Shown here: positions 1-64,000 of the stretch, one piece after another
Numbering within the stretch: position 1 is the first letter of the stretch
Layout of the letters: every line of letters begins with the position of its first letter
Assembly: GCA_964538705.1 (NCBI GenBank)
Contig: CAZIEI010000003.1
Location: forward strand, 62-64,061
Source: an uncultured Spirochaetales bacterium
Lineage (GTDB): Bacteria; Spirochaetota; Spirochaetia; Treponematales; JBGSOB01
Length of the DNA: 64,000 nucleotides
Reading direction: 5' to 3'
Program-made: the position numbers and the translations under genes
Notes under the pieces: generated by a model
What the model saw: the letters and a program-made list of their open reading frames with translations, nothing else
The model's database searches: none
What the model was told of the DNA's origin: nothing

Positions 1-52
1 CCTCCTCGGGGAGGACGGCGACGACGAGCCCTTCGGATCGGACGCCGTCGGC

Positions 53-3000
53 ATGGCATTCGCCGGGGAGGGTCTTCCCGATCCCCTCCCCCTCATCCCC
101 GCCGGGGACCGGGCGGAGCCTTGGCTCGAATTCTGGAACGCGTGGCGCGCGGGCGGCCTCGAGGACGCGAGGGCCTTCCTCGAGGGCTCGGGCCCCGGAC
201 TCGACACGGACTGGGGCGTCCGCGCCCGGGCGGCCCTCGCCGTCGCCTCGGGCGCTCCCGCCTCCGCGATCGAAGGCATGGAACGGCTGAGGCTGAAGCG
301 CCCCGCGAGCCCGGTGATCAAGAAGGAGCTTCTCGACTGCCTTCTCGCCGTCGGCGAAGCGAAGCGGGCGATGGAGACCGCGCGGGGCCTCCTTTCCGAG
401 AGGAGGAGCCCGGGAAGGGAGCTGTCCTCGCCCTGGGAATACGTCCCCCCCGCGGTCGTCGTCCGCTGCGCGGAGTACGCCTCCCGTTCGGAGGGGCCTC
501 CGGCCACCCTCGCCCTCGACGCGCTCGAGGACTGCCTCGCTCGCGTCCCGCAGTACGCGCCCGCGTACGCGGCCGTCGCGCGCATCAGGACCGCGAAGGG
601 CGATCAGGGGGGCGCCGCCCTCCCCTCGCGGATCGCCGCCGCGCTCGCGCCCGAGGCGCCCCAATTCGCGTGGCTGGCCGCCGACGCCCTCCTCCGGGAG
701 CGGGGCGCTGAGGCGGCGATCGCCTTCCTCGGCCGCTCCTGCGCCGCCGTGCTCGGCAAGAGGGACCTCTCTGCCATGTGCCTCATGGCGCGCGACTTCT
801 GCGCGATGGCCGGGAACGATGAGGCCGCGGACCGCTTCTCGTCCCTCGCGGCCGAGGGATGGCCCTCCGACCCGGCTGTCCTCGCGGATCGCGCGTCCGC
901 CGCCGCCGCGGCCGGCGGCTTCGACGCCGCCGAGGAGATCGCGGCGCGCATCGACGGCGGAGAGGGGAGGATCCACGCGCTCAAGGCGACATCCAGAATC
1001 GCAGCCATGAAAGGCTCGCTCTCCTCCGCGCGGGAATTTTTGCTCGCCTGGAACGGCGCCGAACCGCAATCCGCGGAAGCCCTCTCCCTCCTCCTCGCCC
1101 TCGAGGAATTCGAATCGGGCCCGGAGCGGGCGCTCGCCATCGCCGAGGAGAGGTACGCCTCGTATCCCGCGGACGACGGGGTCCGGAATTGCCTGTACGG
1201 CCTCATCCGGCGCCTCCGCGGGGACGAGGCCGCGAGGCGGTTCCTCTGGTCCGCGCTGGAACGCGATCCCTGGGACGCGTGGACGATGCGGGAGATCGGC
1301 ATCCTCGAGACGGCCGAGGCGGAGACCCTTCCCGAGGCCGAGCGGAATCGGCTCCTCGAATCGGCCGCCGGCCTCCTCGAGTCATCGAGAGCGGTCGACC
1401 CCGCGGCTCCGGCGAACGGGTTCCTCGCGGCCAGGCTCGCCCAAGCGCGCGGCGCCCTCGGCGAGGCGGCCGACGCGGCGCTCGCCTCGATCGCCTCCGA
1501 TCCGCGGAACGCGGGATTCGCGTCGCAGGCGGGCGTCTTCATGGCCGGGCTCTCGGGCCCCGAACGGGCGGATTTCGCTGCGCGGCTCGAACGGGCGATC
1601 GCGCCCGGGCGCCATCGCGCCTCGGCGTTCGCGCTCGCCGCGACGATCGCCCGGTTCGTCGGGATCCGCGAAGCCCTCGACGCGCTCGACCGGATGATCG
1701 GCGTCGACGAGCGCCTCGAGCCGGACAGGCTCTCGTTCATGCTGGACTGTTGCCAGGGAGCGCTCCCCCGGGAGGCCGACCTCGACGAGGCGGTCGAGGG
1801 GAGCGGCGGGTTCGCCGGGGCCGCACGGCTCATGACGCGGGCGCGCGCGCTCGGCGCGATGGGCCGGACGGCGCGCGCGGCGGAGCTCCTCCTCGAGCGC
1901 GTCGCGGCCGCGCCAATGGACGCGCAAGCGCGCGCAACGGCGGTACAGGCCCTTTCCTCGCTCGAGCGGAAGGAGGAAGCGGCTTCACTTCTCGACGCGT
2001 TCACGGGGCTTTCCGCACCTGACGCGGGAGCGTTCGCGGCCATGGCGCGCGCAGCCATTTCGATCGAACGGAGCTCGATAGCCCTCGAACTCGTCGAATC
2101 CGCGCTCCGCAGGTACCCACGCGACGCGGCCCTCCTCTCCCTGTACGACGATCTGGGAGAGCGATTCCTCTTCGCGGAAAAGGCCGCAGCCGCCTGCGAG
2201 GAAGCCTTCCGGGCGACGGGCGATCCCGACATCGCCATCGCGGGAATGAGGGCCCGGAGGCGGCTCGAGGCCTGGGGCCCCGGCGCCGTCGAAGCCTCGG
2301 CCATGGAGGCGCTCGCCGCGCGACCCGGGCACGCGGGAACCGCGGATTTCCTCGCGCAGGTCCACGCTGACCGGGGCGCCTACGTCGAGGCCCTCGCCGT
2401 CCTGGACCGGTCCTTCCCCGTCAACGCGGGGTTCCTGGCGCGGGGCAGGAGAGGCGTCGTCCTCTTCATGCAGGGCGAGCGGATCAAGGCCGTCTCCGAG
2501 TTCGTTGCCGTCCTCGTGGAACGCCCCGAGTACGATTGGGGCTGGTACGCCCTCGGATCGGTGATCGCGCAAACGGACGATTTCCTCGACGAGGCGCTCG
2601 CTCCCCTCGTCCCCGTCCTCGAACGCTTCCCCGGGCGCGCGCTCTCGCTCATCGCCGCGCGCGAGCCCCTCAAGGCGGCGCCGGGAGCCATAGTCGGGGC
2701 GCTCGCCGCCGCCGCCGAGCGCCTCCCCGGCATGCCCTCCCTCTCGGACGCCGCGCTGCGCCGCTGCCGGGCGGACGCCGACCGATTGGCCTCGATCGAA
2801 CGCTCGCTTCTCGAGGGATTTCCCTCCCATCCGGCCTCGCTCATCCACAGGATCGAGCGTTCCCCGCCGTCATGCATGGGCCCCCTCCTCCTCGAATACT
2901 GGGACCTCGACGCGTCCGCCCGCGCGCCCTACGACGCGCTCCTCTGGGCCCTCTCCCGGAAGGAGGACGCGGCGAAGGCCATCATGACCGCGTTCTATCC

Positions 3001-3967
3001 GGGGCTGAAGGAAGGGAGGATAGACCGCGCGTCCGTCGCCGCCTGCGCCTCAGCCCTCGAGGCGATGCCCTTCGGCTCCTTCGCGGGAGCCTTTCCGGAG
3101 GAGTGGAGGGCTTCCGAGGAATCCGCCTCGACCAAGGCCGTCGCCCTCCTTGACGCTTGTCCCTCTTCTCCCGCGGGCGACGCGGCGGCCTGCGCCATCC
3201 TCTCCTGGCTCGAGGGGAACAACCGCCTGGACGCCGCGGCGCGCTTCCACACGTCCCATCCCGATCGCTTCGAAACGGGCAGCGAAGGATGGGAGCGGCG
3301 CGTCTACGCCTACGTCGCGAGCGGGGACCTCGAGTCCGCGCGGAGGGAGACCGCGGGATGGACGGGCACGCGGGGCGCCTCCCTCTGGACCGGCTGGAAC
3401 GCCCTAGTCGCCCTAGGCGCGGCCGATGTTAATCAGGGCGATCCCGGGAAAATCGCCGAGGCCGCCCGCGCCTATCTCGGGAAGCTCGAACCCGACGGGC
3501 TCGCGCGGGCGACGGTTTACGCCCTCGCCGAGGCCCTCCTCAGGATGGAGAAGGACGATGAATTCCTCGCCCTCGCCTCCTCATGGGACGAGGCCTTCTC
3601 GGCCGCGAGGCCCGGGTATTGGTTGCCGAATGGCAAGGAATGGTGGCGGGAGTCCATGCCACGCATGGCGGAAATCCTCCGCGCGCGGCCCGGCGAGGAG
3701 GAAGCCGAAGGCGCCTTCGCGGCAATCCGCGGCTCGGCGCCCCCGAAGTGGGCCATGGCCAGGGCGATCGAGGCGATCGCCGGGGACAATCCTTTGCGCC
3801 GGGCCGCCCTGAAGGTCCGCGCCGCGACGGGAAGACGACACTCGAATTCGGGCGCGTCCGCCCGCCCCTCCGGAAACGGAGCGCGATCCACGGTGCCCTA
3901 CTTCACGATTATCGTGGTCGTAATAGCGCTCCTACGGTTGATCAAGGCCTGCTCCTCGACGATGTGA
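53..3967 (+). CDS. Large Ala/Leu/Arg-rich helical-repeat (TPR-like) protein with hydrophobic C-terminal segment; possibly 5'-truncated by the window edge
   Basis: 1304-aa ORF with native GC3-rich codon use. The composition looks like helical repeats, but no specific family was recognised. The C-terminus carries VPYFTIIVVVIALLRLI. The frame stays open upstream to nt 2, so the true start may lie outside the window. Confidence 0.6.
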   Translation: MAFAGEGLPDPLPLIPAGDRAEPWLEFWNAWRAGGLEDARAFLEGSGPGLDTDWGVRARAALAVASGAPASAIEGMERLRLKRPASPVIKKELLDCLLAVGEAKRAMETARGLLSERRSPGRELSSPWEYVPPAVVVRCAEYASRSEGPPATLALDALEDCLARVPQYAPAYAAVARIRTAKGDQGGAALPSRIAAALAPEAPQFAWLAADALLRERGAEAAIAFLGRSCAAVLGKRDLSAMCLMARDFCAMAGNDEAADRFSSLAAEGWPSDPAVLADRASAAAAAGGFDAAEEIAARIDGGEGRIHALKATSRIAAMKGSLSSAREFLLAWNGAEPQSAEALSLLLALEEFESGPERALAIAEERYASYPADDGVRNCLYGLIRRLRGDEAARRFLWSALERDPWDAWTMREIGILETAEAETLPEAERNRLLESAAGLLESSRAVDPAAPANGFLAARLAQARGALGEAADAALASIASDPRNAGFASQAGVFMAGLSGPERADFAARLERAIAPGRHRASAFALAATIARFVGIREALDALDRMIGVDERLEPDRLSFMLDCCQGALPREADLDEAVEGSGGFAGAARLMTRARALGAMGRTARAAELLLERVAAAPMDAQARATAVQALSSLERKEEAASLLDAFTGLSAPDAGAFAAMARAAISIERSSIALELVESALRRYPRDAALLSLYDDLGERFLFAEKAAAACEEAFRATGDPDIAIAGMRARRRLEAWGPGAVEASAMEALAARPGHAGTADFLAQVHADRGAYVEALAVLDRSFPVNAGFLARGRRGVVLFMQGERIKAVSEFVAVLVERPEYDWGWYALGSVIAQTDDFLDEALAPLVPVLERFPGRALSLIAAREPLKAAPGAIVGALAAAAERLPGMPSLSDAALRRCRADADRLASIERSLLEGFPSHPASLIHRIERSPPSCMGPLLLEYWDLDASARAPYDALLWALSRKEDAAKAIMTAFYPGLKEGRIDRASVAACASALEAMPFGSFAGAFPEEWRASEESASTKAVALLDACPSSPAGDAAACAILSWLEGNNRLDAAARFHTSHPDRFETGSEGWERRVYAYVASGDLESARRETAGWTGTRGASLWTGWNALVALGAADVNQGDPGKIAEAARAYLGKLEPDGLARATVYALAEALLRMEKDDEFLALASSWDEAFSAARPGYWLPNGKEWWRESMPRMAEILRARPGEEEAEGAFAAIRGSAPPKWAMARAIEAIAGDNPLRRAALKVRAATGRRHSNSGASARPSGNGARSTVPYFTIIVVVIALLRLIKACSSTM

Positions 3968-4004
3968 GGATCCGCGCCGCGGAGCCGAGCGCGCCCCGGA
4001 ACGG

Positions 4005-4553
4005 TCAACGGCGCCCTCTGCCCCCCAGCGCCTCCATCGCCCGCTCGAGGCTCTCCGCCACGCTCATCTCGCCCTCGAGCCTCAGGATCGGGCAGGAGAG
4101 CTTCTTCATCCATTCTTCCTCGCTCGCCCTGCTCCGCATCCCCATACCGCCCGAGTCGTATTCCATGGCCCAGGCGATGAAGGTCTCGAACTGCCTCCTC
4201 AAGGGGCCGCCCGGGTCGACGCTCGGGCCGAAGCGCTCTCGCTCCCGCCACTCGAGCCGCGCCTTCCTCAGGTCCGCCGGTTTCCATACGTAGATCGCGA
4301 GCTCGAGATCGGGAATCAGGAAATCGCCCCAGCCCATCATCGATCCCGATACGATCCAGTCGCCTTCGGGTTTCGCGTCCGCGGCGAGAAGGGCGATCCG
4401 CTCCTCGGTCGGCCGCTTCCGCATGAAGGGCGGCTCCGTGGGCAGCCAGAAGTAGTCGTCGGAGTCGAGGAGGGGGACGCCCGTTTCCGCGGAGAGGGCC
4501 TTCCCCAGAGTGGTCGTTCCCGAGCCCGAGGGCCCGAGGAGGTGAACGCGCAC
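4005..4553 (-). CDS. P-loop NTPase, adenylate-kinase / topology-modulation (FlaR)-like
   Basis: 182 aa with a GTG start at 4553. Walker A motif GPSGSGTTTLGK lies at the N-terminus, followed by LDSDDYFW, as in small AAA/adenylate-kinase-like proteins. Confidence 0.75.
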   Translation of the reverse strand: MRVHLLGPSGSGTTTLGKALSAETGVPLLDSDDYFWLPTEPPFMRKRPTEERIALLAADAKPEGDWIVSGSMMGWGDFLIPDLELAIYVWKPADLRKARLEWRERERFGPSVDPGGPLRRQFETFIAWAMEYDSGGMGMRSRASEEEWMKKLSCPILRLEGEMSVAESLERAMEALGGRGRR

Positions 4554-4560
4554 GGCCTTA

Positions 4561-4755
4561 GCCCGAAATTCTCACACCTTGCCGCATACTTCCTCCTTAT
4601 GATTCCTTAAAAGTGACATGCGGCAAGGCCCGTAAAATCGGGCCGATCTCCGCGTCTCTCATTCGCCTCGCTACTCACATGCACGGAGCATGCTCCGTGC
4701 CTCGGCTTCATTCGTTCCTCGATCTCGGCCCGATTTTACTGTGAGAATTCCGGGC
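4561..4755. mobile_element. MITE-like non-autonomous element (195 bp) with 16-bp terminal inverted repeats and flanking TA duplication
   Basis: Left end gcccgaaattctcaca (4561-4576) matches the reverse complement of the right end tgtgagaattccgggc (4740-4755) at 15/16. TA flanks both ends at 4559-4560 and 4756-4757. Internal structure: hairpin 4577-4587/4618-4628, 15-bp inverted repeat 4632-4646/4725-4739, and 20-nt palindrome 4681-4700. Confidence 0.5.
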
Positions 4756-5957
4756 TAGACCGCCTGAGCGATGACGCAGACTAGATAGCGCGACTCGGGA
4801 TGCCCGAGGAGGACGGGGTGGTCCTTCGACTGGCCGCGGATCTCCGCGATCCGGAGCGAGACGCCCGCGTCCCGCGCGGCCTCCCTGAGCATCGAGAGGA
4901 ACTTGTCCGGTCCGAAGCGCTGAGAGCAGGCCGAGGTGACGATCCAGCCCCCGCGCTCGAGGACGGAGAGGCCGCGGAGGTTGATCTCCTTGTATCCGCG
5001 GAAGGCCCCCTCCTCCGATTCGCGGTCGCGCGCGAAGGGCGGAGGATCAAGGGACACGAGCCCGTATTTCCGCTTGCCGCGCTCGGCGTCCCGGAGGAAG
5101 TCGAAGGCGTTCTCGCGGATCAAGGACGACCTGGCCTCGCCTAAGCCATTGAGGGCGAGGTTCTCCCTCGCGAGCGCGATTGCCTCCTCGGAGGAATCGA
5201 CGAAGTCCGCGGAGGCGGCTCCGGCCTTGAGCGCGGCCAGGGCGAAGCCTCCCGAATTGCAGAAGACGTCGAGGACGGTCCTCCCCTTCGCGTAGGCGGC
5301 GGCCGCGGCCCGATTGTCCCGCTGATCGAGGTAGTGCCCGGTCTTGTGCCCCTTCTCGAAGTCGACCCGCATGAGGACGCCGTTCTCGTCGATGACGAGG
5401 GAGCCGGGGCAGCCCGGGTCCGCCGAGCGCACCTCTCCAGCGAGCCCCTCGAGGGAACGCGCGTGCGCGTCCGATCGCTCGACGAGGAAGGCGCCAGCGA
5501 GCCGCTCCGCGAGCGCGCCGCGGATGTCCTCGCGCCGCGCGTCCGTCCCCGCGCAGAGGAGCTGGTAGACCGCGACGCGGCCCTCGCCCCGGACGCCGTT
5601 GTAGACATCGACGATCAGCCCGGGCGCGCGGTCGGCCTCGGCGAAGAGGAGGCGGTAGGAGTCGCGCTCGGGGTCGAGGAAGGAGGCGCGGTATTCCATG
5701 GCCTCCGCGATGCGGCGCTTCCAGAAGCCGCGGTCGATCCCCTCCTTGGACCTCGTCGCGATCCTGACGCGGATCCTCGAGGCGGGGCTGAAGAGACCGC
5801 GGCCCAGGTAGCGCTTCCGGGAGCTCTCCACGTCCACGGTATCGCCCGGGCCGGGGTTTCCCTCCACGGCCTCTATCTCGTTGTCGTAGACCCAGGGATG
5901 GCCCGCGAGGATGCGCTCCTCCTCCCTGCGCGCCAAGATTACCCTCGCGACGCTCAT
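4755..5957 (-). CDS. rlmI: Class I SAM-dependent rRNA (cytosine-C5) methyltransferase, RlmI/YccW-like (PUA + MTase)
   Basis: 400 aa. The N-terminus RILAGHPWVYDNEI is typical of the RlmI PUA-like region. The C-terminal half has a Rossmann SAM-binding segment (VLDVFCNSGGFAL) and DPPPF. The ATG overlaps the ppk stop (ATGA, 5954-5957). Confidence 0.8.
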   Translation of the reverse strand: MSVARVILARREEERILAGHPWVYDNEIEAVEGNPGPGDTVDVESSRKRYLGRGLFSPASRIRVRIATRSKEGIDRGFWKRRIAEAMEYRASFLDPERDSYRLLFAEADRAPGLIVDVYNGVRGEGRVAVYQLLCAGTDARREDIRGALAERLAGAFLVERSDAHARSLEGLAGEVRSADPGCPGSLVIDENGVLMRVDFEKGHKTGHYLDQRDNRAAAAAYAKGRTVLDVFCNSGGFALAALKAGAASADFVDSSEEAIALARENLALNGLGEARSSLIRENAFDFLRDAERGKRKYGLVSLDPPPFARDRESEEGAFRGYKEINLRGLSVLERGGWIVTSACSQRFGPDKFLSMLREAARDAGVSLRIAEIRGQSKDHPVLLGHPESRYLVCVIAQAV

Positions 5958-8065
5958 GAATCCGCCCCCGGCCTGCTCCGCCTCACCTCGAGGAGGGGCG
6001 ACGGCGCCTCAGCTGCGGCGCTCAGCCCCTCGTAGAAGCGGCGGAAGCCCTCCTGGGCGCGGAAGGGCGTTTCGCCTCGAGCGGGCGATCTCCGCGTCCA
6101 CGCGCCGTCCGGCTGGAGGTCGTGGGCGTTCCGGTTGTCGTCGAAGTAGCGCTTCAGGATCCAGAGCGCTCGATCGCGGCACGCGCGGTCGAGTACCGGG
6201 AAGAGAAGCTCGATGCGCTTGTCCAGGTTGCGCTCCATCCAGTCCGCGCTCGAGAGGTAAAGCTCCTCGGCGCCGCCGTTCGCGAAATAGATGATCCGCG
6301 AGTGCTCGAGGTAGCGGTCCACGACGCTCGTCACGCTGACGTTCTCGGAGAGGCCCTTGACGCCGGGCGCCAGCGCGCATATCCCGCGCACGTTGAGGCG
6401 CACCGTAACGCCCGCCCGTGACGCCCGGTAGAGCGCCCTGATGACGGCCGGATCGGTGAGGGCGTTGAGCTTCGCGACGATGAGGCCGGGGTACTCCTGG
6501 CTCCTCCGGGCGATTTCGCGGTCGATGAGGGCGATGATCCTGTCGCGGAGGTGGAAGGGCGCCATCGTGAGGCGCTTCCCCGCCTGAACCTCGGAGTAGC
6601 CCGTGATCGCGTTGAAGAAGAGCGAGGCCTCGTAGCAGAATCCGCTCTCCGCGGTGAAGAGGGAGAGGTCGGAATAGATCCTCGCGGTGCGGTCGTTGTA
6701 ATTGCCCGTGGAGAGGTGGAGGTAGGGCCTGACGCCGTCCGCCTCGCGTCTCAGGACCATTGCCGCCTTCGCGTGCACCTTGAGCCGCGCGATCCCGTGC
6801 ACGACGATGGCCCCCGCGCGCTCGAGGCGGCCCGCCCAGGAGATGTTCTTGTCCTCGTCGAACCGGGCCTTGAGCTCGACCACCGCTGTGACTTGCTTGC
6901 CCTTCATGGCGGCCCGCTCGAGGGCCTTCACGATCGGGGAGTCGCCGGAGGTCCGGTAGAGCGTCATCTTGATCGCGAGGACGTCGGGGTCGTCGGCGGC
7001 GTCCGAGACGAAACGGACTACGGGATCGAAGGACTCGTACGGCGTGAAGAGGAGGGCGTCGCCGCGCTTCAGGGCTTCCCAGATCGGCTCCTCGGCGGAG
7101 AGCGCGGTCGAGGGGAGGGGCGGCCATTCCTCGTTCCGGAGGGCCGATCGCCCCGGCAGGGACGCGAAGGGCATGAAGGCCCTGAGGTCGAGGGGCCCGT
7201 CCATCGCGTAGAGGTCCCGCTCCGCGAGACCGAGCCGCTTCCCGAGGATATCCGCGATCGCCTCCCCGCCCCGCTCGAACGCGAGGCGGACCGGGGCGGA
7301 GCTCTGTCTGTCGACGAGCACTTCCCTCATCGCCGAGAGGAAGTCCTCGCCGCTCTCCTCGTCGACGGCGAAGTCCGCGTCGCGGGTGAGCCTGACGCAG
7401 GCGCGCTCGCGCACCTTCCTTCCCTGGAAAAGGGATCCCCCCCATTCGATCGCGAGATCCTCGAGGAGGGCGTAATCCTCCCTCCCGTCCTCGGAGGGAA
7501 GCTTAATGAAGCGAGGAAGGCCCGGGGGCATCTGGGCGAGCGCAAGGTCCGGCCCGCCCTCGCCGCCGTCTAGGAGGAAGGCAGCGTGGATGCGGAGGTT
7601 TCCGATCGGCGGAAGCCCCTCCGAGGCCGGTGCGCGCACGGGAGAGAGGAGATGGAAGACGTCCCGCATGAAGTACGCCTCGAGATGGGCGCGCTGGGCG
7701 GGCGTCCAATCGCGCGGCCGCGGGAAGCGGAGCCCGGCCTTCTCAAGCCCCGGCAATACGGACCGCGCGAGCGTCCCGTATTGCGCGTCGATGATCTCCC
7801 TCGCGCGGGCGGAGATCGCCTCGAGAAGCTCGGCGGGGGCCAGGCCCGAGGGGTCGAGGGCGTCCGGTCGCTCCGCCGCGAGGCGCTTGAGGCCGGCCAC
7901 GCGGACCATGAAGAACTCATCGAAGTTCGATGCCACGATGCAGAGGAAGGAAAGCCGCTCGAGGAGCGGCAGGGATTCCTCGCGGGCCTCAGAGAGAACG
8001 CGGGCGTTGAATTCGAGCCAGGAGAGCTCGCGGCTGAAGAACTCCCGAACGCGGGGCCGCTTCAC
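5954..8065 (-). CDS. ppk1: Polyphosphate kinase 1
   Basis: The PPK1-like sequence starts at VKRPRVREFFSRELSWLEFNARVLSEA (GTG at 8065). The C-terminal region contains HGIARLKVHAKAAMV. The 438 residues upstream in the 1142-aa track ORF are an Arg/Gly-rich shadow of ppx and were trimmed. Resulting length is 703 aa. Confidence 0.9.
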   Translation of the reverse strand: MKRPRVREFFSRELSWLEFNARVLSEAREESLPLLERLSFLCIVASNFDEFFMVRVAGLKRLAAERPDALDPSGLAPAELLEAISARAREIIDAQYGTLARSVLPGLEKAGLRFPRPRDWTPAQRAHLEAYFMRDVFHLLSPVRAPASEGLPPIGNLRIHAAFLLDGGEGGPDLALAQMPPGLPRFIKLPSEDGREDYALLEDLAIEWGGSLFQGRKVRERACVRLTRDADFAVDEESGEDFLSAMREVLVDRQSSAPVRLAFERGGEAIADILGKRLGLAERDLYAMDGPLDLRAFMPFASLPGRSALRNEEWPPLPSTALSAEEPIWEALKRGDALLFTPYESFDPVVRFVSDAADDPDVLAIKMTLYRTSGDSPIVKALERAAMKGKQVTAVVELKARFDEDKNISWAGRLERAGAIVVHGIARLKVHAKAAMVLRREADGVRPYLHLSTGNYNDRTARIYSDLSLFTAESGFCYEASLFFNAITGYSEVQAGKRLTMAPFHLRDRIIALIDREIARRSQEYPGLIVAKLNALTDPAVIRALYRASRAGVTVRLNVRGICALAPGVKGLSENVSVTSVVDRYLEHSRIIYFANGGAEELYLSSADWMERNLDKRIELLFPVLDRACRDRALWILKRYFDDNRNAHDLQPDGAWTRRSPARGETPFRAQEGFRRFYEGLSAAAEAPSPLLEVRRSRPGADS

Positions 8066-9621
8066 GACAGCGCCGCCTTGAGGCCGAAGGCCTCCTCGAG
8101 GAGATTCGCTTTCTCCGCGAGCGAATAGCGCTCGAGCGAGAGGTCCGCCGAGCCCTCCGCCCGGATGACGATGCCGGCGTCGGTCCGCTCGATGGAGCGG
8201 ATGACTACGCGTTGGCCGTGGCCCCGGTCCAGGGCGTCGGCGACGCGGAGGATGGCCGCGAGCTTCATCACCGTGATCCTCGCCCGGGGGGGGAGGCTCG
8301 TGAAGCCGGGGTGGCTCGGCTGGGGCGTTTGCTTGCGGTGGTAGCGGACCACGCTGGAGAGGACCGCCGCGTCGTCCTTCCTGAGTCCGAAGATCTCCGA
8401 ATTCGCCACGATGTACTCCGAGTGCTTGTGGTGCCCGCTCGTCTTGATGAAGGTCCCGATGTCGTGGAGGATCGCGCCAACCTCGAGGAGGAGCCGCTCG
8501 TGCGGGCCCAGGCCGTGGTCGGCCTGGAGGAAGTCGAAGAGCGCGAGCGAGAGGGAGGCCACGTGGAGGGAGTGCGCCTCGTCGTAGCGGTAGCGCCTCC
8601 CGAGGGCCTCGGCGGAGGCGATCACCTGCGCGCGGTACTCCTCCTCCTCCTCGAGCCCGGCGGGTCCCGCGGATATGCTCACGAGCATGCCCTCGCGGAT
8701 GCTCGCGTCCGGCACGATCACCTCGTCCGCGCTCGTCTCCTCGAGGAAGAGCCGCGCCACGCGGAGCCCGGGCGCCATCCCCTCGGTCTCGGAGAGCGGG
8801 ACCCGGAGCGCGGCCGCGAGATCCTCGGGCTTGGCGGCGGCGATCTCCTCCTCGAACCGGAGAAAGGCCGTCCGCGGCACCGTCCAGTAGGATTCCCCCG
8901 CCCGCTTCCCGACGCGCTCGGCCGCGATGCGTGCGTCCGATCCGATGCAGATGAAGTTCCGCACGCCCTTGAGCTTGAACTCCGTGGAGAGCCGCTCGCA
9001 AGCCGTGGCGATCCCCTCCTCGATGAGGCGCGAGAGGAATCGGCCCGTGCCGGAGGCGTCCTTGGACTGCTGCTGGATCCTCACCGTGCCCACGCCGAGG
9101 GAGTGCGCGGCGGCGATGCGGTTCCGCTTGAGGAGCATGAGCTCCGTCGAGCCGCCTCCCACCTCGATCACCATGGAATTGGACTTCGCCATCTCCGCGA
9201 GGTGGTCCTTGAGCGCGTGCCTGAGCGCGAGGTGCATGAGCCTGATTTCCTCGATGCCCTCGACCGTCTCCACGCGGAAACCGGACTGAAGGGCGACGCG
9301 GTCCATGAAGGTCTCGCGGTTGCGCGCCTCCCTGATCGCGCTCGTCGCGATGCAAGACGCGTCCTTCGGGTCCACCCCCCATCCGAGGAGGAGCTCCCTA
9401 AAGCCCTTGAGGATCGCGAGGCAGCGCGACGCCGTCTCGCGCGAGATCATGCCCGTCGTGAACACGTCGCGCCCAAGCGCGAGCGGCTTGCCGGCGCGAT
9501 CGATCACCTCGAACCCGCCCTTCCCGTCCACGCGCGCGAGGAGGAGCCTGATCCCGGTCGATCCGATCTCGACGACCGCGATCGGGCCCGCCGCGCGCCC
9601 CGCGGCCTCGCCGTCGCTCAC
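8062..9621 (-). CDS. ppx: Exopolyphosphatase / guanosine pentaphosphate phosphohydrolase (Ppx/GppA) with C-terminal HD domain
   Basis: Ppx/GppA N-terminus: IAVVEIGSTGIRLLLARV, then VIEVGGGSTEL. HD-domain motif: ILHDIGTFIKTSGHHKHSEY. The start was moved to the GTG at 9621, which overlaps the glucokinase stop (GTGA). The stop overlaps the ppk GTG (GTGA). Confidence 0.85.
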   Translation of the reverse strand: MSDGEAAGRAAGPIAVVEIGSTGIRLLLARVDGKGGFEVIDRAGKPLALGRDVFTTGMISRETASRCLAILKGFRELLLGWGVDPKDASCIATSAIREARNRETFMDRVALQSGFRVETVEGIEEIRLMHLALRHALKDHLAEMAKSNSMVIEVGGGSTELMLLKRNRIAAAHSLGVGTVRIQQQSKDASGTGRFLSRLIEEGIATACERLSTEFKLKGVRNFICIGSDARIAAERVGKRAGESYWTVPRTAFLRFEEEIAAAKPEDLAAALRVPLSETEGMAPGLRVARLFLEETSADEVIVPDASIREGMLVSISAGPAGLEEEEEYRAQVIASAEALGRRYRYDEAHSLHVASLSLALFDFLQADHGLGPHERLLLEVGAILHDIGTFIKTSGHHKHSEYIVANSEIFGLRKDDAAVLSSVVRYHRKQTPQPSHPGFTSLPPRARITVMKLAAILRVADALDRGHGQRVVIRSIERTDAGIVIRAEGSADLSLERYSLAEKANLLEEAFGLKAALS

Positions 9622-10601
9622 GCCTCCGCCTTTCCCGAGCCCCCGGCCGCGAGAAGTACGGCGCCCGTGGCCACCGCGAGGTCGCCGAGCTTCGAGACGA
9701 GAACCTTCACGCCCTTCGCGATTCCGGGCATCAGGTGGGCCCGCATGGACGCTTCGGCGGTTTCGCGAAAAAGCTCCCCGAAGCGGGACATGATCCCGCC
9801 GCCTAGGACGATCGCCTCCGGATCCAGCACGTTCACGATATTGGCCATGCCCACGCCCGCCCAATGCGCAGCGCGCTCCACGATCCTCCGCGCCTGCGGG
9901 TCCTTCCGCTTGAGCGCCGCCTCGATAGTCCCCGACCGGTATTTCCTAAAATCGGTGCCCGCCTCCTCGAGAAGCTCCGGGGACCTGCCCGAAGCGGCCG
10001 CCGCGACCGCCTCCTTGGCCATGGCCGTCCGCGAGCAGAGGGCCTCAAGGCATCCGTACTGGCCGCAGCCGCAGGCCGCGCCGCCCTCGGACACGATCAT
10101 GTGCCCGACCTCGCCCGCGTGCCCGTGCGCGCCCCGCATGAGCTTCCCGTCCACGATGATCCCGCCCCCCACGCCCGTGCCGATGAACAACCCGACCACG
10201 TGCTTGAAGCCCACGGCCGCGCCCGCACGGTACTCGCCCCAGAGGCCGGAGACTACGTCGTTGACCAGGTACGCGGGCGCGCCCATCGCGGCCGAGAGGA
10301 GGGGCCCCATCGGATAGTCCCGGAGCCCGAGGTTCGGCGCCAGGATGATCTTCCCCGATTCGCCGTCGATCGGGCCCGGCACCGCCACGGCCACCCGCTC
10401 CGCCTTCGCCGCGCCCGCCTCCGCGAGCGCCTCGGCCGCCAGGGCGGCTATGCCCTTCACGACCGCGTCGTCGCCCTTGTCCGAGGGCGTCTTCCCCTTC
10501 ACCGTCGCGAGGGGCTTCATGTTCCCGTCGAAGGCCGCGACGAGGATCTTCGTCCCGCCCAAATCGACGCCTATATTGACGTTGACGTCCTTCCCACCCA
10601 T
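9618..10601 (-). CDS. ROK-family sugar kinase (glucokinase-like)
   Basis: 327 aa. N-terminal ATP-binding motif IGVDLGGTKILVA. ROK zinc motif GHAGEVGH...CGCGQYGCLE. Confidence 0.85.
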   Translation of the reverse strand: MGGKDVNVNIGVDLGGTKILVAAFDGNMKPLATVKGKTPSDKGDDAVVKGIAALAAEALAEAGAAKAERVAVAVPGPIDGESGKIILAPNLGLRDYPMGPLLSAAMGAPAYLVNDVVSGLWGEYRAGAAVGFKHVVGLFIGTGVGGGIIVDGKLMRGAHGHAGEVGHMIVSEGGAACGCGQYGCLEALCSRTAMAKEAVAAAASGRSPELLEEAGTDFRKYRSGTIEAALKRKDPQARRIVERAAHWAGVGMANIVNVLDPEAIVLGGGIMSRFGELFRETAEASMRAHLMPGIAKGVKVLVSKLGDLAVATGAVLLAAGGSGKAEA

Positions 10602-10742
10602 CTCGGCCTCCTTTTCAATAGTAGCCTTCCCGGCCTCCGCCCTTCAAGCGATAAGGACGCGAGAATTCCATGAGCGCGCCCGGACGGGCTTCCGGAATCC
10701 CCTCCCGGCCCCGCGGACCCAGGAGCCGGTCCCTCCCGCGCC

Positions 10743-10772
10743 TTGACATCCCCAAGCCTTTTTCGCTAGGAT
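10743..10772 (+). promoter_or_regulatory. Candidate sigma70-type promoter for tRNA-Ala
   Basis: TTGACA at 10743-10748, an 18-nt spacer, then TAGGAT at 10767-10772. This sits about 15 nt upstream of the tRNA 5' end. Confidence 0.4.
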
Positions 10773-10787
10773 GGCGTCCTCTTAGTC

Positions 10788-10861
10788 GGGGGTGTAGCTC
10801 AGTTGGCTAGAGCGTTTGAATGGCATTCAAGAGGTCAGGGGTTCAATTCCCCTCACCTCCA
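10788..10861 (+). tRNA. tRNA-Ala (anticodon GGC)
   Basis: A full cloverleaf can be drawn by hand. Acceptor stem gggggtg/cacctcc includes the G3:U70 alanine identity pair. Anticodon loop is at-GGC-at (GGC at 10822-10824). T-arm is agggg-ttcaatt-cccct. No CCA is encoded. Confidence 0.9.
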
Positions 10862-10868
10862 CGACAGG

Positions 10869-10903
10869 AAAAGCCGTCCGTAAGGACGGCTTTTTTCTTT
10901 TTC
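10869..10903 (+). terminator. Rho-independent terminator after tRNA-Ala
   Basis: Stem gccgtcc (10873-10879), loop gtaa, stem ggacggc (10884-10890), followed by ttttttcttttt. Confidence 0.8.
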
Positions 10904-11012
10904 GAGTGAGGGGAATTGATACCCGGGCGCGCCGAGCTGGCGAGGAAAAGCGCGCACTACGCGCGTATCCCGCAACCTTGCCATCCCCCCGGTCGGGTGC
11001 TACACTTGCCGT

Positions 11013-12710
11013 ATGGCTCAAGGACCGGCATATTCGGGCGACCTCGATCCCGACATAGCGGCGCTCATCGGCGGCAACTTCGAGGACATCGGGCCCGGAA
11101 ATGGGGGAGCCGCCAAGCGGCCCGCTCGTCCCGAGGCCGGACGGGATTTCGACGAATCTGAGGTGGAGGCCTTCTCGGAGGCCCGGGCCGGCATGAGAGT
11201 CCAAGGCCCGGATTCCGTCAACCTCTCCAAAAAGAAATTTTCCCCCATCGCCAAATTCGAAGAGAACCCGCCCAACCGCTTCTTCTCCAAAACGGACTTC
11301 TACAAGGAAGCCATGAGCGCGGCGGGGGAGGAGGCCCAAGCCCTCCACCAGATCCTCCAGAAGTACCTCCAGACCCAAGATCCCAAGGACCGCTCCGTCA
11401 TCAGGCAGAAGATCGTCCCGAGCTACTGGAATTTCGTCCGACGGCTCTCACTCGGCTGCGCGTCCAAGAACTTCTCGACCGCCAAGCAGATGACCATGCG
11501 CTTCGGCTGCCTCCTCCCGAGCCTCCTCTCCCCCGAGCAGCGCGACATCCTCGAACGCGTCGTCTTCAAGAACGACACGGACGAACCCGTCTACTACGTC
11601 GACGAGTGGATCAAGCTCGTGTGCGCGGGACAGCTCAAAGCCTCCGCGACCGACGAGGTCCGCTTCTCCCGCATGGACGACCGCGCCAAGTTCCAGACCC
11701 TCACCGCCAAGGCGCAGGGCAGGCGCGACTCCGCCGAGGGCATCCTCCGCGCCAAGGCCGAGGAGCGCAGTTCCCTCGAGGAGTTCCTCAAGCAGAAGAT
11801 CGAATTCGTTACCCTCCACGATTCCTGCCAGGCCATGCCCGGCATTCCGGCGCCCTACAGCGAGGCCCAGCGCAAGGGCTTCTCCGAGATCGCGGAGATC
11901 TTCCGCAAGCTCGCGGCCGCGGACCGGGATCTCGAAAAGGGGCTCGACGACTTCCAGGACGCGGAGAAGGAGCTCAAGAGCGCGGAGGAGAAGGCCTCCG
12001 GCGTGGCGCCCAGCGCGAAGACCGACCTCCAGGCCGTCGCACAGGAGTTCGAGACGGTCCGCCAGATGGTTAAGATGACCTGCGGAAGGCAGGGCAACCA
12101 CTTCCCCATCCTCGCCAAGGAGTACTGGCACGGTTCCATCAGGGAGATCGGTTCCCGGGAGAACGTCATCCAGATCATGGCCTGGATCGAGTCCATCGAC
12201 TCCGAAGCCTTCTGCCGCCACTACAAGACCCAGCTCAACCGCATCGTCCCCTACGTCGTCCTCCTCCCCAGCTACGGCGAGTACGGCATCTGCTGGGAGC
12301 CCTTCGACCGTTTCAACCGCGCCACCAGCCGCGGCCGCGTCGCCATCCCCGTCTTCGCGAAGAGCCTCCCCCTCGCCGTCCTTTATGCCATCGCCGACCT
12401 CCGCTGGCAGACCGCCAAGGAGAAGGCCTCCTACTACTGGATGGAGGAAGGCCTCACCGGAAACTACTACCAGTCCTTCGTCGCCAAGAAGCTCAAGGGC
12501 GACGTGAAGGAATACTTCATCCAGGACTACATCCTCTGGATCACCAAGGAATCCGATGGCGTCCAGAAGCTCGAGAAGGACGTCCGGCAGATCTTCTGGC
12601 GCTACGTCCCCTTCACCCAGCCGATCAAGGACAAGCTCAAGACCCGCTCGTACGTGTACCAGGAGCTCTACCAGAAGGACATGAACAGGGCGATGTCCGA
12701 TGGTTATTGA
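11013..12710 (+). CDS. Hypothetical protein (565 aa), no family recognised
   Basis: Long ORF with native codon bias and balanced, non-shadow amino-acid composition. It has a disordered acidic/Gly N-terminus and a central coiled-coil-like Lys/Glu segment. The start is uncertain because no clear SD precedes 11013. Confidence 0.6.
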   Translation: MAQGPAYSGDLDPDIAALIGGNFEDIGPGNGGAAKRPARPEAGRDFDESEVEAFSEARAGMRVQGPDSVNLSKKKFSPIAKFEENPPNRFFSKTDFYKEAMSAAGEEAQALHQILQKYLQTQDPKDRSVIRQKIVPSYWNFVRRLSLGCASKNFSTAKQMTMRFGCLLPSLLSPEQRDILERVVFKNDTDEPVYYVDEWIKLVCAGQLKASATDEVRFSRMDDRAKFQTLTAKAQGRRDSAEGILRAKAEERSSLEEFLKQKIEFVTLHDSCQAMPGIPAPYSEAQRKGFSEIAEIFRKLAAADRDLEKGLDDFQDAEKELKSAEEKASGVAPSAKTDLQAVAQEFETVRQMVKMTCGRQGNHFPILAKEYWHGSIREIGSRENVIQIMAWIESIDSEAFCRHYKTQLNRIVPYVVLLPSYGEYGICWEPFDRFNRATSRGRVAIPVFAKSLPLAVLYAIADLRWQTAKEKASYYWMEEGLTGNYYQSFVAKKLKGDVKEYFIQDYILWITKESDGVQKLEKDVRQIFWRYVPFTQPIKDKLKTRSYVYQELYQKDMNRAMSDGY

Positions 12711-12775
12711 AGAAGGGGGAGCAATCCCCGGCCCGCGTCAGAACGGACGCGTATCCGTGAATTGATGGCGGGGCC

Positions 12776-12846
12776 TGGCAAAGAAAAAGCGACCTGCGGG
12801 AAGAGTACGGAGTACCGTAATTCCCTTGGTCGCTTTTTCTTTGCCA
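12776..12846. terminator. Long hairpin / probable bidirectional terminator
   Basis: Perfect 19-bp inverted repeat, 12776-12794 (tggcaaagaaaaagcgacc) against 12828-12846, with a 33-nt loop holding a small inner hairpin. The inner GC stem gcgacc/ggtcgc is followed by tttttcttt on the plus strand and the mirror run on the minus strand. Confidence 0.55.
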
Positions 12847-13321
12847 CCCGCCGCCTCACGCGTAAACCGTCCGTTCCTCCGCGATGTGATCGATCCCCCT
12901 TCGTCACTACCGTTTATACCGCGGCTCCCCCACGCTGCAGACTCCTAACGCTCCACTTCGTTACGCTAAGCCTTCGGCTCGGCGCGAGCATGGATCGTGA
13001 AGCGCGTCTCAGGGAGCCGCGCTCTCGCCTTTGGCTCGCATTTTTATGAGCGCCTGCGGGGTCTTCCGCTTCCCCCACTCCGGGGGAAGGAGATCATTGC
13101 CGAATGCCACCGTGTACAGCACAATGCATCAGCTTCATTCGCGCGTCGATTATTCCCCCTCCCTCAATACCCATACGAGCGCGCCCCCCACTCGGAACAG
13201 GGAGAGGCCGCGATGCGGGGGGCCATCAGGCAATTATAAACTTTGTTCAGCCTTCAATACAGAATGGACCGCGGGGCCTTTTATTCTAAATCGTGTCCAA
13301 ATGCACGGCTAATGCGTTCCG

Positions 13322-13768
13322 TTAAGGCTCTTCACCGATCGACCCGTCCGGATCCAAATTTATTAAAAGGAGTTCCCTGCATTTCCGCGACATGACGCTG
13401 AACCAAAACCTCTTTCCATTGATAAGCCATATTATGAAGTAGTAACCGCCCTTGGCCCCTTCCGTGCAATAAACCTTTTTGACGCTTCCTTTGAGGATCG
13501 TCCTATTCAAAAAAATCTTAAATATTACGACTTTATCCCGAAATATAATGACCTTACTGAAGAATAACGACGTAAAAAAAAGAGACATGGGGAGCCCTAA
13601 GAAAAAGTTGACTTTATGGACGAACTCGCTCCCGCCGACCCCTTTGGTTATCAGCTCAAACGCCGAGAAAAAGGAGGCGAAAAGAAAGGCTAGGGCGAAA
13701 ATAAGCGCTATCACCCTTACCACGATGCAATTCATGAATGCTTCTTGAATCGGTTCGCTTTTGACCAT
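13322..13768 (-). CDS. Small membrane protein on a low-GC islet (two N-terminal TM helices + beta-rich tail, bacterial-PH/YdbS-like topology)
   Basis: 148 aa. Hydrophobic helices IVVRVIALIFALAFLFASFF and FFLGLPMSLFFTSLFF are followed by KVVIFKIFLNRTILKGSVKKVY...YYFIIWLINGKRFWF. Local GC is about 40% against about 68% in the flanks. The family call is inference from topology only. Confidence 0.55.
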   Translation of the reverse strand: MVKSEPIQEAFMNCIVVRVIALIFALAFLFASFFSAFELITKGVGGSEFVHKVNFFLGLPMSLFFTSLFFSKVIIFRDKVVIFKIFLNRTILKGSVKKVYCTEGAKGGYYFIIWLINGKRFWFSVMSRKCRELLLINLDPDGSIGEEP

Positions 13769-14274
13769 ATACCGCCGACCTCTTCCACGATGAATATTAT
13801 CCGACGTGGCGTCCCATCAGTCGAGTCCTTACTGCTATCTGGACTCAACCGCGACAGCCCTTTTCATCCTTCTTCTTGATCAGAGCTTCTTTTTAATTGT
13901 CGATGCGGACACTCAATATCCAGTCTTGTAATACCATGCATGGCGATCCCGGGGAGCAGACTACTATCGGATACGGCAAGCATGAATGCGTGATGAACCA
14001 TATTGGGCAAACTCGATCCTGCAGGTAACGCCTTCTCGTGGATTCCGCACGATCATCAGCTGCGAAAAGCAAGGGGCGCCGAACCGAGTCCCGCAGCCGC
14101 CATGAGCGTCCTAGCCATTCTCATTCACGCCTTCGCGATCGCTCTCGGAGCATCGACCATAATACCCCATCCTCGACGGATGAGAGAGGATCGTCGCCGC
14201 GGTCCGAGAAGCGCGGAGGGCCGACGGGGGCGCGCGATCGCGGTGACTTCCGCCCTTCCGCGCGCTCCTCGCCC

Positions 14275-14481
14275 TTATTTCTTCTTTAGGGACGACCGGT
14301 ACTCGGTGACCACCTTCTTGAAGTTGGCCTTGTCCCCGGCGGTGTTCTTGTCGATGTATTCGATCATGCAGTCGATGATGCCCTCGCCCTCTGACTTCCC
14401 TTCCATGGTGCAGAAGCCCTGGAACATGCTGAGAATGGCCTTGGGTACGCCTTTGACGAGAATGTCGGATTTATCGATCAT
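14275..14481 (-). CDS. Small (68 aa) cytoplasmic protein, possible ribbon-helix-helix-like fold
   Basis: A strong SD (AAGGAG) lies 7 nt upstream of the ATG at 14481. Composition is balanced and Lys/Glu-rich. The N-terminal strand-like SDILVKGVPKAIL is followed by helical segments. No family was recognised with confidence. Confidence 0.5.
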   Translation of the reverse strand: MIDKSDILVKGVPKAILSMFQGFCTMEGKSEGEGIIDCMIEYIDKNTAGDKANFKKVVTEYRSSLKKK

Positions 14482-14670
14482 GCCGCGCTCCTTACGTTTC
14501 GGGATCGGATGCGGCGCTGACGCGCGCCGTCCCTATTGTAGCACGCCACCGCCCTCTCTCCAGTGAATTCGCGGCATTTCCCGGCCTGGACCGCCTCCAT
14601 CCCGCCCTTGACAGCCCCGCGTCCCCGGACGAAACTTGGCCCGGCGCGCATCCCGCGCCCCGGAGGCGCC

Positions 14671-15381
14671 ATGAGCATCCACATAGAAGCCAAGCCCGGC
14701 GAGATCGCCGAGTCCATACTCCTTCCCGGGGACCCCCTCCGGGCCGAGCGCATCGCTGAAGCCATGTTCGAGTCGCCCGTCCGCTTCAACCGCGTGCGCG
14801 GCATGCTCGGCTTCACGGGCTCCTGGCGTGGTCATCGCGTCTCCGTCATGGGTACGGGCATGGGACAGCCCTCCCTCTCCATCTACGTCAACGAGCTCAT
14901 CAGGGACTATGGGGTGAAGCGCCTCGTCCGCGTCGGGACCTGCGGTTCGCTCAGGGAGGACATCGCAGTCAAGGACGTCGTGGTCGCCATGAGCGCCTGT
15001 ACGGACTCCAACCTGAACGGGCTTCGCTTCCCCGGCATGCATTACGCCCCCACGGCGGACTACGGCCTCCTCAAGGCCGCGGAGGAGGCTGCCGTCGCGA
15101 AGGGCTATCGGGCCAAGGTCGGCCCCGTCCTCTCGAGCGACGCATTCTATACAGAGGATCCCGAGCAGTGGCGCCTCTGGGCGCGTTTCGGCGTGCTCGC
15201 CGTGGAGATGGAGAGCGCGGAGCTCTTCACCCTCGCGGCGAAGTACGGCGTCAAGGCGCTCGCGGTCCTCACGGTGAGCGACAGCCTCGTGACCCATGAG
15301 GCCATGACGAGCGCGGAGCGCGAGACGACCCTGAAGGCCATGACCGAGATCGCGCTCTCGGCGGCGACGGCCGACCGGTAG
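14671..15381 (+). CDS. deoD: Purine nucleoside phosphorylase DeoD-type
   Basis: [29 protein letters not shown]..., [15 protein letters not shown] and [13 protein letters not shown] are hallmark DeoD motifs. The start was trimmed to the ATG at 14671, which is preceded by GGAGG. Confidence 0.9.
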
Positions 15382-15408
15382 CCGGGGCGCGTACCGGGAC
15401 CGCGATCT

Positions 15409-16029
15409 TTATGGCGAAGAGATGAGCTCCTCGATGCTCGGAGAAGCGACGGCGCGGAACGTCGTCACAGTCGTATACAGCTCCGCCGCATCGCCATCCT
15501 CGTCCAAATCGAGGAAGTCTTCGACCTCCAAGGCGGTAGTGAGGGTATCTCCGGCGAGTTCGAACGGTATCGCCAATTCCCACATATTTATCGTATTTCC
15601 CGAAACGGTATAGTCGGCGGCGTCGACCAGGAAACGGCCGGCTTCGATCCCGGCGGATTCGAGGATGAGAGGGAACGATACGGTATTTGAGCCGCCGTCG
15701 GATATTATGACATCGATAAAGTCCCCGTATGTTCCTTGATAATAGAAAACGTATTCGCGATAAATGACCGACTCTTCTGTCCCATCGCCGTCGTAATCGG
15801 CCGGAGGGTAGTCATCGAATCCGAAGGGGCTCGTCAGCGTCGTCCCCATGAGATCCTCCTGTATCGCAGTGACCTCCCAGGTAGTATTCTCGAGAGTCGC
15901 GGGAGGAGGAGGCGTCGGGTCGGGCGCGCCCAAGGGGGAATAATCGAGGTCCCAGACGACGTCGCCGCATCCGGCAAAAAATAACGCGCAGGCGGTTATA
16001 ACGCAGGCAGGTATCGCTTTTCTCATCAT
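15409..16029 (-). CDS. Lipoprotein, function unknown
   Basis: The start was trimmed to MMRKAIPACVITACALFFAGCGD, giving a lipobox FFAG-C. GGAG lies upstream. The mature part is acidic and Thr/Asp/Tyr-rich. GC is lower than the genome average. Confidence 0.7.
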   Translation of the reverse strand: MMRKAIPACVITACALFFAGCGDVVWDLDYSPLGAPDPTPPPPATLENTTWEVTAIQEDLMGTTLTSPFGFDDYPPADYDGDGTEESVIYREYVFYYQGTYGDFIDVIISDGGSNTVSFPLILESAGIEAGRFLVDAADYTVSGNTINMWELAIPFELAGDTLTTALEVEDFLDLDEDGDAAELYTTVTTFRAVASPSIEELISSP

Positions 16030-16210
16030 TCTGCTCCTCGTCCGTACGGCTCGAATCGAACGCGTATCGGCGGTTTTCATGATTCTCTTCGATCCGGTCC
16101 CGGATAACCGAACCATCTTTCGCGATTATTCGTCACTGTTGCCCTATCGTCAATCCGTGGCAGCGTAGGTCCCAACCGTGCTTATTCCACGGTTTATCCG
16201 GCATGTATTT

Positions 16211-16239
16211 GGTTTATGTTCAATATTTGAACATAAACC
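16211..16239. promoter_or_regulatory. Perfect 13-bp-arm palindrome (candidate operator) in divergent intergenic region
   Basis: ggtttatgttcaa-tat-ttgaacataaacc. It lies between the divergently transcribed lipoprotein gene (start 16029) and the beta-barrel protein gene (start 16326), in a roughly 40% GC spacer. Confidence 0.5.
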
Positions 16240-16325
16240 GAGGGGTTTGAATCAAAATACAGTAGTAAAAATTGATAACCGAGACCAGCCGCGCTAAATT
16301 ATTGGTTGTCCAAAAGGAGGACACC

Positions 16326-16883
16326 ATGCGCAGGATTCTTATTATCGCTCTTGTCGCTCTCATCCCCCTGGCCGCGTTCAGCCAGACCTTCCAGATCGGT
16401 CCCACGGCGTTCTTCGACTTCCCCATGAAGCTGGCTGATGCCGACACATACCCCCCGCTCAAGGAGATCGGCCTGGACGACTTCACGTTCGGCGCCGATG
16501 CGCGCTTCCGCCTCTTCAAGCTCCTCGAGATCTCCGGACTCGCGCTCTTCAGCCCCCCCGCCTTCTACGAGGAAGAGCTCTACTACGTTCCCGGCAGTAT
16601 CGACATCTTCGCGGACGCCGGCGTCTACCTCGGCTTCGGCATCATCGGCGCGGGCATCGGCGTCGGCCCGAATTTTCGCATCCCCATCGATACCGAGGGC
16701 GTTTCGGACGACATCTTCCAGCTCGGCTTCAACACCAGGGCTCATGCCGACGTGAACCTCGGGAAGATCGGCGTGAGCCTCAACTACCTCATGTACCTGC
16801 CCGAACTCAGCAAGGAGGCCTTCGACGCCCTCGGCGAAAACCTCGTGGGCAGCGTCGGCGTCTCGGTGCTCTTCAACATCTAG
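16326..16883 (+). CDS. Small outer-membrane beta-barrel-like protein with signal peptide
   Basis: The start was trimmed to the ATG at 16326, which is preceded by AAAGGAGG. Signal peptide MRRILIIALVALIPLAAFSQ. The rest shows an alternating aromatic/Gly beta-strand pattern ending in VGVSVLFNI. Confidence 0.65.
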   Translation: MRRILIIALVALIPLAAFSQTFQIGPTAFFDFPMKLADADTYPPLKEIGLDDFTFGADARFRLFKLLEISGLALFSPPAFYEEELYYVPGSIDIFADAGVYLGFGIIGAGIGVGPNFRIPIDTEGVSDDIFQLGFNTRAHADVNLGKIGVSLNYLMYLPELSKEAFDALGENLVGSVGVSVLFNI

Positions 16884-16902
16884 GCCGTTCCGGTTCGTCT
16901 CC

Positions 16903-16942
16903 GGCCGCCGTCCCCCTCGCGAGCGGGCGGCGGCCTTTTTTT
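16903..16942 (+). terminator. Rho-independent terminator
   Basis: GC-rich stem ggccgccg (16903-16910) pairs with cggcggcc (16928-16935), followed by a T7 run. Confidence 0.8.
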
Positions 16943-16989
16943 CGCGTGCGCGGCTTGTCCCGCGACGCGTTCCCGCGTACCCTCTAGGA

Positions 16990-17637
16990 ATGCTGTCGGA
17001 CTATGGGATCCTCGGCGTCGAGGAGGGGGCCGACGAGAATGCCGTGAAGGCGGCGTACCGCCAGCGGGTCAAGGCCGTCCACCCGGACCACTCCTCGGAC
17101 GAGGACGCTTTCAAGAACCATCTCCTCTTCATTCAGATCAACCAGGCCTACCGGAGGGTCTTGCGAGGCCTCGCCGCGCGGTCGGCTCCTTCGCGCGTCC
17201 CCAGGCCCGCGCCCCCTCGACCAGCCTCCGCTCCCGCGCCGTCTCCGCGGGGAACGGGCCCTGGCCTCGTGCAGCACCGCGATCCGGCCTACGTCTACTA
17301 CCGGACGGCGACCCGGTTCTTCGAGCAGATCCATCCCGCGAAGTGGAGCATGCCCAACGCCCGGCAGTCGAATCGGCCCCGCTCCCCCTTCGACGCGCGG
17401 GAACAGACAGAGATGAAGCGCATCGTGCAGGACCTCGCGCGGCTCTTCCCGAAGGCGTACTACTACTACAGCCTCGTCGTTGACGATTACCCGGACAGCG
17501 TCTGGAGCGCGGACGCCGCGGACAAGATGCGGCTCATCGAGGAGCGGACGCGCCTCTACGAAAGGATCCTGGAATCCTTCGGCGTCTGGGACAAGGAAGG
17601 TCCGCACCGTACGTTCAAGCCGGTCGGAACCGCATGA
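16990..17637 (+). CDS. J-domain (DnaJ-like) protein without Gly/Phe or zinc-finger regions
   Basis: N-terminal DYGILGVEEGADENAVKAAYRQRVKAVHPDH carries the HPD motif. It is followed by a Pro/Ala-rich linker and an unrelated C-terminal domain. Confidence 0.75.
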   Translation: MLSDYGILGVEEGADENAVKAAYRQRVKAVHPDHSSDEDAFKNHLLFIQINQAYRRVLRGLAARSAPSRVPRPAPPRPASAPAPSPRGTGPGLVQHRDPAYVYYRTATRFFEQIHPAKWSMPNARQSNRPRSPFDAREQTEMKRIVQDLARLFPKAYYYYSLVVDDYPDSVWSADAADKMRLIEERTRLYERILESFGVWDKEGPHRTFKPVGTA

Positions 17638-17822
17638 GAGCTCCCCGCTCCGCGAATCGGCCCGCCATGCCGCTTCCGGGATAGGGGGAGCGCCCGTCGC
17701 GCGGATCGTTCGTAGTGCGCGGGGACGCTCGGGCGACGGGCCGGGGGAAAGGGCGGGAGCTCTTTCCCCATCGGGATGGGAGTCGCATGCGAGGCATCGG
17801 GCAGGTTTATCAAAGCGCCTAC

Positions 17823-17854
17823 AATAAAAAAGCCGGACCTCAGGTCCGGCTTTT
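17823..17854. terminator. Second copy of the terminator (unit A), bidirectional in appearance
   Basis: gccggacc-tca-ggtccggc is flanked by A6 on one side and T4 on the other. It could also terminate the convergent J-domain gene. Confidence 0.65.
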
Positions 17855-18015
17855 CCGCTTCGGGCGTCTGTGACCCGAAGGCTGCTGGTAGGGCTCCGTA
17901 TGCAACGCGGATCAGCGCGGGGAGCGCTGATCCGCTATGGCTAACAAGGCTTATCGCGAATTACCAGCGGTAATTCGCGAACGCCTTGTTATGGCCGTTA
18001 TCGGAATGCGCCTGC

Positions 18016-18043
18016 AATAAAAAAGCCGGACCAAAGGTCCGGC
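18016..18043 (-). terminator. Rho-independent terminator downstream of rpsG (unit B)
   Basis: On the minus strand: gccggacc-ttt-ggtccggc followed by ttttttatt. Confidence 0.75.
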
Positions 18044-18129
18044 TCTCCTGCTTCGGGCGTCTGTGCCCCGAAGGCTGCTGGTAGGGCTCCGTAGGCAACG
18101 CGGAATCGCGCGACGCGCGGTTCCGCTAT

Positions 18130-18183
18130 GGCTAACAAAGCCTTTCCAATTACCAGCGGTAATTGGCAAAGGCTTTGTTAGCC
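18130..18183 (-). other. 25-bp hairpin spanning the rpsG stop codon
   Basis: 18130-18154 pairs with 18158-18183, giving 25 bp with one bulged C at 18167 and a loop at 18155-18157. The rpsG stop (TAA, complement of 18150-18152) and the last 9 codons lie inside the stem. Confidence 0.75.
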
Positions 18184-18620
18184 TCAGCCATCTTGTGCGT
18201 GTCTTCCTTCTTCTTAACGGCGGTGCCCTGGTTATTGAAGGCGTCAGCGAACTCCTGGGCCAGGCGGTCGGCCATGGATTTGCCGGCGCGGCCGCGGGCG
18301 GCGGCGATGAGCCAGCGCATGGCCAGGGCTTCGCGGCGGGACTCGCGGATTTCGATGGGCACCTGATAGGTGGCGCCGCCGACGCGGCGGGACTTCACTT
18401 CCACCACGGGCTTCACGTTGTCCATGGCCTTCATGAAGACCTCGAGGGGTTCAGTGTTCGTCTTCTCCTTGAGGGTGGCCATGGCGTCGTACATGATGCC
18501 GGCGGCGATGGCCTTCTTGCCCTGGACCATCATCCTCTGGATGAACTTGGACACGATCACGGAGTTGTAGCGGAAATCGGCCCTGAGAGGCCGGTTGATG
18601 GACTTCCTCTTCCTTCCCAT
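18150..18620 (-). CDS. rpsG: 30S ribosomal protein S7
   Basis: MGRKRKSINRPLRADFRYNSVIVSKFIQRMMVQGKK...ANKAFANYRW is unmistakably S7. Confidence 0.95.
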   Translation of the reverse strand: MGRKRKSINRPLRADFRYNSVIVSKFIQRMMVQGKKAIAAGIMYDAMATLKEKTNTEPLEVFMKAMDNVKPVVEVKSRRVGGATYQVPIEIRESRREALAMRWLIAAARGRAGKSMADRLAQEFADAFNNQGTAVKKKEDTHKMAEANKAFANYRW

Positions 18621-18631
18621 TGCGTTCCCCC

Positions 18632-19006
18632 TTAGGCCTTCGGCCGCTTGGCGCCGTACTTGGAACGGCCCTGCTTGCGGTCAGTGACGCCCAGGGTGTC
18701 CTTGGTGCCGCGGATGATGTGATAGCGCACGCCCGGGAGGTCCTTGACGCGGCCGCCGCGGATGAGGACCACGGAGTGCTCCTGAAGGTTGTGGCCCACG
18801 CCGGGAATGTAAGCGGTGACTTCGATGCTGTTGGAGAGGCGGACGCGCGCGACCTTGCGGAGGGCGGAGTTGGGCTTCTTGGGGGTAACGGTCATGACGC
18901 GCGTGCAAACGCCGCGCTTCTGCGGACAGCGCTGGAGGGCGGGCGCCTTGGTCCGTCCCTTGACGCCCGTGCGCCCGAGGCGGACGAGCTGGTTGATCGT
19001 CGGCAT
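18632..19006 (-). CDS. rpsL: 30S ribosomal protein S12
   Basis: [12 protein letters not shown]...[18 protein letters not shown] is unmistakably S12. The start was trimmed to the ATG at 19006 (124 aa). Confidence 0.95.
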
Positions 19007-19171
19007 ACGATATCTGCTCCCTATTCGATGACTTGAGTCCGGATACGCTTTCAATGCGCTGATGCGGAACGAGGCGGCCGAAACCCCTGGCCGGCATGGA
19101 AGGGCGCATCAGCACGATGGCGCTCCCCTGCCTTCCCGTCCCGCGTCCTGAGTGGTCCGGTACAGATTGGC

Positions 19172-19201
19172 ACTTTACCCGCCGGGGCTCGGGACTGTCA
19201 A
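19172..19201 (-). promoter_or_regulatory. Candidate sigma70-type promoter of rpsL-rpsG
   Basis: Minus strand: TTGACA (19201-19196), an 18-nt spacer, then TAAAGT (19177-19172). This would give a 5' UTR of about 160 nt containing the inverted repeat gctgatgcg/cgcatcagc (about 19060-19114). Confidence 0.4.
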
Positions 19202-19299
19202 GGGGAAGGGAGCGCGGACGCCGTGCTGGAGCTCGCGGCCTTGCCCGGGCAATCCCTTTTCTTAGAACGATTTATATCGAAATTAGTCGATCGGTGCGT

Positions 19300-21582
19300 C
19301 TAGACCAAGACGCTGCTCATGTCCCGGCTCATGCGCTCGAGTTCCTCCATTCGGTCAGAGATCTCGGAGAACGAACTCGTGAGGGTCTGGATTTCGCTCC
19401 TGAGCGCGTCGAAGGATTTCACGGCCTCCCCGCTCTCTTCTTTAGAGGATCCGATGTTCTGGAGGGCCGAGGCCAGGGTGAGGGAAGCCTTCCGCGCGTT
19501 GTCGGCGGTGCCGGAGGCCATCTTCCGGATCTCCCCGGCGATGACCGCGAAGCCCTTGCCGTTGACGCCCGCTCTCGCCGATTCGATGGAGGCGTTGATG
19601 GAAAGGAGGTTCACGTTGACCGAGATGTCTTCGATGATGGCGATGAGGCCGTTCATAGCCTTCGCGTCGTCCATGACGCGGGAAGCGCTCTCGTTGGCCG
19701 AGACGAGCTTGGCGGAGGCCTCCTTGGCGCTCGCGAGGAGCTCCTCGAGCCGCGAGATGCGCTCCACGGCTATCCCCGACACGCCCTTGATGGCGTCGAG
19801 CATGGGGATCGCGAGGGCGCGGAGGCGCTCGTTCGCGGCCTTGAGGCTCTCCTCCTGCTCGTTCTGGTCGATGAGGATGTACGCGGCCTGGAGGGAGCTC
19901 GAGATCTGGGCGCGGAGGGTCTCGTAGGTCGTGCCGTTCCTCGGTCCCATCCTCATGACGATGTAGCCGAAGTGGACGTCCCCGAAGTAGAGGGGATGCG
20001 TCACGTAGATACCCGCCATCGATTCGGAGATGCGCCCCTCGGGGAGAAATTTCCGGGGGTCGAATTCCTTCCCCAGCATGCCCGACTGGTGGCCGTCCTC
20101 GAGGGCGGCCCGCACCGAGGCCTTGGGCGGGAAGGTCCACGCTCCGGTCCCGCGCTTCACCCGCTCGGAGTAGAGGCAGAGGACGAAGGTGCTGATGTCG
20201 AGCGAGAGCAGGCTGTCCTTGATCCCGTCCATGAGTACGCCGAAGTCGAAGTCGCCGCTGATGGTCTGGAGCGCGTCCTGGAGGCGGACGAACTCCTGCG
20301 CGTTCGAGGCGCGGAGCGCCGCCTGCTTCCGCTCCATGAAATCGCCTATGTAAATGCGCATCTTCTGGAAGAGCGCGAGCTTCGCGGGCTCGCACTCGCC
20401 CTCGTGCTCCTTGATGTAGAGGGAGTACACGTGATTGAGGAAATCGTTCCATCGCTCCTGCTCGCCCGACTCCTCGGGAAGGGCGTGCATGGCCTTGTCT
20501 ATGGACGCGACGAGGGCCCTAAGCTCCTCGGGCGACCCGCGGTAGCCCAGGATGCGCGAGGCTATGTCGTTGAGGACGCTCGCGTCGAATTCCCCGCGGT
20601 CGCGGAAGAGCTCGAGGGCGAGGTCCTGGTGCGGGTCCCGCTGTTCGCGCTGATCGCGTTGATCACGCTTATCCCGATCGATCACCTCCTGGACGCCCTC
20701 GATGGAATGGGAGAGGCAGCCGCAGGAACGCCTGATGATCGCCTCGGTTTCCAGGATCACGTCCTCTACGCGGGCTTCGCCGTCCATGCGCCGCTCGAGG
20801 AGCTCCATGGCCTTGTGGGAGAGCTCGAAGAGGGGCTGGCGCACGGTGGTGAGGGGGGAGGCGATGAAGCTCGCCTCGGCGAGGTCGTCGAAACCGCCCA
20901 GGGCCATCTGGTCGGGCACGCGTATCCCGAGGCGCCCCAGTTCCTGGAAGCAGGAGACCGCCATGATGTCGTTCGCGGCGATCACCGCCTCCACGTCGCC
21001 CTTGCGCCGCGCGAAGGCGCGAGCGGCCTCGATGCCCGCGGGGGAGTTGAAGTCGCCGACGTGGAGGAGGCTCTCGTCGAAGGGTACGCCCCGCTCGGAG
21101 AGCACGGCGCGGAAAGTCCGGTAGCGCTCCTCCGCCTCCGGATGGGCCAGGGGGCCGCGGATATACGCGAATTTCTTGAAACCATGGACGTCCGTGAAGT
21201 GCCGCACCATGTCCCTGAGACCGGACGAGTTGTCGATGAGGACCGTGGGCGCGCCGGGGAGCTTGGAGCCGAGGCAAACGTAGGGGACGGGAGCGAACCT
21301 ATCGCAGAAACGCTTCAAGGCGTCCACGGTGTTCGTCGAGCCGAAGACGTTCGAGGCAATGACGAAGCCCTCGAAGCGGCCGCTCGCGAGGAAGTCGTAA
21401 ATGTAGGACTCCTGCAGGTCGCGGGATACGGGAGAGTTCATTTGGCTTCCGGGCAGGAGGACGAGGTCGATTCCGTGCTTCTCGGCGTAGGCAGCGGCGC
21501 CCGGCCAGAGGGAATTCAAGTACGCGTTGTAGATGTTGTTAACCACGAATCCCACATGCCGTTTGCCCACTATCGCCTCCAA
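19300..21582 (-). CDS. Cytoplasmic chemoreceptor-like protein: LacI-type periplasmic-binding-fold sugar-binding domain (no HTH) + GAF-like middle region + MCP signalling domain
   Basis: N-terminal ~290 aa: VGFVVNNIYNAYL...FKKFAYIRGPLAHPEAEERYRTF...IAANDIMAVSCFQELGRLGIRVPDQMALGGFDD, which is LacI/PBP1-like. C-terminus: EDISVNVNLLSINASIESARAGVNGKGFAVIAGEIRKMA, the MCP hairpin tip. No TM segment or signal peptide is visible. Confidence 0.8.
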   Translation of the reverse strand: MEAIVGKRHVGFVVNNIYNAYLNSLWPGAAAYAEKHGIDLVLLPGSQMNSPVSRDLQESYIYDFLASGRFEGFVIASNVFGSTNTVDALKRFCDRFAPVPYVCLGSKLPGAPTVLIDNSSGLRDMVRHFTDVHGFKKFAYIRGPLAHPEAEERYRTFRAVLSERGVPFDESLLHVGDFNSPAGIEAARAFARRKGDVEAVIAANDIMAVSCFQELGRLGIRVPDQMALGGFDDLAEASFIASPLTTVRQPLFELSHKAMELLERRMDGEARVEDVILETEAIIRRSCGCLSHSIEGVQEVIDRDKRDQRDQREQRDPHQDLALELFRDRGEFDASVLNDIASRILGYRGSPEELRALVASIDKAMHALPEESGEQERWNDFLNHVYSLYIKEHEGECEPAKLALFQKMRIYIGDFMERKQAALRASNAQEFVRLQDALQTISGDFDFGVLMDGIKDSLLSLDISTFVLCLYSERVKRGTGAWTFPPKASVRAALEDGHQSGMLGKEFDPRKFLPEGRISESMAGIYVTHPLYFGDVHFGYIVMRMGPRNGTTYETLRAQISSSLQAAYILIDQNEQEESLKAANERLRALAIPMLDAIKGVSGIAVERISRLEELLASAKEASAKLVSANESASRVMDDAKAMNGLIAIIEDISVNVNLLSINASIESARAGVNGKGFAVIAGEIRKMASGTADNARKASLTLASALQNIGSSKEESGEAVKSFDALRSEIQTLTSSFSEISDRMEELERMSRDMSSVLV

Positions 21583-21709
21583 CGAACCGAGATCGATCTC
21601 TCACTTCTAATAATAGTGTTAGGGGAGGCTGGATACAAGGAAAGACGGCCGTCCGGGCCCGCATTGCGCCCGGATGGCCGCCCTGCGATACTATGGGACA
21701 GGGGGTAGC

Positions 21710-22510
21710 ATGGCGGGGAAAGTCCTCATCGGCACGTCCGGATTCTCCTACGACGACTGGACCGGCCCGTTCTACCCCGAAGGCCTCTCCAAGGAAGAGC
21801 GCCTCTCCCATTACGCCCTTTTCTTCCCCTTCGTTGAGCTCAATTTTTCATATTACCAAATGCCCTCGCGGCGGGGGCTCGAAGGCATGGCGGAGCGCAC
21901 GCATCAGGGATTCCTGTTTTCCATTAAAGCGCACCGGAGCCTCACCCACGAGCCCGGTCCCGGCTGGCGGGAGGACGCCGCCGCCTTCCGCGGCGCCGTC
22001 GCGGGCCTGGCCGAGCGGGAAAGGCTCGCCTGCGTCATCCTCCAGCTCCCCTACCGTTTCAGGCACGACAAGGAGAACCGGATCTTCCTCGCGTCGCTCC
22101 TCGACGAGATGAGGCCCCTCCCCGTGGCGGTGGAGTTCCGGAACGCGGAGTGGATGACCGACCGAGTCTACGACGAGCTCGAACGCCGGGGCGCGGCCCT
22201 CCTCTGCGTGGACGAGCCCGCCCTCCCCAACCTCCCGCGGCCGGAGGCGCGGGCCACGGCGGACTTCTCCTACGTCCGCTTCCATGGCCGCAACGGGGAA
22301 TCCTGGTGGACGGGGGACAACGAGTCGCGGTACGACTGGGATTATTCCGATGAGGAGCTCCGCGAATGGCTACCGCGGATCTTCGCGCTGAGGGACAAGG
22401 CCGCGACGGTCTATGTGGCCTTCAACAACCATTCAAAGGGCAGGGCGGTGAAGAACGCCCGGGAGCTCGGCGCCATCCTGGACCTCTTCCCGGGCGGCGC
22501 GCCGGGCTAA
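21710..22510 (+). CDS. DUF72 (YecE-like) family protein
   Basis: MAGKVLIGTSGFSYDDWTGPFYPEGL...FVELNFSYYQMP...YVRFHGRN is the typical DUF72 signature. The start was trimmed to the ATG at 21710. Confidence 0.85.
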   Translation: MAGKVLIGTSGFSYDDWTGPFYPEGLSKEERLSHYALFFPFVELNFSYYQMPSRRGLEGMAERTHQGFLFSIKAHRSLTHEPGPGWREDAAAFRGAVAGLAERERLACVILQLPYRFRHDKENRIFLASLLDEMRPLPVAVEFRNAEWMTDRVYDELERRGAALLCVDEPALPNLPRPEARATADFSYVRFHGRNGESWWTGDNESRYDWDYSDEELREWLPRIFALRDKAATVYVAFNNHSKGRAVKNARELGAILDLFPGGAPG

Positions 22511-22527
22511 ACGGGCTCCCGGGACGT

Positions 22528-23796
22528 TCAATCCATCAAGTCCACGACCATCCCGTCCCTGAGCTTGGGTTCGAACCAGGTGCTCTTGGGCGGCATGATG
22601 AGGTCGGCGTCCGCGACGCGCATGATCTCGTCCATCTCCACGGGGCGACAGAGGAAGGCGACCGCGGCTCGTCCGTCCGCGCAGCGGCGCTCGAGCTCGC
22701 CCCGCCCCTTGATGCCGCCCACGAAATCGATCCGGGCGTCGGTCCGGGGATCGCCGATCCCGAGGACGGGCGCGAGGAGGTTCCGCTGGAGCACCTGGAC
22801 GTCCAGGGATTCCACGGGGTCCTCCGCGGGGAAGGTCCCCGGCAGAGCGGCGAGGCGGAGCCAGCGCCCGCCCAGGCGCATCCCGTACTCGCGCGGGACC
22901 GAGGGCTCGCTCTCCTCGGCGCCGGCGAGCTCCCTCACGGCGAATTTCTCCTTGACGCGCTCAAGGAAGGCGTCCTCTGAGAGGCCGCGGAGGTCGGCGA
23001 CGACGCGGTTGTAGGCCATGATCCTGAGTTCATCCGAGGAGAAGGAGACGGCGAGAAAGAAGTTGTAGGGCTCGTCGCCGCGGTGGCCGGGGTTCTTGGC
23101 GCGGAGGGCGTCCCGCACGCGGGCGGCCGCCGCGCTCCGGTGGTGGCCGTCGGCGATGTAGAGGCGAGGCACGCGCTCGGCGAAGAGCGCGCGGAGCCGT
23201 TCCACCGTACCTGGCTCGGAGATCGGCCAAAGCGCGTGCCTGACGCCGTCGGAAGCGCGGAAATCGGCGGCGGGCGGACGCGCGCAGGCCGCGTCGAGGA
23301 CGGCCTTGATCTCGGGCACGGGGCGGTACGCGAGGAAGGCCGGCCCCGAGTGGGAGCGAGTGGCCTCGATGTGCCGGGCGCGGTCATCCTCCTTGTCCAC
23401 GCGGGTGAGCTCGTGGCGGCGGATCGCCCCCGAGCGGTACTCGTCCACGGAGACGAGGGAGAGGACCCCCGTCTGGGATCGCCCCTTCCCGGTCGCCGGA
23501 TCGGCTACCTCCTGGCGGTAGGCGTAGAGCGTCGGCGCATCGTCGCGGAGCATCGCCCCCGAGGCGAGGAGGGCGTCGAGGTTCTCGCGGGCCTTGGCGT
23601 AGACCGCGTCCGAATGGATGTCCGTTCCCGCGGGGAGGTCGATCTCCGCGCGGCCGATCCTCAGGAAGGAGCGGGGGTTCCCCGCGGCCAGGGCCTTCGC
23701 CTCCTCCGTCGTCACCACGTCGTAGGGGGGGGAGGCGACCTCGCCCGCGAATTCGGGTCGCGGACGGTAGCCGTTGAAGGGTCGGATGATGGCCAT
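22528..23796 (-). CDS. DUF1015 family protein
   Basis: MAIIRPFNGYRPRPEFAGEVASPPYDVVTTEEAKALAAGNP...LYIADGHHRSAAA is typical DUF1015. The start was trimmed to the ATG at 23796, which is preceded by GAGGAGG. Confidence 0.85.
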   Translation of the reverse strand: MAIIRPFNGYRPRPEFAGEVASPPYDVVTTEEAKALAAGNPRSFLRIGRAEIDLPAGTDIHSDAVYAKARENLDALLASGAMLRDDAPTLYAYRQEVADPATGKGRSQTGVLSLVSVDEYRSGAIRRHELTRVDKEDDRARHIEATRSHSGPAFLAYRPVPEIKAVLDAACARPPAADFRASDGVRHALWPISEPGTVERLRALFAERVPRLYIADGHHRSAAAARVRDALRAKNPGHRGDEPYNFFLAVSFSSDELRIMAYNRVVADLRGLSEDAFLERVKEKFAVRELAGAEESEPSVPREYGMRLGGRWLRLAALPGTFPAEDPVESLDVQVLQRNLLAPVLGIGDPRTDARIDFVGGIKGRGELERRCADGRAAVAFLCRPVEMDEIMRVADADLIMPPKSTWFEPKLRDGMVVDLMD

Positions 23797-23938
23797 GGAG
23801 TCCTCCTCGGGACGGGACGGCGCGTCCCGGTCCGCGCGCAGTATGGCCGAGGGGGCCGCTTCGCGGCAACCGGTCGCCGCGAACGCCCTCGCAATCCGGC
23901 CTTCCATTCGTTATATTTACCGGGTCAGGAGGGTGGTG

Positions 23939-24127
23939 ATGAAAACGCCGAAGAACGACACGGGTTCTTTCCCACGCCCCGCGCTGGACGGATCCTTTCC
24001 CGTACCGGAAGACGGAGGCTGCTACACGAGCATCGGGCCCGCGGGCCAGGTGAGAATTCCGATTCCGGGGATGCCGAAGCGGGTTAAACCTCTCATCCCT
24101 CCGTTCTTCCCTATTTACCGTCCATGA
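23939..24127 (+). CDS. Candidate small Pro-rich ORF (62 aa), unverified
   Basis: AGGAGGG lies 6 nt upstream of the ATG at 23939. GC3 is below that of neighbouring genes and no family was recognised. It could be non-coding. Confidence 0.25.
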   Translation: MKTPKNDTGSFPRPALDGSFPVPEDGGCYTSIGPAGQVRIPIPGMPKRVKPLIPPFFPIYRP

Positions 24128-24342
24128 TCGGAGGCTAGCCTCCCCGAGACCGGAAACGATCTTCCAGCGTCACCTATCCGCGCGCCGCCTCGAACGCGCG
24201 GACAGACCCCGAACGCGGGCGTCGTCACGTCCGCTCGCCATGCGAATTCCCCACTTCAACGGAAAGCCCGCCCCGTGCTAGCCTTCGCGGGCGCGCGCAG
24301 GCGTCCCATCGGGAAGAGCGCCGCGCTTATGAGGAGGACGCT

Positions 24343-25533
24343 GTGGCCATAGCCTCGAAGATCAAGGAAGCCCTTTCGGGTTCGTCGCTCATCCGGAAGA
24401 TGTTCGAGGAAGGGCTCGAGCTTAAAAAGAAATTCGGGGCGGATAAGGTCTTCGACTTCAGCATCGGGAACCCCGACCTGGACCCCCCGCCCGAGTTCCA
24501 CGCCGCCCTCCTCGAGCTCGCGGGCGAGGATCCTACAGGCTCGCACGGCTACATGCCCAACGCCGGCTACCCCGAGGCGCGGGCGGCCATGGCGCGCAAG
24601 GTGAGCCGCGAGCACGCCGTCGACATGGATCCCGCTGGCATCGTGATGTGCGTGGGCGCCGCGGGCGGGCTCAACGTCGTCCTCAAGACCCTCCTCGATC
24701 CCGGGGACGAGGTCCTGGTCTCCCGCCCCTTCTTCGTGGAGTACCGCGCCTACGCCGCGAACCACGGCGGAGTCCTGAAGACCGTCGATCCCAAGCCGGA
24801 CTTCTCGCTCGATCCCGAGGCCTTCGCGCGCGCCCTCACGGAGCGCACGGCCTGCGTGATCGTCAACTCGCCCAACAACCCCTCGGGCCGCCTCTACCCG
24901 CGCGAGGACATCGAGGCCCTCGCGGCCGTCCTCATGGCCCACGGGAAGCGGACCGGGCGCTACCCCTTCATCGTCGCAGACGAGCCGTACCGGGACCTCG
25001 TCTACGCAGGAAAGCGGACGCCGCCCCTCATGGACGCGTACCCCAACACCATCGTGGTGAATTCATTCTCTAAGAGCCTCTCGCTCCCCGGCGAGCGCAT
25101 CGGCTATATAGCCGCTTCTCCCGCCTGCGAGGGGCGCGAGGACCTCATCGCCGCGCTCATCATGTGCAACAGAGTGCTCGGCTACGTGAATGCGCCGGCG
25201 CTCATGCAGCGCGCCGTCTCGAGGCTCGTCGATGTCAGGATGGACATGGGCCGGTACGAGGCGCGGCGGAACATGGTCGCGGAGGGCATGCGCGCGGCCG
25301 GCTACTCCTTCGCCGAACCCGACGGCGCCTTCTACCTGCTGTTCAAGTCGCCCTCCCCCGACGACGGCGCCTACGCGGATTTCCTCAAGGGCTACAACGT
25401 CCTCACGGTCCCGGGCTCCGCCTTCGGCGCGCCCGGCTGGCTCCGAATGTCGTACGCCGTTCCCGAGGCTTCGATCCGCGGCGCTATGCCGGCGTTTATG
25501 GAGGCGCTCGAGGACTGGAAGCGGAGGGCCTGA
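24343..25533 (+). CDS. Pyridoxal-phosphate-dependent aminotransferase, class I/II (aspartate/alanine aminotransferase-like)
   Basis: NSPNNPSGRLY, ADEPYRDLVY and the SFSKSLSLPGERIGY PLP-lysine motif. GTG start at 24343 is preceded by GAGGAGGA. Confidence 0.85.
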   Translation: MAIASKIKEALSGSSLIRKMFEEGLELKKKFGADKVFDFSIGNPDLDPPPEFHAALLELAGEDPTGSHGYMPNAGYPEARAAMARKVSREHAVDMDPAGIVMCVGAAGGLNVVLKTLLDPGDEVLVSRPFFVEYRAYAANHGGVLKTVDPKPDFSLDPEAFARALTERTACVIVNSPNNPSGRLYPREDIEALAAVLMAHGKRTGRYPFIVADEPYRDLVYAGKRTPPLMDAYPNTIVVNSFSKSLSLPGERIGYIAASPACEGREDLIAALIMCNRVLGYVNAPALMQRAVSRLVDVRMDMGRYEARRNMVAEGMRAAGYSFAEPDGAFYLLFKSPSPDDGAYADFLKGYNVLTVPGSAFGAPGWLRMSYAVPEASIRGAMPAFMEALEDWKRRA

Positions 25534-25588
25534 ACGTCAGCCAGGAGAGAACGAGGACCGGCCCGGCGGGCCCCGGTCAGGGAGCGGA

Positions 25589-26629
25589 TCAGCGCTTGAA
25601 GACGCCGTCCCTCATGAGATCGCCCACGAGGGAGGACGGGAGGTAGACGGACACGTCTCCGAGGCCGCGGTCCGCCTGGGTTCCGGCGGGGAAAAAGAAG
25701 AGGATGCCGTCTTCGGCGAGACCGAAGGAATCGGTGGCGCCGACCGAGTCCGCGTGGAAGCCGAGGTTGCCGAGCGAACCCGCGGGCCCGAGGCTGTAGA
25801 CGAGCTTGAGCGTGGCCGTGATCGCCTCGTCGAGCGCGGCGGCCTTGCCCGGCTTCAGGACGTCCTTGAGGGCGAGCGCCCTGCCCTTCTGCCAGGAATA
25901 CGTCGAGAGCCGCTTCCGCGATTCGAAGCCCTCGTTCGTCCGGAACTCCTCTACGTCGAAGAGGGAGAGGACGCCCGCGTAGTTGCGGTAGGGGACGAAC
26001 TGGCGCCGGTAGGAGAAGGGGCCCTCGGCGCCCATCGACGCACGCCGAGCCCTCAGCGCCTCGATCCGCGCGGGCGCTTCCTTGGAGAGCGGATTCCCCC
26101 CGAGGAAGTCGGCGCGGAAAATCTTCATGAATTCCTTTGACGCCTTCGCGGGCTCGGCCAGAGCGAGGACGGCGTCGAACCCGCCCGAGTCGCGCGCGCG
26201 CTGCATCGAGGCCTGGAAGGCGAGGGCCTTCTTGGTCTCCAGCTTGAGCGTGAAGGTTGATTTGATGGAACCGTCGGCGGCGATCCACTCGCCCTTGAGG
26301 CCCTTGCCGTCCTCGGAGAGCCGGCCCGAGAAGGAGCCCGCCTGGTCGCGGGGATCTTCGCCGGCGAGGCCGAAGGAGACGCCCTCGACTCTGCCCCTGA
26401 TGGCCATGGGCTTCCCGCCCCTTCCCCGCTGGACGTAGCCCGAGAGCTCGGAGCCGACGCAGAGGACATCCGCGCTCAGCCGCTCCTTCTTGCCGATCCG
26501 GCCCTCGAAATGGGCGATGAAGGTCCGGGTCTCCGGATCCGCATCGGCGCCGTTGCAGGAAACCAGCGTCGAGATAACTGCGAGGAAAAGGCTGGAAAGG
26601 ATGGCCGAAGGGCCGGAATTCCGTCTCAT
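25589..26629 (-). CDS. Lipoprotein, possibly DUF3298/RsiV-like C-terminal domain
   Basis: Signal peptide plus lipobox: ILSSLFLAVISTLVS-C. The domain call is from recollection of the family pattern only. Confidence 0.6.
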   Translation of the reverse strand: MRRNSGPSAILSSLFLAVISTLVSCNGADADPETRTFIAHFEGRIGKKERLSADVLCVGSELSGYVQRGRGGKPMAIRGRVEGVSFGLAGEDPRDQAGSFSGRLSEDGKGLKGEWIAADGSIKSTFTLKLETKKALAFQASMQRARDSGGFDAVLALAEPAKASKEFMKIFRADFLGGNPLSKEAPARIEALRARRASMGAEGPFSYRRQFVPYRNYAGVLSLFDVEEFRTNEGFESRKRLSTYSWQKGRALALKDVLKPGKAAALDEAITATLKLVYSLGPAGSLGNLGFHADSVGATDSFGLAEDGILFFFPAGTQADRGLGDVSVYLPSSLVGDLMRDGVFKR

Positions 26630-26734
26630 TTGGCGTCCGGGAAATCATAGACGATGCCCCGGGAGGCGTCAACCATGGGCGAATTCCGCGCCCGGAGGGC
26701 CCTCGCGGTGCCGGGGGCGGGCCGTAAATATGCC

Positions 26735-26761
26735 TAAACCTCCCCTCCGGGGCGTCGATAT
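26735..26761 (+). promoter_or_regulatory. Candidate sigma28 (FliA/SigD)-type promoter upstream of flgN
   Basis: TAAA (26735-26738), N15, then GTCGATAT (26754-26761). The consensus is TAAA-N15-GCCGATAT, so the -10 element matches at 7/8. Confidence 0.5.
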
Positions 26762-26783
26762 TGTGAACGGAGGACTCCGCGAT

Positions 26784-27281
26784 ATGAACGAAACCGCCCT
26801 GACCGTTCTCACCGAGACGATGCGTCGGCAGACCGCCCTCTTCGAGATCGTGCTCGCGGAAGAGGGTTCCATGCGCGATTCTATCCGGTCGCGCGACTGG
26901 GAGGCGCTTTCCCGGAGCCTCAAGGCCGTGGAAGCCCTCGAGACCGAGATCCAGGCCCTGGAGGAACGCCGCATGGAGGTCTTCCACAGCCTCCTCGCTG
27001 ACGAGGGGCTCGCCCCGGACTCGAGCTTCTATGTCTGGGCCGTCACCCTCCCGCCCGCCGAGCGCGACGCCATCACGGAAGCATACCGCGTCCTCAAGTA
27101 CCGCGCCCTCGCCGCGAGGGTCTCGGGCACGGGGATCGCGCGTTACCTCACGGAAACGAGGCGCCTCCTCGGTTCGATCATGGAGGAGCTGTTCCCCCAG
27201 AAGCGCGCGCGCATCTACGACCGCCGGGGGGAGCGCAGGGAACCGGAGATGCGATCGGTCGTCCTCGACCGCTCGCTGTAA
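26784..27281 (+). CDS. flgN: FlgN-like flagellar export chaperone
   Basis: 165-aa helical protein immediately upstream of flgK, which is the conserved position. GGAGGA lies 9 nt upstream of the ATG at 26784. The sequence-level match to FlgN is weak, so the call rests mainly on context. Confidence 0.6.
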   Translation: MNETALTVLTETMRRQTALFEIVLAEEGSMRDSIRSRDWEALSRSLKAVEALETEIQALEERRMEVFHSLLADEGLAPDSSFYVWAVTLPPAERDAITEAYRVLKYRALAARVSGTGIARYLTETRRLLGSIMEELFPQKRARIYDRRGERREPEMRSVVLDRSL

Positions 27282-27291
27282 GGGGTAAGGG

Positions 27292-29169
27292 ATGATATCG
27301 ACCTTCGCGGGGATAGAGATCGGGAAGCGCGGGATGGTGGCCCACAACCAGGGCCTCAACACCGTCGGCCACAACCTCACCAATGCTTCCAGGGAGGGGT
27401 ACTCGCGCCAGCGCGTGGAGATGCAGGCCTTCGAGCCCCTCTACCTGCCGCAGCTCAACCGCGAGGAGACCCCGGGCCAGATCGGCCAGGGCATCGTGGT
27501 GGAGCGCGTGGAGCGGATCAAGGACATGCTCCTCGAGGGCAGGATCGTGGACCAGGCGAGCGAAGAAGGCTACTGGGACAACCGCGATGGCTACGCGCTC
27601 CAGCTGGAGCAGATCTATAACGAACCCACGGATTCCTCCACCCGCGCGCACCTGGACCGGTTCTGGGACGCCTGGCAGGAGCTCTCCATGCATCCCGAGG
27701 AAATGGCCGCGCGCCAGGCAGTCCTCACGCGCGGGCAGAGCCTCATGGACGCCGTCCACGACCGCTTCAAGCGCCTCTCGGCCCTGCGCGAGCAGGTGGA
27801 CCTGGACATACGCGCGCGCGTGGCGCAGGTCAACGACCTCACCGCGGGCATCGCCGCGCTTAATGTAGAGATAACGAAAGCGAAGGCCGTGGGCGACAAC
27901 CCCAACGACCTCATGGACCGGCGGGACCAGCTCATCGAGAAGCTCGCGGGCTACATGGACGTCACCGTGGACGGCCGCGACCCCGACGAGTACATGGTCC
28001 ACGCGGGCGGGCAGATCCTCGTGCAGGGATCGCTCCGCAACCGCTACGAGCTTTCCACGGATACGGAGAACGACGGCCTCACCGCGGTGACCTGGGAGTG
28101 GTCCGGCGAGCGCGCCTACTTCGAGTCGGGATCGCTCGGTTCGCTCTTCGACCTCCGCGACGGCGACATCAAGGCCGAGATCCAGGGCCTGGACGTCATG
28201 GCCCTGAGCTTCGCCGACCTCGTGAACGAGATACACCGCGCGGGCTACGGCCTCAACGGCAGGACCGGCGTCGACTTCTTCGTCGAGCGCCCGTACGTCA
28301 ACAACCTCGCGGGCAACTACGACAGGAACGGCGACGGGACCTACGACTCGAGCTGGATCTACCGCATGACGGGCTCCAATCCGCTCGACGCCCGCGAGCA
28401 ACCCGGCCTCGAGGGCGAGATCGTCCTCCCCGGCGTCGATGGCGACGTGACCATCCCCTACCGCGCGGCGGACACGGTCCAGGACATCGTGGACCGCGTC
28501 AACCGCTCGGGCGCGGAGGTGACCGCCCGACTCGACCGCTCGGGCAGGCTCGAGCTCAAGGCCACGCCCGCCGCGGCTCTGCAGGACCCCGACTTCGTGA
28601 TCCGCTCCCTCGAGGACTCGGGAGAATTCCTCGCCGGCTACGCGGGCATCCTCTCCGCCCCCGGCGCCGCCGGAGCCTACTCCTGGGACAGGGCGGACGC
28701 CGCCCTCGGCCTCCGCGTGGGGGGCGTGGACTTCGCCGTGGCTCCCCAGACCCATCCCTCCGGCTGGCTCGAGATCAATCCCGCGCTCAAGAGCGACCTT
28801 TCCACCCTCGCCGCCGGCCTCGGCCGCGGGGGGAAGCCGGCGGAAACCGGCGACGGGAGCGGCGCCCTCGCCATAGCCGCCCTACGCAACACCGCGGTCA
28901 TGGTGGGCGGCGCCGTCACCTTCGACGCCTACTTCCAGGACGCGGTCGCGCGCGCCGGCCTCCGCGGCGAGCAGGCCGCGCGGGCCAACGAGGACCAGTC
29001 CCTCATCATGAAGGACCTCCGCGACCTCAGGGAATCCATCTCCGGAGTCAATATCGACGAGGAGCTCTCGCAGATGATCAAGTTCCAGCACGGCTACGCC
29101 GCCGCGGCCCGCTTCGTGGCCAACGTGAACGAGATGCTGGACACCATAATCAACAGGCTGGGGGTGTAA
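27292..29169 (+). CDS. flgK: Flagellar hook-associated protein 1 FlgK
   Basis: MISTFAGIEIGKRGMVAHNQGLNTVGHNLTNASREGYSRQ at the N-terminus and DEELSQMIKFQHGYAAAARF at the C-terminus. Confidence 0.9.
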   Translation: MISTFAGIEIGKRGMVAHNQGLNTVGHNLTNASREGYSRQRVEMQAFEPLYLPQLNREETPGQIGQGIVVERVERIKDMLLEGRIVDQASEEGYWDNRDGYALQLEQIYNEPTDSSTRAHLDRFWDAWQELSMHPEEMAARQAVLTRGQSLMDAVHDRFKRLSALREQVDLDIRARVAQVNDLTAGIAALNVEITKAKAVGDNPNDLMDRRDQLIEKLAGYMDVTVDGRDPDEYMVHAGGQILVQGSLRNRYELSTDTENDGLTAVTWEWSGERAYFESGSLGSLFDLRDGDIKAEIQGLDVMALSFADLVNEIHRAGYGLNGRTGVDFFVERPYVNNLAGNYDRNGDGTYDSSWIYRMTGSNPLDAREQPGLEGEIVLPGVDGDVTIPYRAADTVQDIVDRVNRSGAEVTARLDRSGRLELKATPAAALQDPDFVIRSLEDSGEFLAGYAGILSAPGAAGAYSWDRADAALGLRVGGVDFAVAPQTHPSGWLEINPALKSDLSTLAAGLGRGGKPAETGDGSGALAIAALRNTAVMVGGAVTFDAYFQDAVARAGLRGEQAARANEDQSLIMKDLRDLRESISGVNIDEELSQMIKFQHGYAAAARFVANVNEMLDTIINRLGV

Positions 29170-29172
29170 ACC

Positions 29173-30420
29173 ATGAGGCGCGTATCCACGGACATGGCCA
29201 ACAACGACGCGCAGTACTGGCTCAGGAGGACGGAGTCGCGCATGCAGGCCTCCGAGAAGTCCATCGCGAGCGAGTCGCGCATCGGCGACCTCAGGGACGA
29301 TCCGGTGGCGGCCGCGCACGCGGTCCGCTATGCGTCCTTCGTCGGCCGCCTCGAGCGCTTCGAGGCCAACACTCTGAAGCTCAACGACGCCATCAGGTCC
29401 GGCGAGGGCTACGTCCGCCAGGCCATCGACGTCATGCAGCGCGTGCGGGAGCTCGCGGTCCAGGGGGCGCAGAACACCCTCTCCAAGGAGGACATGGGAT
29501 ACATGGCCACCGAGGTGGACGAGCTCCTCAAGGAACTCGTGATGTCCGCGAACGCGAAGGACGCGGACGGCACCGCCCTCTTCGCCGGCACCCGCTCGCT
29601 CGCCGAGCCCTTCCGCGTCGTGATGGGCCGCGCTCCCGGCTCCGCGGCCGAGACCATCGTGGGCGTCCAGTATACCGGTTCGATCGACTCCAACAAGGTG
29701 GAGATCGGAGAGGGCGAGTTCATCGAGCAGGACATGGCGGGGAACGCCGTCTTCTGGGCCGACCGCCAGCTCGTCGTCTCATCGCGCGACGCACGGGGAT
29801 TCCTCCTCCTCGCGGACGAGGCCATCAGGGTGGACGGGAAGGAAGTCCTCCTCAAGGCCGGCGACGACGTCACCGCCGTGGCGGCCAAGATCAACGACTC
29901 GGGCGCGGCCGTGAAGGCCTACCTGGATCCCGAGTCCGGAGGACTCGCCATCGAGACCACGGACGCGCACCAGCTCTGGCTCGAGGACGGGCCCGGCGGC
30001 GACGCACTGGTCCGCCTCGGCGTCCTCAAGGGATCGGGATCGCCCCCGCCCTACGACTACGCCGAGAGCGCCCGCGTCTCCGGCGGCAGCCTCTTCGACT
30101 CCGTGATGGCGCTCCGCGACGCGCTCAACAAGGGCGACGTCTTCGAGATCGGCGGGCGCGGGATCGCCGGCGTGGACGCGGCCCTCCACAGCCTCGAGCG
30201 GCGCGTCGCCGAGATCGGCTCCCGCTCGGAGCGCCTCGAGTTCGCGGCGGGCCGCCTGAACCGCGAGGTTCCGGACGTCACCGCCCAGCTCTCGCGCGAG
30301 CAGGACGTGGACCTGGCCGAGGCGATCACGGATCTCCGGAGCCTCGAGAACACGCATAAGGCCTCCCTGCAGGTGTCGGGGCGGCTCTTCCCCCAGACCC
30401 TCCTCGATTTCCTGAGATGA
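29173..30420 (+). CDS. flgL: Flagellar hook-associated protein 3 FlgL
   Basis: Flagellin-like N- and C-terminal helices (RVRELAVQGAQNT...; ...DLRSLENTHKASLQVSGRL). The position directly after flgK supports the call. Confidence 0.85.
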   Translation: MRRVSTDMANNDAQYWLRRTESRMQASEKSIASESRIGDLRDDPVAAAHAVRYASFVGRLERFEANTLKLNDAIRSGEGYVRQAIDVMQRVRELAVQGAQNTLSKEDMGYMATEVDELLKELVMSANAKDADGTALFAGTRSLAEPFRVVMGRAPGSAAETIVGVQYTGSIDSNKVEIGEGEFIEQDMAGNAVFWADRQLVVSSRDARGFLLLADEAIRVDGKEVLLKAGDDVTAVAAKINDSGAAVKAYLDPESGGLAIETTDAHQLWLEDGPGGDALVRLGVLKGSGSPPPYDYAESARVSGGSLFDSVMALRDALNKGDVFEIGGRGIAGVDAALHSLERRVAEIGSRSERLEFAAGRLNREVPDVTAQLSREQDVDLAEAITDLRSLENTHKASLQVSGRLFPQTLLDFLR

Positions 30421-30448
30421 GCGGCGGGGGACAGGCAAGGATGACCGC

Positions 30449-30898
30449 ATGATAGTCCAGACGAAGGCCTACGGGCCCGTGGAGGCGGACGACCGCCAGA
30501 GGATCAGCTTCCCCAAGGGCCTCCTCGGCTTCGATTCGCTCAGGGAATTCGCGCTCCTCAACGCCAAGCAGGAGCCCTTCTTCTACCTGCAGTCGCTCGA
30601 GGATCCGAACATCGCCTTCATCCTCATCGACCCCTTCCTCTTCAGGCCGGACTTCGAGATGGACGTCTCGGACGCGGAGCTCGGTGCCATCGGGATCGAG
30701 TCGCCGGACGACGGCCTCGTGTTCGCCATCGTCACCGTGCCCGCCGAGGGCGGTCCCGTCACCGCCAACCTCATGGGGCCGGTGATCATCGGCAGGAAGA
30801 GCCGCAAGGGTTTCCAGGCCATCCTCGGGGACCCGCGCTGGCGCACCAAGCACGACATCATGGCCGAGATGGCCGCCGCGGGAAAAAGCGCATGCTGA
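30449..30898 (+). CDS. fliW: Flagellar assembly factor FliW
   Basis: [19 protein letters not shown]...[21 protein letters not shown]...[10 protein letters not shown]. Confidence 0.9.
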
Positions 30899-31128
30899 TC
30901 CTCACGCGCAAGTCCGACGAGAGCATCGTCATCGGGGACAGCATCGAGATATCCGTCCTGGAGATCCGCGGGGACCAGGTGAAGCTCGGCGTGAACGCCC
31001 CTCGCGACGTCAAGGTCTTCCGCCGCGAGGTCTTCGACGCGATCCGCGCCGAGAACCGCGCGGCGGCCTCTTCCGCGGCGGAGCTCCCGCCCATGGGGCT
31101 GGCTCCGGGCAAGACCGAGGCTCCCTGA
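30892..31128 (+). CDS. csrA: Carbon storage regulator CsrA (FliW-partnered type with C-terminal extension)
   Basis: [47 protein letters not shown]. The start overlaps the fliW stop by 7 nt (ATGCTGA). Confidence 0.95.
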
Positions 31129-31269
31129 GGCGGGACCCCGGCCCGTCCTCCCTCGGCCCGCGACCGAACGAAACGCCGCCCGGCATCCCCTTCGGGCGTA
31201 ACCTCGGCATTCCCTCCGACCTTCCCTCTCGGCCCCGAATCTAGTAGAGTTGCGAGGAAAAGGGACGCA

Positions 31270-32001
31270 ATGGAACCTCTCGCGCGGAAACTCATCCTCC
31301 TCGTCCCGGCGATCCGCCGCGCTCGCGGTTTCAGGCTTTACGCCCGAGACGGAAGTCGCATCCTCGACCTCTGGCAGGACGGGGGAGCGGGCATACTGGG
31401 CGCTCGGCCGTCCGGCGTGATCAACGCCCTCAAATCCTCGCTGGAAGCCGGTCGCCACCTTCCCCTCCCCTCAGACGAGCTCTCCCGCGCGCGCAAAACC
31501 CTTCTCTCGCTCTTCCCCGGGTACCGTTCCGCGTTCGCCTTCGCGTCCGCCGCGGAGGCCCGCGCCGCGCGGGCGGACGCCGTCGAGTGGCGGGCATTCC
31601 TCCCCGTCCCGGCCGCGGACGCCCTCCTCGTCCTCCCGCCCCTGCCCTCGTCCATGCGCCCGGCCTTCGTCCTCCAGAAAAGCGGCGGCGGCGAAGGGGG
31701 ATTCCCGCTCCCCTCGTCGGCGATGCTCTCGGCTTCGCTCAAAGCCCTCGCGCTCCTCAGGAAAGAGGAAGCGTCCGGGACGCGCGCGGCGGGATGGGCC
31801 GCCTTCGACGCGGCGGCGCGCGGCGCTTTCATCCGCGAGGGCCCGTACGTCCGTCCCGTTCGGAACGACGACTACGAATCGATCTTCCGCGCCGCGCTCG
31901 CCCGCGGCGCCCTCCTCTCGCCCGATCCCGCATCCCCCTCGATCGTCCCGGGGGAATTCGACGCGGGCGAACTATCCTTCCTCAGGGAGGAAGCACCATG
32001 A
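31270..32001 (+). CDS. Hypothetical protein (243 aa)
   Basis: Native codon bias. The stop overlaps the start of the downstream phosphohexomutase (ATGA). No family was recognised. The N-terminus (GFRLYARDGSRILDLWQDGGAGILG) faintly resembles the class-III aminotransferase N-terminal pattern. Confidence 0.5.
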   Translation: MEPLARKLILLVPAIRRARGFRLYARDGSRILDLWQDGGAGILGARPSGVINALKSSLEAGRHLPLPSDELSRARKTLLSLFPGYRSAFAFASAAEARAARADAVEWRAFLPVPAADALLVLPPLPSSMRPAFVLQKSGGGEGGFPLPSSAMLSASLKALALLRKEEASGTRAAGWAAFDAAARGAFIREGPYVRPVRNDDYESIFRAALARGALLSPDPASPSIVPGEFDAGELSFLREEAP

Positions 32002-33938
32002 TCGTTCATCCCGCATCGGGCCTCCCGATGGGCGACCCTGAAACGGATCCCTTCGCCCCCGGCAAGCGCCCCTCGCCCCGCGCGGTGCGCGACGCAGCCT
32101 CCACCCTCATCCTCTCCGCGTCCGGCTGGCGGAAGGTCTTCGCCCCGGGCGGGGACGAGAATTCCTTGGAGGAACGGCCCGCCCCCGAGGACCTCGCCCT
32201 AGCGGCCCTCGCGGCGATGGCCTTCGGAGAATGGCGGATCGCCGCCCGCGGCGCGGCCGGCCCCGGACCGGTCATCGTCGGCGTCGACACGAGGCCCACC
32301 GGCCCCGCCCTCTCCGACGCCATGATCCGCGTCCTCATTTCCCTCGGCATCCCCGTGCGCCACCTCTTCATCGCTCCGGCGCCCGAGGTCATGGCCTACG
32401 CGCGGTCCTCGGCCGGAGACGCGGACGCCGCGAACCGCGCCGATTCCTTCTGCTACGTCTCCGCGAGCCACAACCCCCCGGGCCACAACGGCGTGAAGTT
32501 CGGTCTCGCGGACGGCGGGGTCCTCCCCCGCGAGGCCTCCGACGAGCTCGCGGCGGCGATGAAGCGCGCGCTCTCCGATGACGACGCGATCCGCCGCGCG
32601 ATGGACCTCGCTTCGGGAGCGCCGCACAAGGCGGTAGCGGACGCGTTCGCCGCCTCCCACCGCTGGAAGCGCCTCGCGCACTCGGCCTATCTCCTCTTCA
32701 CGCGCGAGGTCGTCACCGGGACGCCCCGCCTGGCCGCGCAGGAGGGCATTCTCGAGCGGCTCGGCCTCGCGCTCACCGCGCACCCCCTTGGCGTGCTCGC
32801 CGACATGAACGGCTCGGCCCGGACGGTATCGATCGACAGGGACTTCCTCTCCTCCGCGGGCATCGCGTTCCAGTCGGTCAACGACCGGCCGGGCGCTTTC
32901 GCCCACCGCATCGTCCCCGAGGGTGACGCCCTCGAGGCCTGCGCGGAGGCACTCGCCAAAGCGCGCGCGCGCGATCCCGCCTTCCGACTGGCCTACGTGC
33001 CTGACTGCGACGGAGATCGCGGCAACCTCGCGTACTGGGACGACAAGGACGGGAGGGCCGCTCCGGTCGAGGCCCAGGAAGTCTTCGCCCTCGCCCTCCT
33101 CTCCGAGCTCGCCTTCCTGGAATGGAAGGCGTTCTCCATCGGCGTCGAGGCGTCCGGCGCGGGCCCGCGGCGGATCTGCGTCGTGACCAATGACCCCACC
33201 TCCATGCGCATCGACGAGATCTCGCGCGCCTTCGGAGCCGAGACGCATCGCGCGGAAGTGGGCGAGGCCAACGTCGTCGGCCTCGCGCGGAGCCTGAGGG
33301 ACGCGGGAGCCGAGGTGCCCTTCCTCGGGGAGGGCTCGAACGGCGGCTCCATCGTCCATCCCTCCTCCGTGCGCGACCCCCTGGACACGGTGATGGCGGT
33401 CGCGAAGCTCCTTTCCATGCGCGACGAGGGATCGAGGCCTGGGCTCTTCCACATCTGGCTCGAGAAGACGGGGCGCGGCTCCTCGTACCGCCCGGACTTT
33501 AGCCTGCGGGACGTCCTGGATTCCCTGCCCGCCTTCGCGACGACGAGCGTCTTCGAGCCGCGAGCCGCGCTCAAGGTCGCCGCGAGCGATTACGCGAGGC
33601 TCAAGGAGCGCTTCGAGGCCGTGTTCAAGCGGGACTTCGAGGCGCGGCGCGACGAGCTCGCTACGCGCTACGGGATCGCCTCGTGGAAGGCGGCGTCGTA
33701 CCGCGGACGGGAGGAGCGGATCGGAATCGAGCGATTCTCCGATTCCGGAACCGGCGGCCTTAAAATCCTCTTCTCGGACGAGTCGGGGAAGCCTACCGCC
33801 TTCATCTGGATGCGCGGCTCGGGAACCGAGCCCGTCCTCAGGATCCTCGCCGACGTGAAGGACGGCCTTCCCGAGGATGAAGAGTACTTCCTCTCCTGGC
33901 TCTCCGCGATGGTGCGGGAGGCGGATTCCCGGGCATGA
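31998..33938 (+). CDS. Alpha-D-phosphohexomutase superfamily enzyme (phosphoglucomutase/phosphomannomutase-like, 646 aa)
   Basis: All four family motifs are present. Catalytic Ser loop: SASHNPPGHNGVKF. Metal loop: PDCDGDRG. Sugar loop: GEGSNGG. Phosphate loop: RGSGTEPVLRI. The start was trimmed to the ATG at 31998. Confidence 0.85.
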   Translation: MIVHPASGLPMGDPETDPFAPGKRPSPRAVRDAASTLILSASGWRKVFAPGGDENSLEERPAPEDLALAALAAMAFGEWRIAARGAAGPGPVIVGVDTRPTGPALSDAMIRVLISLGIPVRHLFIAPAPEVMAYARSSAGDADAANRADSFCYVSASHNPPGHNGVKFGLADGGVLPREASDELAAAMKRALSDDDAIRRAMDLASGAPHKAVADAFAASHRWKRLAHSAYLLFTREVVTGTPRLAAQEGILERLGLALTAHPLGVLADMNGSARTVSIDRDFLSSAGIAFQSVNDRPGAFAHRIVPEGDALEACAEALAKARARDPAFRLAYVPDCDGDRGNLAYWDDKDGRAAPVEAQEVFALALLSELAFLEWKAFSIGVEASGAGPRRICVVTNDPTSMRIDEISRAFGAETHRAEVGEANVVGLARSLRDAGAEVPFLGEGSNGGSIVHPSSVRDPLDTVMAVAKLLSMRDEGSRPGLFHIWLEKTGRGSSYRPDFSLRDVLDSLPAFATTSVFEPRAALKVAASDYARLKERFEAVFKRDFEARRDELATRYGIASWKAASYRGREERIGIERFSDSGTGGLKILFSDESGKPTAFIWMRGSGTEPVLRILADVKDGLPEDEEYFLSWLSAMVREADSRA

Positions 33939-36900
33939 CGGCGTCGCGCCGCTTCCTCGCCTCGCTCGCGGCCTTCTCGCTCGCCGCGGCGGCGCGCCTC
34001 GGCGCGCAGGCCCCTTCGCCGCCCGCTCCGTCCCCAGCGCCCTCATCCGCTCCTCCTCCATCACTGGCAGCGCCTTCTCCATCTCCATCCCCCGCGGCGG
34101 CGGAAGACCTCGTCGCCTCGACCATGGCCCTAGACATCGCGACCGCGGGCATCTACGAGCTCGACGCCTGGTGCGAATCCCTGGGACTCCCGCGCACGGG
34201 CACGGTCGACGAGCTCAGGACGCGTCTCTACGGTCACTACGGCGCCAAGCCCCCCTCGTCCGCGGCGGGCAAGGGACGGACCATCACCGTCAAGAACGCG
34301 GGCAAGGCCGAGTCCTTCCTCATGGAGGGTATCGACGAGCGCTACGTAAGGTTCTCGGGCGGCGTCGTCCTCGTCCTCGTCGAACCTGAGAAGAATTGGA
34401 CCCACGAGATCCATGCGCGGGAGATCCTCGTGAACCAGACGGCCTCGCTCCTCTCCGCGCGCGGCGACGTCACCTACACGCTCAAGAAGCCGGGCTCGGA
34501 GGAGCGCTTCTCCGGCGAATGGCTGGACGTCGACCTGGACACCTGGACCGGGCACTTCCTGGACGGAAGGATCGTGAGGACGGGCGGAGCGGAGGACCTC
34601 CAGACGAAATTCGTGTTCGCCGCGGACGTCGTGAGGACGGGCGACGCGGAGCGCGCGGTCTTCGACAACGCGGTGATCTCCTCCGCAGAAACGGGCATGC
34701 CCTACTACTCCATCAGGGCCACGCGCGTGTGGCTCCTCGGGCCCGGCGAATGGGCAATGTCGAACGCCGTCCTCTCCGTCGGCGAGGTGCCGCTCCTCTA
34801 CCTGCCTTTCTTCTTCTACAACGGCGAGGAGCTCGTATTCCACCCGGTGGTGGGCGACCGCGACCGCGAAGGTCCCTTCTTCCAGACGACCTACTACTTC
34901 AAAGGCCAGAAGCCCGCGGGCAAGGAGAGTATCTCCCTCCTCCAGCTCCAGGCCTCCAAGGATTCGGGCCCCAGGAAAGTAAAGGGGCTCTACATCGTCC
35001 CCGCGAAAGAGGGCGACGAGGACGCCATCAAGAAGACCCAGGACGTCTTCAAGCTCATGCTGGACGGGTACTCCAACCTGGGGGCCTTCCTGGGAACCGA
35101 GCTGCGCTTGACGGAGAATCCCAAGGTCAAGGTGAACCTCTTCGCCGTCGCAGCCATCACGCGCAACGTGTACTCGAGCGTGACCTCGGGCGCGAGCATG
35201 GACTACACGCCCTACGTGGAGGCGCACGACTGGAAGAGCGTCTGGAACGCCTCGCGCTTCCTCGGGCTGAGGCTCCCCTTCAGGTACGGGGCCGACTTCT
35301 CCCTTACGCTCGCGCTTCCGCCATTGAGCGCGACCTTGGCCTTCCCCTTCTTCTCGGATCCCTACGTCGAGGGGGAATTCAAGAATCGGAAGGAGGACAT
35401 GGACTGGTTCGCCTTCCTCAAGGAATCGAAGACCGATACGGCCGCGACCGTAAAGCGGAGCAGCCTGGACATGCGCGCGGAGCTGTCGCTCGCGCCGTCG
35501 ACGGCGAAGCTGTCCCCCTACGTGACGACCGCGAGCCTGAGCTACCTCAGAACCAAGCTCTCGTGGCTCGCCAAGACCGCCTCGAACAACGGGCTCGAGC
35601 CCCCGGGGACGAACGAGGACGTGGATCCCACGCGAGAATTCTTCTACCCCGATCTCCTCACGATGGTCGACGCCTCCGCGAAAATAGCGGGGACGCTGGC
35701 ATCATGGCCGCCTAAGGCCTCGGCCGTGTCCGTCGCGACCGCACCCACTCCGCCGCCTGCCGCGGTGTCCCCTGACGGAGCGGCGATCCCGGCCGCCGCT
35801 CCACCGTTGGCGGAGGTCCCGCCCATCGAGGACCCCGACCCCCTCCCCGCGGACAAGGCCTACAAGCCCCCCGATCCCCTTCAGCCCTGGGAGGAGGCCC
35901 CTCCGGCGGAAACCGCCGAGAAGCCCGCCGATGAAAAGGATTATCCCCTCTCTGCTTTCCGCGTGGACGCGCTCAAGGCGCCGCAGGCGCCCCAGCTCCC
36001 CGCGCCGCAGGCGCCTTTCACTTTCACCCTCGGCTACGCGATGGATCCCTCAGCCACCCTCGAGCGGCGCTTCCTCGCGGAGTCCTGGCCCAATCCCGAA
36101 GACGTCGATTGGGCGGCGCTCCATGACAAGTCGCTCGTGAAATTCTCTGGCTCGCTGGACGCAGCAGCCGCCTTCCTTGGCGGCGCCGCCTCCGCCTCGC
36201 TGAAGCTGGGGGTGAAGAGCCAGGTCCAGGACCACTTCAACCTGACAGAAGACGAGACCTACTTGAACGACGACGCCCAGCTCGCGCTCGTGAAGACCGA
36301 CGCGCAGGCGAGGTCCGACAACCTCACGGGGACGGCCAGGCTCTCCGCCAAGCCCTTCACGGGCGACGCGTTCTGGGGCGAGAGCAGCCTAAGCTGGGAC
36401 CTGAGCGCCCTCCTCTACGACTACCGTTACGAAACGATGGACGGCGAGACGCCCGTATTCGCCACGAGGAGCCTGGAATGGAACACGGAATCCATCCCGA
36501 CCCACAGCCTCACCGCAACAGTCGTGGCCCTGCCCCTCGGATGGAGGCAGTCCCTCTCCTTGGTGGCGACGCTCCCTCCCAAGGACGAGTCTTACTCGGG
36601 CGCGCTGAGCTCCAGGATCGACGACATAACGTTGACCGCCTCATCGAAGATTTACCGTCCCGCAAACCAGTCCGACTGGAAGTACGATCCCCTCTCGCTC
36701 GGGGCACTGTACTCTCCCGGGGGCGGCTTCACGCTCTCCGACACCTTCGTGCAGAATCTCGAAGCCGCCAGGCCGGAATCGAACGCGACGACGGTCGGCT
36801 TCCGCGGGCTCAGCGCGACGTTCAACATGCGCCATTCCCCGGACTACTACTTCGACTCCGCCACCACTCCGATGCAGTGGAGGCAGACTCCGGGATCCGA

Positions 36901-37513
36901 GGGCTTCCGCCCCACGGACATGAATATCTCATTCTCGAAGAGCGATTGGAAGGACGCATATTTCTGGAAGAACCGGATCAAGGCCAAGCCTACCGTCTCG
37001 ACCAGCCTAGCCATCGATTTCCAGCAATTCACGAAGTCGAACTTCAACCTCAACCTCGGCGCGCAGGCGAGCGTCAACGAATTCCTCGACATCTCGCTGA
37101 GCTATACGTCCCAGAACGCGTCCATCTTCTGGTACTTTGTCGGCCTCCCCGGCTTCGAGATGAGCCCGGAGATCGACGAGAACAGGCGTAACCTCTTCAA
37201 GGACATCCTGGATTCCATTACGTTCTTCGTCTGGGACGAGGAGAGCGGGCGGCTCGTCTTCTCGGAGGAGGCGAGGCGTCGGAGCCTCTTCAAGCTCAAG
37301 AACATAGGGATCAGCCTCGTGCACCACATGCACGACTGGACCCTGACCGTGGACCTGAGCGCCAAGCCAGTCCTGAGAACGGTCGCGGGCGTCTCGGATT
37401 ATGTCTTCACACCGTCGTTCTCACTGGCAGTGCAGTGGAAGCCCATCTCCGAGCTCAAGACCAAGACCACCGTGACGGAGAACGCCGAGGGCACTCAGAT
37501 CACGATCGAGTAA
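33935..37513 (+). CDS. Large outer-membrane LptD/OstA-like protein with N-terminal signal peptide, Pro/Ser-rich linker and SAP-like motif
   Basis: Signal peptide FLASLAAFSLAAAARLGAQA. SAP-like segment ELDAWCESLGLPRTGTVDELRTRLYGHY. OstA-like segment ITVKNAGKAESFLMEGIDERYVRFSGGVVLVL...ARGDVTY. The long beta-rich C-terminal region has many aromatic-terminated strands. The LptD call is inference. Confidence 0.6.
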   Translation: MTASRRFLASLAAFSLAAAARLGAQAPSPPAPSPAPSSAPPPSLAAPSPSPSPAAAEDLVASTMALDIATAGIYELDAWCESLGLPRTGTVDELRTRLYGHYGAKPPSSAAGKGRTITVKNAGKAESFLMEGIDERYVRFSGGVVLVLVEPEKNWTHEIHAREILVNQTASLLSARGDVTYTLKKPGSEERFSGEWLDVDLDTWTGHFLDGRIVRTGGAEDLQTKFVFAADVVRTGDAERAVFDNAVISSAETGMPYYSIRATRVWLLGPGEWAMSNAVLSVGEVPLLYLPFFFYNGEELVFHPVVGDRDREGPFFQTTYYFKGQKPAGKESISLLQLQASKDSGPRKVKGLYIVPAKEGDEDAIKKTQDVFKLMLDGYSNLGAFLGTELRLTENPKVKVNLFAVAAITRNVYSSVTSGASMDYTPYVEAHDWKSVWNASRFLGLRLPFRYGADFSLTLALPPLSATLAFPFFSDPYVEGEFKNRKEDMDWFAFLKESKTDTAATVKRSSLDMRAELSLAPSTAKLSPYVTTASLSYLRTKLSWLAKTASNNGLEPPGTNEDVDPTREFFYPDLLTMVDASAKIAGTLASWPPKASAVSVATAPTPPPAAVSPDGAAIPAAAPPLAEVPPIEDPDPLPADKAYKPPDPLQPWEEAPPAETAEKPADEKDYPLSAFRVDALKAPQAPQLPAPQAPFTFTLGYAMDPSATLERRFLAESWPNPEDVDWAALHDKSLVKFSGSLDAAAAFLGGAASASLKLGVKSQVQDHFNLTEDETYLNDDAQLALVKTDAQARSDNLTGTARLSAKPFTGDAFWGESSLSWDLSALLYDYRYETMDGETPVFATRSLEWNTESIPTHSLTATVVALPLGWRQSLSLVATLPPKDESYSGALSSRIDDITLTASSKIYRPANQSDWKYDPLSLGALYSPGGGFTLSDTFVQNLEAARPESNATTVGFRGLSATFNMRHSPDYYFDSATTPMQWRQTPGSEGFRPTDMNISFSKSDWKDAYFWKNRIKAKPTVSTSLAIDFQQFTKSNFNLNLGAQASVNEFLDISLSYTSQNASIFWYFVGLPGFEMSPEIDENRRNLFKDILDSITFFVWDEESGRLVFSEEARRRSLFKLKNIGISLVHHMHDWTLTVDLSAKPVLRTVAGVSDYVFTPSFSLAVQWKPISELKTKTTVTENAEGTQITIE

Positions 37514-37568
37514 CGGAGAGTGCGGCTTGCCCGGAGTCCGGCCGGCCGCGCCGCCGGCCAAACGGGGC

Positions 37569-38783
37569 TCAGCAGCCGAGGATCCGCTTCAGCCCCGCGG
37601 CGAGAGCGTCCATGAACTCCCAGGAATCGAGGATCCGCTCGGGCTTGGGCGAGGCGAGGCGCGAGAGGTCCCCCGTCATCGCCCCGGACTCGATAGTCTC
37701 CACACAGGCGCGCTCCAGGGCGTCCGCAAAATCCTCGAGATCCCGCGTGCCGTCCATCTTCGCGCGCTGCCTGAGACCTCCCGTCCACGCGTAGATGAGG
37801 GCCACGGGATTGGTGCTCGTCCGCTCGCCCTTCTTCCAACGGTAATAATGCTGCTGGACGGTGCCGTGCGCGGCCTCGTACTCGAACACGCCCGAGGGGG
37901 AGACGAGGACACTCGTCATCATGGCGAGGGAGCCGAAGGTACTCGCGACCATGTCCGACAGGACGTCGCCGTCGTAGTTCTTGCAGGCCCAGAGGTACCC
38001 ACCCTGGCTCTTCATGACGCGGGCGACCGCATCGTCGATGAGTGTGTAGAAGTAGACGATGCCTGCGGCCTTGAACTTTACCTCAAATTCCTTCGCGTAT
38101 ACACGAGCGAAGACGTCCTTGAACCTTCGGTCGTAGACCTTGGAGATGGTGTCCTTGGTTCCGAACCAGACGTCGACCTTCTCCTCGAGCGCGTAGAGAA
38201 AGCAGGCGCGCGCGAAGCTCTCGATGGAGCCGTCGAGGTTATGAATGCCCTGGACCACTCCGGGCCCGTCCATGTCCATGATGGTCTTCCGGAGGACCTT
38301 TCCATCCGTGCCCGTGAAGACGATCTCCGCCTTCCCCGGACCGGGGACGTCGAGCTCGGCGTTCTTGTACACGTCGCCATAGGCGTGGCGGCCGATGATG
38401 ATGGGCTTGGTCCACGCGGGGATGGAGGGGGTCACGTTCTTGACGAGGATGGGCTTGCGGAACACCGTGCCGTCGAGAGCGGCGCGGATGGTGCCGTTGG
38501 GGGAGAGCCACATCTCGGAGAGGCCGTACTCGGTCACGCGGTCCGCGTTAGGGGTGATGGTCGCGCACTTCACGCCGACGCCCAGGCGCTTGATGGCCTC
38601 CGCCGATTCGCGCGTCACGCGGTCCTTCGTGGCTTCCCGGCGCTCGAGCCCGAGATCGTAGTACTCGGCCTTGAGGTCGACGTACGGGAGGATCAGCTTC
38701 TCCTTCACCAGGGCCCAGAGCACCCTCGTCATCTCGTCGCCGTCGAGCTCGGCTATCGGGTTCTTCATCGGTATCTTGGACAT
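37569..38783 (-). CDS. icd: NADP-dependent isocitrate dehydrogenase (404-aa IDH1-like type)
   Basis: MSKIPMKNPIAELDGDEMTRVLW...KCATITPN...GTVFRKPI...IIGRHAYGD. Confidence 0.95.
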   Translation of the reverse strand: MSKIPMKNPIAELDGDEMTRVLWALVKEKLILPYVDLKAEYYDLGLERREATKDRVTRESAEAIKRLGVGVKCATITPNADRVTEYGLSEMWLSPNGTIRAALDGTVFRKPILVKNVTPSIPAWTKPIIIGRHAYGDVYKNAELDVPGPGKAEIVFTGTDGKVLRKTIMDMDGPGVVQGIHNLDGSIESFARACFLYALEEKVDVWFGTKDTISKVYDRRFKDVFARVYAKEFEVKFKAAGIVYFYTLIDDAVARVMKSQGGYLWACKNYDGDVLSDMVASTFGSLAMMTSVLVSPSGVFEYEAAHGTVQQHYYRWKKGERTSTNPVALIYAWTGGLRQRAKMDGTRDLEDFADALERACVETIESGAMTGDLSRLASPKPERILDSWEFMDALAAGLKRILGC

Positions 38784-38955
38784 GCTATTCCTCCAGGAAG
38801 CGTATGGGCGACGCGGACGGGCCGGAGCGCCGCCTAAAGATGCCCTGGAGGGACGGGCTTGGTCAAGAACGACCGCGACGGCCTCGCGGATACGCGCGAC
38901 GGCCTCAAGGAAAGACTCGCGAGGCGCGATACTATGATTGAAGGAGGAGATCCGA

Positions 38956-39666
38956 GTGCGTCAACGAGAGCGGTTCACAGCGGCCATCATCTTCGGCGTC
39001 CTCATCGCGGCCGGAGCTCCGGCGCAGTCCGTGGCCTCCGCCGCGCCCCCCCCCCTCAAGGGCGCCGCCTCTTCGAGGACGCTCCTCTGGGCCTATGCCT
39101 ACGGTCCGAGCGGCTATTACGAATTCGGGCCCGTGAAGGCCCTCGACGAAACGTACGACGCGGATGGCCGCGTCGTCTCATGGACGCTCTCCTACATTGA
39201 CGGAACCGCGGAGAGCCGCGCCGAGTCGGGCGCGAGGGCGTACGACGACTCGGGCGGATATGTCGAGACCGTCCGCGGCCCCGACGGCTCGCTGAGGCGG
39301 ACCGTCGCGGCGCTCCCCGGACGCTCGGGATGGTCAACCGTCGCCTGCCGCCCCGACGGCTCCGTCATCTACGCCATCGCGCCGGTGACGGCGACGAAGT
39401 CGTCATTCGAGTACCTCGTGACGGGCTCCCTGGGGGAACCCGCTTTCCGCGGCGCCGAGTCCTTCACCACAGCGGGCCTCCCCGCGGGCTTCTACCGTTT
39501 CGGAGATGACGGAGGCCTCGCGTACGCGACCGCTCTCGAGTACGCGGCCTTCGACGACCGCGGCAACTGGACCGTGAGGAAGGAGAGTGAACGCTACCTG
39601 GAACGATGGGACCGCCCGAAGTCCAAGGCGGTTCGCACGATCGCCTACGCGGGAGCCGCGAAATGA
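38956..39666 (+). CDS. Secreted hypothetical protein
   Basis: GTG at 38956 lies 7 nt after AAGGAGGA. Signal-like segment FTAAIIFGVLIAAGAPAQS. The track start at 38938 is the alternative. Confidence 0.55.
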   Translation: MRQRERFTAAIIFGVLIAAGAPAQSVASAAPPPLKGAASSRTLLWAYAYGPSGYYEFGPVKALDETYDADGRVVSWTLSYIDGTAESRAESGARAYDDSGGYVETVRGPDGSLRRTVAALPGRSGWSTVACRPDGSVIYAIAPVTATKSSFEYLVTGSLGEPAFRGAESFTTAGLPAGFYRFGDDGGLAYATALEYAAFDDRGNWTVRKESERYLERWDRPKSKAVRTIAYAGAAK

Positions 39667-40625
39667 GCAAAAGCGCCCCGCTCGCGCGGATCGTGAAAAC
39701 CGGAGGCGTGCAGACGTTCGCGAGAATCTCGATGGTCTCGTGCATCGCGGCGGCCGCGGCGGCGTCCCTGCTCTCGGGTTGCGCCGGCCTCAGGATCACT
39801 GTCACGGTCGACGAACTCGGCCGCTTCCTCTCTCCCGTCTCGCGCGCTCCGTCAGAGACGGAGGAGGACGAGCTTCCCCCTCCGCGACGCTCGCGGGCGG
39901 GCGGGACTCGGGGGTCCAGCGACGAGAGCGGATCGACTGAAGCGCCGCGAGCAGGATCGAAGGGGAAAACGAAGAAACCCGCCGAAGGGGCTCGATCGCC
40001 CGAAGCGGAGAGCCGTCCCCCGTCGAAAGGGATGAAGACAGCTGCTACCTCCGCGGAAGACCCCCAAGCTCCAGAGAATCCGCGAATCGCGACAACGAGG
40101 CTGCCGGGCACGGGCGACGCGGAAGCCGCCGCCGAGGGCGGGCTCGCAGCGGACGCTTCCGCGAGGTTGCCCCGGGGAGCGCTCGAACGCGATCCCGACG
40201 CGAAGGCCTTCTTCCCCATCGCCGATCGATACGCGGCGATGCCCGGTCCGGGCGGCAAGGCGCTCGCAGCGGCGCTGGCGCGCGTGAGATCGGGAGTCAT
40301 CCTCAGGGGCTCCTGCTGGGACTTCGTCGACGCCGTCTACTCAGATGCGGGCTTCGGGAAGGAGAAGCGGAAGAACGTCTTCAAGGGAAAGGTCTCGGGA
40401 CCATACGCGGATCCCTCCATCCTCCAGCCGGGAGACTGGGTCGGGACGCTCAATATCTACTCGGCGACCGTGACCCACTCGGCGATCTTCGTGGAATGGC
40501 TCGACATGGAATCGAGGACCGCGCTCACCATCGACTATCCGGGCAACTCGAGGAACGAGCCCGGCCGCTTCAGGGTCTCCGACCTCTCAAAACTCTTCCA
40601 GGTCGACAGGGGTTCGGAACTTTAG
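39663..40625 (+). CDS. Lipoprotein with low-complexity linker and C-terminal Cys/His (papain-like/NlpC-P60-like?) domain
   Basis: ATG at 39663 overlaps the upstream stop (ATGA). Lipobox LLSG-C. The C-terminal GSCWDFVDAVY...VTHSAIFVEW suggests a Cys-His dyad. The fold call is speculative. Confidence 0.6.
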   Translation: MSKSAPLARIVKTGGVQTFARISMVSCIAAAAAASLLSGCAGLRITVTVDELGRFLSPVSRAPSETEEDELPPPRRSRAGGTRGSSDESGSTEAPRAGSKGKTKKPAEGARSPEAESRPPSKGMKTAATSAEDPQAPENPRIATTRLPGTGDAEAAAEGGLAADASARLPRGALERDPDAKAFFPIADRYAAMPGPGGKALAAALARVRSGVILRGSCWDFVDAVYSDAGFGKEKRKNVFKGKVSGPYADPSILQPGDWVGTLNIYSATVTHSAIFVEWLDMESRTALTIDYPGNSRNEPGRFRVSDLSKLFQVDRGSEL

Positions 40626-40646
40626 CGAATTCTCCGCTGACTGCGA

Positions 40647-40687
40647 TTTTTTTTTTGCTTGCGCCCTCGATGGCCCGATGGTAGACT
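40647..40687 (+). promoter_or_regulatory. T10 tract plus candidate sigma70-type promoter upstream of the REC-PAS-GGDEF-EAL gene
   Basis: T10 at 40647-40656. TTGCGC (40659-40664), a 17-nt spacer, then TAGACT (40682-40687). Confidence 0.3.
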
Positions 40688-40824
40688 GGGACGACAATCA
40701 AAGAACAGCCCATGGATTGAATACGTGCCCGACGCAGGCAGGACGCGCGGCCCCAAGTGGCGGTACGCCAGTGGGAAAGCCACGCGCCCGGGATCCCGCG
40801 GGCGGAAGCGGTGGAACGAAGGAG

Positions 40825-42891
40825 ATGAAATCGCAGGGTAGGATCCTGATCGTCGACGACAACCGAGAGAGCGTGGACGAGCTCGCCCGCACGCTCGAGA
40901 CCTTCTCCTTCGAAGTCGAGACCGCCGACACTGGGCGGGGCGGTATACGAGCCGCCGGCGACAGCGAGCACGACCTGGTCCTCCTGGACGTCGCCCTCCC
41001 GGACATGAGCGGCCTGGACGTCCTCTCCTCCCTCCGTTCGAATAGGGACATGGCCGAGCTCCCCGTCATCATGCTCACGTCCGTCGCCAGGGACGAGCTC
41101 GTCGTCGAGGCGCTCTCGCGTGGCGCCAACGATTTCGTCCGAAAACCCGCCCAACCATCCGTCATGCGGTCGAGGATCAGGACCCAGATCAGCCTGAGCC
41201 GGGCGGAGAAGGCGCTCAAGCTGAGCGAGGAGCGGTACGCCCTCGCCGCCGCGGCCACCCGCGACGGGCTCTGGGACTGGAAGCTCAAGGAAGAGGACCT
41301 ATTCATATCCGCCAACTGGGCTTTCATCGCGGCGATCTCCGCGAACCGCGAATCGATCAGCTTCCGGGAATGGCTCGAGATCGTCCACCACTCGGACCGC
41401 GAGGACTTCAACTCGCTCATGGACCAGCTCAGGAAGGGCTTCCGCGATCGCCTGGATGTCGAGTGCAGGATCCGCCAGCCGGACGGGACGCTCAGGTGGG
41501 TGGCCGTGCGCGGCATCCTCGTGCGCGGCCCCTCAGGCGAGCCCCAACGCATCGCCGGCGCCATGAGCGACGTCACCGACTCGAAGTTCTACCACTCGCT
41601 CACTCGCCTCCCCGCCCTGCCCCTCCTCCAGGAACGCATCGAGCGGCTCATCGAGTCGCGCGCGGACGGGCTCGAGGGCCTCGGCGCCGTGGTCTTCATC
41701 GACCTCGACGGCTTCCGCTTCCTGAACCAGGCCTACGGCCACGCGAACGGGGACCGCGTCATACAGACGGTCGCGCATCGCATCAAATCCGCGATCGGTC
41801 CTTCGGATACTCTCGCCCATTACGGCCGCGACGAGTTCCTCGCCTTTCTCGAGGGGGCTCAAGACCCCACGCGCATCCTCGACTGCGTGGGGCGCATCCT
41901 CGAGCTCGTCCAATCGCCCGTCCCGCAGGAGGGCGGCGGCGCGGAGATGTCGGTGACGGCCTGCGCGGGCGTGACGATCCTCGATTCGAGCTACCATTCC
42001 GCCGCCAAGGCCGTGCAGGACGCGGAGTCGGCCATGCACATGGCCAAGCGCGACGGCCCGAACCGCTACCGCTTCTTCCTCAAGGACTACTACGACCGCG
42101 TTAAGGAGCGCCTCGAGCGCGACCGGGACTTGAGGCATGCGCTCAAGGAGACGCAGTTCCTCCTCGTCTACCAGCCGCAGATCCGCGTCTCGGACGGCGA
42201 ACTCGTCGGCTTCGAGGCACTCCTCCGCCGCCGCGATCCCTCGGGAGCGCTCGTGATGCCCGACAGGCTGATCCCCGTTGCCGAGGAGAGCGGAATGATC
42301 GGGAAGCTCGGGGAGTGGATCCTCAGGACGGCTTGCGCGCGCATCAAGGCCTGGACGGATGAGGGGCTCAGGCCGCCGCGCGTCGCGGTGAACCTCTCGC
42401 CGCTCCAGTTCAACGACGAGAACCTCGCCGCGACCCTCACGGACATCATCCGTTCCACCGGCGCGGACCCAGGCCTCCTCGAGCTCGAAATCACCGAGAG
42501 CAAGGCGATGGAGAACCCCGAGGAGACGATCCGCATCATGGCCAAGCTCAAGGAGCTCGGCCTCGGCTTCGCCATCGACGATTTCGGCACGGGCTACTCG
42601 AGCCTCTCGATGCTCCAGCGCTTCCCCCTCTCGACGTTGAAGATCGACAAGGCCTTCGTGAGCGGGATCGGGGATTCTCCCGCGGCCCGCTCCATCGTCG
42701 AGGCGATCATCGCGATGGCGAGGAGCATGCGGTTCTCCACGGTGGCCGAGGGCGTTGAGCGCCTCGAGGAGCTCGAGTTCCTCAAGACGATCGGCTGCGA
42801 CGCGTACCAGGGATTCTACGCGAGCGGGGCGGTGGGCGCGGAGGAAGCCACTTCCTTCCTCAAGAAGCGGCGTCCCACTCCGAAGGGCTAG
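40825..42891 (+). CDS. Response regulator with REC-PAS-GGDEF(degenerate)-EAL architecture (probable c-di-GMP phosphodiesterase)
   Basis: REC: ILIVDDN...DLVLLDVALPDMSG...RKP. PAS: RDGLWDW. The GGDEF site reads YGRDEF. EAL motifs are intact: EALLRR, NLSP, EITES, DDFGTGYSSL, KIDKAFV, EGVE, QGF. The start was trimmed to the ATG at 40825 after GGAG. Confidence 0.85.
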   Translation: MKSQGRILIVDDNRESVDELARTLETFSFEVETADTGRGGIRAAGDSEHDLVLLDVALPDMSGLDVLSSLRSNRDMAELPVIMLTSVARDELVVEALSRGANDFVRKPAQPSVMRSRIRTQISLSRAEKALKLSEERYALAAAATRDGLWDWKLKEEDLFISANWAFIAAISANRESISFREWLEIVHHSDREDFNSLMDQLRKGFRDRLDVECRIRQPDGTLRWVAVRGILVRGPSGEPQRIAGAMSDVTDSKFYHSLTRLPALPLLQERIERLIESRADGLEGLGAVVFIDLDGFRFLNQAYGHANGDRVIQTVAHRIKSAIGPSDTLAHYGRDEFLAFLEGAQDPTRILDCVGRILELVQSPVPQEGGGAEMSVTACAGVTILDSSYHSAAKAVQDAESAMHMAKRDGPNRYRFFLKDYYDRVKERLERDRDLRHALKETQFLLVYQPQIRVSDGELVGFEALLRRRDPSGALVMPDRLIPVAEESGMIGKLGEWILRTACARIKAWTDEGLRPPRVAVNLSPLQFNDENLAATLTDIIRSTGADPGLLELEITESKAMENPEETIRIMAKLKELGLGFAIDDFGTGYSSLSMLQRFPLSTLKIDKAFVSGIGDSPAARSIVEAIIAMARSMRFSTVAEGVERLEELEFLKTIGCDAYQGFYASGAVGAEEATSFLKKRRPTPKG

Positions 42892-42903
42892 CGCCCGGGC
42901 GGC

Positions 42904-43656
42904 CTACATCTCGTCGTAGATCTCCTCGACCCGGAACATCCCCTTCTTCTTCTTGCCCGAGACGAGCCACTCCGCCGCCAGCACGGCGCCCGCGGCGAAG
43001 CCCTCGCGCGAGCGAGCGCGGTGCGTGAGCTCGATGGTGTCGGCCACGGAGTCGAAGAAGACGGTGTGCGTCCCGGGTATCGATCCCGTCCGTAGGCTCG
43101 CGAAGTGGAGCTCGTCCGGCTCGGGCTTCCCGTCCTCGTAGGCGCCGCCGTGGAGCTTGTTCTTCCGGTCCAGGCGCTCGAGCAGGATCGAGGCGATAGC
43201 CTTGGCGGTGCCCGAGGGGGAATCGGTCTTCTGCGCGTGATGCGCCTCGAAGCCCCCGACGTCGTACTGGGGGAATCCGTCCATGAGGCGCGCGGCCTCG
43301 GCGACGATCCGGTAGAAGACGTTCACGCCGATGGAAAAGTTGGGGCCGTAGACGAGGGCGCCGTCGTAGAAGTCCACCGCCTTCCTCACGCGCTCGACCT
43401 CGCCCGTCCAGCCGGTGGTTCCCACGACGAGAGGCAGCCCGAGAGGCAGGATCTTGTCGATATTGGAGACGACCGCCGAGGGGACGCTGAATTCGATGGC
43501 GACGTCGATGCCCTTCGCGGCTTCGGACGAGGGCTCGCGGAACGCCGCCTCGGGCATGAAGGGGTCGACGATGGCCGCCACTTCGTGCCCGCGCGCCTTG
43601 GCCGCGGCCTCGATCATCTTCCCCATCTTCCCGTACCCGACCATCATGATGCGCAT
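42904..43656 (-). CDS. dapB: 4-hydroxy-tetrahydrodipicolinate reductase
   Basis: MRIMMVGYGKMGKMI...VVGTTGW...EAHHAQKTDSPSGTA. The start was trimmed to the ATG at 43656 after GAAGGAGG. Confidence 0.9.
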   Translation of the reverse strand: MRIMMVGYGKMGKMIEAAAKARGHEVAAIVDPFMPEAAFREPSSEAAKGIDVAIEFSVPSAVVSNIDKILPLGLPLVVGTTGWTGEVERVRKAVDFYDGALVYGPNFSIGVNVFYRIVAEAARLMDGFPQYDVGGFEAHHAQKTDSPSGTAKAIASILLERLDRKNKLHGGAYEDGKPEPDELHFASLRTGSIPGTHTVFFDSVADTIELTHRARSREGFAAGAVLAAEWLVSGKKKKGMFRVEEIYDEM

Positions 43657-43793
43657 GCCGACCTCCTTCGATCCCGGGCCGAAAGCATACAACCAAGGGC
43701 CGCGGAGGGGAAGACTCGGACGGATTCCCGGCCAGGACCGGCGCGGGCCCGGCGAATGCGGGCGCCTCGACGCGGAACGGGAGGCGCGGAGGC

Positions 43794-46436
43794 TTAGCGC
43801 CCGACGACGGCCGGGAGCTTCCAATCCGCGCCGGAGAACTCCGAACGAATGGCGCGGCCGGTGGAATCCATCACGATGAGGTCCGGCAAGACGGGGCCCG
43901 AGGGATCGTCGTCGAAGCCGCCAAAGGCCCGCGCCGCGATGCTCACGCCCTGAAAAAACCGCTTGCGCGCCTCGACCTTGATGGGGAGGTCGATGATCGC
44001 CATGAGGGCGCCTTCCCGTCCCGGATACGGGCGCACCAGGCAGAGGCCGGCCTTGCGGTACCGTTCTCCGCCTACGGAGAATCCGCCCTTCTCCCAGGCC
44101 GCGGGGAAGTCCGGGCCCGCGGCCGCGAGGGTCCGCGCGAGGGCCGCGTTCTGAGCGGGGCTTCCGACGAAGATGGCCGAGGCGGGAATCTTCCCGCCGA
44201 GCGCGAGATACGCCGCGTCGGAGACGACGCGCGGTTTGCCGCTCCGCGCGCCCCCGTTCACGAGTGAATCCGGCTCGAGGCTTCCGAGAAGCTCGGCGCC
44301 CCTCCGGAGCTCGGCGTTGAACCGTCCGCCCTTGGTCCCGTAGACGATGTAGAGGGGCATGAGGTAGAGGTCGAGGAGTCCGCCGCCCTCGTTCACGCGG
44401 GCCGGGGCGCGCGTGGGTGCCTGCGCGGGCGTCTGTAGGGCCGCCCGCGCGAAGCGGCCGCGGGCATCCTTCCTGAAGACGGCCCGCGGAGACCCGGCGT
44501 CTACCGCGAGGGAAGCACCGTCGACCCACACGACGACGCGCCCCGTGGAGGCGAGCGCGGGATGGCGCATATCGAGCGCGAACGCGGCCACTCCCTCAGT
44601 CTCGACGCTCACGTGCCGTTCGTCGTCGATAACGGCGTCCAGCCTTCCCGCCGTCCCCGCCTCGAGCTCCGCGATCTCCGCCCAGTAATGCCGGCGGTAC
44701 CGCAAGTGGGAGGCGGAGAAGCGGAGCCTCCGCGGCTTCGCCTCTCGCTTGAGTGCGCGAACGCGGTCGAGGAGGCGGCCGTCGTCGCCCGAGTTCCAGG
44801 CGGTGAGCGCGGAGTGGCCCGCGCCGGGAAGGACCTCGAGCGTCACGGGACAGCGCGCGGCGCGGAGGATCGAGGCGGCCGTCGTCGAGGCTCCGAGGGG
44901 CACGACGTCGTCCGCGTCGCCGTGGACGAGGAGGAGGGGGAGCGAGTGGAGGTTGTCGAGGAGCTGCGGCCCCGTCCATCCGGCGAAGGCCGAAGCTGAA
45001 GCGAAGCGGTCCGCGTAGAGCTGCGCGAAACGGAGCGTCCCGAAGGCGCCCATCGAGGATCCCGCGATATGAACCCGGTCAGGATCGATCCGGTAGCGCG
45101 ACTCGACCTCGGCAATGGCCTCGAGAACGTCGGCCTCGCCCATACACTGGTAACCGAAATCCCCGCGGCCGAAGGGCGCGAGGACGACGAATTCCGCGTC
45201 AGCCGCGCGCGAGAAGGGTTCGATCCCCTGCCGGTCGTCGCTGCCCTTTCCGTGGAGCATGACGAGGAGGGGCCGCCCCGCGCCTCGCACGGGCCCGGAG
45301 GGCAGGTAGAGCGAGTAAGGCTGGAGCGAGCCGTCGAGCGCCGAACGGAACGCCAGCCTGAGCGTACCGGAGGGAGCAGTCCGGGAGGCTGCGGCGGCCT
45401 TGATCGCGCGCGCCTCCTCGATCGCGTCGATCCGTTGCTCCATCGCGCAGAGCGAGGGATCGGTCCGGCCATCCATGATCAAGGCCGCGAACTCGAGGCT
45501 CGCGGGCGCGTCGAACCAGGGACAACGCGCCGACCGCGCGGCCTCCCGCGCCGCCGCCGCCTCGGCCGCGAGCGCGTCCTCCGCTTTCCCGACGACGATG
45601 ACGCGCGGCTTCGAGACGAGGCCCGCAAGGACGCCCCCTCCCTTCGCCCTCAGGGAGAGGGCTCCCTTCGCCGCGGGCGGGACGCGGATCGCCGCGGGGC
45701 GCGATGCCCTCGTCGATGCCTCGGCGACGACATTTCCCTTCGCATCCAGGAGCTCGACGGTCATCGGCGCGTCGAGGGCGGCCTTGGGAACGGTCATGGG
45801 ATTGCAGAGGAGCTCCATTCCGGCCTCGACCCGCCAGGACGCGGGAGCGATGGAAAGTCCGCGCGCCTTGAACGCGCGCGGCGCGACTGCGGGCCGCGCC
45901 CTCAGGTTGAAGGCCCAGCCGCCGTTGCCTTGGTCCACCTTCGCGAGGATGCGGTTCTTGCCCGTTTCCAGGCGGACGACGACGAGATCGTCGCCCGGCG
46001 CGATCGCCCGGTGGATGTGGTTCGCGTGGACGAGGCGGCCGTTCACCCAGAGCTTGACCCCATCGTCCGAACCGATCGCGAATTCCCATTCGCCCGGAAC
46101 GCGAGCCTCGATCTCGCGGTAGACGTAAGCGAGGCAATCCTCCTCGTAGCCGAAGAGCGCAAGGAGGTCGATCTCCTCGCTTCCGTCGGCTCCCGCGCGC
46201 GCCTCCGCGCGGATCCAGGAGGAACCCGCGGCCGCCGCCCCCTCGCGCGGCCGGACCCCGGCCTCGCCCCCCGCGGCCGCGAGGCAGTCGCGATCGAAAC
46301 CCTGGCAGTCGCCCGCGACCCGGGGATTGGGGAAGGGCCCGAGCGCGAGCCATACGGTTCCGCCGCTTCCCTCGGCCGCGAGAACGGACGTCGCCGCGAG
46401 GGCCAGAGCGAGCGCCGCGCCAATGGTACGCGTCAT
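43794..46436 (-). CDS. Secreted multidomain protein: PA14/lectin-like N-terminal domain + alpha/beta-hydrolase (S9/esterase-like) domain + C-terminal domain
   Basis: Signal peptide MTRTIGAALALALAATSVLAAEG. N-terminal segment EWEFAIGSDDGVKLWVNGRLV...GNGGWAFNLRA. Hydrolase triad candidates are GSSMG (Ser), LLVHGDADDVVP (Asp) and PGAGHSAL (His). The ATG overlaps the upstream stop (ATGA). Confidence 0.7.
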   Translation of the reverse strand: MTRTIGAALALALAATSVLAAEGSGGTVWLALGPFPNPRVAGDCQGFDRDCLAAAGGEAGVRPREGAAAAGSSWIRAEARAGADGSEEIDLLALFGYEEDCLAYVYREIEARVPGEWEFAIGSDDGVKLWVNGRLVHANHIHRAIAPGDDLVVVRLETGKNRILAKVDQGNGGWAFNLRARPAVAPRAFKARGLSIAPASWRVEAGMELLCNPMTVPKAALDAPMTVELLDAKGNVVAEASTRASRPAAIRVPPAAKGALSLRAKGGGVLAGLVSKPRVIVVGKAEDALAAEAAAAREAARSARCPWFDAPASLEFAALIMDGRTDPSLCAMEQRIDAIEEARAIKAAAASRTAPSGTLRLAFRSALDGSLQPYSLYLPSGPVRGAGRPLLVMLHGKGSDDRQGIEPFSRAADAEFVVLAPFGRGDFGYQCMGEADVLEAIAEVESRYRIDPDRVHIAGSSMGAFGTLRFAQLYADRFASASAFAGWTGPQLLDNLHSLPLLLVHGDADDVVPLGASTTAASILRAARCPVTLEVLPGAGHSALTAWNSGDDGRLLDRVRALKREAKPRRLRFSASHLRYRRHYWAEIAELEAGTAGRLDAVIDDERHVSVETEGVAAFALDMRHPALASTGRVVVWVDGASLAVDAGSPRAVFRKDARGRFARAALQTPAQAPTRAPARVNEGGGLLDLYLMPLYIVYGTKGGRFNAELRRGAELLGSLEPDSLVNGGARSGKPRVVSDAAYLALGGKIPASAIFVGSPAQNAALARTLAAAGPDFPAAWEKGGFSVGGERYRKAGLCLVRPYPGREGALMAIIDLPIKVEARKRFFQGVSIAARAFGGFDDDPSGPVLPDLIVMDSTGRAIRSEFSGADWKLPAVVGR

Positions 46437-49138
46437 CGCTTATTCTCCTCCCTGTCCTCGCCCTCCTCCTTGAGGGACCGGGCGAGCGAGCGCTCGGCGA
46501 GCCTGCGGTAGGCGTCCATCACGCGCGCCGAGTCGTCCTTCGTCTCGACCGCCGCGGACGTCCCGCGCCTCAGGCGTTCCACGAGCCGCTCCTGCCTGGA
46601 CCACCAGGCGACCGCGGTGGCCCGGGCCATCTTGAACTGCCCGAAGAGCGTGCTCCTCCCGTAGAGCTCGACGACGAAGAGGACGAGCGAGGCGAGGAGG
46701 GCCCACCAGCGGAGGGGAGCCATCCTCAGCGAGAGCCTCGGCTCCTCGGGAGCCAGGCCGTCGGGCCGGAGGAGCGCGCCGCCCGCCCTTCCCGCGGCCG
46801 CCTGGAGCGCGGCCTCGTCCGGCCCCGTGCGCGCGAGCTCCGCGTCCTTCTGCCGCCAGATCCACGCCTCGGTCCAGGCCCCCGTCCGCGCGTCGCTCAC
46901 GGCGTAGCGCTCGATCCCGGCTCCGGCGCTCCGCGACGCCGAAGGCGCCAGCGCCTCGTAGCGTCCCGGCGCGGTCTCGCGGAGCGCGAAGGGCGCGGCG
47001 AGCGCGTCGACTCCGCGCGCGCGGAGGTCCAGGCCGGTGGCGGCGCGGCCCTCGGCGTCCACGGCCTCGACGAGGACGCGGAGCGCGCCGCCCTCGTCGT
47101 AGGCGCGCGCGAACATGCCCGAGTCGGGATTACCGCGCTCTACGGATCGGGCGACCTGGGCCCAGAGCCGCGCGTACGCGGGCCTGCCCGACCAGGGAGC
47201 GAGCCAGGCGCCGCCCGAGTCCGACGTGAACACCGCGACCTTCCCGGCCCCGTAGCGCCACGACGCGAGGAGCGGATCGAGCTCTTCCCGCGGCGCGCGC
47301 TCGCCGGACTTCCGCTTCCCCTGCTCGGAATCGACGACGAGATGGACGCGAGCGAGTGGCTTTGCCCGTGTGACGAGATAGCCCCTGATGGGCGGGCAGT
47401 TCCCCGCGATGCCCGCGGAGGCGGGCGATGCATCGAGCTCGGCGGGAGCGAAGGAGCCCTCGTTGATAAGGTCGCGCGAGACGCGGGTCGTCTCCTCCGC
47501 GAGGACGCGCGGGATCTGGTCCTGACGAGCGCGGTAGTAGGCGCCGCCGCTCCGCTCCGCGATGCCCCGGAGGAGCTCCTCGTTGACGCTGTCTCCCACG
47601 GCCACCGTGCTCACCGTGGCGCCGACGGCGTTCAGCGAACCGGAGAGCCCCTCGAAGTCCGCGTCCAGAGTGAGGCCGTCCGTGAGGATGACGGCGTGCT
47701 TGCGCGTCGGGCCGATTCCGCCGAAGCTCTTCACGACCTCCTCCATCGCGTCCGCGAGGTCCGTGCCCCCGCCCTCCTTCATTCTGGTCATGGAATCGAG
47801 GATGGCCTCCTTCTCGTCCGCCGGAGTGAAGGGCATGACCCAGGACGGCGAATCATCGAAACCGAGGATGCCGACCTCGTCGCGCGGATCGAGAGCGCTC
47901 ACGGAATCGGCGATGCCGCGCATCGCGGCCGCCTGTTTGGTGACGCCGTTGACGCGCTCGGACATCGAGCCCGAGGTGTCGATGACGAAGAGCACGCGCG
48001 CCCGAGTGAAGAAGAGCCGCCGCCGCGTGTCCGTGGAGACGGGAAGCATGTCCTCGAGCGGGGTCGCGAAGTACTCGCCGCGGCCGAGGGATTGGTCTCC
48101 ACCGACCACGAGAAGGCCGCCGCCGCCGGCCACGTAGGAGAGGAGCCTGTCCTGCTGGAGCTCTGAGACGTAGAGCGCGTTCACGTTGTCGAGCACGACG
48201 GCCTGCACACCCGAGTAGCCCGAGGGATCCTCGGGAATGCCGTCCACGCCGACCGTCACGGCCTCCATGCCCTGAGCGCGGAGGGCGGCGGCGATCGGCG
48301 ATGGGCGGTCCCCGCCGCCCGCGACGAGGACGCGCGCGGGCCCGCTCACCGAGAGGACGCCGCCCGTCCCCGCGGCGGGGAGGAGCGCGCCCTCCTCGTC
48401 TCGCGCCTCGACGCTCACCTCGTGCGCGCCCGTGAACGCGGGGGGAAGCGGAAGGGATATCCTGTTCAATCCCGGGACGAGTTCGGCGGAGCCCGAGGCG
48501 GCGGCCGCGCCGTCGATCGAGAGGGTCCAGGTCACGGAGCGATTCCTGTCCGAGGACAGCGACCATGAGGCTTCGGCGCGCTCGCGGGGACGAAGGACGT
48601 CGGGAAGTTTGAGGCCCTCAGTCCTGACGCCGCCTCGCTCCTCGCCCACGGGATAGGCGTAGAGCCGCGTCCCGGAGGCCGCGAAGCGCTCCGGAAGGAT
48701 CCCATCGCCGCGAGTATCGCGGCCGTCCGAGAACAGGTACACGGCGCGGGCGCCACCCTCCCCGTCGATGAGGGAAGCGGCGGTCGCCACAGCGAGGGCG
48801 ATGTCGGTATCGCCTCCGGGAATCGATCCGAGCTCCGCGGACGTAAGGGCGCGCGACGCCGCTCTCGCGGAGACGAGCCGGGATATGACCTCGGTCCTCC
48901 CCGCGAAGGCCAGGACCGCCGCGCGGTCCCGCTTCGCGAGCCGTGAGAGCAGGGCGATCGCCGCGCGCCGCGCTTCTTCGCGCCCCTCCTCGCCCACGGA
49001 ACCGGAGACGTCGATGACGACGGCGACGGAGCGGGCCCGCGTCGGGAGCGGCGCCTTGAGGCCGATAGCAGCGACGATCGCCGCGGCTATGGCGGCTATT
49101 CTCAGAACCGCGAGCGCGGTCATGACTCGCGACTTCAT
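46433..49138 (-). CDS. Membrane-anchored protein with two VWA domains (Bat-like)
   Basis: N-terminal TM segment. MIDAS motifs: VAVVIDVSGSV and VLFVIDTSGSM...GGTDL...TDG. C-terminal TM: LRWWALLASLVLFVVELY. Confidence 0.75.
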   Translation of the reverse strand: MKSRVMTALAVLRIAAIAAAIVAAIGLKAPLPTRARSVAVVIDVSGSVGEEGREEARRAAIALLSRLAKRDRAAVLAFAGRTEVISRLVSARAASRALTSAELGSIPGGDTDIALAVATAASLIDGEGGARAVYLFSDGRDTRGDGILPERFAASGTRLYAYPVGEERGGVRTEGLKLPDVLRPRERAEASWSLSSDRNRSVTWTLSIDGAAAASGSAELVPGLNRISLPLPPAFTGAHEVSVEARDEEGALLPAAGTGGVLSVSGPARVLVAGGGDRPSPIAAALRAQGMEAVTVGVDGIPEDPSGYSGVQAVVLDNVNALYVSELQQDRLLSYVAGGGGLLVVGGDQSLGRGEYFATPLEDMLPVSTDTRRRLFFTRARVLFVIDTSGSMSERVNGVTKQAAAMRGIADSVSALDPRDEVGILGFDDSPSWVMPFTPADEKEAILDSMTRMKEGGGTDLADAMEEVVKSFGGIGPTRKHAVILTDGLTLDADFEGLSGSLNAVGATVSTVAVGDSVNEELLRGIAERSGGAYYRARQDQIPRVLAEETTRVSRDLINEGSFAPAELDASPASAGIAGNCPPIRGYLVTRAKPLARVHLVVDSEQGKRKSGERAPREELDPLLASWRYGAGKVAVFTSDSGGAWLAPWSGRPAYARLWAQVARSVERGNPDSGMFARAYDEGGALRVLVEAVDAEGRAATGLDLRARGVDALAAPFALRETAPGRYEALAPSASRSAGAGIERYAVSDARTGAWTEAWIWRQKDAELARTGPDEAALQAAAGRAGGALLRPDGLAPEEPRLSLRMAPLRWWALLASLVLFVVELYGRSTLFGQFKMARATAVAWWSRQERLVERLRRGTSAAVETKDDSARVMDAYRRLAERSLARSLKEEGEDREENKR

Positions 49139-50979
49139 TTATTTCCGCCTTCCCGCCGTGCCTTCAGCGCGGGCGCGCCCCTCCAGAGCGTCCACTCGAG
49201 GGCGAGGAGGAGCGCGAGGAGCGCCGCCGCCGCCGCCGCGATCTCGCGCGGTCCGCCTGAAGAGGAAGCGGCGAGGGGAGCCGGCTCCGCTGGCATGAGG
49301 AGGGCCCTCGGGGCGAGATCGAGCTCGGAGAGCGGGAGATTCACGGCGATAGGCGCGGCGCGACCGCCTGTCCCCGGAAGCTCGGCCTTGTAGAGGCCGC
49401 GCTTCAAGGCAAGCGCATAACGGACGCCGCCCTCGGTCCAGGTCTCGAAGGCCGACGAGTCCGCGAACTCGAGCGCGTTCCCGATCGCCCGTGCCTCGCT
49501 CCTCCCCGCGGTGAAGTCGTACGCGCCTGAGCCGCCCGTCCCGGGCGCGCACCACTCGAGGAGGTCGCGGACGAAGAGCGGAAAGGAAGGCGAGAGGCCG
49601 ATCCGCTGGTCGAAGGGATCGAAACCGAAGGCGACGCGCTTGAACCCGCCGCTCTCCCAGGCCGCGATCACGGGGATGTCGCCCGCGCGGGCGAGGACGC
49701 GCGCGCCGCTCGGCGACGGGACGGCGACGGCCGCCTCGGGGGGAGCGCCGTCCCACCGCACGAAGCGCGAGAGGGGATGGCCCGGCTCGGAGCCGCTCAC
49801 TGAGCCGGCCAGGGCTCCGTCGGCTCGAGGGGAGGACGATATGAAGAGAGCGTCGCAGGGAGGATCGATCCGGTAGTCCCCGAGAGGCAGGAGCGCGAGC
49901 TCGCATTCTCCTCGCGCGATCGGGGCCGCCGGGTCTCGGGGCGCGAGGTCCGCGCCGGCTCCCGCGAAGGCGGCCGTGAAGTACGGTCCCGGCCGCGCCA
50001 GGGCGAGGACCCGCGCGCGGGGAGCAGGTCCGATCGCGCAGTAGGCGGCGTCATCCGCGGAGTACCCGTCGGCCGCGTCGATGAGGGTCACCGCGTAGCC
50101 GCCGTCGGCGACGCCGTCCTCGAGCCTCAGGGACACCGCACTCGTCCCCTTCCTCGCGACGCCGGACGCCTCCGCGACGGCCGCGCCGTCGCGCGAGAGC
50201 GAGGCGCGGTACGGCATCTCCTCGTCCCAAGAATTCACGATCGAGAAGAGCGCCTTCGCGCCGCCCGCGTCGGAGTTTTCGACGCGGAGCCCGTGGACTC
50301 CGAGATCGCCCGCCGCGGCGCCTACGGAAACCGATCGGACGGCGTCCTTGAACACGGCGCGCACGCGCTCTCCGCCGAGGGACCAGCCGCCGTCGCCGTA
50401 CACGCGGGCCTCCCAGGGCTCGGACCTCGAGGCGAGCCATGCCGAGAGGTCCGCGACGACGGCCTCCTCCTCGAGGGCGGAATCAGTGGCCTCGAGCGAC
50501 GCGAGCGCGGAGCGGAGCGATCCCCGCCCCTCGCCGGGGCCGGAGACGCGGCGCGCTCCGTGCGAACAGGCGAAGACGGCCACGGGCCGCGACGAACCGA
50601 GGGCCGCAACGTCCTCCATGACGAGCCGCCTCGCCTCGGCGAGGCGGTCCTCGCCGTCAGCGCCGCCCGACCGCGCGCCCATGCTCGCGGAGACGTCTAC
50701 GAGGTAGACGACGCCGGGCTCACTCGGCTTCGAGCGCGCGGGCTCGGGCGAGGCGAGGGCGAAGGCCGCGACGGCCACGGCCGCGAGCTGGAGGATGAGG
50801 AGAAAAATAGACTTGCGCCTTACCTTGCGGCCGCCCTCGTTCTTGCCCGAAAGGAGACGCCACACGTACGCCGAGCCCACGGGCTGGCGGCGGAAGCGCA
50901 TCCTGAGGAAGTAGAGGATCGCCACGAGGGCGAGCAGGGCGAGGAAGGCGAGGGCCCAGGGCCGTCCAAGGCTCAGCAT
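49135..50979 (-). CDS. BatA-like N-terminal membrane domain + VWA domain protein
   Basis: The start was trimmed to MLSLGRPWALAFLALLALVAILYFLRMRFRRQP, an aerotolerance BatA_N-like pattern. A VWA MIDAS motif follows (VVYLVDVSASM). There is a C-terminal TM segment. Confidence 0.7.
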   Translation of the reverse strand: MLSLGRPWALAFLALLALVAILYFLRMRFRRQPVGSAYVWRLLSGKNEGGRKVRRKSIFLLILQLAAVAVAAFALASPEPARSKPSEPGVVYLVDVSASMGARSGGADGEDRLAEARRLVMEDVAALGSSRPVAVFACSHGARRVSGPGEGRGSLRSALASLEATDSALEEEAVVADLSAWLASRSEPWEARVYGDGGWSLGGERVRAVFKDAVRSVSVGAAAGDLGVHGLRVENSDAGGAKALFSIVNSWDEEMPYRASLSRDGAAVAEASGVARKGTSAVSLRLEDGVADGGYAVTLIDAADGYSADDAAYCAIGPAPRARVLALARPGPYFTAAFAGAGADLAPRDPAAPIARGECELALLPLGDYRIDPPCDALFISSSPRADGALAGSVSGSEPGHPLSRFVRWDGAPPEAAVAVPSPSGARVLARAGDIPVIAAWESGGFKRVAFGFDPFDQRIGLSPSFPLFVRDLLEWCAPGTGGSGAYDFTAGRSEARAIGNALEFADSSAFETWTEGGVRYALALKRGLYKAELPGTGGRAAPIAVNLPLSELDLAPRALLMPAEPAPLAASSSGGPREIAAAAAALLALLLALEWTLWRGAPALKARREGGNK

Positions 50980-51851
50980 ACGATCCCGCTCCCCGCGAAC
51001 TCGCGCCGGAAGAGCCGCTCCATGGGCTCGTCGCTCGCCACGGATACCCAACCGACGCCCTGCTTGCGCGCGTGGCGAGCGGCGGCCTTGACGAATTCGG
51101 CGACCTTGCCCCGGTAGGCCGCGGCTGTCCGCGCGTCGATGAGGAGGGGCACCTCCTCGTCGTTCTCGGAATCAACGAGGGTGATCTCGCCCGAGATGCC
51201 GGGGTCGAGCTCCTCACGCGAGAGGACCTGGAGCGCGTAGGCCTCGGACCGGCTCGCGGCGAGCGCCGTGACGGTCTCTTTCCATTCCGGGTAGAGGAAA
51301 TCGGAGATGAGGACGGCCACGCACTTGCCCCCGTAGCGAGAAGCGAAGCGCCTCATCCCAGAGAGCGGCGCGAAGGAGTCCTGCGGCGAGATCCTGAGGA
51401 GGGCGGTCTCCGCCTCTGCGAGGCCGACCCGGCTCCGTTCGGGCTTGAGCGGCTCGAGGAGGTCGGCGCCGAGGGCGCACACGCCCACGCGGTTGCCGTT
51501 CCTGAGCGCGATTCCGGCGAGGACGCCGGCGACGCGCTTAGCGACGTCGAGTTTGGAGGGATCGCCCGAGTCCATGGAACGGCTCGCGTCGATGACGAGT
51601 GCGAGGGTGAGTTCCTTCTCCTCGGCGCAGAGCCGCACGAGTAGCTTGCGGAGACGGAGGTACACGGCCCAGTCGACGAGACGCGCGTCATCGCCGCGCA
51701 TGTACTCGCGGTAATCGGCGAACTCGATGCCGCCGCCCTTCGCAGGACTGCGCTGCTCGCCGGCCGCGAATCCCGAGACGCGGCGCCGCGGATTGAGCGA
51801 CATCGCCTTGACGAGCTCGTAGTCGCTCGCGGCGAGGAGGCGTTCAGGCAC
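50973..51851 (-). CDS. DUF58 family protein
   Basis: GGGIEFADYREYMRGDDARLVDWAVYLR...LALVIDASRSM is typical DUF58. The GTG start overlaps the MoxR stop by 8 nt. Confidence 0.85.
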   Translation of the reverse strand: MPERLLAASDYELVKAMSLNPRRRVSGFAAGEQRSPAKGGGIEFADYREYMRGDDARLVDWAVYLRLRKLLVRLCAEEKELTLALVIDASRSMDSGDPSKLDVAKRVAGVLAGIALRNGNRVGVCALGADLLEPLKPERSRVGLAEAETALLRISPQDSFAPLSGMRRFASRYGGKCVAVLISDFLYPEWKETVTALAASRSEAYALQVLSREELDPGISGEITLVDSENDEEVPLLIDARTAAAYRGKVAEFVKAAARHARKQGVGWVSVASDEPMERLFRREFAGSGIVC

Positions 51852-52842
51852 GCGCCGCTCCCGCGAGGGCGGCCTCGACGGCCTCGCTGAGCACGTCCTC
51901 CGCGCGGATCCCCTCGCTCATGCCGTCGAAGTTGAGGGCGATGCGATGCCGTACGGCGGGCGCGGCGACGGCCGAGAGGTCCTCCATGGCCGCGTTGTAG
52001 CGCCCGGACATGAGGGCGCGCGCCTTGGCGCCGAGGACCATGGCCTGGGCCGCCCGCGGGCCGGCGCCGTAGCGAACGAAGCGCTTCGCCTTCTCGCCCG
52101 CCTCCGGGCGGTCCGGCCGCGTTCGCATCACGATGTCCGCGGCGGCTTTCAGCACGGCCGGCGGGACCACGACGTCCCGCGTCGCGGTCTGGAGGGCCCC
52201 GATCTCTTCCGCGCTGATCGCGGGCGAGGGCACGGCCTCCGTCCTGCCGACGGTGCGCTCCACGATGCGCTCGAGGTCCTCCTTCCCGGGATGATCGATG
52301 ATCACCTTGAAGAGGAACCGGTCGATCTGCGCTTCGGGGAGGGGATAGGTCCCTTCCATCTCGAGGGGGTTCTGCGTCGCGAGCACGAGGAAGGGGCGCG
52401 GCAGCGGATACGCCTTCCCGCGCACCGTAACCGCGCGCTCCTGCATCGCCTCGAGGAGGGCGGATTGCGTCTTGGGCGACGCGCGGTTGATCTCGTCCGC
52501 GAGGACGAGGTTCGCGAAGAGGGGCCCGCGCTCGAAGGCGAGCTCGAGGTCCCCGCGGTCCGACCGCTCTACGATGGTAGCCCCGACGACGTCGGAGGGC
52601 ATGAGGTCGGGCGTGAACTGGATGCGCGCGAAGGAAAGGCCCGTCGAGCCCGCGAGCGCCCGCACGAGGCTGGTCTTCCCGAGCCCGGGGACGCCCTCGT
52701 AGAGGACGTGGCCCTCGCAGAGAAGCGCGAGGAGGGTGAAATCCACCGCCTCCCCCTGCCCGACGATGACTTTCGCGATCTCGGCCCTCGCTCTCCCGAT
52801 ACTCTCTACGCATGCGCTCAACGCGGCTCCCTGCTCATTCAT
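51844..52842 (-). CDS. MoxR-family AAA+ ATPase
   Basis: Walker A: GVPGLGKT. FARIQFTPDLMPSDVVG. Walker B: LLADEINRA. LEAMQERAVTV and FLVLATQNPLE. Confidence 0.9.
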   Translation of the reverse strand: MNEQGAALSACVESIGRARAEIAKVIVGQGEAVDFTLLALLCEGHVLYEGVPGLGKTSLVRALAGSTGLSFARIQFTPDLMPSDVVGATIVERSDRGDLELAFERGPLFANLVLADEINRASPKTQSALLEAMQERAVTVRGKAYPLPRPFLVLATQNPLEMEGTYPLPEAQIDRFLFKVIIDHPGKEDLERIVERTVGRTEAVPSPAISAEEIGALQTATRDVVVPPAVLKAAADIVMRTRPDRPEAGEKAKRFVRYGAGPRAAQAMVLGAKARALMSGRYNAAMEDLSAVAAPAVRHRIALNFDGMSEGIRAEDVLSEAVEAALAGAARA

Positions 52843-54230
52843 TCCTCGGCTCCTTCTTCCTCGCTCGCGATTGATAAGTAATACGTCCTCACGTAATCGC
52901 CATACTCGACGGGCACGCGCTCCCTCGACATGGCGGCCTCCGCGCTCCTCACGGCCTCGGCGGCCGTGACAGGCCCAGCAACCCGCTTCCCTCCGGGCAG
53001 GACGATCTCGAATGGATCCTCGTCGGAGCCGCCGAGCTTGAGCGTCTCCGTGCTCGCGCGCGGCGTTATGCGCTGGAAGTCGCGGAGGCGCCCCTCGCCT
53101 CGCCCGGCCTTGTCGCCGCCTCCGCCGGGGGGCCTCATCCCGGAGGCGTCGTCTTTCTTCTCCTCTCCGTCGCCGTTCCCGCCGTCGCCGGGCTCTTCGA
53201 CCATGCCTACCTCTTCTCCCTGTTCCCCGCCGTCTTCCATGGCCATGCTCCCGGGACCGCCCTGATCCTGCGCTTCATCGCGGCGTTCTCCGCGATCGTT
53301 CCCGCGCTCCTTACCAGGATCGTCGCGCCCCTCGGCGCGATCGCTCCCGTTCTCTTTTCGCGTTCGATCCTTCTTCGGGCCCTTAGCGTCCTTCGCGTCC
53401 TTCTCGTCGCCGAGCGAGGCGGACTGCTTCTCGGCCTCGTCCGCCGCGTCCTTGAGGGCGCGGCGTTGCTTCTCCAGCCTGTCGCGCTCCAGGGCGCTCC
53501 CGCTCTTCGCGATGCGCCGCGCGAGCTCGGCGTCGGCCTTACGCACCAGCTCGCGGAAGTCCTCGATGCGCCCCGACGCAAGCGCGCGCTCGGCGGCCTT
53601 CGCGAGGCGCGAGTCTTCGGGGAAGACGCTCCGCGCGATCTCGCGCGAAGCCCCGGTGGAAACCGCGCGCGCCTGCTCCGCGGAAGCGTTTCCCGGCCCC
53701 CGGTCTCCGCCGCTCAGGGCTCCCGCGACGCGGCCCTCTATGCCGGCGGCCGCAATCACGAGCGCTGCGCCGACGACGAACGATGCAAGGGCTCCGGCGG
53801 TCCTCCTCCTGAGCCGCTTGAATCCATAATCGAATGCGCGTCCGCGCCGCGCTAGCTCGGCGGAGGCGCGCTCTTCCGCGGCTTCCTCGATGAGGCCGTC
53901 GAAGGGCCCGGTCATGCCGCGCTTCTCGCAGTACAGGGCCGCGGACATGAGCTCGCGGTCCCCGAGCGCCCTATCCACGAAGAGGGCGGCCTCCTCCTCG
54001 CCGGGCCGTCTTAAAAAGGCGACACCCGCACCGGCCGCCGCTACGAGGGCCGCGGCCGCGGCGAAGAGCGGCAGGCCCGCGGCATCCGCTCCCAGGCCGC
54101 GCGCGACGGCGATGGCCGCTCCCAGGAGGGCCGCGGACGCGGCGGTCCATCCGAGCGCCGTTCCCGCCATGCGCGCGGCCGCGAGTCCGTTCCGCGCCGC
54201 GCCGACGAGCCGCCTCGTGCGCTCAGGCAT
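52839..54230 (-). CDS. Membrane protein (3 predicted TM) with long charged low-complexity region and conserved-looking C-terminal tail
   Basis: 463 aa. TM-like segments lie near residues 22-45, 52-73 and 145-163. A Lys/Asp/Glu/Arg/Gly-rich stretch spans about residues 250-385. The C-terminal tail reads RVPVEYGDYVRTYYLSI. The stop overlaps the moxR ATG (ATGA). Confidence 0.55.
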   Translation of the reverse strand: MPERTRRLVGAARNGLAAARMAGTALGWTAASAALLGAAIAVARGLGADAAGLPLFAAAAALVAAAGAGVAFLRRPGEEEAALFVDRALGDRELMSAALYCEKRGMTGPFDGLIEEAAEERASAELARRGRAFDYGFKRLRRRTAGALASFVVGAALVIAAAGIEGRVAGALSGGDRGPGNASAEQARAVSTGASREIARSVFPEDSRLAKAAERALASGRIEDFRELVRKADAELARRIAKSGSALERDRLEKQRRALKDAADEAEKQSASLGDEKDAKDAKGPKKDRTRKENGSDRAEGRDDPGKERGNDRGERRDEAQDQGGPGSMAMEDGGEQGEEVGMVEEPGDGGNGDGEEKKDDASGMRPPGGGGDKAGRGEGRLRDFQRITPRASTETLKLGGSDEDPFEIVLPGGKRVAGPVTAAEAVRSAEAAMSRERVPVEYGDYVRTYYLSIASEEEGAEE

Positions 54231-54885
54231 CGCGCCTCCTTCCGCCGATCCGTACGCCGGCGAAGGCGAAGAGGAGGAAGATCGCCGCGAGGGCGATCGT
54301 CGATCCGATGCAGATCAGCGAACCGTGGAGCGGACCGCCCGAGAGGGCGTTCCACGCCTGATAGAAAGGATTGAGCAGGTCCAATCGTGGAACGAGAAGG
54401 GTCGAGAAGAACCAGATGAAGAGGAGGAGAGTGCCGATGAATCCGCCGTCCTCTCCCATCGTAAGAGTCGCCGAGAGCCCGACGCCGAGGCCGAGGAGGA
54501 AGAGTGGTGGCCAAGCGAGGGCCGCGAGGATAGTCGGCCCCGCCTGAGGCGCCCACACGAATGCCATGAGAGCGACCGGCGGCGAGAGGAAGGCAAGGGC
54601 CGCGAAATACCCGAGGCCCGCGGCGAGGGCCTTCCCCGCGAGAATGTGGAAGGCCGACGTTCCGTCGGGGAGGTTCCGTTCCCATTCGCTCGACCTCCCG
54701 CGCGCCTTGGCCCCCTGGTACCAGCCCCATCCGAGAGACCAGGCCCCGAGCGTCCAGACGATGAAGATCGGACGGGCCGCGGAAAAGGCGGTGATGGCGA
54801 AGACGAGCGCGGCGGAGACGGCGAGCGGCCGTCCCATCCTGAGGCGGATCCATTCGCGCCATTCGGCGAGGAAGCAGGTGAACAT
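54223..54885 (-). CDS. Polytopic membrane protein (about 6 TM), ABC-2-permease-like size and topology
   Basis: 220 aa, very hydrophobic and Trp/Gly/Leu-rich. It overlaps both neighbours. No family was recognised with confidence. Confidence 0.6.
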   Translation of the reverse strand: MFTCFLAEWREWIRLRMGRPLAVSAALVFAITAFSAARPIFIVWTLGAWSLGWGWYQGAKARGRSSEWERNLPDGTSAFHILAGKALAAGLGYFAALAFLSPPVALMAFVWAPQAGPTILAALAWPPLFLLGLGVGLSATLTMGEDGGFIGTLLLFIWFFSTLLVPRLDLLNPFYQAWNALSGGPLHGSLICIGSTIALAAIFLLFAFAGVRIGGRRRDA

Positions 54886-56546
54886 TATCGGCCCCCTTCT
54901 GCCGCGCCGAGTCCGGTAACGGCGGGCTCGGCCCAGAACGCGGTCTCAGGCGCCCGGCCTTGGACCGTGAAGCCGACCGAGGGAAGCTCGCGCTTCCCGA
55001 ACGCCACGTCCGCGCCCGGGAAGGCCGCGGCGACCGATCGCATCCAGGGCTCCTCCGCGAGCGCCCAATCCGGAAGGGCTCCCGCGGCCGCAGGCAACAA
55101 CTCTCCGTCTTTACCGATGATCAGCTCGGCGCCGCCTCCGCGGACACCAGCGAGCGCGCCCGCGGGAAGGAGACCCGCGAGCCTGACGCTTCCATCGCCG
55201 ACCGAGAGGACGGAGAGATAAGGAACCTCGAACTCATGGCGCCACGCGAAGAGCGAAGAGGGATCCAAGGTCCCGCGCTCGGCATCCTCGAGGGCGACGC
55301 GGATCAAGCGGGGCTGGCCGAGGCCCGCGGCGCTCGCACCGGCGCCGCGCACCCGGATATCCGCGAGCACGCCCGCTCCGAGAGGAAGGGCGACCATCCT
55401 GATCTCGGCGCTCGCGCCCCGGTTCCACGTACGATCGATCGCCGCGCCCGCGATCGAGAGACCCGCGAACGAGAGGACCGCGCCGGCGAGCGCGACGGCG
55501 AGACGCCGCTTCCGCGCGAGGAGGAGCGCCGAGGCGACGGCGGCCCACGCGCCCGCCGCGATAGCGACGCCCGCGGTCGGCGGCGGGTCCTCGATCGGCG
55601 AGGCTGAGGACGCATCCGCGTCCGATGGCCGGTCCTCGATCGCGAACCGCGATGCGTTCAGCCTCCGCGCCTCGTCGTAGGGCGGCATCGCGAGCGCGTC
55701 CTTCCAAAAATCCGGGTCGCGCGAATCGAGGGCATAGCCGGGGCCGCGCTCGATGAGGACGACGCGTCCCATGCCGAAGGGCACAGCGCTGAATCTCTTC
55801 CCCGCGGCGAGGTCGGCACGATCGAAGTCGATGTAGCGCTCAGGCCGCCCCCCGACGACGGCCACCGCGCCGCCGCCCGAGGCGAAGGCGCTGAGCGCAT
55901 CGCGCTGTGACGGGCTCAACGAGAGGGCTTCCCCGTCGATAATGACGGCGCCCACGGCGTCGTAGTCCAGGGCCGAGGAGGGGAAATCCCGGGATGCGGA
56001 CTGGGGTGCATGGACGGGTTCGATCGGAAAAAGAAATCCCGCTACGGCGTTCCGCGCGGCCGCGCTGAGCCCGTTGCAAAGAATCGCGTGCCCCGGGAAG
56101 GTCGATTGCCAAGGATTAAGGAGCTCACGCGCGATAAGCCGCCGTCCGTCGCGCACCGACACCTCGATCTCGAGGAGTCCTTGGTCCAGGAATATCGGGC
56201 ACTCCGCCCGCCCGGACGCGTCGAGGGGAAAGGACTCGGAAGCGGTCGCCGGACTCGAGGAGCGGCTGCGGACAGAGCTTCCCGTCTCCTTGGTTCCTCG
56301 ATAGACGCGGCGTAATTCGACGCGGCCGCGCTCAGGCGGCGGATCGATGCTGACCCAGAGGGGATTCCAACGCCGTGGTACGCCTCGCCCGCCGATCCCG
56401 AGCCTGACATCGACCCTGGATTGATCAGCTTCCAGGAAACCCGCGGCGGTTATATAGAAAAGAACGGCCACGATCCGGATCCGCCGGGAGATCCGGCGAG
56501 GGGACAGAGTCGAATCGGGTCGTTTTCGTCCTTTCATATAACCCAT
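54885..56546 (-). CDS. Membrane-anchored hypothetical protein (553 aa), first gene of the MoxR/VWA operon
   Basis: N-terminal TM IRIVAVLFYITAAGFL and two further TM segments near residues 325-375. No SD precedes either candidate ATG (56546 or 56537). Tandem TATAAT boxes lie immediately upstream. Confidence 0.55.
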   Translation of the reverse strand: MGYMKGRKRPDSTLSPRRISRRIRIVAVLFYITAAGFLEADQSRVDVRLGIGGRGVPRRWNPLWVSIDPPPERGRVELRRVYRGTKETGSSVRSRSSSPATASESFPLDASGRAECPIFLDQGLLEIEVSVRDGRRLIARELLNPWQSTFPGHAILCNGLSAAARNAVAGFLFPIEPVHAPQSASRDFPSSALDYDAVGAVIIDGEALSLSPSQRDALSAFASGGGAVAVVGGRPERYIDFDRADLAAGKRFSAVPFGMGRVVLIERGPGYALDSRDPDFWKDALAMPPYDEARRLNASRFAIEDRPSDADASSASPIEDPPPTAGVAIAAGAWAAVASALLLARKRRLAVALAGAVLSFAGLSIAGAAIDRTWNRGASAEIRMVALPLGAGVLADIRVRGAGASAAGLGQPRLIRVALEDAERGTLDPSSLFAWRHEFEVPYLSVLSVGDGSVRLAGLLPAGALAGVRGGGAELIIGKDGELLPAAAGALPDWALAEEPWMRSVAAAFPGADVAFGKRELPSVGFTVQGRAPETAFWAEPAVTGLGAAEGGR

Positions 56547-56627
56547 TATAACCTATTATAAGGCATTAGGGGGCTTGAACGCTAGATCCCGTTGACCCTT
56601 CCCTACCCTTTTAGGCAGGATGTGCCT

Positions 56628-60353
<3,726 letters not shown>

Positions 60354-60431
60354 GGCGGCGCGGCCGGGGCGGCGCGGAACGTCCGCGGCCTTCACCGCCC
60401 CGCGGAAAGCCGCCGCCGGGACCCGCGCTCC

Positions 60432-60459
60432 TTACGGACGAACGGGGCTGTAGTATACT
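60432..60459 (+). promoter_or_regulatory. Candidate sigma70-type promoter
   Basis: TTACGG (60432-60437), a 16-nt spacer, then TATACT (60454-60459). It sits about 50 nt upstream of the ATG at 60512. Confidence 0.3.
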
Positions 60460-60511
60460 GGTGAGCGTCGGGCGCTCCGGATACGCGCCCCTCATCCGAA
60501 AAGGGGTTTTC

Positions 60512-62176
60512 ATGCGCGTTTCCAGATCGGCCGCCGCTTTCGTCATCGCCTTCCTCGCCCTCCTCGTTCCCGGCGCCCTCCCGGCGCAATCCGATGCCGC
60601 GGCGGCCTCCGAGCCGGATGTCCCGGCGCCGAGCCCCGCGCCGACAGAGCGCGCTCAGGCCGCCGAACCGCTCGCCTCCCCCGACGCCGCCGGAACGGAG
60701 ACGACGGCGGACGAGAAGGCGGGGACGTACATGATCGGCACGGGCGCGGACGTCTATCTGGGCGCGTTCCAGTGGAAGCCCGCCCTCGCCTCGGACGCGC
60801 TCAACCTCCGCATGGCCTACGACGGCGAACTCTTCGATTCCGCGACCTCCGTGACCGCCATGAACGACGGCGCCTTCGCGACGCACAACGCCTTCGAACT
60901 CGGCCACTACTTCCTCATCGACGAGGCCTGGGCCCGCCTCTCCCATAAAGGCCTCGCGCTCTCGGGCGGAAAGGCCGCCGCGAAGGACGTCCTCGAATCG
61001 CCCTACTCGGTTTTCCTCTCGAGCGAGTCCATCCCCGCGGTCTTCACGGAATTCTCCTGGGACTCGCCCCACTTCGCCTACCGCACCAGGTGGATCCAGC
61101 TCAATTCAAACTCGATCATGGCGTTCAACGGGACCGAGGGCGGCATGCCGATCATCGATCGCGGCATGAACTTCAAGACCTACTCCGTCGAGCTCGGCGA
61201 CCTCAAGTTCGGCTTCGAGGACTGCCTCGTGTACCTGGGGCGGAGCTTCGACGCAGAGGCCTTCCTCTCGCCCGTGCCCATGTTCGTCATCGAAATGGTG
61301 AACACTTCGGGAGGACGCCCCGGCCAGGAGGAGGGCAACACCAACAGCCTCCTCGGCGCCTTCGTGGAGTACAAGAAGCCCGATTGGGACGTAGGCGGCC
61401 AGCTCCTCATGGACGACATCAACGCCGGCTTCCTCGCGCCCGTCCTGGGTTGGGCCATCCCTTCCCTCAAGGACATCAAGAACCTGAGCAAGCTCGCGTG
61501 GACGATCGGCGGCAACTGGCGCAGCCCCTACGGCCTCTTCTCCTTCAACCACGGCGGCGCGACCGCGCATACGTTCCAGGCGACCTACAGCGAATCGACG
61601 TATTCGGGAGACGCGAGCGTGCCCGACTACAGCACCCTCCCCTACGATTACAGCTATTATCCCGTTACCGAGTACGAGAAGGACGGGAGCATGCAGCCCC
61701 TCCCGTACGTGAAGAACTACATCGGCTACAAGTACGGCGAGAACAACCTCGCCTTCCGCTTCGCCTACGCCAACGAGGCCTTCCCCCGCGAGCCCTGGGC
61801 CTTCGGTTACTCCGCGGCCCTCGAGTACGTGGTATCGGGCACGAAGTCCCCCGCGAACCCTTGGGCCGAGCACGAGAGCTGGTGGGAGATCGACGAGGGA
61901 CCGGCCGAACTCCTGGACGAGGACGTTCTCGAGCACCGCCTTGTGCTCTCGGGAGTGGCGGCCAAGGCCTGGCGCGGATGGACTTTCACTTTGGGAGCGG
62001 AGCTCGGCTACGTATGGAACAGGCTCGCCCTCGTCGAGGCGAGCGCGGGCGAGGCGAAGATGTGGAAACCCGAGGCGGGCGTCGGCAAGGGAATCATCGG
62101 CGTGAGGCTGGGCGCCTCTTACCGCTGGACCTTCCGCGACACCAAGAAGGAACGAACCGATGGAACCGAGAAATGA
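60512..62176 (+). CDS. Secreted beta-rich (outer-membrane barrel-like) protein, distant Wzi-like
   Basis: The start was trimmed to MRVSRSAAAFVIAFLALLVPGALPAQS. Strand pattern is aromatic-rich. Loosely similar to the downstream paralogue. Confidence 0.6.
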   Translation: MRVSRSAAAFVIAFLALLVPGALPAQSDAAAASEPDVPAPSPAPTERAQAAEPLASPDAAGTETTADEKAGTYMIGTGADVYLGAFQWKPALASDALNLRMAYDGELFDSATSVTAMNDGAFATHNAFELGHYFLIDEAWARLSHKGLALSGGKAAAKDVLESPYSVFLSSESIPAVFTEFSWDSPHFAYRTRWIQLNSNSIMAFNGTEGGMPIIDRGMNFKTYSVELGDLKFGFEDCLVYLGRSFDAEAFLSPVPMFVIEMVNTSGGRPGQEEGNTNSLLGAFVEYKKPDWDVGGQLLMDDINAGFLAPVLGWAIPSLKDIKNLSKLAWTIGGNWRSPYGLFSFNHGGATAHTFQATYSESTYSGDASVPDYSTLPYDYSYYPVTEYEKDGSMQPLPYVKNYIGYKYGENNLAFRFAYANEAFPREPWAFGYSAALEYVVSGTKSPANPWAEHESWWEIDEGPAELLDEDVLEHRLVLSGVAAKAWRGWTFTLGAELGYVWNRLALVEASAGEAKMWKPEAGVGKGIIGVRLGASYRWTFRDTKKERTDGTEK

Positions 62177-63866
62177 CAGGCGCATGAGCGCGAAGAAAGC
62201 GGACAGGGCGCCGGCCACCGCAGCGGCCAGCGTCCGCGTCATCGTCATGGCGATCCTCGCCGTCGCCGCGGTTTTCCCGGTGACGGCGCAGAACCTCCGC
62301 GCCGTGATCGACCTCGAATCTCCCGTGTACCGGATGATGGACGCCCTCTACCTGGAGTCCGGCAAGGCCCTCCCCAGCCAGGCCCGCCCCTGGACCGAGG
62401 CGGAGACCCTCGCCATCCTCGCGAGGCTGGACTCGGAAACCCTCTCGGACGCGGGGAAGGCCGCCTACCGCGCGATACAGGACGAGCTCGATGTCTCGCC
62501 GCTCTACGAGAGCGGCGGCTTCTCGTTCAACACGTCCGTCCGCGCGACGCCCGAGGCCTATCTCCACGTCCCGCTCTCCAAGGATCCGGGCGCCGCCGAG
62601 GAAACCTACGTCTGGAACCATGGCTACGACGAGCGAGCCCCCATCCTCGACGTCCCGCTCGAATTCCGTTTCGGCGATTCCTTCTTCCTCTTCGCGGGCG
62701 CGTCGCTCAAGGAGGAGCGCGCCACGGTCGATTCGGCGTGGAGGACTGACGGGAGCTTCGCGGACGGCGTGCTCGGCAACCATTCCAACATCCTCTTCGA
62801 CGATCCGAATCCGAGGCTGGACATCTACTTCCCCTTCCGGGCCTTCATGTCCGCGGGCGGCGAGCATTGGAACCTCCAATTCGGCAGGGACAAGCTGTCC
62901 TGGGGCAACGGCAATTCGGGAAACCTCGTGCTCTCCGACTACCCCGATTTCTACGACTTCATCTCCCTTACCTTCCTCTCCGACCGCTTCAAGATGACCA
63001 ACGTGTACGCGTCCTTCGACCCCTTCCTCGCGGACCCCGCCAACACGCGGCTCGCAATGCAGGCCTTCGTGGGACATCGCCTCGAGGCGCGGATCGGCGA
63101 GCGCTTCCTCGTCGCGATCAACGAGTCCCTCATGCTGGGAGACGATACGCTCGAGGGCGATCCCGTCCGGGACATGAACTTCATGATGGTCTTCCATAAC
63201 TGGCTCCTCACCGAGCGGGCGAACTCCCTCCTCAGCCTGGAGTTCCAGGCCAATCCCTGGCGCTACGTCACGCTCTACGGCCAGGCGGCCATGGACGAGT
63301 TCACCACCTCCTACGAGGCCGCGGGCGACGGGGGCGGCGGTCCGCCGATCTTCGGCTTCCTCGCCGGCGCCGAGGGCGCTTATCCGCTGGGAAAAGGCCA
63401 CATCTCGGGTTCGCTCGAGTGCGCGATCACTTCGCCCTGGCTCTATAATCGGAAGGCCTTCCCCTACTACTACGACGTTCGCCGCTACTGGTCGCTCACG
63501 ACCGACGAGTACGAATACGTGGCGAAGCCGATCGGCTATCGCTACGGCCCGGACGCCCTCGTCTTCTCCCTGAAGAGCGGATATGACGTGCCTGAGGGCC
63601 TCTCCTGCGCCCTCGACCTCCTCCTGGTATTCAAGGGAGAGAAGGACCTGGGTTCCACCTGGGCTCCTGCTCCCGGCGACGCGACTCCGTCGGGCGTCAT
63701 TGAGACCTCCTTCGTCGTCCACGCGGGCGCCGAGTACCCGATCCTCTCCTGGCTCTCCGCGGGAGGCGACGTCTATTTCGACTTCACGAGGAACCGCGAT
63801 CACGTCGAGGGCGCGTACCGCAACGATTTCGAGATCGCCCTACGCATGAGCGCGAAATGGCGATAG
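62160..63866 (+). CDS. Secreted outer-membrane protein, capsule-assembly Wzi-like
   Basis: Signal-like segment VIVMAILAVAAVFPVTAQ. WNLQFGRDKLSWGNGNSGNLVLSDYPDFYDFISL resembles the Wzi family core motif; this is from recollection and was not searched. It overlaps the upstream gene by 17 nt. Confidence 0.6.
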   Translation: MEPRNDRRMSAKKADRAPATAAASVRVIVMAILAVAAVFPVTAQNLRAVIDLESPVYRMMDALYLESGKALPSQARPWTEAETLAILARLDSETLSDAGKAAYRAIQDELDVSPLYESGGFSFNTSVRATPEAYLHVPLSKDPGAAEETYVWNHGYDERAPILDVPLEFRFGDSFFLFAGASLKEERATVDSAWRTDGSFADGVLGNHSNILFDDPNPRLDIYFPFRAFMSAGGEHWNLQFGRDKLSWGNGNSGNLVLSDYPDFYDFISLTFLSDRFKMTNVYASFDPFLADPANTRLAMQAFVGHRLEARIGERFLVAINESLMLGDDTLEGDPVRDMNFMMVFHNWLLTERANSLLSLEFQANPWRYVTLYGQAAMDEFTTSYEAAGDGGGGPPIFGFLAGAEGAYPLGKGHISGSLECAITSPWLYNRKAFPYYYDVRRYWSLTTDEYEYVAKPIGYRYGPDALVFSLKSGYDVPEGLSCALDLLLVFKGEKDLGSTWAPAPGDATPSGVIETSFVVHAGAEYPILSWLSAGGDVYFDFTRNRDHVEGAYRNDFEIALRMSAKWR

Positions 63867-63888
63867 GCCGGGCGGCGGTGGAGGAAGC

Positions 63889-64000
63889 TTGAGCGGAAAG
63901 AAGGGCCGATCCGGCAAAAGAGTCGCCATAATCGGCGCGGGGCTCTCGGGACTGTCCATCGCGGCGAGGCTCGCCAAGGCCGGTTTCGAGGTCACCGTCC
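63889..64000 (+). CDS. FAD/NAD(P)-binding oxidoreductase (phytoene desaturase/amine-oxidase-like), 3'-truncated by window end
   Basis: TTG at 63889 follows GGAGGAAG. The translation LSGKKGRSGKRVAIIGAGLSGLSIAARLAKAGFEVTV contains the dinucleotide-binding GxGxxG fingerprint. Confidence 0.55.
   Translation, partial: MSGKKGRSGKRVAIIGAGLSGLSIAARLAKAGFEVTV

Follow-up and report, generated by a model that had tools for sequence, protein, structure and literature searches.

The window, a 64,000-nucleotide (64-kb) stretch of a contig from an uncultured Spirochaetales bacterium, carries rpsL and rpsG followed by two tandem units, all on the minus strand. A mechanically called ORF at 18632..19054 encodes ribosomal protein S12 (rpsL; Pfam Ribosom_S12_S23, E = 6e-41), the true start probably lying further downstream on the minus strand than the mechanical ORF start; rpsG, taken from the ORF list at 18150..18620, encodes a full-length ribosomal protein S7 of 156 aa which is 100% identical to database protein P0001, although an exact look-up of its sequence gave no record, and whose homologues all carry Pfam PF00177. 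The last 9 codons and stop codon of rpsG (18179-18150) belong to the proximal unit B (17991..18179), the unit in current use, which is followed by a distal unit A (17807..17990) that has the same four structures and that we regard as displaced. Each unit consists, in order, of a segment coding for NKAFANYRW-stop, a complementary arm, a GC hairpin, a cttcggg hairpin, and a terminator, and the core-to-core unit length is 189 nt (18179-17991).

Unit B begins with the core AACAAAGC (Asn-Lys-Ala; 18172..18179), where the homology of real end and pseudo-end reaches its left limit, and continues through the stop codon, complementary arm, two further hairpins, and terminator to the junction ...GATAACGGCCAT. 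Its stop-codon hairpin (18130..18183; inverted repeats I3 and I12, and fold) pairs a coding 5′ arm, GGCTAACAAAGCCTTTGCCAATTACC, with a 3′ arm, GGTAATTGGAAAGGCTTTGTTAGCC, around a GCT loop and with one bulged G. The GC hairpin (18100..18126; sequence, fold, and cross-unit covariation) reads GCGGAACCGCGCG-TCG-CGCGCGATTCCGC, has one C.A mismatch on the rpsG-sense strand (G.T on the other strand), and lies between a 5′ ATA and a 3′ GTTGCC; it is followed by a CTTCGGG...CCCGAAG hairpin (18051..18073; sequence and fold) and by terminator B (18019..18044; read from the sequence, and fold), AGCCGGACC-TTT-GGTCCGGCT and then T6. Unit A opens with the pseudo-end AAC AAG GCG TTC GCG AAT TAC CGC TGG TAA (17990-17961), and its homology to unit B stops at GATAA (17811-17807). 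The hairpin spanning the pseudo-stop (17939..17994; I9, fold, and direct reading) has a 3′ arm, ...CCTTGTTAGCC, complementary to GGCTAAC, which today occurs at the rpsG body alone, the unit's own 5′ edge being GGCCATAAC instead. Beyond it lie a perfect 12-bp GC hairpin, GCGGATCAGCGC-TCCCC-GCGCTGATCCGC (17907..17935; I8 and fold), a second CTTCGGG...CCCGAAG hairpin (17858..17880; sequence and fold), and terminator A (17825..17854; I7 and fold), AAAAGCCGGACC-TGA-GGTCCGGCTTTT and then more T.

An earlier note, made from the letters alone, had described a tandem duplication downstream of rpsG, and the duplication is real: the direct repeats are 189-193 nt apart (spacings between repeat families of 193, 191, and 189 nt, at 80-88% identity), and the mean column identity of units A and B in a MAFFT alignment is 90%. 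The 19-24-mers common to the two units occur nowhere else in the 64-kb window (shuffles expect 0), and the longest exact repeat between them is 27 nt. Tandem Repeats Finder missed the pair on account of its indels and divergence, and a simple terminator scan flagged neither terminator, we think because the stems run on into the T tract through A/T pairs. The whole two-unit region has a folding z-score of -15, and both units fold alike into the four-part order that the note had proposed: a long hairpin of about 25 bp that has the NKAFANYRW codons for its 5′ arm and the Arg/Trp/stop codons at its apex, the GC hairpin, the cttcggg/cccgaag hairpin, and a GC stem followed by T6. Over the 30-nt coding segment the units differ at 4 positions, all 4 of them synonymous as had been claimed (P ~6e-4 for four random substitutions), and 3 of these 4 differences are matched in the opposite arm by hand registration, which supports the claim that the two arms change in step. 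The GC hairpins do differ in sequence, with two double compensatory changes by hand registration; they are not both perfect, as the note had it, since the proximal one carries the C.A mismatch. Differences between the units lie in loops or are compensated.

The rpsG-downstream regions of relatives, which the note had suggested inspecting, reveal that the conserved structure is present in other Spirochaetota: the layout seen in the window was found in six other genomes, with units of 77/78, 126-129, or 137 nt. Pseudo-ends encoding NKAFAHYRW-stop lie 3′ of rpsG in the window and in loci L008, L017, L020, L021, L022, and L090, none was found downstream of rpsG in about 50 non-spirochaete rpsG loci, and complementary arms of at least 10 nt were confined to spirochaete loci. 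When about 100 loci and the window were searched for long-period tandem arrays, these appeared at this site only, and all arrays share the left junction (G)GCN|AAY AAR GC. A unit length of 77/78 nt is kept in four genomes (78 nt in L021 and L008, 77 nt in L090 and L020); L021 has three 78-nt units at 93% identity, and adjacent units of L020 have very different non-coding parts, sharing little sequence outside the coding segment. The 78-nt units are open and in frame but the 77-nt units are not, and we therefore reject in-frame readthrough as a general property (the window, too, has its early in-frame stop); a conserved TAG was likewise rejected as a backup stop codon, since the frame varies among units. 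All 7 members of one S7 clade carry the module in a normal str operon, in the context rpoC-rpsL-rpsG-(module)-fusA-tuf; it is absent in the close relatives L089, L085, L088, and L097, and in the S7 tree the clade of Treponema proper has no module. A search of metagenomes with the N-terminal half of S7, a query that sidesteps saturation by universal peptides, gave only 3 matches, all to distant loci.

Across genomes, nearly every difference between pseudo-ends and real ends is synonymous. No other kind of difference occurs in the window (4), L008 (5), L020 (6, including CGC to AGG), L090 (6), and L021 (1), or from the Phe codon onward in L022 (2 and 5); the peptide was kept by chance in 0 of 20,000 simulations, the value for the window being the P of about 6e-4 given above. 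Because the non-coding parts of adjacent L020 units differ so greatly, the L020 pseudo-ends must have been real ends.

The sole polymorphic pair (n=1) is L089 and L090, which come from two samples, encode an identical S7 protein, and are 100% identical over ~1.9 kb save for one clean 77-nt unit, the flanks showing no substitution except one mismatch at the extreme end of the shorter contig. The 77-nt unit of L090 is flanked by the 8-nt core AACAAGGC, the equivalent of the window core AACAAAGC; L089 represents the empty and L090 the occupied site. Inserted and displaced ends of L090 differ by 6 synonymous changes (6 of 22 nt), and the GC content of the insert is 52% against 62-66% for the host. 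The L089/L090 difference could also be a deletion between the 8-nt repeats instead of an insertion. As to polarity, unit A uses the codons AAG and TTC (88% and 95% usage in the window's genes), and unit B the rare AAA and TTT (12% and 5%), TTT being used 0 of 5 times in the remainder of rpsL and rpsG; the 95%-identical relative L096, whose replaced end is followed by AT-rich DNA, shares AAG GCG TTC GC with unit A. Host-usual codons, and an arm that pairs with the rpsG body, make the distal copy in the window look like the old native end. Decayed copies are the distal ones, with K to R and A to T changes in L017 and truncated units ending the arrays of L020 and L021.

Both the stop-codon hairpin and the GC hairpin covary far above shuffles in 10-11 units from different genomes, which shows the structures to be conserved and to that extent supports the earlier note. 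The stop-codon hairpin is 85% paired (72% in shuffles), and its third-codon positions covary with 0 mispairs (C-G/U-A 5:5; G-C/A-U/C-G 4:3:3); the base helix of the GC hairpin is 83% paired (52% in shuffles), and 5 of its 6 pairs change on both sides. Each arm fits its own coding segment better than the segments of other units (permutation p < 1e-5). Across units the GC hairpin is flanked by YTA|G on the 5′ side, the T being invariant and the A nearly so, and by GTY on the 3′ side; these flanks are near, but not identical, to published REP tags (PMC3733652). Nothing indicates the discrete small RNA that the note had entertained: Rfam gave no match at the gathering threshold in the window or in 8 array-bearing related loci, the best sub-threshold matches of a permissive search were to unrelated families, a tRNA/tmRNA scan of the arrays found none, and sense and antisense folding energies of the units differ without consistent asymmetry. 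We also rejected rRNA mimicry of the S7 binding site, as no region stood out significantly or consistently when 11 units were aligned locally with E. coli 16S rRNA. The complementary arm and GC hairpin of L022 and L042 lie downstream of a strong terminator; both would therefore rarely be in the mRNA, and this order argues against a purely RNA-level role.

On balance we consider it probable, by no wide measure, that the window region is a stack of two "rpsG 3′-end replacement cassettes" inserted at a fixed core, and the window duplication appears to be one case of a spirochaete-wide, hairpin-bearing module inserting into the last S7 codons. The observations themselves comprise an architecture that recurs, a junction that stays fixed, divergence confined to synonymous sites, a single clean insertion/deletion polymorphism, and hairpins that covary; a recurrent, insertion-polymorphic module at a fixed core shifts the interpretation from local duplication to cassette stacking, and the alternative offered in the earlier note, recombination with a diverged rpsG allele, comes close to the data. 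The module would be a small, ORF-less element that sits on the rpsG end in spirochaetes and comprises i) a copy of the last 7-9 codons and stop codon; ii) an arm complementary to these last codons, so that the hairpin spans the stop codon; and iii) a GC hairpin with the conserved flanks YTA|GC...GC|GTY, with extra hairpins or a terminator in some lineages. A new module would join at the fixed core GCN-AAY-AAR-GC (Ala-Asn-Lys-Ala), its own coding segment becoming the translated S7 end and the prior end being pushed downstream as an untranslated pseudo-end. Unit A (17807-17990) would then be the former native end with its 3′ UTR, and unit B (17991-18179) a later arrival, now translated, with transcription probably stopping at terminator B.

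We infer that insertion is gene-proximal; as its mechanism we favor recombination that takes place at the core under guidance from the hairpin-forming arm. Such recombination may be site-specific or of a single-strand-hairpin type, or it may be facilitated by homology, one side being provided by the conserved end of rpsG and the other by the partial core at the module's terminus; at the level of the host, it would affect mRNA 3′-end structure and termination. A 77-bp double-stranded circle is physically implausible, and classical att x att integration is therefore not the whole story. Integrative elements (IMEs, ICEs, and prophages, with tyrosine integrases directed at the 3′ ends of housekeeping genes) likewise carry a copy of the end of their target gene, so that integration leaves the gene undisrupted; they are flanked by direct repeats of 8-60 bp containing the gene end, their known targets include the 3′ ends of rplL, rpmE, rpmG, and rpsI (a list outside which rpsG falls), and successive integrations produce tandem structures, decayed cis-mobilizable elements (CIMEs) among them, with older gene-end copies left downstream (PMC5704250). 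Such att-site accretion is resembled here in that a real end and pseudo-ends flank each unit while S7 stays full length, and in that empty L089 and occupied L090 differ by a 77-nt indel at the core AACAAGGC. Integrative elements are, however, kilobase-sized or persist as random remnants, whereas the units here are 77/78, 126-129, 137, or 189 nt long and gene-less, with a conserved miniature architecture that is not random decay and always includes an arm complementary to the gene end; and integrative elements have a cognate integrase, whereas none was found here in the 27 window ORFs scanned or the flanks of the loci.

More broadly, 27 of the 35 ORFs called in the 64-kb window were scanned, and neither these nor the flanks of array-bearing loci yielded a recombinase, transposase, or integrase. 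The changes also differ from those of a diversity-generating retroelement, which are adenine-specific, whereas here mixed transitions and transversions fall at third codon positions and no reverse transcriptase was found among the window ORFs scanned. Searches of viral contigs, phages, and plasmids for a free or parent element were negative: viral contigs contained neither an S7 relative nor a match to the foreign tail of L096, and phage and plasmid collections gave no blastn match. One match in viral contigs to the two-ends pattern proved to be chance, lying inside an AT-rich phage ORF, and 120 matches to the tag-hairpin pattern were all rejected as chance, since the arm and coding context were missing from every one. 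CTTG and GTTC are present in the antisense core and may recall IS91-type targeting.

The likeliest rival of the stacked-cassette reading is one that we hold possible but distinctly on the unlikely side: the stop-codon and GC hairpins may be a cis-acting RNA element of the host, a selected structure of the rpsG 3′ UTR or rpsG-fusA intergenic region serving mRNA stabilization, termination/attenuation, or S7 feedback, with extra copies arising by occasional unequal homologous recombination of diverged alleles and without dedicated mobility. The two readings overlap on what is seen and differ on cause. Strong covariation in both hairpins, unit differences that lie in loops or are compensated, and the negative search for mobility genes (27 window ORFs and flanks) all agree with a host element, and the normal str operons of one S7 clade, which hold the module between rpsG and fusA in 7/7 members, are as compatible with a functional intergenic element passed on vertically as with mobility. 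Against it, the L022/L042 terminator precedes the arm and GC hairpin; L089, L085, L088, and L097 are close relatives without the module; there is no Rfam match, no 16S rRNA similarity, and no sense-strand folding preference; and the sharp divergence step at the L090 core goes unexplained.

In-situ tandem duplication by slippage followed by divergence, which would make the array a VNTR overlapping the gene end, was already disfavored and strikes us as very improbable. A parallel is offered by the MIRU minisatellites of mycobacteria, intergenic tandem units of 40-100 bp in one orientation and of strain-variable copy number, which extend over the stop codon of the gene before them and are, within a locus, near-identical slippage products. 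Local amplification does occur, as the L021 triplet at 93% identity implies, and copy number does differ between L089 and L090; but unlike MIRU units, those here have diverged, their coding differences being only synonymous and their hairpins compensated. A neutral, untranslated copy would not remain synonymous over at least 29 differences in five genomes, the two L090 ends differ at 6 of 22 nt within an essentially unchanged 1.9-kb flank, adjacent L020 units are alike in the coding segment with little sequence shared beyond it, and the codon-usage contrast between the window copies argues for different origins.

Some attC clusters are known to lack intI, and taking the stop-codon hairpin for attC would make the array an integron-type cassette cluster without its integrase, a weak idea that we give very little chance of being right. 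The hairpin, of 54 nt with one bulged G, does have an AAC...GTT inverted core (GGCTAAC...GTTAGCC in unit B, to be compared with the attC boxes R''(RYYYAAC)/R'(GTTRRRY)), and the array is tandem with AA|C at the junction; but AAC is simply the Asn codon, no intI was found in the 27 window ORFs scanned or flanks, the units are without ORFs, and the site lies within an essential gene. The bulge is presumably on the wrong arm, and of the wrong base, for the canonical attC pattern (attC aadA7). Integron cassettes resemble the units here in being tandem short modules with an imperfect single-strand hairpin and a fixed joining point, and Treponema chromosomal integrons are known with attC sites of 63-68 bp in which the AAC and GTT triplets are the only conserved sequence; they are reported, however, only in Treponema proper, the clade without the module in the S7 tree (PMC3607928). 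Integrons also have intI, an attI-Pc platform, and cassette ORFs, whereas these units have hairpins and a terminator only.

We give scant credence to a REP/REPIN or MITE family, mobilized by a RAYT/IS200-type or other transposase and here by chance. REPs are short GC hairpins with a conserved unpaired tag, usually just 3′ of genes, and have been proposed both to form RNA 3′ structures and to be mobile; the unpaired 5′ tag YTAG and 3′ CGTY of the GC hairpin recall GTAG-/CGTC-tagged REPs, and CGTC REPs are reported in Spirochaetes (PMC3733652). The 8-nt repeat around the L090 insert resembles the target-site duplication of a MITE. But REPs have tens to thousands of dispersed copies and copy no coding sequence, whereas the module here is single-locus and tied to rpsG: the 64-kb window holds just the two adjacent units and no further copy, and the tag-hairpin motif has a background of 0.022 per kb across all loci, with no clustering elsewhere. 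Nor are there terminal inverted repeats, and a transposon would not bring a synonymous copy of its target's last codons, as the insert does. Least credible of all is an assembly artefact concatenating two strain variants of the rpsG 3′ region, for although the source is probably a metagenome-assembled contig and the related contigs L022, L017, and L096 end inside or beside arrays, the array layout and junction position recur in independent assemblies from NCBI, ENA, and JGI, the B-to-A junction ...CCGATAACGGCCAT|AACAAGG is unique sequence and not a variant bubble, and the longest exact inter-unit repeat is 27 nt.

Returning to the stacked replacement cassettes, a more daring version, which we offer as speculation and think rather unlikely, is that the units represent a kind of mobile cassette not described before: miniature, gene-less, and self-restoring, with an essential gene as its homing target. 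Through its complementary arm, a single-stranded unit would be able to fold so as to copy the rpsG target duplex; it might then be joined at the AAY AAR GC core by a host or trans-acting recombinase, or by template switching during replication at the palindrome TACC...GGTA that the Tyr-Arg-Trp-stop codons naturally form. Such a process would be like single-strand recombination of integron attC sites or CTX phage, without an integron, and would leave former gene ends stacked in chronological order.

If the hairpins are instead a host regulatory RNA, they would constitute a cis element, not described before, where rpsG and fusA meet in the str operon. But if the cassette reading is true, the end of an essential and highly conserved ribosomal protein gene would be a recombination hotspot in a whole phylum, where the translated last codons of S7 are repeatedly exchanged for foreign synonymous versions by an element of less than 100 nt, a compact natural form of gene-end replacement. 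The stacked displaced ends would then be a readable log of past insertions, and the arrays a practical reason why assemblies break at the rpsG locus. The finding would also point to a recombination activity, hairpin-guided or homology-facilitated, that might serve for targeted insertion at a conserved site.

Downstream of the minus-strand genes rpsL (~18632-19054) and rpsG (18150-18620), where fusA or tuf would be, two tandem units lie on the same strand: a proximal unit B (18179-17991), translated with rpsG, and a displaced distal unit A (17990 to ~17807), both measured core to core, the core being the AAY AAR GC junction. The duplication described in the earlier note is borne out by a repeat search (direct repeats of three families, spaced 193, 191, and 189 nt apart, at 80-88% identity), by pairwise alignment (mean column identity 90%), and by the 19-24-mers common to the two units, which occur nowhere else in 64 kb; Tandem Repeats Finder (TRF) did not call the pair, and a simple terminator scan missed the terminators of both units. 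Folding recovers the four-part layout claimed for each unit, specifically i) HP1, a stop-codon hairpin of 24-26 bp in which the Asn-Lys-Ala-Phe-Ala-Asn-Tyr codons form the 5′ arm and the apex falls at Arg/Trp/stop; ii) HP2, a GC hairpin; iii) HP3, a cttcggg/cccgaag hairpin; and iv) a terminator; the whole two-unit region has a folding z-score of -15. The description of both GC hairpins as perfect stands except for HP2 of unit B, which has one C.A mismatch on the rpsG-sense strand, and the 4 differences between the units in the 30-nt coding segment are, as had been stated, all synonymous. GC content is 67% across the window; S7, the rpsG product, is nearest to Spirochaetota and Treponema-like S7 proteins. 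Here two genes, rpsL and rpsG, make up the unit, and the next ORF (16990-17637), which is convergent, has a DnaJ domain; relatives (loci L081-L091) have in this place tuf, a gene for EF-G, a chemoreceptor gene, or an unknown convergent gene. Since these downstream genes differ, the rpsG 3′ flank is a synteny breakpoint in the window's clade.

The duplication is real, but the feature is more than local. In a survey of regions downstream of rpsG (80 species-representative loci plus 17 additional contigs), extra NKAFAHYRW-stop copies follow rpsG in six other spirochaete genomes (L008, L017, L020, L021, L022, and L090) and at none of ~50 non-spirochaete rpsG loci; a single module without a pseudo-end (an untranslated, displaced copy of the last S7 codons) is found in L081-84, L042, and L006. 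Units measure 77 nt in L090 and L020, 78 nt in L008 and L021 (three units in L021), 126-129 nt in L022 (also three units), 137 nt in L017, and 189 nt core to core in the window. All share one order of parts, from coding segment to complementary arm to GC hairpin to next coding segment, the last starting at (G)GCN AAY AAR GC in arrays; the arm directly follows the stop codon, or in L022 and L042 a terminator, and long units add extra hairpins or a terminator before the next coding segment. Only spirochaete loci have arms complementary to the gene end over 10 nt or more, the tag-hairpin motif is ~20-fold enriched downstream of rpsG relative to a background of 0.022 per kb, and the rpsG-downstream site is the only one with TRF long-period arrays among all these sequences.

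Three contigs (L022, L017, and L096) terminate inside or just past the array, which suggests that repeats or polymorphism at this locus are sufficient to interrupt assembly. The 78-nt units of L021 (3469-3627) and L008 (1576-1656) are in frame and stop-free between successive stop codons; if the first stop were read through, the protein would gain 26 residues and end in the same C-terminus again. In L090 and L020, with 77-nt units, the frame is not kept. The sequence TAGACGAG(C/A)CC directly follows the most distal stop in L008 (1657-1670) and in L089/L090 despite their different S7 clades, and may be chance or a remnant of a shared ancestral 3′ flank.

Genomes that are otherwise identical can differ in whether they carry a unit. 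L089 and L090, from two samples, encode identical S7 proteins and are identical over ~1.9 kb save for a homopolymer indel, a contig-end mismatch, and a 77-nt segment found in L090 only, where it is flanked by AACAAGGC. The translated end of L090 (GCT TTT GCC CAT TAT CGT TGG TAG) differs from its displaced end by six synonymous changes, and the displaced end matches the real end of L089 base for base and runs on into the 3′ UTR native to L089; GC content is 52% in the insert against 62-66% in the host. Divergence jumps at the core from essentially none to 6 differences in 22 nt, and this step, exactly at the core, rules out a fresh slippage duplication or divergence in place; for the same reason we read L090 as a naive rpsG that was at some point joined at its core by a diverged unit. 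L089, on this reading, either never had a unit or lost it precisely.

Other pseudo-ends tell a similar story. Only synonymous differences separate pseudo-end from real end in the window (4), L008 (5), L020 (6, including CGC to AGG), L090 (6), and L021 (1), and from Phe onward the L022 copies show 2 and 5 differences, all synonymous; random substitutions simulated in equal number essentially never preserved the peptide. Non-synonymous changes are confined to the distal copy of L017, and the most distal copies of L020 and L021 are truncated. Adjacent L020 units share little sequence in their non-coding parts while their coding segments differ only synonymously, a pattern not expected from in-place divergence of an untranslated copy. 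Codon by codon, these comparisons argue that the pseudo-ends were once real gene ends.

As to the order of arrival in the window, codon usage, arm pairing, and likeness to the nearest relative, L096 (S7 95% identical), lead us to infer that unit A was the native end before unit B arrived. Specifically, i) AAG (88%) and TTC (95%) are the codons preferred by genes in the window and are those of unit A, whereas the translated unit B carries AAA and TTT, the latter used at 0/5 positions in the rest of rpsL and rpsG; ii) the arm of unit A ends in ...CCTTGTTAGCC, the complement of GGCTAAC, which now occurs only at the junction of the rpsG body and unit B, the 5′ edge of unit A itself being GGCCATAAC; and iii) unit A and L096 share AAC AAG GCG TTC GC. 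Beyond this L096 (810-902) reads GCA CAT TAC AGA TGG TAA, with an AGA codon rare for the host and His in place of Asn, and after the stop an AT-rich sequence with its own terminator, the contig ending 62 nt past the stop; this tail, without a match in viral contigs, may be where a larger foreign insertion, at the same core, has its left edge.

The earlier claim that the structure is under selection holds. Differences between units A and B fall in loops or are compensated, and in alignments of units from different genomes, registered by hand and so with counts somewhat biased in favour of the proposed structures, 85% of the HP1 inner stem is paired (72% in shuffles, 0/500 of which reach 85%) and 83% of the HP2 base (52% in shuffles), with both sides changed in 5/6 HP2 base pairs; the third-codon positions of Phe and Ala in HP1 covary with the arm with zero mispairs (C-G/U-A 5:5 and G-C/A-U/C-G 4:3:3). 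An arm fits the coding segment of its own unit better than a coding segment from another unit (p < 1e-5). HP2 is flanked across units as YTA|GC...GC|GTY (5′ T invariant and A nearly so; 3′ G invariant and T nearly so), and in L008, L017, L021, and L022 it contains a tandem G.A internal loop beside two G-C pairs; the window has Watson-Crick pairs at the place of this G.A/A.G loop, and HP2 of L021 and L022 shares an 11-nt core, GAGCGCAGCGA, containing a GCGCAGC/GCGAAGC-type mini-hairpin. The structure may act at the RNA or at the DNA level: sense and antisense folding energies show no strand preference. In L022 and L042 the terminator upstream of arm and HP2 is strong, which favours a DNA-level role for these parts there.

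Other strong hairpins in the window are limited to a tRNA terminator (10869-10894), directly after the plus-strand tRNA gene (10788-10861) that is the only Rfam match in the window, and a perfect 13-bp AT-rich palindrome, GGTTTATGTTCAATATTTGAACATAAACC (16211-16239), in this 67% GC genome; the latter looks like an operator and lies ~30 nt upstream of a plus-strand ORF (16272-16883) without a Pfam match. Several very large ORFs (53-3967, 33935-37513) likewise have no Pfam match, and a flagellar cluster (FlgK, flagellin-like FlgL, and FliW; 27292-31128) is consistent with spirochaete origin.

The closest known behaviour is that of integrative elements which insert at housekeeping-gene 3′ ends, those of the ribosomal protein genes rplL, rpmE, rpmG, and rpsI among them, bring a substitute end with them, and build up tandem structures together with decayed cis-mobilizable elements (PMC5704250). 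The rpsG units differ in that they are miniature (77-193 nt) and without an ORF, are conserved in architecture rather than randomly decayed, and always have an arm complementary to the gene end; scans of 27 window ORFs and of the flanks at other loci likewise gave no recombinase or integrase. Likeness to integron attC sites (PMC3607928) and to tagged REPs (PMC3733652) is partial, and defining features fail. An assembly artefact is unlikely, because independent assemblies contain the same junction and the longest exact repeat between units A and B is 27 nt. Dispersed REPs or MITEs are opposed by the lack of scattered copies in the window and the 0.022 per kb background, diversity-generating retroelements (DGR) by the lack of adenine bias and of an RT among the ORFs scanned, and S7-binding mimicry by the lack of a suggestive similarity of the units to 16S rRNA; the Rfam search proposed in the earlier note matched no family to the units, the arrays contain no tRNA or tmRNA, and viral contigs, phages, and plasmids gave nothing comparable.

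We conclude that a fixed core in the rpsG end is where modules stack: the proximal copy is translated, and the distal ones are former ends. New units would enter proximally, and two routes fit the data: site-specific or single-strand-hairpin recombination, in which the arm would refold a single strand into a copy of the target duplex, much as in integron attC logic (PMC3607928), where the core likewise contains AA|C; or homology-facilitated recombination following DNA uptake, with conserved rpsG as homology on the left and the module's terminal partial core, GGCC AAC AAG GC, on the right. The implausibility of a 77-bp double-stranded circle speaks against classical att x att integration of double-stranded DNA. 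The arm itself could be seeded by fold-back synthesis at the TACC...GGTA palindrome of the Tyr-Arg-Trp-stop codons.

The feature is real and is best filed with gene-end-targeting integrative modules, as a new variant. Because all seven members of one S7-tree clade (L006, L008, L017, L020, L021, L022, and L042) carry the module in the context rpoC-rpsL-rpsG-[module]-fusA-tuf, the turnover of modules is probably accompanied by vertical inheritance and by some function for the host, such as termination, attenuation, or mRNA stability.

What the first reader, a model, noticed from the sequence alone, without database searches (positions are those of the whole stretch)
43794..56546. Eight-gene, 12.7-kb fully overlapping operon centred on MoxR-DUF58-VWA (extended Bat-like system of unknown function)
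All seven junctions overlap: 54885 (1 nt), 54223-54230 (8), 52839-52842 (4), 51844-51851 (8), 50973-50979 (7), 49135-49138 (4) and 46433-46436 (4). Gene order is: 553-aa membrane protein, 220-aa polytopic membrane protein, 463-aa 3-TM protein with a charged low-complexity region, MoxR AAA+ ATPase, DUF58, BatA_N+VWA protein, double-VWA membrane protein, and an 880-aa secreted PA14-like/alpha-beta hydrolase. The MoxR-DUF58-BatA/B core is known from Bacteroides and Leptospira aerotolerance (bat) loci, whose mechanism remains unresolved. Here it is welded to four additional envelope proteins, which suggests a stoichiometric membrane-spanning machine with an enzymatic, secreted output. This is the best candidate in the window for an undescribed system. 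I cannot tell from sequence alone how widespread this exact eight-gene form is.
Basis: partly seen in the sequence, partly recalled or inferred. Interest (0 to 1): 0.6.

Follow-up and report, generated by a model that had tools for sequence, protein, structure and literature searches.

The report
Spirochaete MoxR–VWA envelope operon, ATPase-less ABC-2 remnant
This is a real eight-gene operon, conserved in uncultured spirochaetes, that joins the poorly understood MoxR/DUF58/BatA-type "aerotolerance-like" envelope proteins to the remains of a gliding-type ABC transporter and a secreted esterase; it is a new variant of a known but mechanistically unsolved kind of system.

Summary
Eight minus-strand genes (56546→43794) overlap at all seven junctions, and the stated domains are present, although PA14 is only a weak hint. 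The source is an uncultured Spirochaetales genome. The gene order g1–g7 is kept in 17 of 17 species-level loci with enough flank, across 41–75 % GC. The esterase g8 is present in 14 of these 17.

The locus is not a classical Bat operon, because BatC, BatD and BatE are absent. Profile searches show that g1, g2 and g3, which have no Pfam or NCBIfam family, have positional homologues in Anaerolineae and Clostridia. There a GldA/DrrA-like ABC ATPase sits between the g1-like and g2-like genes, and the g2-like protein is a GldF-like ABC-2 permease.

Three forms therefore exist:
- ABC ATPase plus MoxR/DUF58 (Anaerolineae)
- ABC ATPase only (Clostridia, including the cultured Anaerotignum lactatifermentans)
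- MoxR/DUF58 only (this spirochaete form)

g1, g6 and g7 share domain modules, and g6 and g7 are fused in some genomes. g8 is an LC-Est1-type serine esterase with an intact catalytic triad. Its family also occurs in hexuronate-utilisation loci, so it is a facultative add-on.

My best reading is an inner-membrane complex facing the periplasm, built from VWA/MIDAS proteins and remodelled from the cytoplasm by MoxR–DUF58. The mechanism is inferred, not shown. I rate this a new variant of a known kind, of moderate interest.

The parts
56547..56627 (.). 81-nt divergent intergenic region between g1 and metH. It holds TATAAT hexamers at 56560-56555 and 56550-45 (minus strand), 8 nt upstream of and overlapping the g1 ATG. 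This is the presumed operon promoter, possibly giving a leaderless transcript.
   Evidence: Sequence read. The consensus scan found no full -35/-10 promoter, so this is inference only.
54885..56546 (-). g1, 553 aa. Predicted layout: N-terminal TM helix, periplasmic beta-sandwich (44-143), alpha/beta 'GATase1-like' domain (150-270), TM hairpin (324-373), then a C-terminal beta-rich domain. It is a VWA-less paralogue of the middle of g7 and the positional homologue of the ~790-840-aa protein that precedes the ABC ATPase in Anaerolineae and Clostridia.
   Evidence: No Pfam or NCBIfam hit. The family is small: 80 clusters among 1.84e9 proteins. AF2 pLDDT 82, pTM 0.82. No whole-chain PDB match, only MG/Ig-like and ThuA-like partial matches. 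hhalign of g1 175-234 against g7 288-348 gives 94.6 %. g1 against d1 (the Anaerolineae/Clostridia g1-like proteins) gives 98 %, with controls <=0.1 %.
54223..54885 (-). g2, 220 aa, a polytopic protein with 5-6 TM helices. It is a probable divergent GldF-like ABC-2 permease with no cognate ATPase gene in the operon.
   Evidence: Hydropathy. The g2 HMM hits ABC-2 permeases at the same operon position in 9 distant loci, with E down to 1e-7. hhalign gives 94.5 %, against <=1.2 % for reversed and cross controls. Those distant proteins match Pfam ABC2_membrane families and TIGR03518 GldF. The L015 orthologue has a weak ABC2_membrane_3 hit, E 0.006.
52839..54230 (-). g3, 463 aa. Predicted layout: TM hairpin, conserved ~70-aa cytoplasmic loop (FVDRALG...SAL), third TM, ~170-aa charged low-complexity linker, and a conserved C-terminal motif (LPGG...VPxEYxxYVRxYY).
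   Evidence: No curated family. Positional homologues lie upstream of MoxR or g6 in Chloroflexota and Clostridia: hhalign 98.9 %, controls <=3 %.
51844..52842 (-). g4, a MoxR-type AAA+ ATPase (AAA_3 plus AAA_lid_2). Walker A is GVPGLGKT at residue 50 and Walker B is LVLADE at residue 112. It has no TM helix and is predicted cytoplasmic.
   Evidence: Pfam AAA_3 E 3.7e-60. Motifs. Hydropathy.
50973..51851 (-). g5, a DUF58 protein with a VWA-like fold and an intact DxSxS motif at residue 88. It is predicted cytoplasmic and is the presumed adaptor of MoxR.
   Evidence: Pfam DUF58 E 5e-29 and VWA_2 E 2e-5. Motif.
49135..50979 (-). g6, 614 aa. Predicted layout: BatA-type double-TM N-terminal anchor, periplasmic VWA (MIDAS DxSxS at residue 95), an extra ~300-aa domain, and a C-terminal TM. 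It is a paralogue of the N-terminal third of g7.
   Evidence: Pfam BatA at residues 1-78 and VWA_2. TM helices. hhalign of g6 56-366 against g7 5-318 gives 99 %. g6 is fused to g7 in L017, L020 and L024 and in ~1460-aa database proteins.
46433..49138 (-). g7, 901 aa. Predicted layout: N-terminal TM, VWA1 (MIDAS at residue 43), beta-sandwich, GATase1-like domain (~288-348), VWA2 (MIDAS at residue 387), GATase1_like (560-663), C-terminal TM (~807-832), and a ~70-aa basic cytoplasmic tail.
   Evidence: Pfam. Invariant residues D43/S45/S47 and D387/S389/S391/T459/D487. PDB sequence matches to BatB 3ibs and 4jdu, and to the GATase1-like proteins 2gk3, 3soz and 3rht. Tail motif.
43794..46436 (-). 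g8, 880 aa. It has a signal-peptide-like N-terminus, two N-terminal beta-sandwich domains (PA14 is only a weak hint), a helical linker, an LC-Est1C-type alpha/beta serine esterase domain (357-560; GSSMG with S461, D509, H541), a beta-sandwich and a C-terminal alpha/beta domain. It is a facultative member of the operon.
   Evidence: Pfam and NCBIfam. AF2 pLDDT 84. Foldseek hit to 3wyd, E 2.9e-12, TM 0.89. Profile against 3wyd, E 1.4e-59. Catalytic triad invariant in 15 homologues. Absent in L012, L019 and L022. Homologue P0216 lies in a hexuronate locus.

Best explanation
The eight genes are one translationally coupled operon of an uncultured Spirochaetales bacterium. It encodes an inner-membrane complex that faces the periplasm.

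Five proteins are membrane-anchored, and four of them (g1, g3, g6, g7) carry large periplasmic parts:
- g1: GldG-like beta-sandwich plus GATase1-like domain
- g2: GldF-like ABC-2 permease relative (polytopic, without a large periplasmic part)
- g3: a long charged linker
- g6 and g7: three intact VWA/MIDAS metal-dependent binding domains between them

Two proteins are cytoplasmic: the MoxR AAA+ ATPase g4 and its VWA-like DUF58 adaptor g5.

The cluster derives from a wider, uncharacterised cluster that contains a GldAFG-like ABC-2 transporter. The spirochaete lineage lost the ABC ATPase, which leaves MoxR as the only NTPase in the operon, and in most members gained a periplasmic serine esterase (g8).

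Proposed mechanism (inferred). MoxR-DUF58 uses ATP to assemble or remodel the membrane complex from the cytoplasmic side. This sets the state of the periplasmic MIDAS domains, which hold an anionic envelope or glycan ligand. Where g8 is present, it de-esterifies that ligand.

Shown: gene structure, domain content, intact motifs, co-conservation, and homology to the ABC-2-containing clusters. Inferred: physical complex, topology, ligand, and direction of energy coupling.
For: Operon.
- All seven junctions overlap.
- The overlaps persist in relatives: L002, and L011, L015 and L020.
- No internal signals exceed chance.

Conservation.
- g1-g7 are present in 17/17 loci and g8 in 14/17, at 41-75 % GC.

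Domains and motifs.
- Domain content.
- Walker A/B, four DxSxS MIDAS motifs and the Ser-Asp-His triad are intact.

ABC-2 ancestry.
- HMM and hhalign matches of g1, g2 and g3 to genes at the same positions in Anaerolineae and Clostridia, with clean reversed and cross controls.
- In those loci an ABC ATPase (GldA/DrrA-like) and an ABC2_membrane/GldF-like permease are present.
- No ABC ATPase lies in the spirochaete operons or anywhere in the 64-kb window.

Physical association.
- g6-g7 gene fusions.
- g1, g6 and g7 share modules.

Topology precedent.
- Borrelia BB0173, a BatA-like protein, is an inner-membrane protein with a periplasmic VWA domain (PMC5700661).

MoxR-vWA precedent.
- vWA proteins have been proposed as metal-dependent substrate adaptors of MoxR at the membrane (PMC3495828).

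Regulation hint.
- A HisKA_3 kinase and a NarL-type regulator lie directly upstream in 12/17 relatives.
Against: - No experiment exists for any member of this cluster.
- Complex formation and topology are predictions only.
- MoxR and DUF58 are cytoplasmic while all MIDAS domains of g6 and g7 are predicted periplasmic, so coupling must pass through short loops and tails. The conserved g7 tail motif is also present in clostridial clusters that lack MoxR, so it is not a MoxR-specific docking site.
- An ABC ATPase could be encoded elsewhere in the genome. Only 64 kb was available.
- The g2-permease homology rests on 92 aligned columns of a membrane protein (94.5 %).
- g8 is dispensable in three relatives, and its family occurs in sugar-acid catabolic loci. 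It may therefore serve catabolism rather than the complex.
- Deletion of the classical bat genes in Leptospira gave no phenotype (PMC3557215), so the 'envelope stress' assignment is weak.
Confidence: 0.45

Rival explanations
1. It is still an ABC-2 exporter. g2 (permease), g1 (GldG-like auxiliary) and g3 would work with a GldA-like ATPase encoded elsewhere in the genome to export a lipid, glycan or peptide. MoxR-DUF58 and the VWA proteins would only assemble or gate it.
For: In Anaerolineae and Clostridia the homologous genes flank a bona fide ABC ATPase. Clostridial clusters need no MoxR. HisKA_3/NarL two-component systems upstream are, from general knowledge, common regulators of ABC-2 transporters.
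Against: No ABC ATPase lies in any of the 17 spirochaete-type operons or in the 64-kb window. ABC hits in three loci are 4-9 kb away on the opposite strand and are not conserved. g2 matches no ABC-2 Pfam model itself.
Confidence: 0.25
2. It is an ordinary Bacteroides/spirochaete-type aerotolerance (Bat) operon that protects against oxidative stress.
For: MoxR, DUF58, the BatA N-terminal domain and BatB-like VWA domains are present. Bat loci occur throughout the Spirochaetes (PMC3557215).
Against: No BatC (TPR), BatD or BatE (SH3/TPR) protein is present. g6 and g7 are two to three times longer than BatA and BatB and carry GATase1-like domains. Three extra membrane proteins precede MoxR. The aerotolerance role is itself unsupported in Leptospira (PMC3557215).
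Confidence: 0.07
3. g8, and perhaps the whole locus, serves uptake or processing of acidic plant polysaccharide (pectin, polyuronate). The MIDAS/metal sites and the N-terminal beta-sandwich domains of g8 would capture uronate chains, and g8 would remove acetyl or methyl esters in the periplasm.
For: A full-length g8 homologue (34 % identity) sits beside a TRAP transporter and KduI, KduD, UxaC, KDG kinase and KDPG aldolase. In L019, GH88 and GH28 genes follow g7 where g8 is missing. The g8 esterase domain resembles carbohydrate, feruloyl and PHB esterases.
Against: The core cluster exists without g8 in Chloroflexota, Clostridia and three spirochaete-type loci. No glycoside hydrolase, lyase or sugar transporter lies within the operon. 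The link to pectin rests on two neighbourhoods.
Confidence: 0.13
4. It is an NTPase-vWA conflict or anti-phage system of the MoxR-vWA ternary type.
For: The bpMoxR Pfam model matches g4 at E 1.5e-13. MoxR-vWA pairs are used in conflict systems (PMC7159879).
Against: AAA_3 scores far higher (E 4e-60). There is no beta-propeller or effector domain. No PADLOC family matches apart from a marginal TRIP13 AAA+ hit. The locus has a stable chromosomal context with housekeeping neighbours (metH, dapB) and vertical-looking conservation.
Confidence: 0.03

Closest known systems
Bat (Bacteroides aerotolerance) operon and its spirochaetal versions (Borrelia BB0170-BB0176, Leptospira batABD)
   Same: MoxR AAA_3 ATPase followed by DUF58. 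Inner-membrane proteins with the BatA double-TM N-terminal anchor and periplasmic VWA/MIDAS domains. The VWA1 domain of g7 matches the solved BatB and 'aerotolerance-related' domains 3ibs and 4jdu. The mechanism is unknown in all cases (PMC3557215, PMC5700661, PMC11834572).
   Different: No BatC (TPR), BatD or BatE. g6 (614 aa) and g7 (901 aa, two VWA domains plus GATase1-like domains and a C-terminal TM with a tail) are much larger than BatA and BatB (~330 aa). Three membrane proteins (g1-g3) precede MoxR. An esterase follows g7.
GldA/GldF/GldG gliding-associated ABC-2 transporter of Flavobacterium (and generic DrrA/ABC-2 exporters)
   Same: In the Anaerolineae and Clostridia relatives, the ATPase is closest to the DrrA and GldA models and the permease's only NCBIfam hit is GldF. 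A large extracytoplasmic auxiliary protein with TM anchors accompanies them, as GldG does. g2 and g1 are their positional homologues.
   Different: Scores are far below the GldA and GldF equivalog cut-offs. g1 does not match the GldG Pfam model (ABC_transp_aux). The window's form has no ATPase at all. The association with MoxR, DUF58 and VWA proteins is not a feature of gldAFG.
MoxR-vWA(DUF58)-YebA transglutaminase-like membrane system (Zhang & Aravind 2012, PMC3495828)
   Same: MoxR plus a DUF58-type vWA protein, encoded with polytopic membrane partners. It is proposed to act on substrates at the membrane, with vWA as the substrate adaptor.
   Different: No transglutaminase-like protein is present here. 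The partners here are periplasmic VWA proteins and an ABC-2 remnant.
Characterised MoxR-VWA chaperone pairs (RavA-ViaA, CbbQ-CbbO, NorQ-NorD; from general knowledge and PMC11834572)
   Same: An AAA+ MoxR hexamer works with a MIDAS-containing partner to remodel or mature a target protein complex.
   Different: Those pairs are cytoplasmic with defined enzyme targets. Here the MIDAS-rich partners are predicted periplasmic, and no target enzyme is encoded nearby.
LC-Est1 (metagenomic esterase, PDB 3wyd) and Thermotoga EstA (3doh)
   Same: The g8 catalytic domain aligns with TM 0.89 and 31 % identity, profile E 1.4e-59. It has a GxSxG nucleophile and a complete triad.
   Different: g8 carries about 350 N-terminal and 320 C-terminal residues of additional beta-sandwich and alpha/beta domains, and its gene is translationally coupled to a VWA membrane protein gene.

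Membership tests
Classical Bat operon | MoxR (AAA_3) ATPase gene followed by a DUF58 gene | tested here: met
   Pfam AAA_3 E 3.7e-60 and DUF58 E 5.4e-29. The genes are adjacent with an 8-nt overlap.
Classical Bat operon | BatA: BatA_N double-TM anchor plus a single VWA domain, ~330 aa | tested here: inconclusive
   g6 has BatA_N (E 1.4e-9) and VWA_2, but it is 614 aa with an extra domain and a C-terminal TM.
Classical Bat operon | BatC (TPR), BatD (oxygen-tolerance domain) and BatE (SH3/TPR) proteins | tested here: not met
   No TPR, BatD or SH3 Pfam hit in any of the eight proteins or in the flanking genes.
Classical Bat operon | Aerotolerance or oxidative-stress phenotype | not testable with these tools
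   Needs genetics. Even for true Bat loci the phenotype is inconsistent (PMC3557215 versus PMC11834572).
MoxR AAA+ (MRP-type) with VWA partner | Intact Walker A and B, an AAA lid, and an adjacent VWA/MIDAS protein | tested here: met
   GVPGLGKT at residue 50, LVLADE at residue 112, AAA_lid_2 E 8e-13. DxSxS motifs in g5, g6 and g7.
GldAFG-like ABC-2 transporter | ABC ATPase subunit encoded with the permease | tested here: not met
   No ABC_tran homologue (E<1e-5) in the operon, in the 64-kb window, or in the 16 related spirochaete-type operons. One is present in 11 Anaerolineae, Clostridia or other loci.
GldAFG-like ABC-2 transporter | ABC-2 type permease | tested here: inconclusive
   g2 has no Pfam or NCBIfam hit. 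Its family profile matches ABC2_membrane/GldF-like permeases at the same operon position: hmmsearch 1e-7, hhalign 94.5 %, controls <=1.2 %. The L015 orthologue hits ABC2_membrane_3 at E 0.006.
GldAFG-like ABC-2 transporter | GldG-type auxiliary protein (ABC_transp_aux) | tested here: not met
   No ABC_transp_aux hit for g1. The distant homologue L045 d1 shows only weak DUF4350 and DUF7408 hits. g1 has a GATase1-like alpha/beta domain shared with g7.
MoxR-vWA-YebA transglutaminase system | Polytopic membrane protein with a transglutaminase-like domain | tested here: not met
   No Transglut_core or TGL hit in any protein.
bpMoxR-vWA-beta-propeller conflict systems / known defence systems | bpMoxR-type ATPase with a vWA protein, a beta-propeller and an effector | tested here: not met
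   bpMoxR E 1.5e-13 is much weaker than AAA_3. No propeller or effector. PADLOC gives only a marginal TRIP13 hit, E 4e-4.
Alpha/beta serine carboxylesterase (LC-Est1C-like) | GxSxG nucleophile elbow and a Ser-Asp-His triad on an alpha/beta hydrolase fold | tested here: met
   GSSMG with S461, D509 and H541, invariant in 15 homologues. Foldseek hit to 3wyd, TM 0.89. Profile E 1.4e-59.
PA14 domain (in g8) | Match to the PA14 model over the whole domain | tested here: inconclusive
   Pfam PA14 E 0.0059, 16.9 bits against a cut-off of 24, with only residues 113-140 aligned. The model shows a beta-sandwich at 29-182, but no domain-level fold search was possible.

The most novel reading that the evidence does not exclude
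g1, g2, g3, g6 and g7 form one conserved extracytoplasmic-facing membrane machine in which the 'Bat-type' VWA proteins are integral subunits of a GldAFG-like ABC-2 apparatus. This machine can be driven by an ABC ATPase (Clostridia), by a MoxR AAA+ ATPase with DUF58 (spirochaetes), or by both (Anaerolineae). That would be an evolutionary swap of motors on the same membrane chassis. It would recast the enigmatic Bat/BatA-like proteins as parts of a transport or surface-assembly machine rather than oxidative-stress factors.
Probability: 0.25. Interest if true: 0.75.

Novelty: new variant of a known kind. Interest (0 to 1): 0.5.

Why it matters
MoxR-DUF58-BatA/VWA loci are among the most widespread bacterial gene clusters that still lack a mechanism. 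They were named in 1999 for an aerotolerance phenotype that has not held up in spirochaetes.

This locus, and the relatives found from it, give a new handle on the problem. The large BatA_N/VWA/GATase1-like proteins are repeatedly encoded with a GldAFG-like ABC-2 transporter module. The two kinds of ATPase (ABC and MoxR) occur together or alone in different lineages.

That pattern points to an envelope transport or assembly role. It defines three protein families with no curated model (g1, g2, g3). It also identifies a cultured organism, Anaerotignum lactatifermentans DSM 14214, in which the related cluster could be studied genetically. It does not by itself reveal the substrate or the phenotype.

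Tried and rejected
- Curated families for g1-g3. Pfam at E<=10 and NCBIfam at E<=0.01 found nothing.
- Word-indexed homology search for g1. It found only the self-match and one close relative. The exhaustive search was needed to find 80 clusters.
- Locus search with a 19-sequence g7 alignment. A 10-sequence alignment worked.
- Relation of g8 to the other proteins. hhalign of g8 against g1, g6 and g7 showed no relation.
- Defence system. PADLOC gave nothing meaningful.
- Regulatory RNAs and signals. Rfam found only a distant tRNA. The promoter and terminator scan found nothing above chance.
- MoxR docking site on the g7 tail. I tested whether the cytoplasmic tail motif of g7 is specific to clusters that have MoxR. 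It is not, so I rejected it as a docking-site argument.
- The upstream two-component system seen in relatives. I looked for it in the window and it is absent.
- Literature. Searches for DUF1355, GATase1_like, DUF4159, TIGR02226 and 'BatA domain', and for MoxR together with ABC-2, found no description of this arrangement.
- dapB as a ninth gene. I rejected this: there is a 137-nt gap and dapB is not conserved next to g8 in the relatives.

Full report
OBSERVATION

The window is about 65-74 % G+C. Between 56546 and 43794 the minus strand carries eight uninterrupted ORFs of 553, 220, 463, 332, 292, 614, 901 and 880 aa.

The start of g6 at the ATG at 50979, rather than the upstream TTG, has two supports. 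The BatA model aligns from residue 1. Independent gene calls on a close relative give eight genes of almost the same lengths with overlaps of 4, 8, 4, 8, 7, 4 and 4 nt.

No promoter-like or terminator-like site above the shuffled expectation lies inside the block. No Rfam family lies in it.

Upstream, 81 nt away and divergent, is metH. Downstream, after 137 nt, is dapB, followed by a convergent REC-PAS-GGDEF-EAL gene.

DOMAIN CONTENT

Pfam and NCBIfam confirm the following.
- g4 is a MoxR AAA_3 ATPase (E 4e-60) with Walker A GVPGLGKT and Walker B LVLADE.
- g5 is DUF58 with a DxSxS motif.
- g6 has the BatA double-TM N-terminal domain plus a VWA domain.
- g7 has two VWA domains plus GATase1_like.
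- g8 is an alpha/beta hydrolase.

PA14 in g8 is only a 28-residue sub-threshold match (E 0.006). g1, g2 and g3 match nothing in Pfam even at E<=10, and nothing in NCBIfam at E<=0.01.

Hydropathy and the AlphaFold model give these layouts.
- g1: an N-terminal helix and a central TM hairpin.
- g2: five or six TM helices.
- g3: three TM helices and a 170-residue charged linker (43 D/E, 37 K/R).
- g6: two N-terminal TM helices and one C-terminal TM helix.
- g7: one TM helix at each end, then a ~70-residue basic tail.
- g8: a signal-peptide-like N-terminus.

By the positive-inside rule the large parts of g1, g3, g6 and g7 are predicted periplasmic. The Borrelia BatA-like protein BB0173 provides a precedent, because its VWA domain was shown to face the periplasm (PMC5700661). 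g4 and g5 are predicted cytoplasmic.

SOURCE AND CO-CONSERVATION

The exact g1 protein occurs on one NCBI contig. An 87 % identical relative lies in an 'uncultured Spirochaetales' MAG with the same operon and the same metH neighbour.

A scan of one genome per GTDB species with a g7 alignment returned 80 loci with 10-kb flanks. I translated all six frames and searched them with the eight window proteins, then with family HMMs.

Results for the spirochaete-type ('S-type') loci:
- The order g1-g2-g3-g4-g5-g6-g7 is present in every one of the 16 loci (17 with the window) that have enough upstream sequence.
- These are MAGs labelled Spirochaetales, Treponemataceae, Spirochaetaceae or Spirochaetota, plus five labelled Bacillota.
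- g7 identity is 40-94 % and locus G+C runs from 41 to 75 %.
- g8 follows g7 in 14 of the 17. It is missing in L012, L019 and L022.
- The short overlaps at g1/g2, g2/g3, g3/g4 and g7/g8 recur in distant members, for example L011 and L020.
- g6 and g7 form one ORF in L017, L020 and L024, and in many ~1460-aa database proteins. This is classical evidence that the two proteins act together.
- Twelve of the 17 loci also carry a HisKA_3 histidine kinase and a NarL/LuxR response regulator directly upstream on the same strand. The window does not.

An exhaustive search gives only 80 clusters of g1 relatives among 1.84 billion representatives, so g1 defines a small family.

WHERE g1-g3 COME FROM

Family HMMs of g1, g2 and g3 hit ORFs at the same relative positions in other lineages. 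The hits lie upstream of MoxR-DUF58-g6-g7 in Anaerolineae/Chloroflexota (L035, L040, L045, L072) and in a Clostridiales MAG (L062). They lie upstream of g6-g7 in five Clostridia loci (L066, L073, L075, L077, L081). L077 is Anaerotignum lactatifermentans DSM 14214.

Profile-profile comparison gives 98.0 % (g1), 94.5 % (g2) and 98.9 % (g3). Reversed-sequence and cross-family controls are all <=3 %.

In all of these distant clusters an extra gene lies between the g1-like and g2-like genes.
- The extra gene is an ABC ATPase (ABC_tran plus the DrrA C-terminal domain). Its best NCBIfam models are DrrA and GldA.
- The g2-like protein is an ABC-2 permease (ABC2_membrane_2 and _3). Its only NCBIfam hit is GldF.

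No ABC ATPase lies in any S-type operon or anywhere in the 64-kb window.

Three architectures therefore share the chassis g1/g2/g3/g6/g7:
- ABC ATPase plus MoxR-DUF58
- ABC ATPase only, with no MoxR or DUF58 within 10 kb
- MoxR-DUF58 only, which is the form in the window

Many Chloroflexia loci have a g7-like gene alone. Planctomycetia and Verrucomicrobia loci have 4-5-6-7 or 6…7.

MODULE SHARING AND STRUCTURES

g6 residues 56-366 align with g7 residues 5-318 (99 %). The alpha/beta domain of g1 (175-234) aligns with g7 288-348 (94.6 %, motif LP..Y.G..AVVLD…Q…L..yv.GGGGL). The distant g1-like proteins align with g7 218-370. g1 is thus a VWA-less paralogue of the middle of g7.

The g1 model is confident (pLDDT 82, pTM 0.82). 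It has no whole-chain PDB match. Only macroglobulin/Ig-like beta-sandwich and weak ThuA-like or receiver-like partial matches appear.

The g7 profile matches the solved BatB and 'aerotolerance-related' VWA domains (3ibs, 4jdu) and the GATase1-like proteins 2gk3, 3soz and 3rht. MIDAS residues of both g7 VWA domains are invariant in the homologue alignments.

The g8 model has pLDDT 84. Its catalytic domain superposes on LC-Est1C (3wyd; TM 0.89, 31 % identity; profile E 1.4e-59). S461, D509 and H541 are invariant. g8 shows no relation to g1, g6 or g7.

IS g8 PART OF THE SYSTEM?

It is tightly coupled in 14 loci, but the association is not exclusive. A full-length homologue (P0216, 34 % identity) lies between a TRAP transporter and KduI, KduD, UxaC, KDG kinase and KDPG aldolase, with no Bat-type genes. 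A shorter relative lies in yet another context.

In the three S-type loci without g8, the downstream genes are GH88 plus GH28 (after 330 nt), an RHS protein, or RecQ. g8 is best seen as a glycan-type esterase recruited to the operon in one clade.

HOW IT MOST LIKELY WORKS

What is shown:
- a single, translationally coupled operon
- intact ATPase, MIDAS and esterase motifs
- strong co-inheritance of seven genes
- fusion of g6 and g7
- descent of g1-g3 from an ABC-2 transporter module

What is inferred. The five membrane proteins form one inner-membrane complex whose periplasmic face is rich in metal-dependent binding sites. Cytoplasmic MoxR, with DUF58 as its VWA adaptor, supplies ATP-driven assembly or remodelling. 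This matches the general proposal for MoxR-vWA pairs at membranes (PMC3495828). In this lineage MoxR would replace the lost ABC ATPase as the only energy source. A bound anionic envelope or glycan ligand would be de-esterified by g8 where g8 is present. The two-component system in relatives suggests regulation by an envelope signal.

Weak points:
- The coupling path across the membrane is unknown.
- The conserved g7 tail motif is not MoxR-specific.
- An ATPase could be encoded elsewhere in the genome.
- No phenotype is known. Deletion of the classical bat genes in Leptospira had none (PMC3557215). Riemerella moxR and batA mutants are stress-sensitive (PMC11834572).

COMPARISON AND NOVELTY

The locus shares MoxR, DUF58, the BatA anchor and VWA domains with Bat operons. 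It fails the BatC, BatD and BatE test, so I do not file it as a Bat operon.

It works most like a MoxR-VWA membrane system grafted onto a GldAFG-like ABC-2 chassis. It fails the ATPase test for ABC transporters and the transglutaminase test for the YebA system. It has no defence-system signature.

I found no paper describing the ABC-2 link, the g1-g3 families or this eight-gene form.

VERDICT

This is a real, conserved new variant of a known but unsolved kind. Interest is moderate (0.5). It gives a concrete, testable clue about Bat-like proteins rather than a new principle.

Noticed in passing
window 56545-56560 (minus strand): Two TATAAT hexamers lie 8 nt upstream of, and overlapping, the g1 ATG. 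No Shine-Dalgarno sequence and no -35 element are present. The operon mRNA may be leaderless, or g1 may start at the second ATG (codon 4).
   Followed up: partly
L008 539-2472, and the equivalent positions in L009, L010, L011, L013, L014, L015, L017, L019, L020, L023 and L026: A HisKA_3 histidine kinase and a NarL/LuxR response regulator sit directly upstream of g1 on the same strand in 12 of 17 related loci. They are absent from the window and from its closest relative, where metH is the neighbour.
   Followed up: yes
L017 7904-12364, L020 7271-12643, L024 3417-7940; proteins P0055, P0064, P0068, P0073-P0075: g6 (BatA_N/VWA) and g7 (double VWA) are fused into single proteins of about 1460-1490 aa in several genomes.
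   Followed up: partly
C-termini of g7 homologues in all architecture classes (e.g. window 46433-46640; L045, L077, L027): The cytoplasmic tail after the last TM ends in a conserved basic motif. It reads AYRxLAERxxRR in spirochaete forms and S/TxxxLLxAKKRxR elsewhere. It is present whether or not MoxR/DUF58 is encoded nearby. Its function is unknown.
   Followed up: partly
L086 1-22712; L019 12958-15576: A full-length g8 homologue lies in a TRAP-transporter and hexuronate (KduI/KduD/UxaC/KDG) locus. In L019, which lacks g8, GH88 and GH28 pectin-degradation genes follow g7.
   Followed up: partly
L066, L073, L075, L077 (Anaerotignum lactatifermentans DSM 14214), L081: Clostridial clusters have the order g1-like, ABC ATPase, ABC-2 permease, g3-like, g6, g7 with no MoxR or DUF58 within 10 kb. 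L077 and L081 have an extra 202-aa ORF with no Pfam hit between the g3-like gene and g6.
   Followed up: partly
window 10788-14000: tRNA-Ala(GGC) at 10788-10862 is followed by a drop in G+C to 0.55 (12-14 kb) and a 565-aa ORF (11013-12710) with no Pfam hit. This may be an insertion next to the tRNA.
   Followed up: no
window 33935-40625 (+): Four consecutive plus-strand ORFs have no Pfam hit at E<=1e-4: 1192 aa at 33935-37513, 436 aa at 37527-38837, 242 aa at 38938-39666 and 339 aa at 39606-40625. They are either uncharacterised genes or spurious ORFs of a high-GC sequence.
   Followed up: no
window 40678-42891 (+): A REC-PAS-GGDEF-EAL (cyclic-di-GMP turnover) response-regulator protein is convergent with dapB, just downstream of the operon. 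It is also present in the close relative L006.
   Followed up: no
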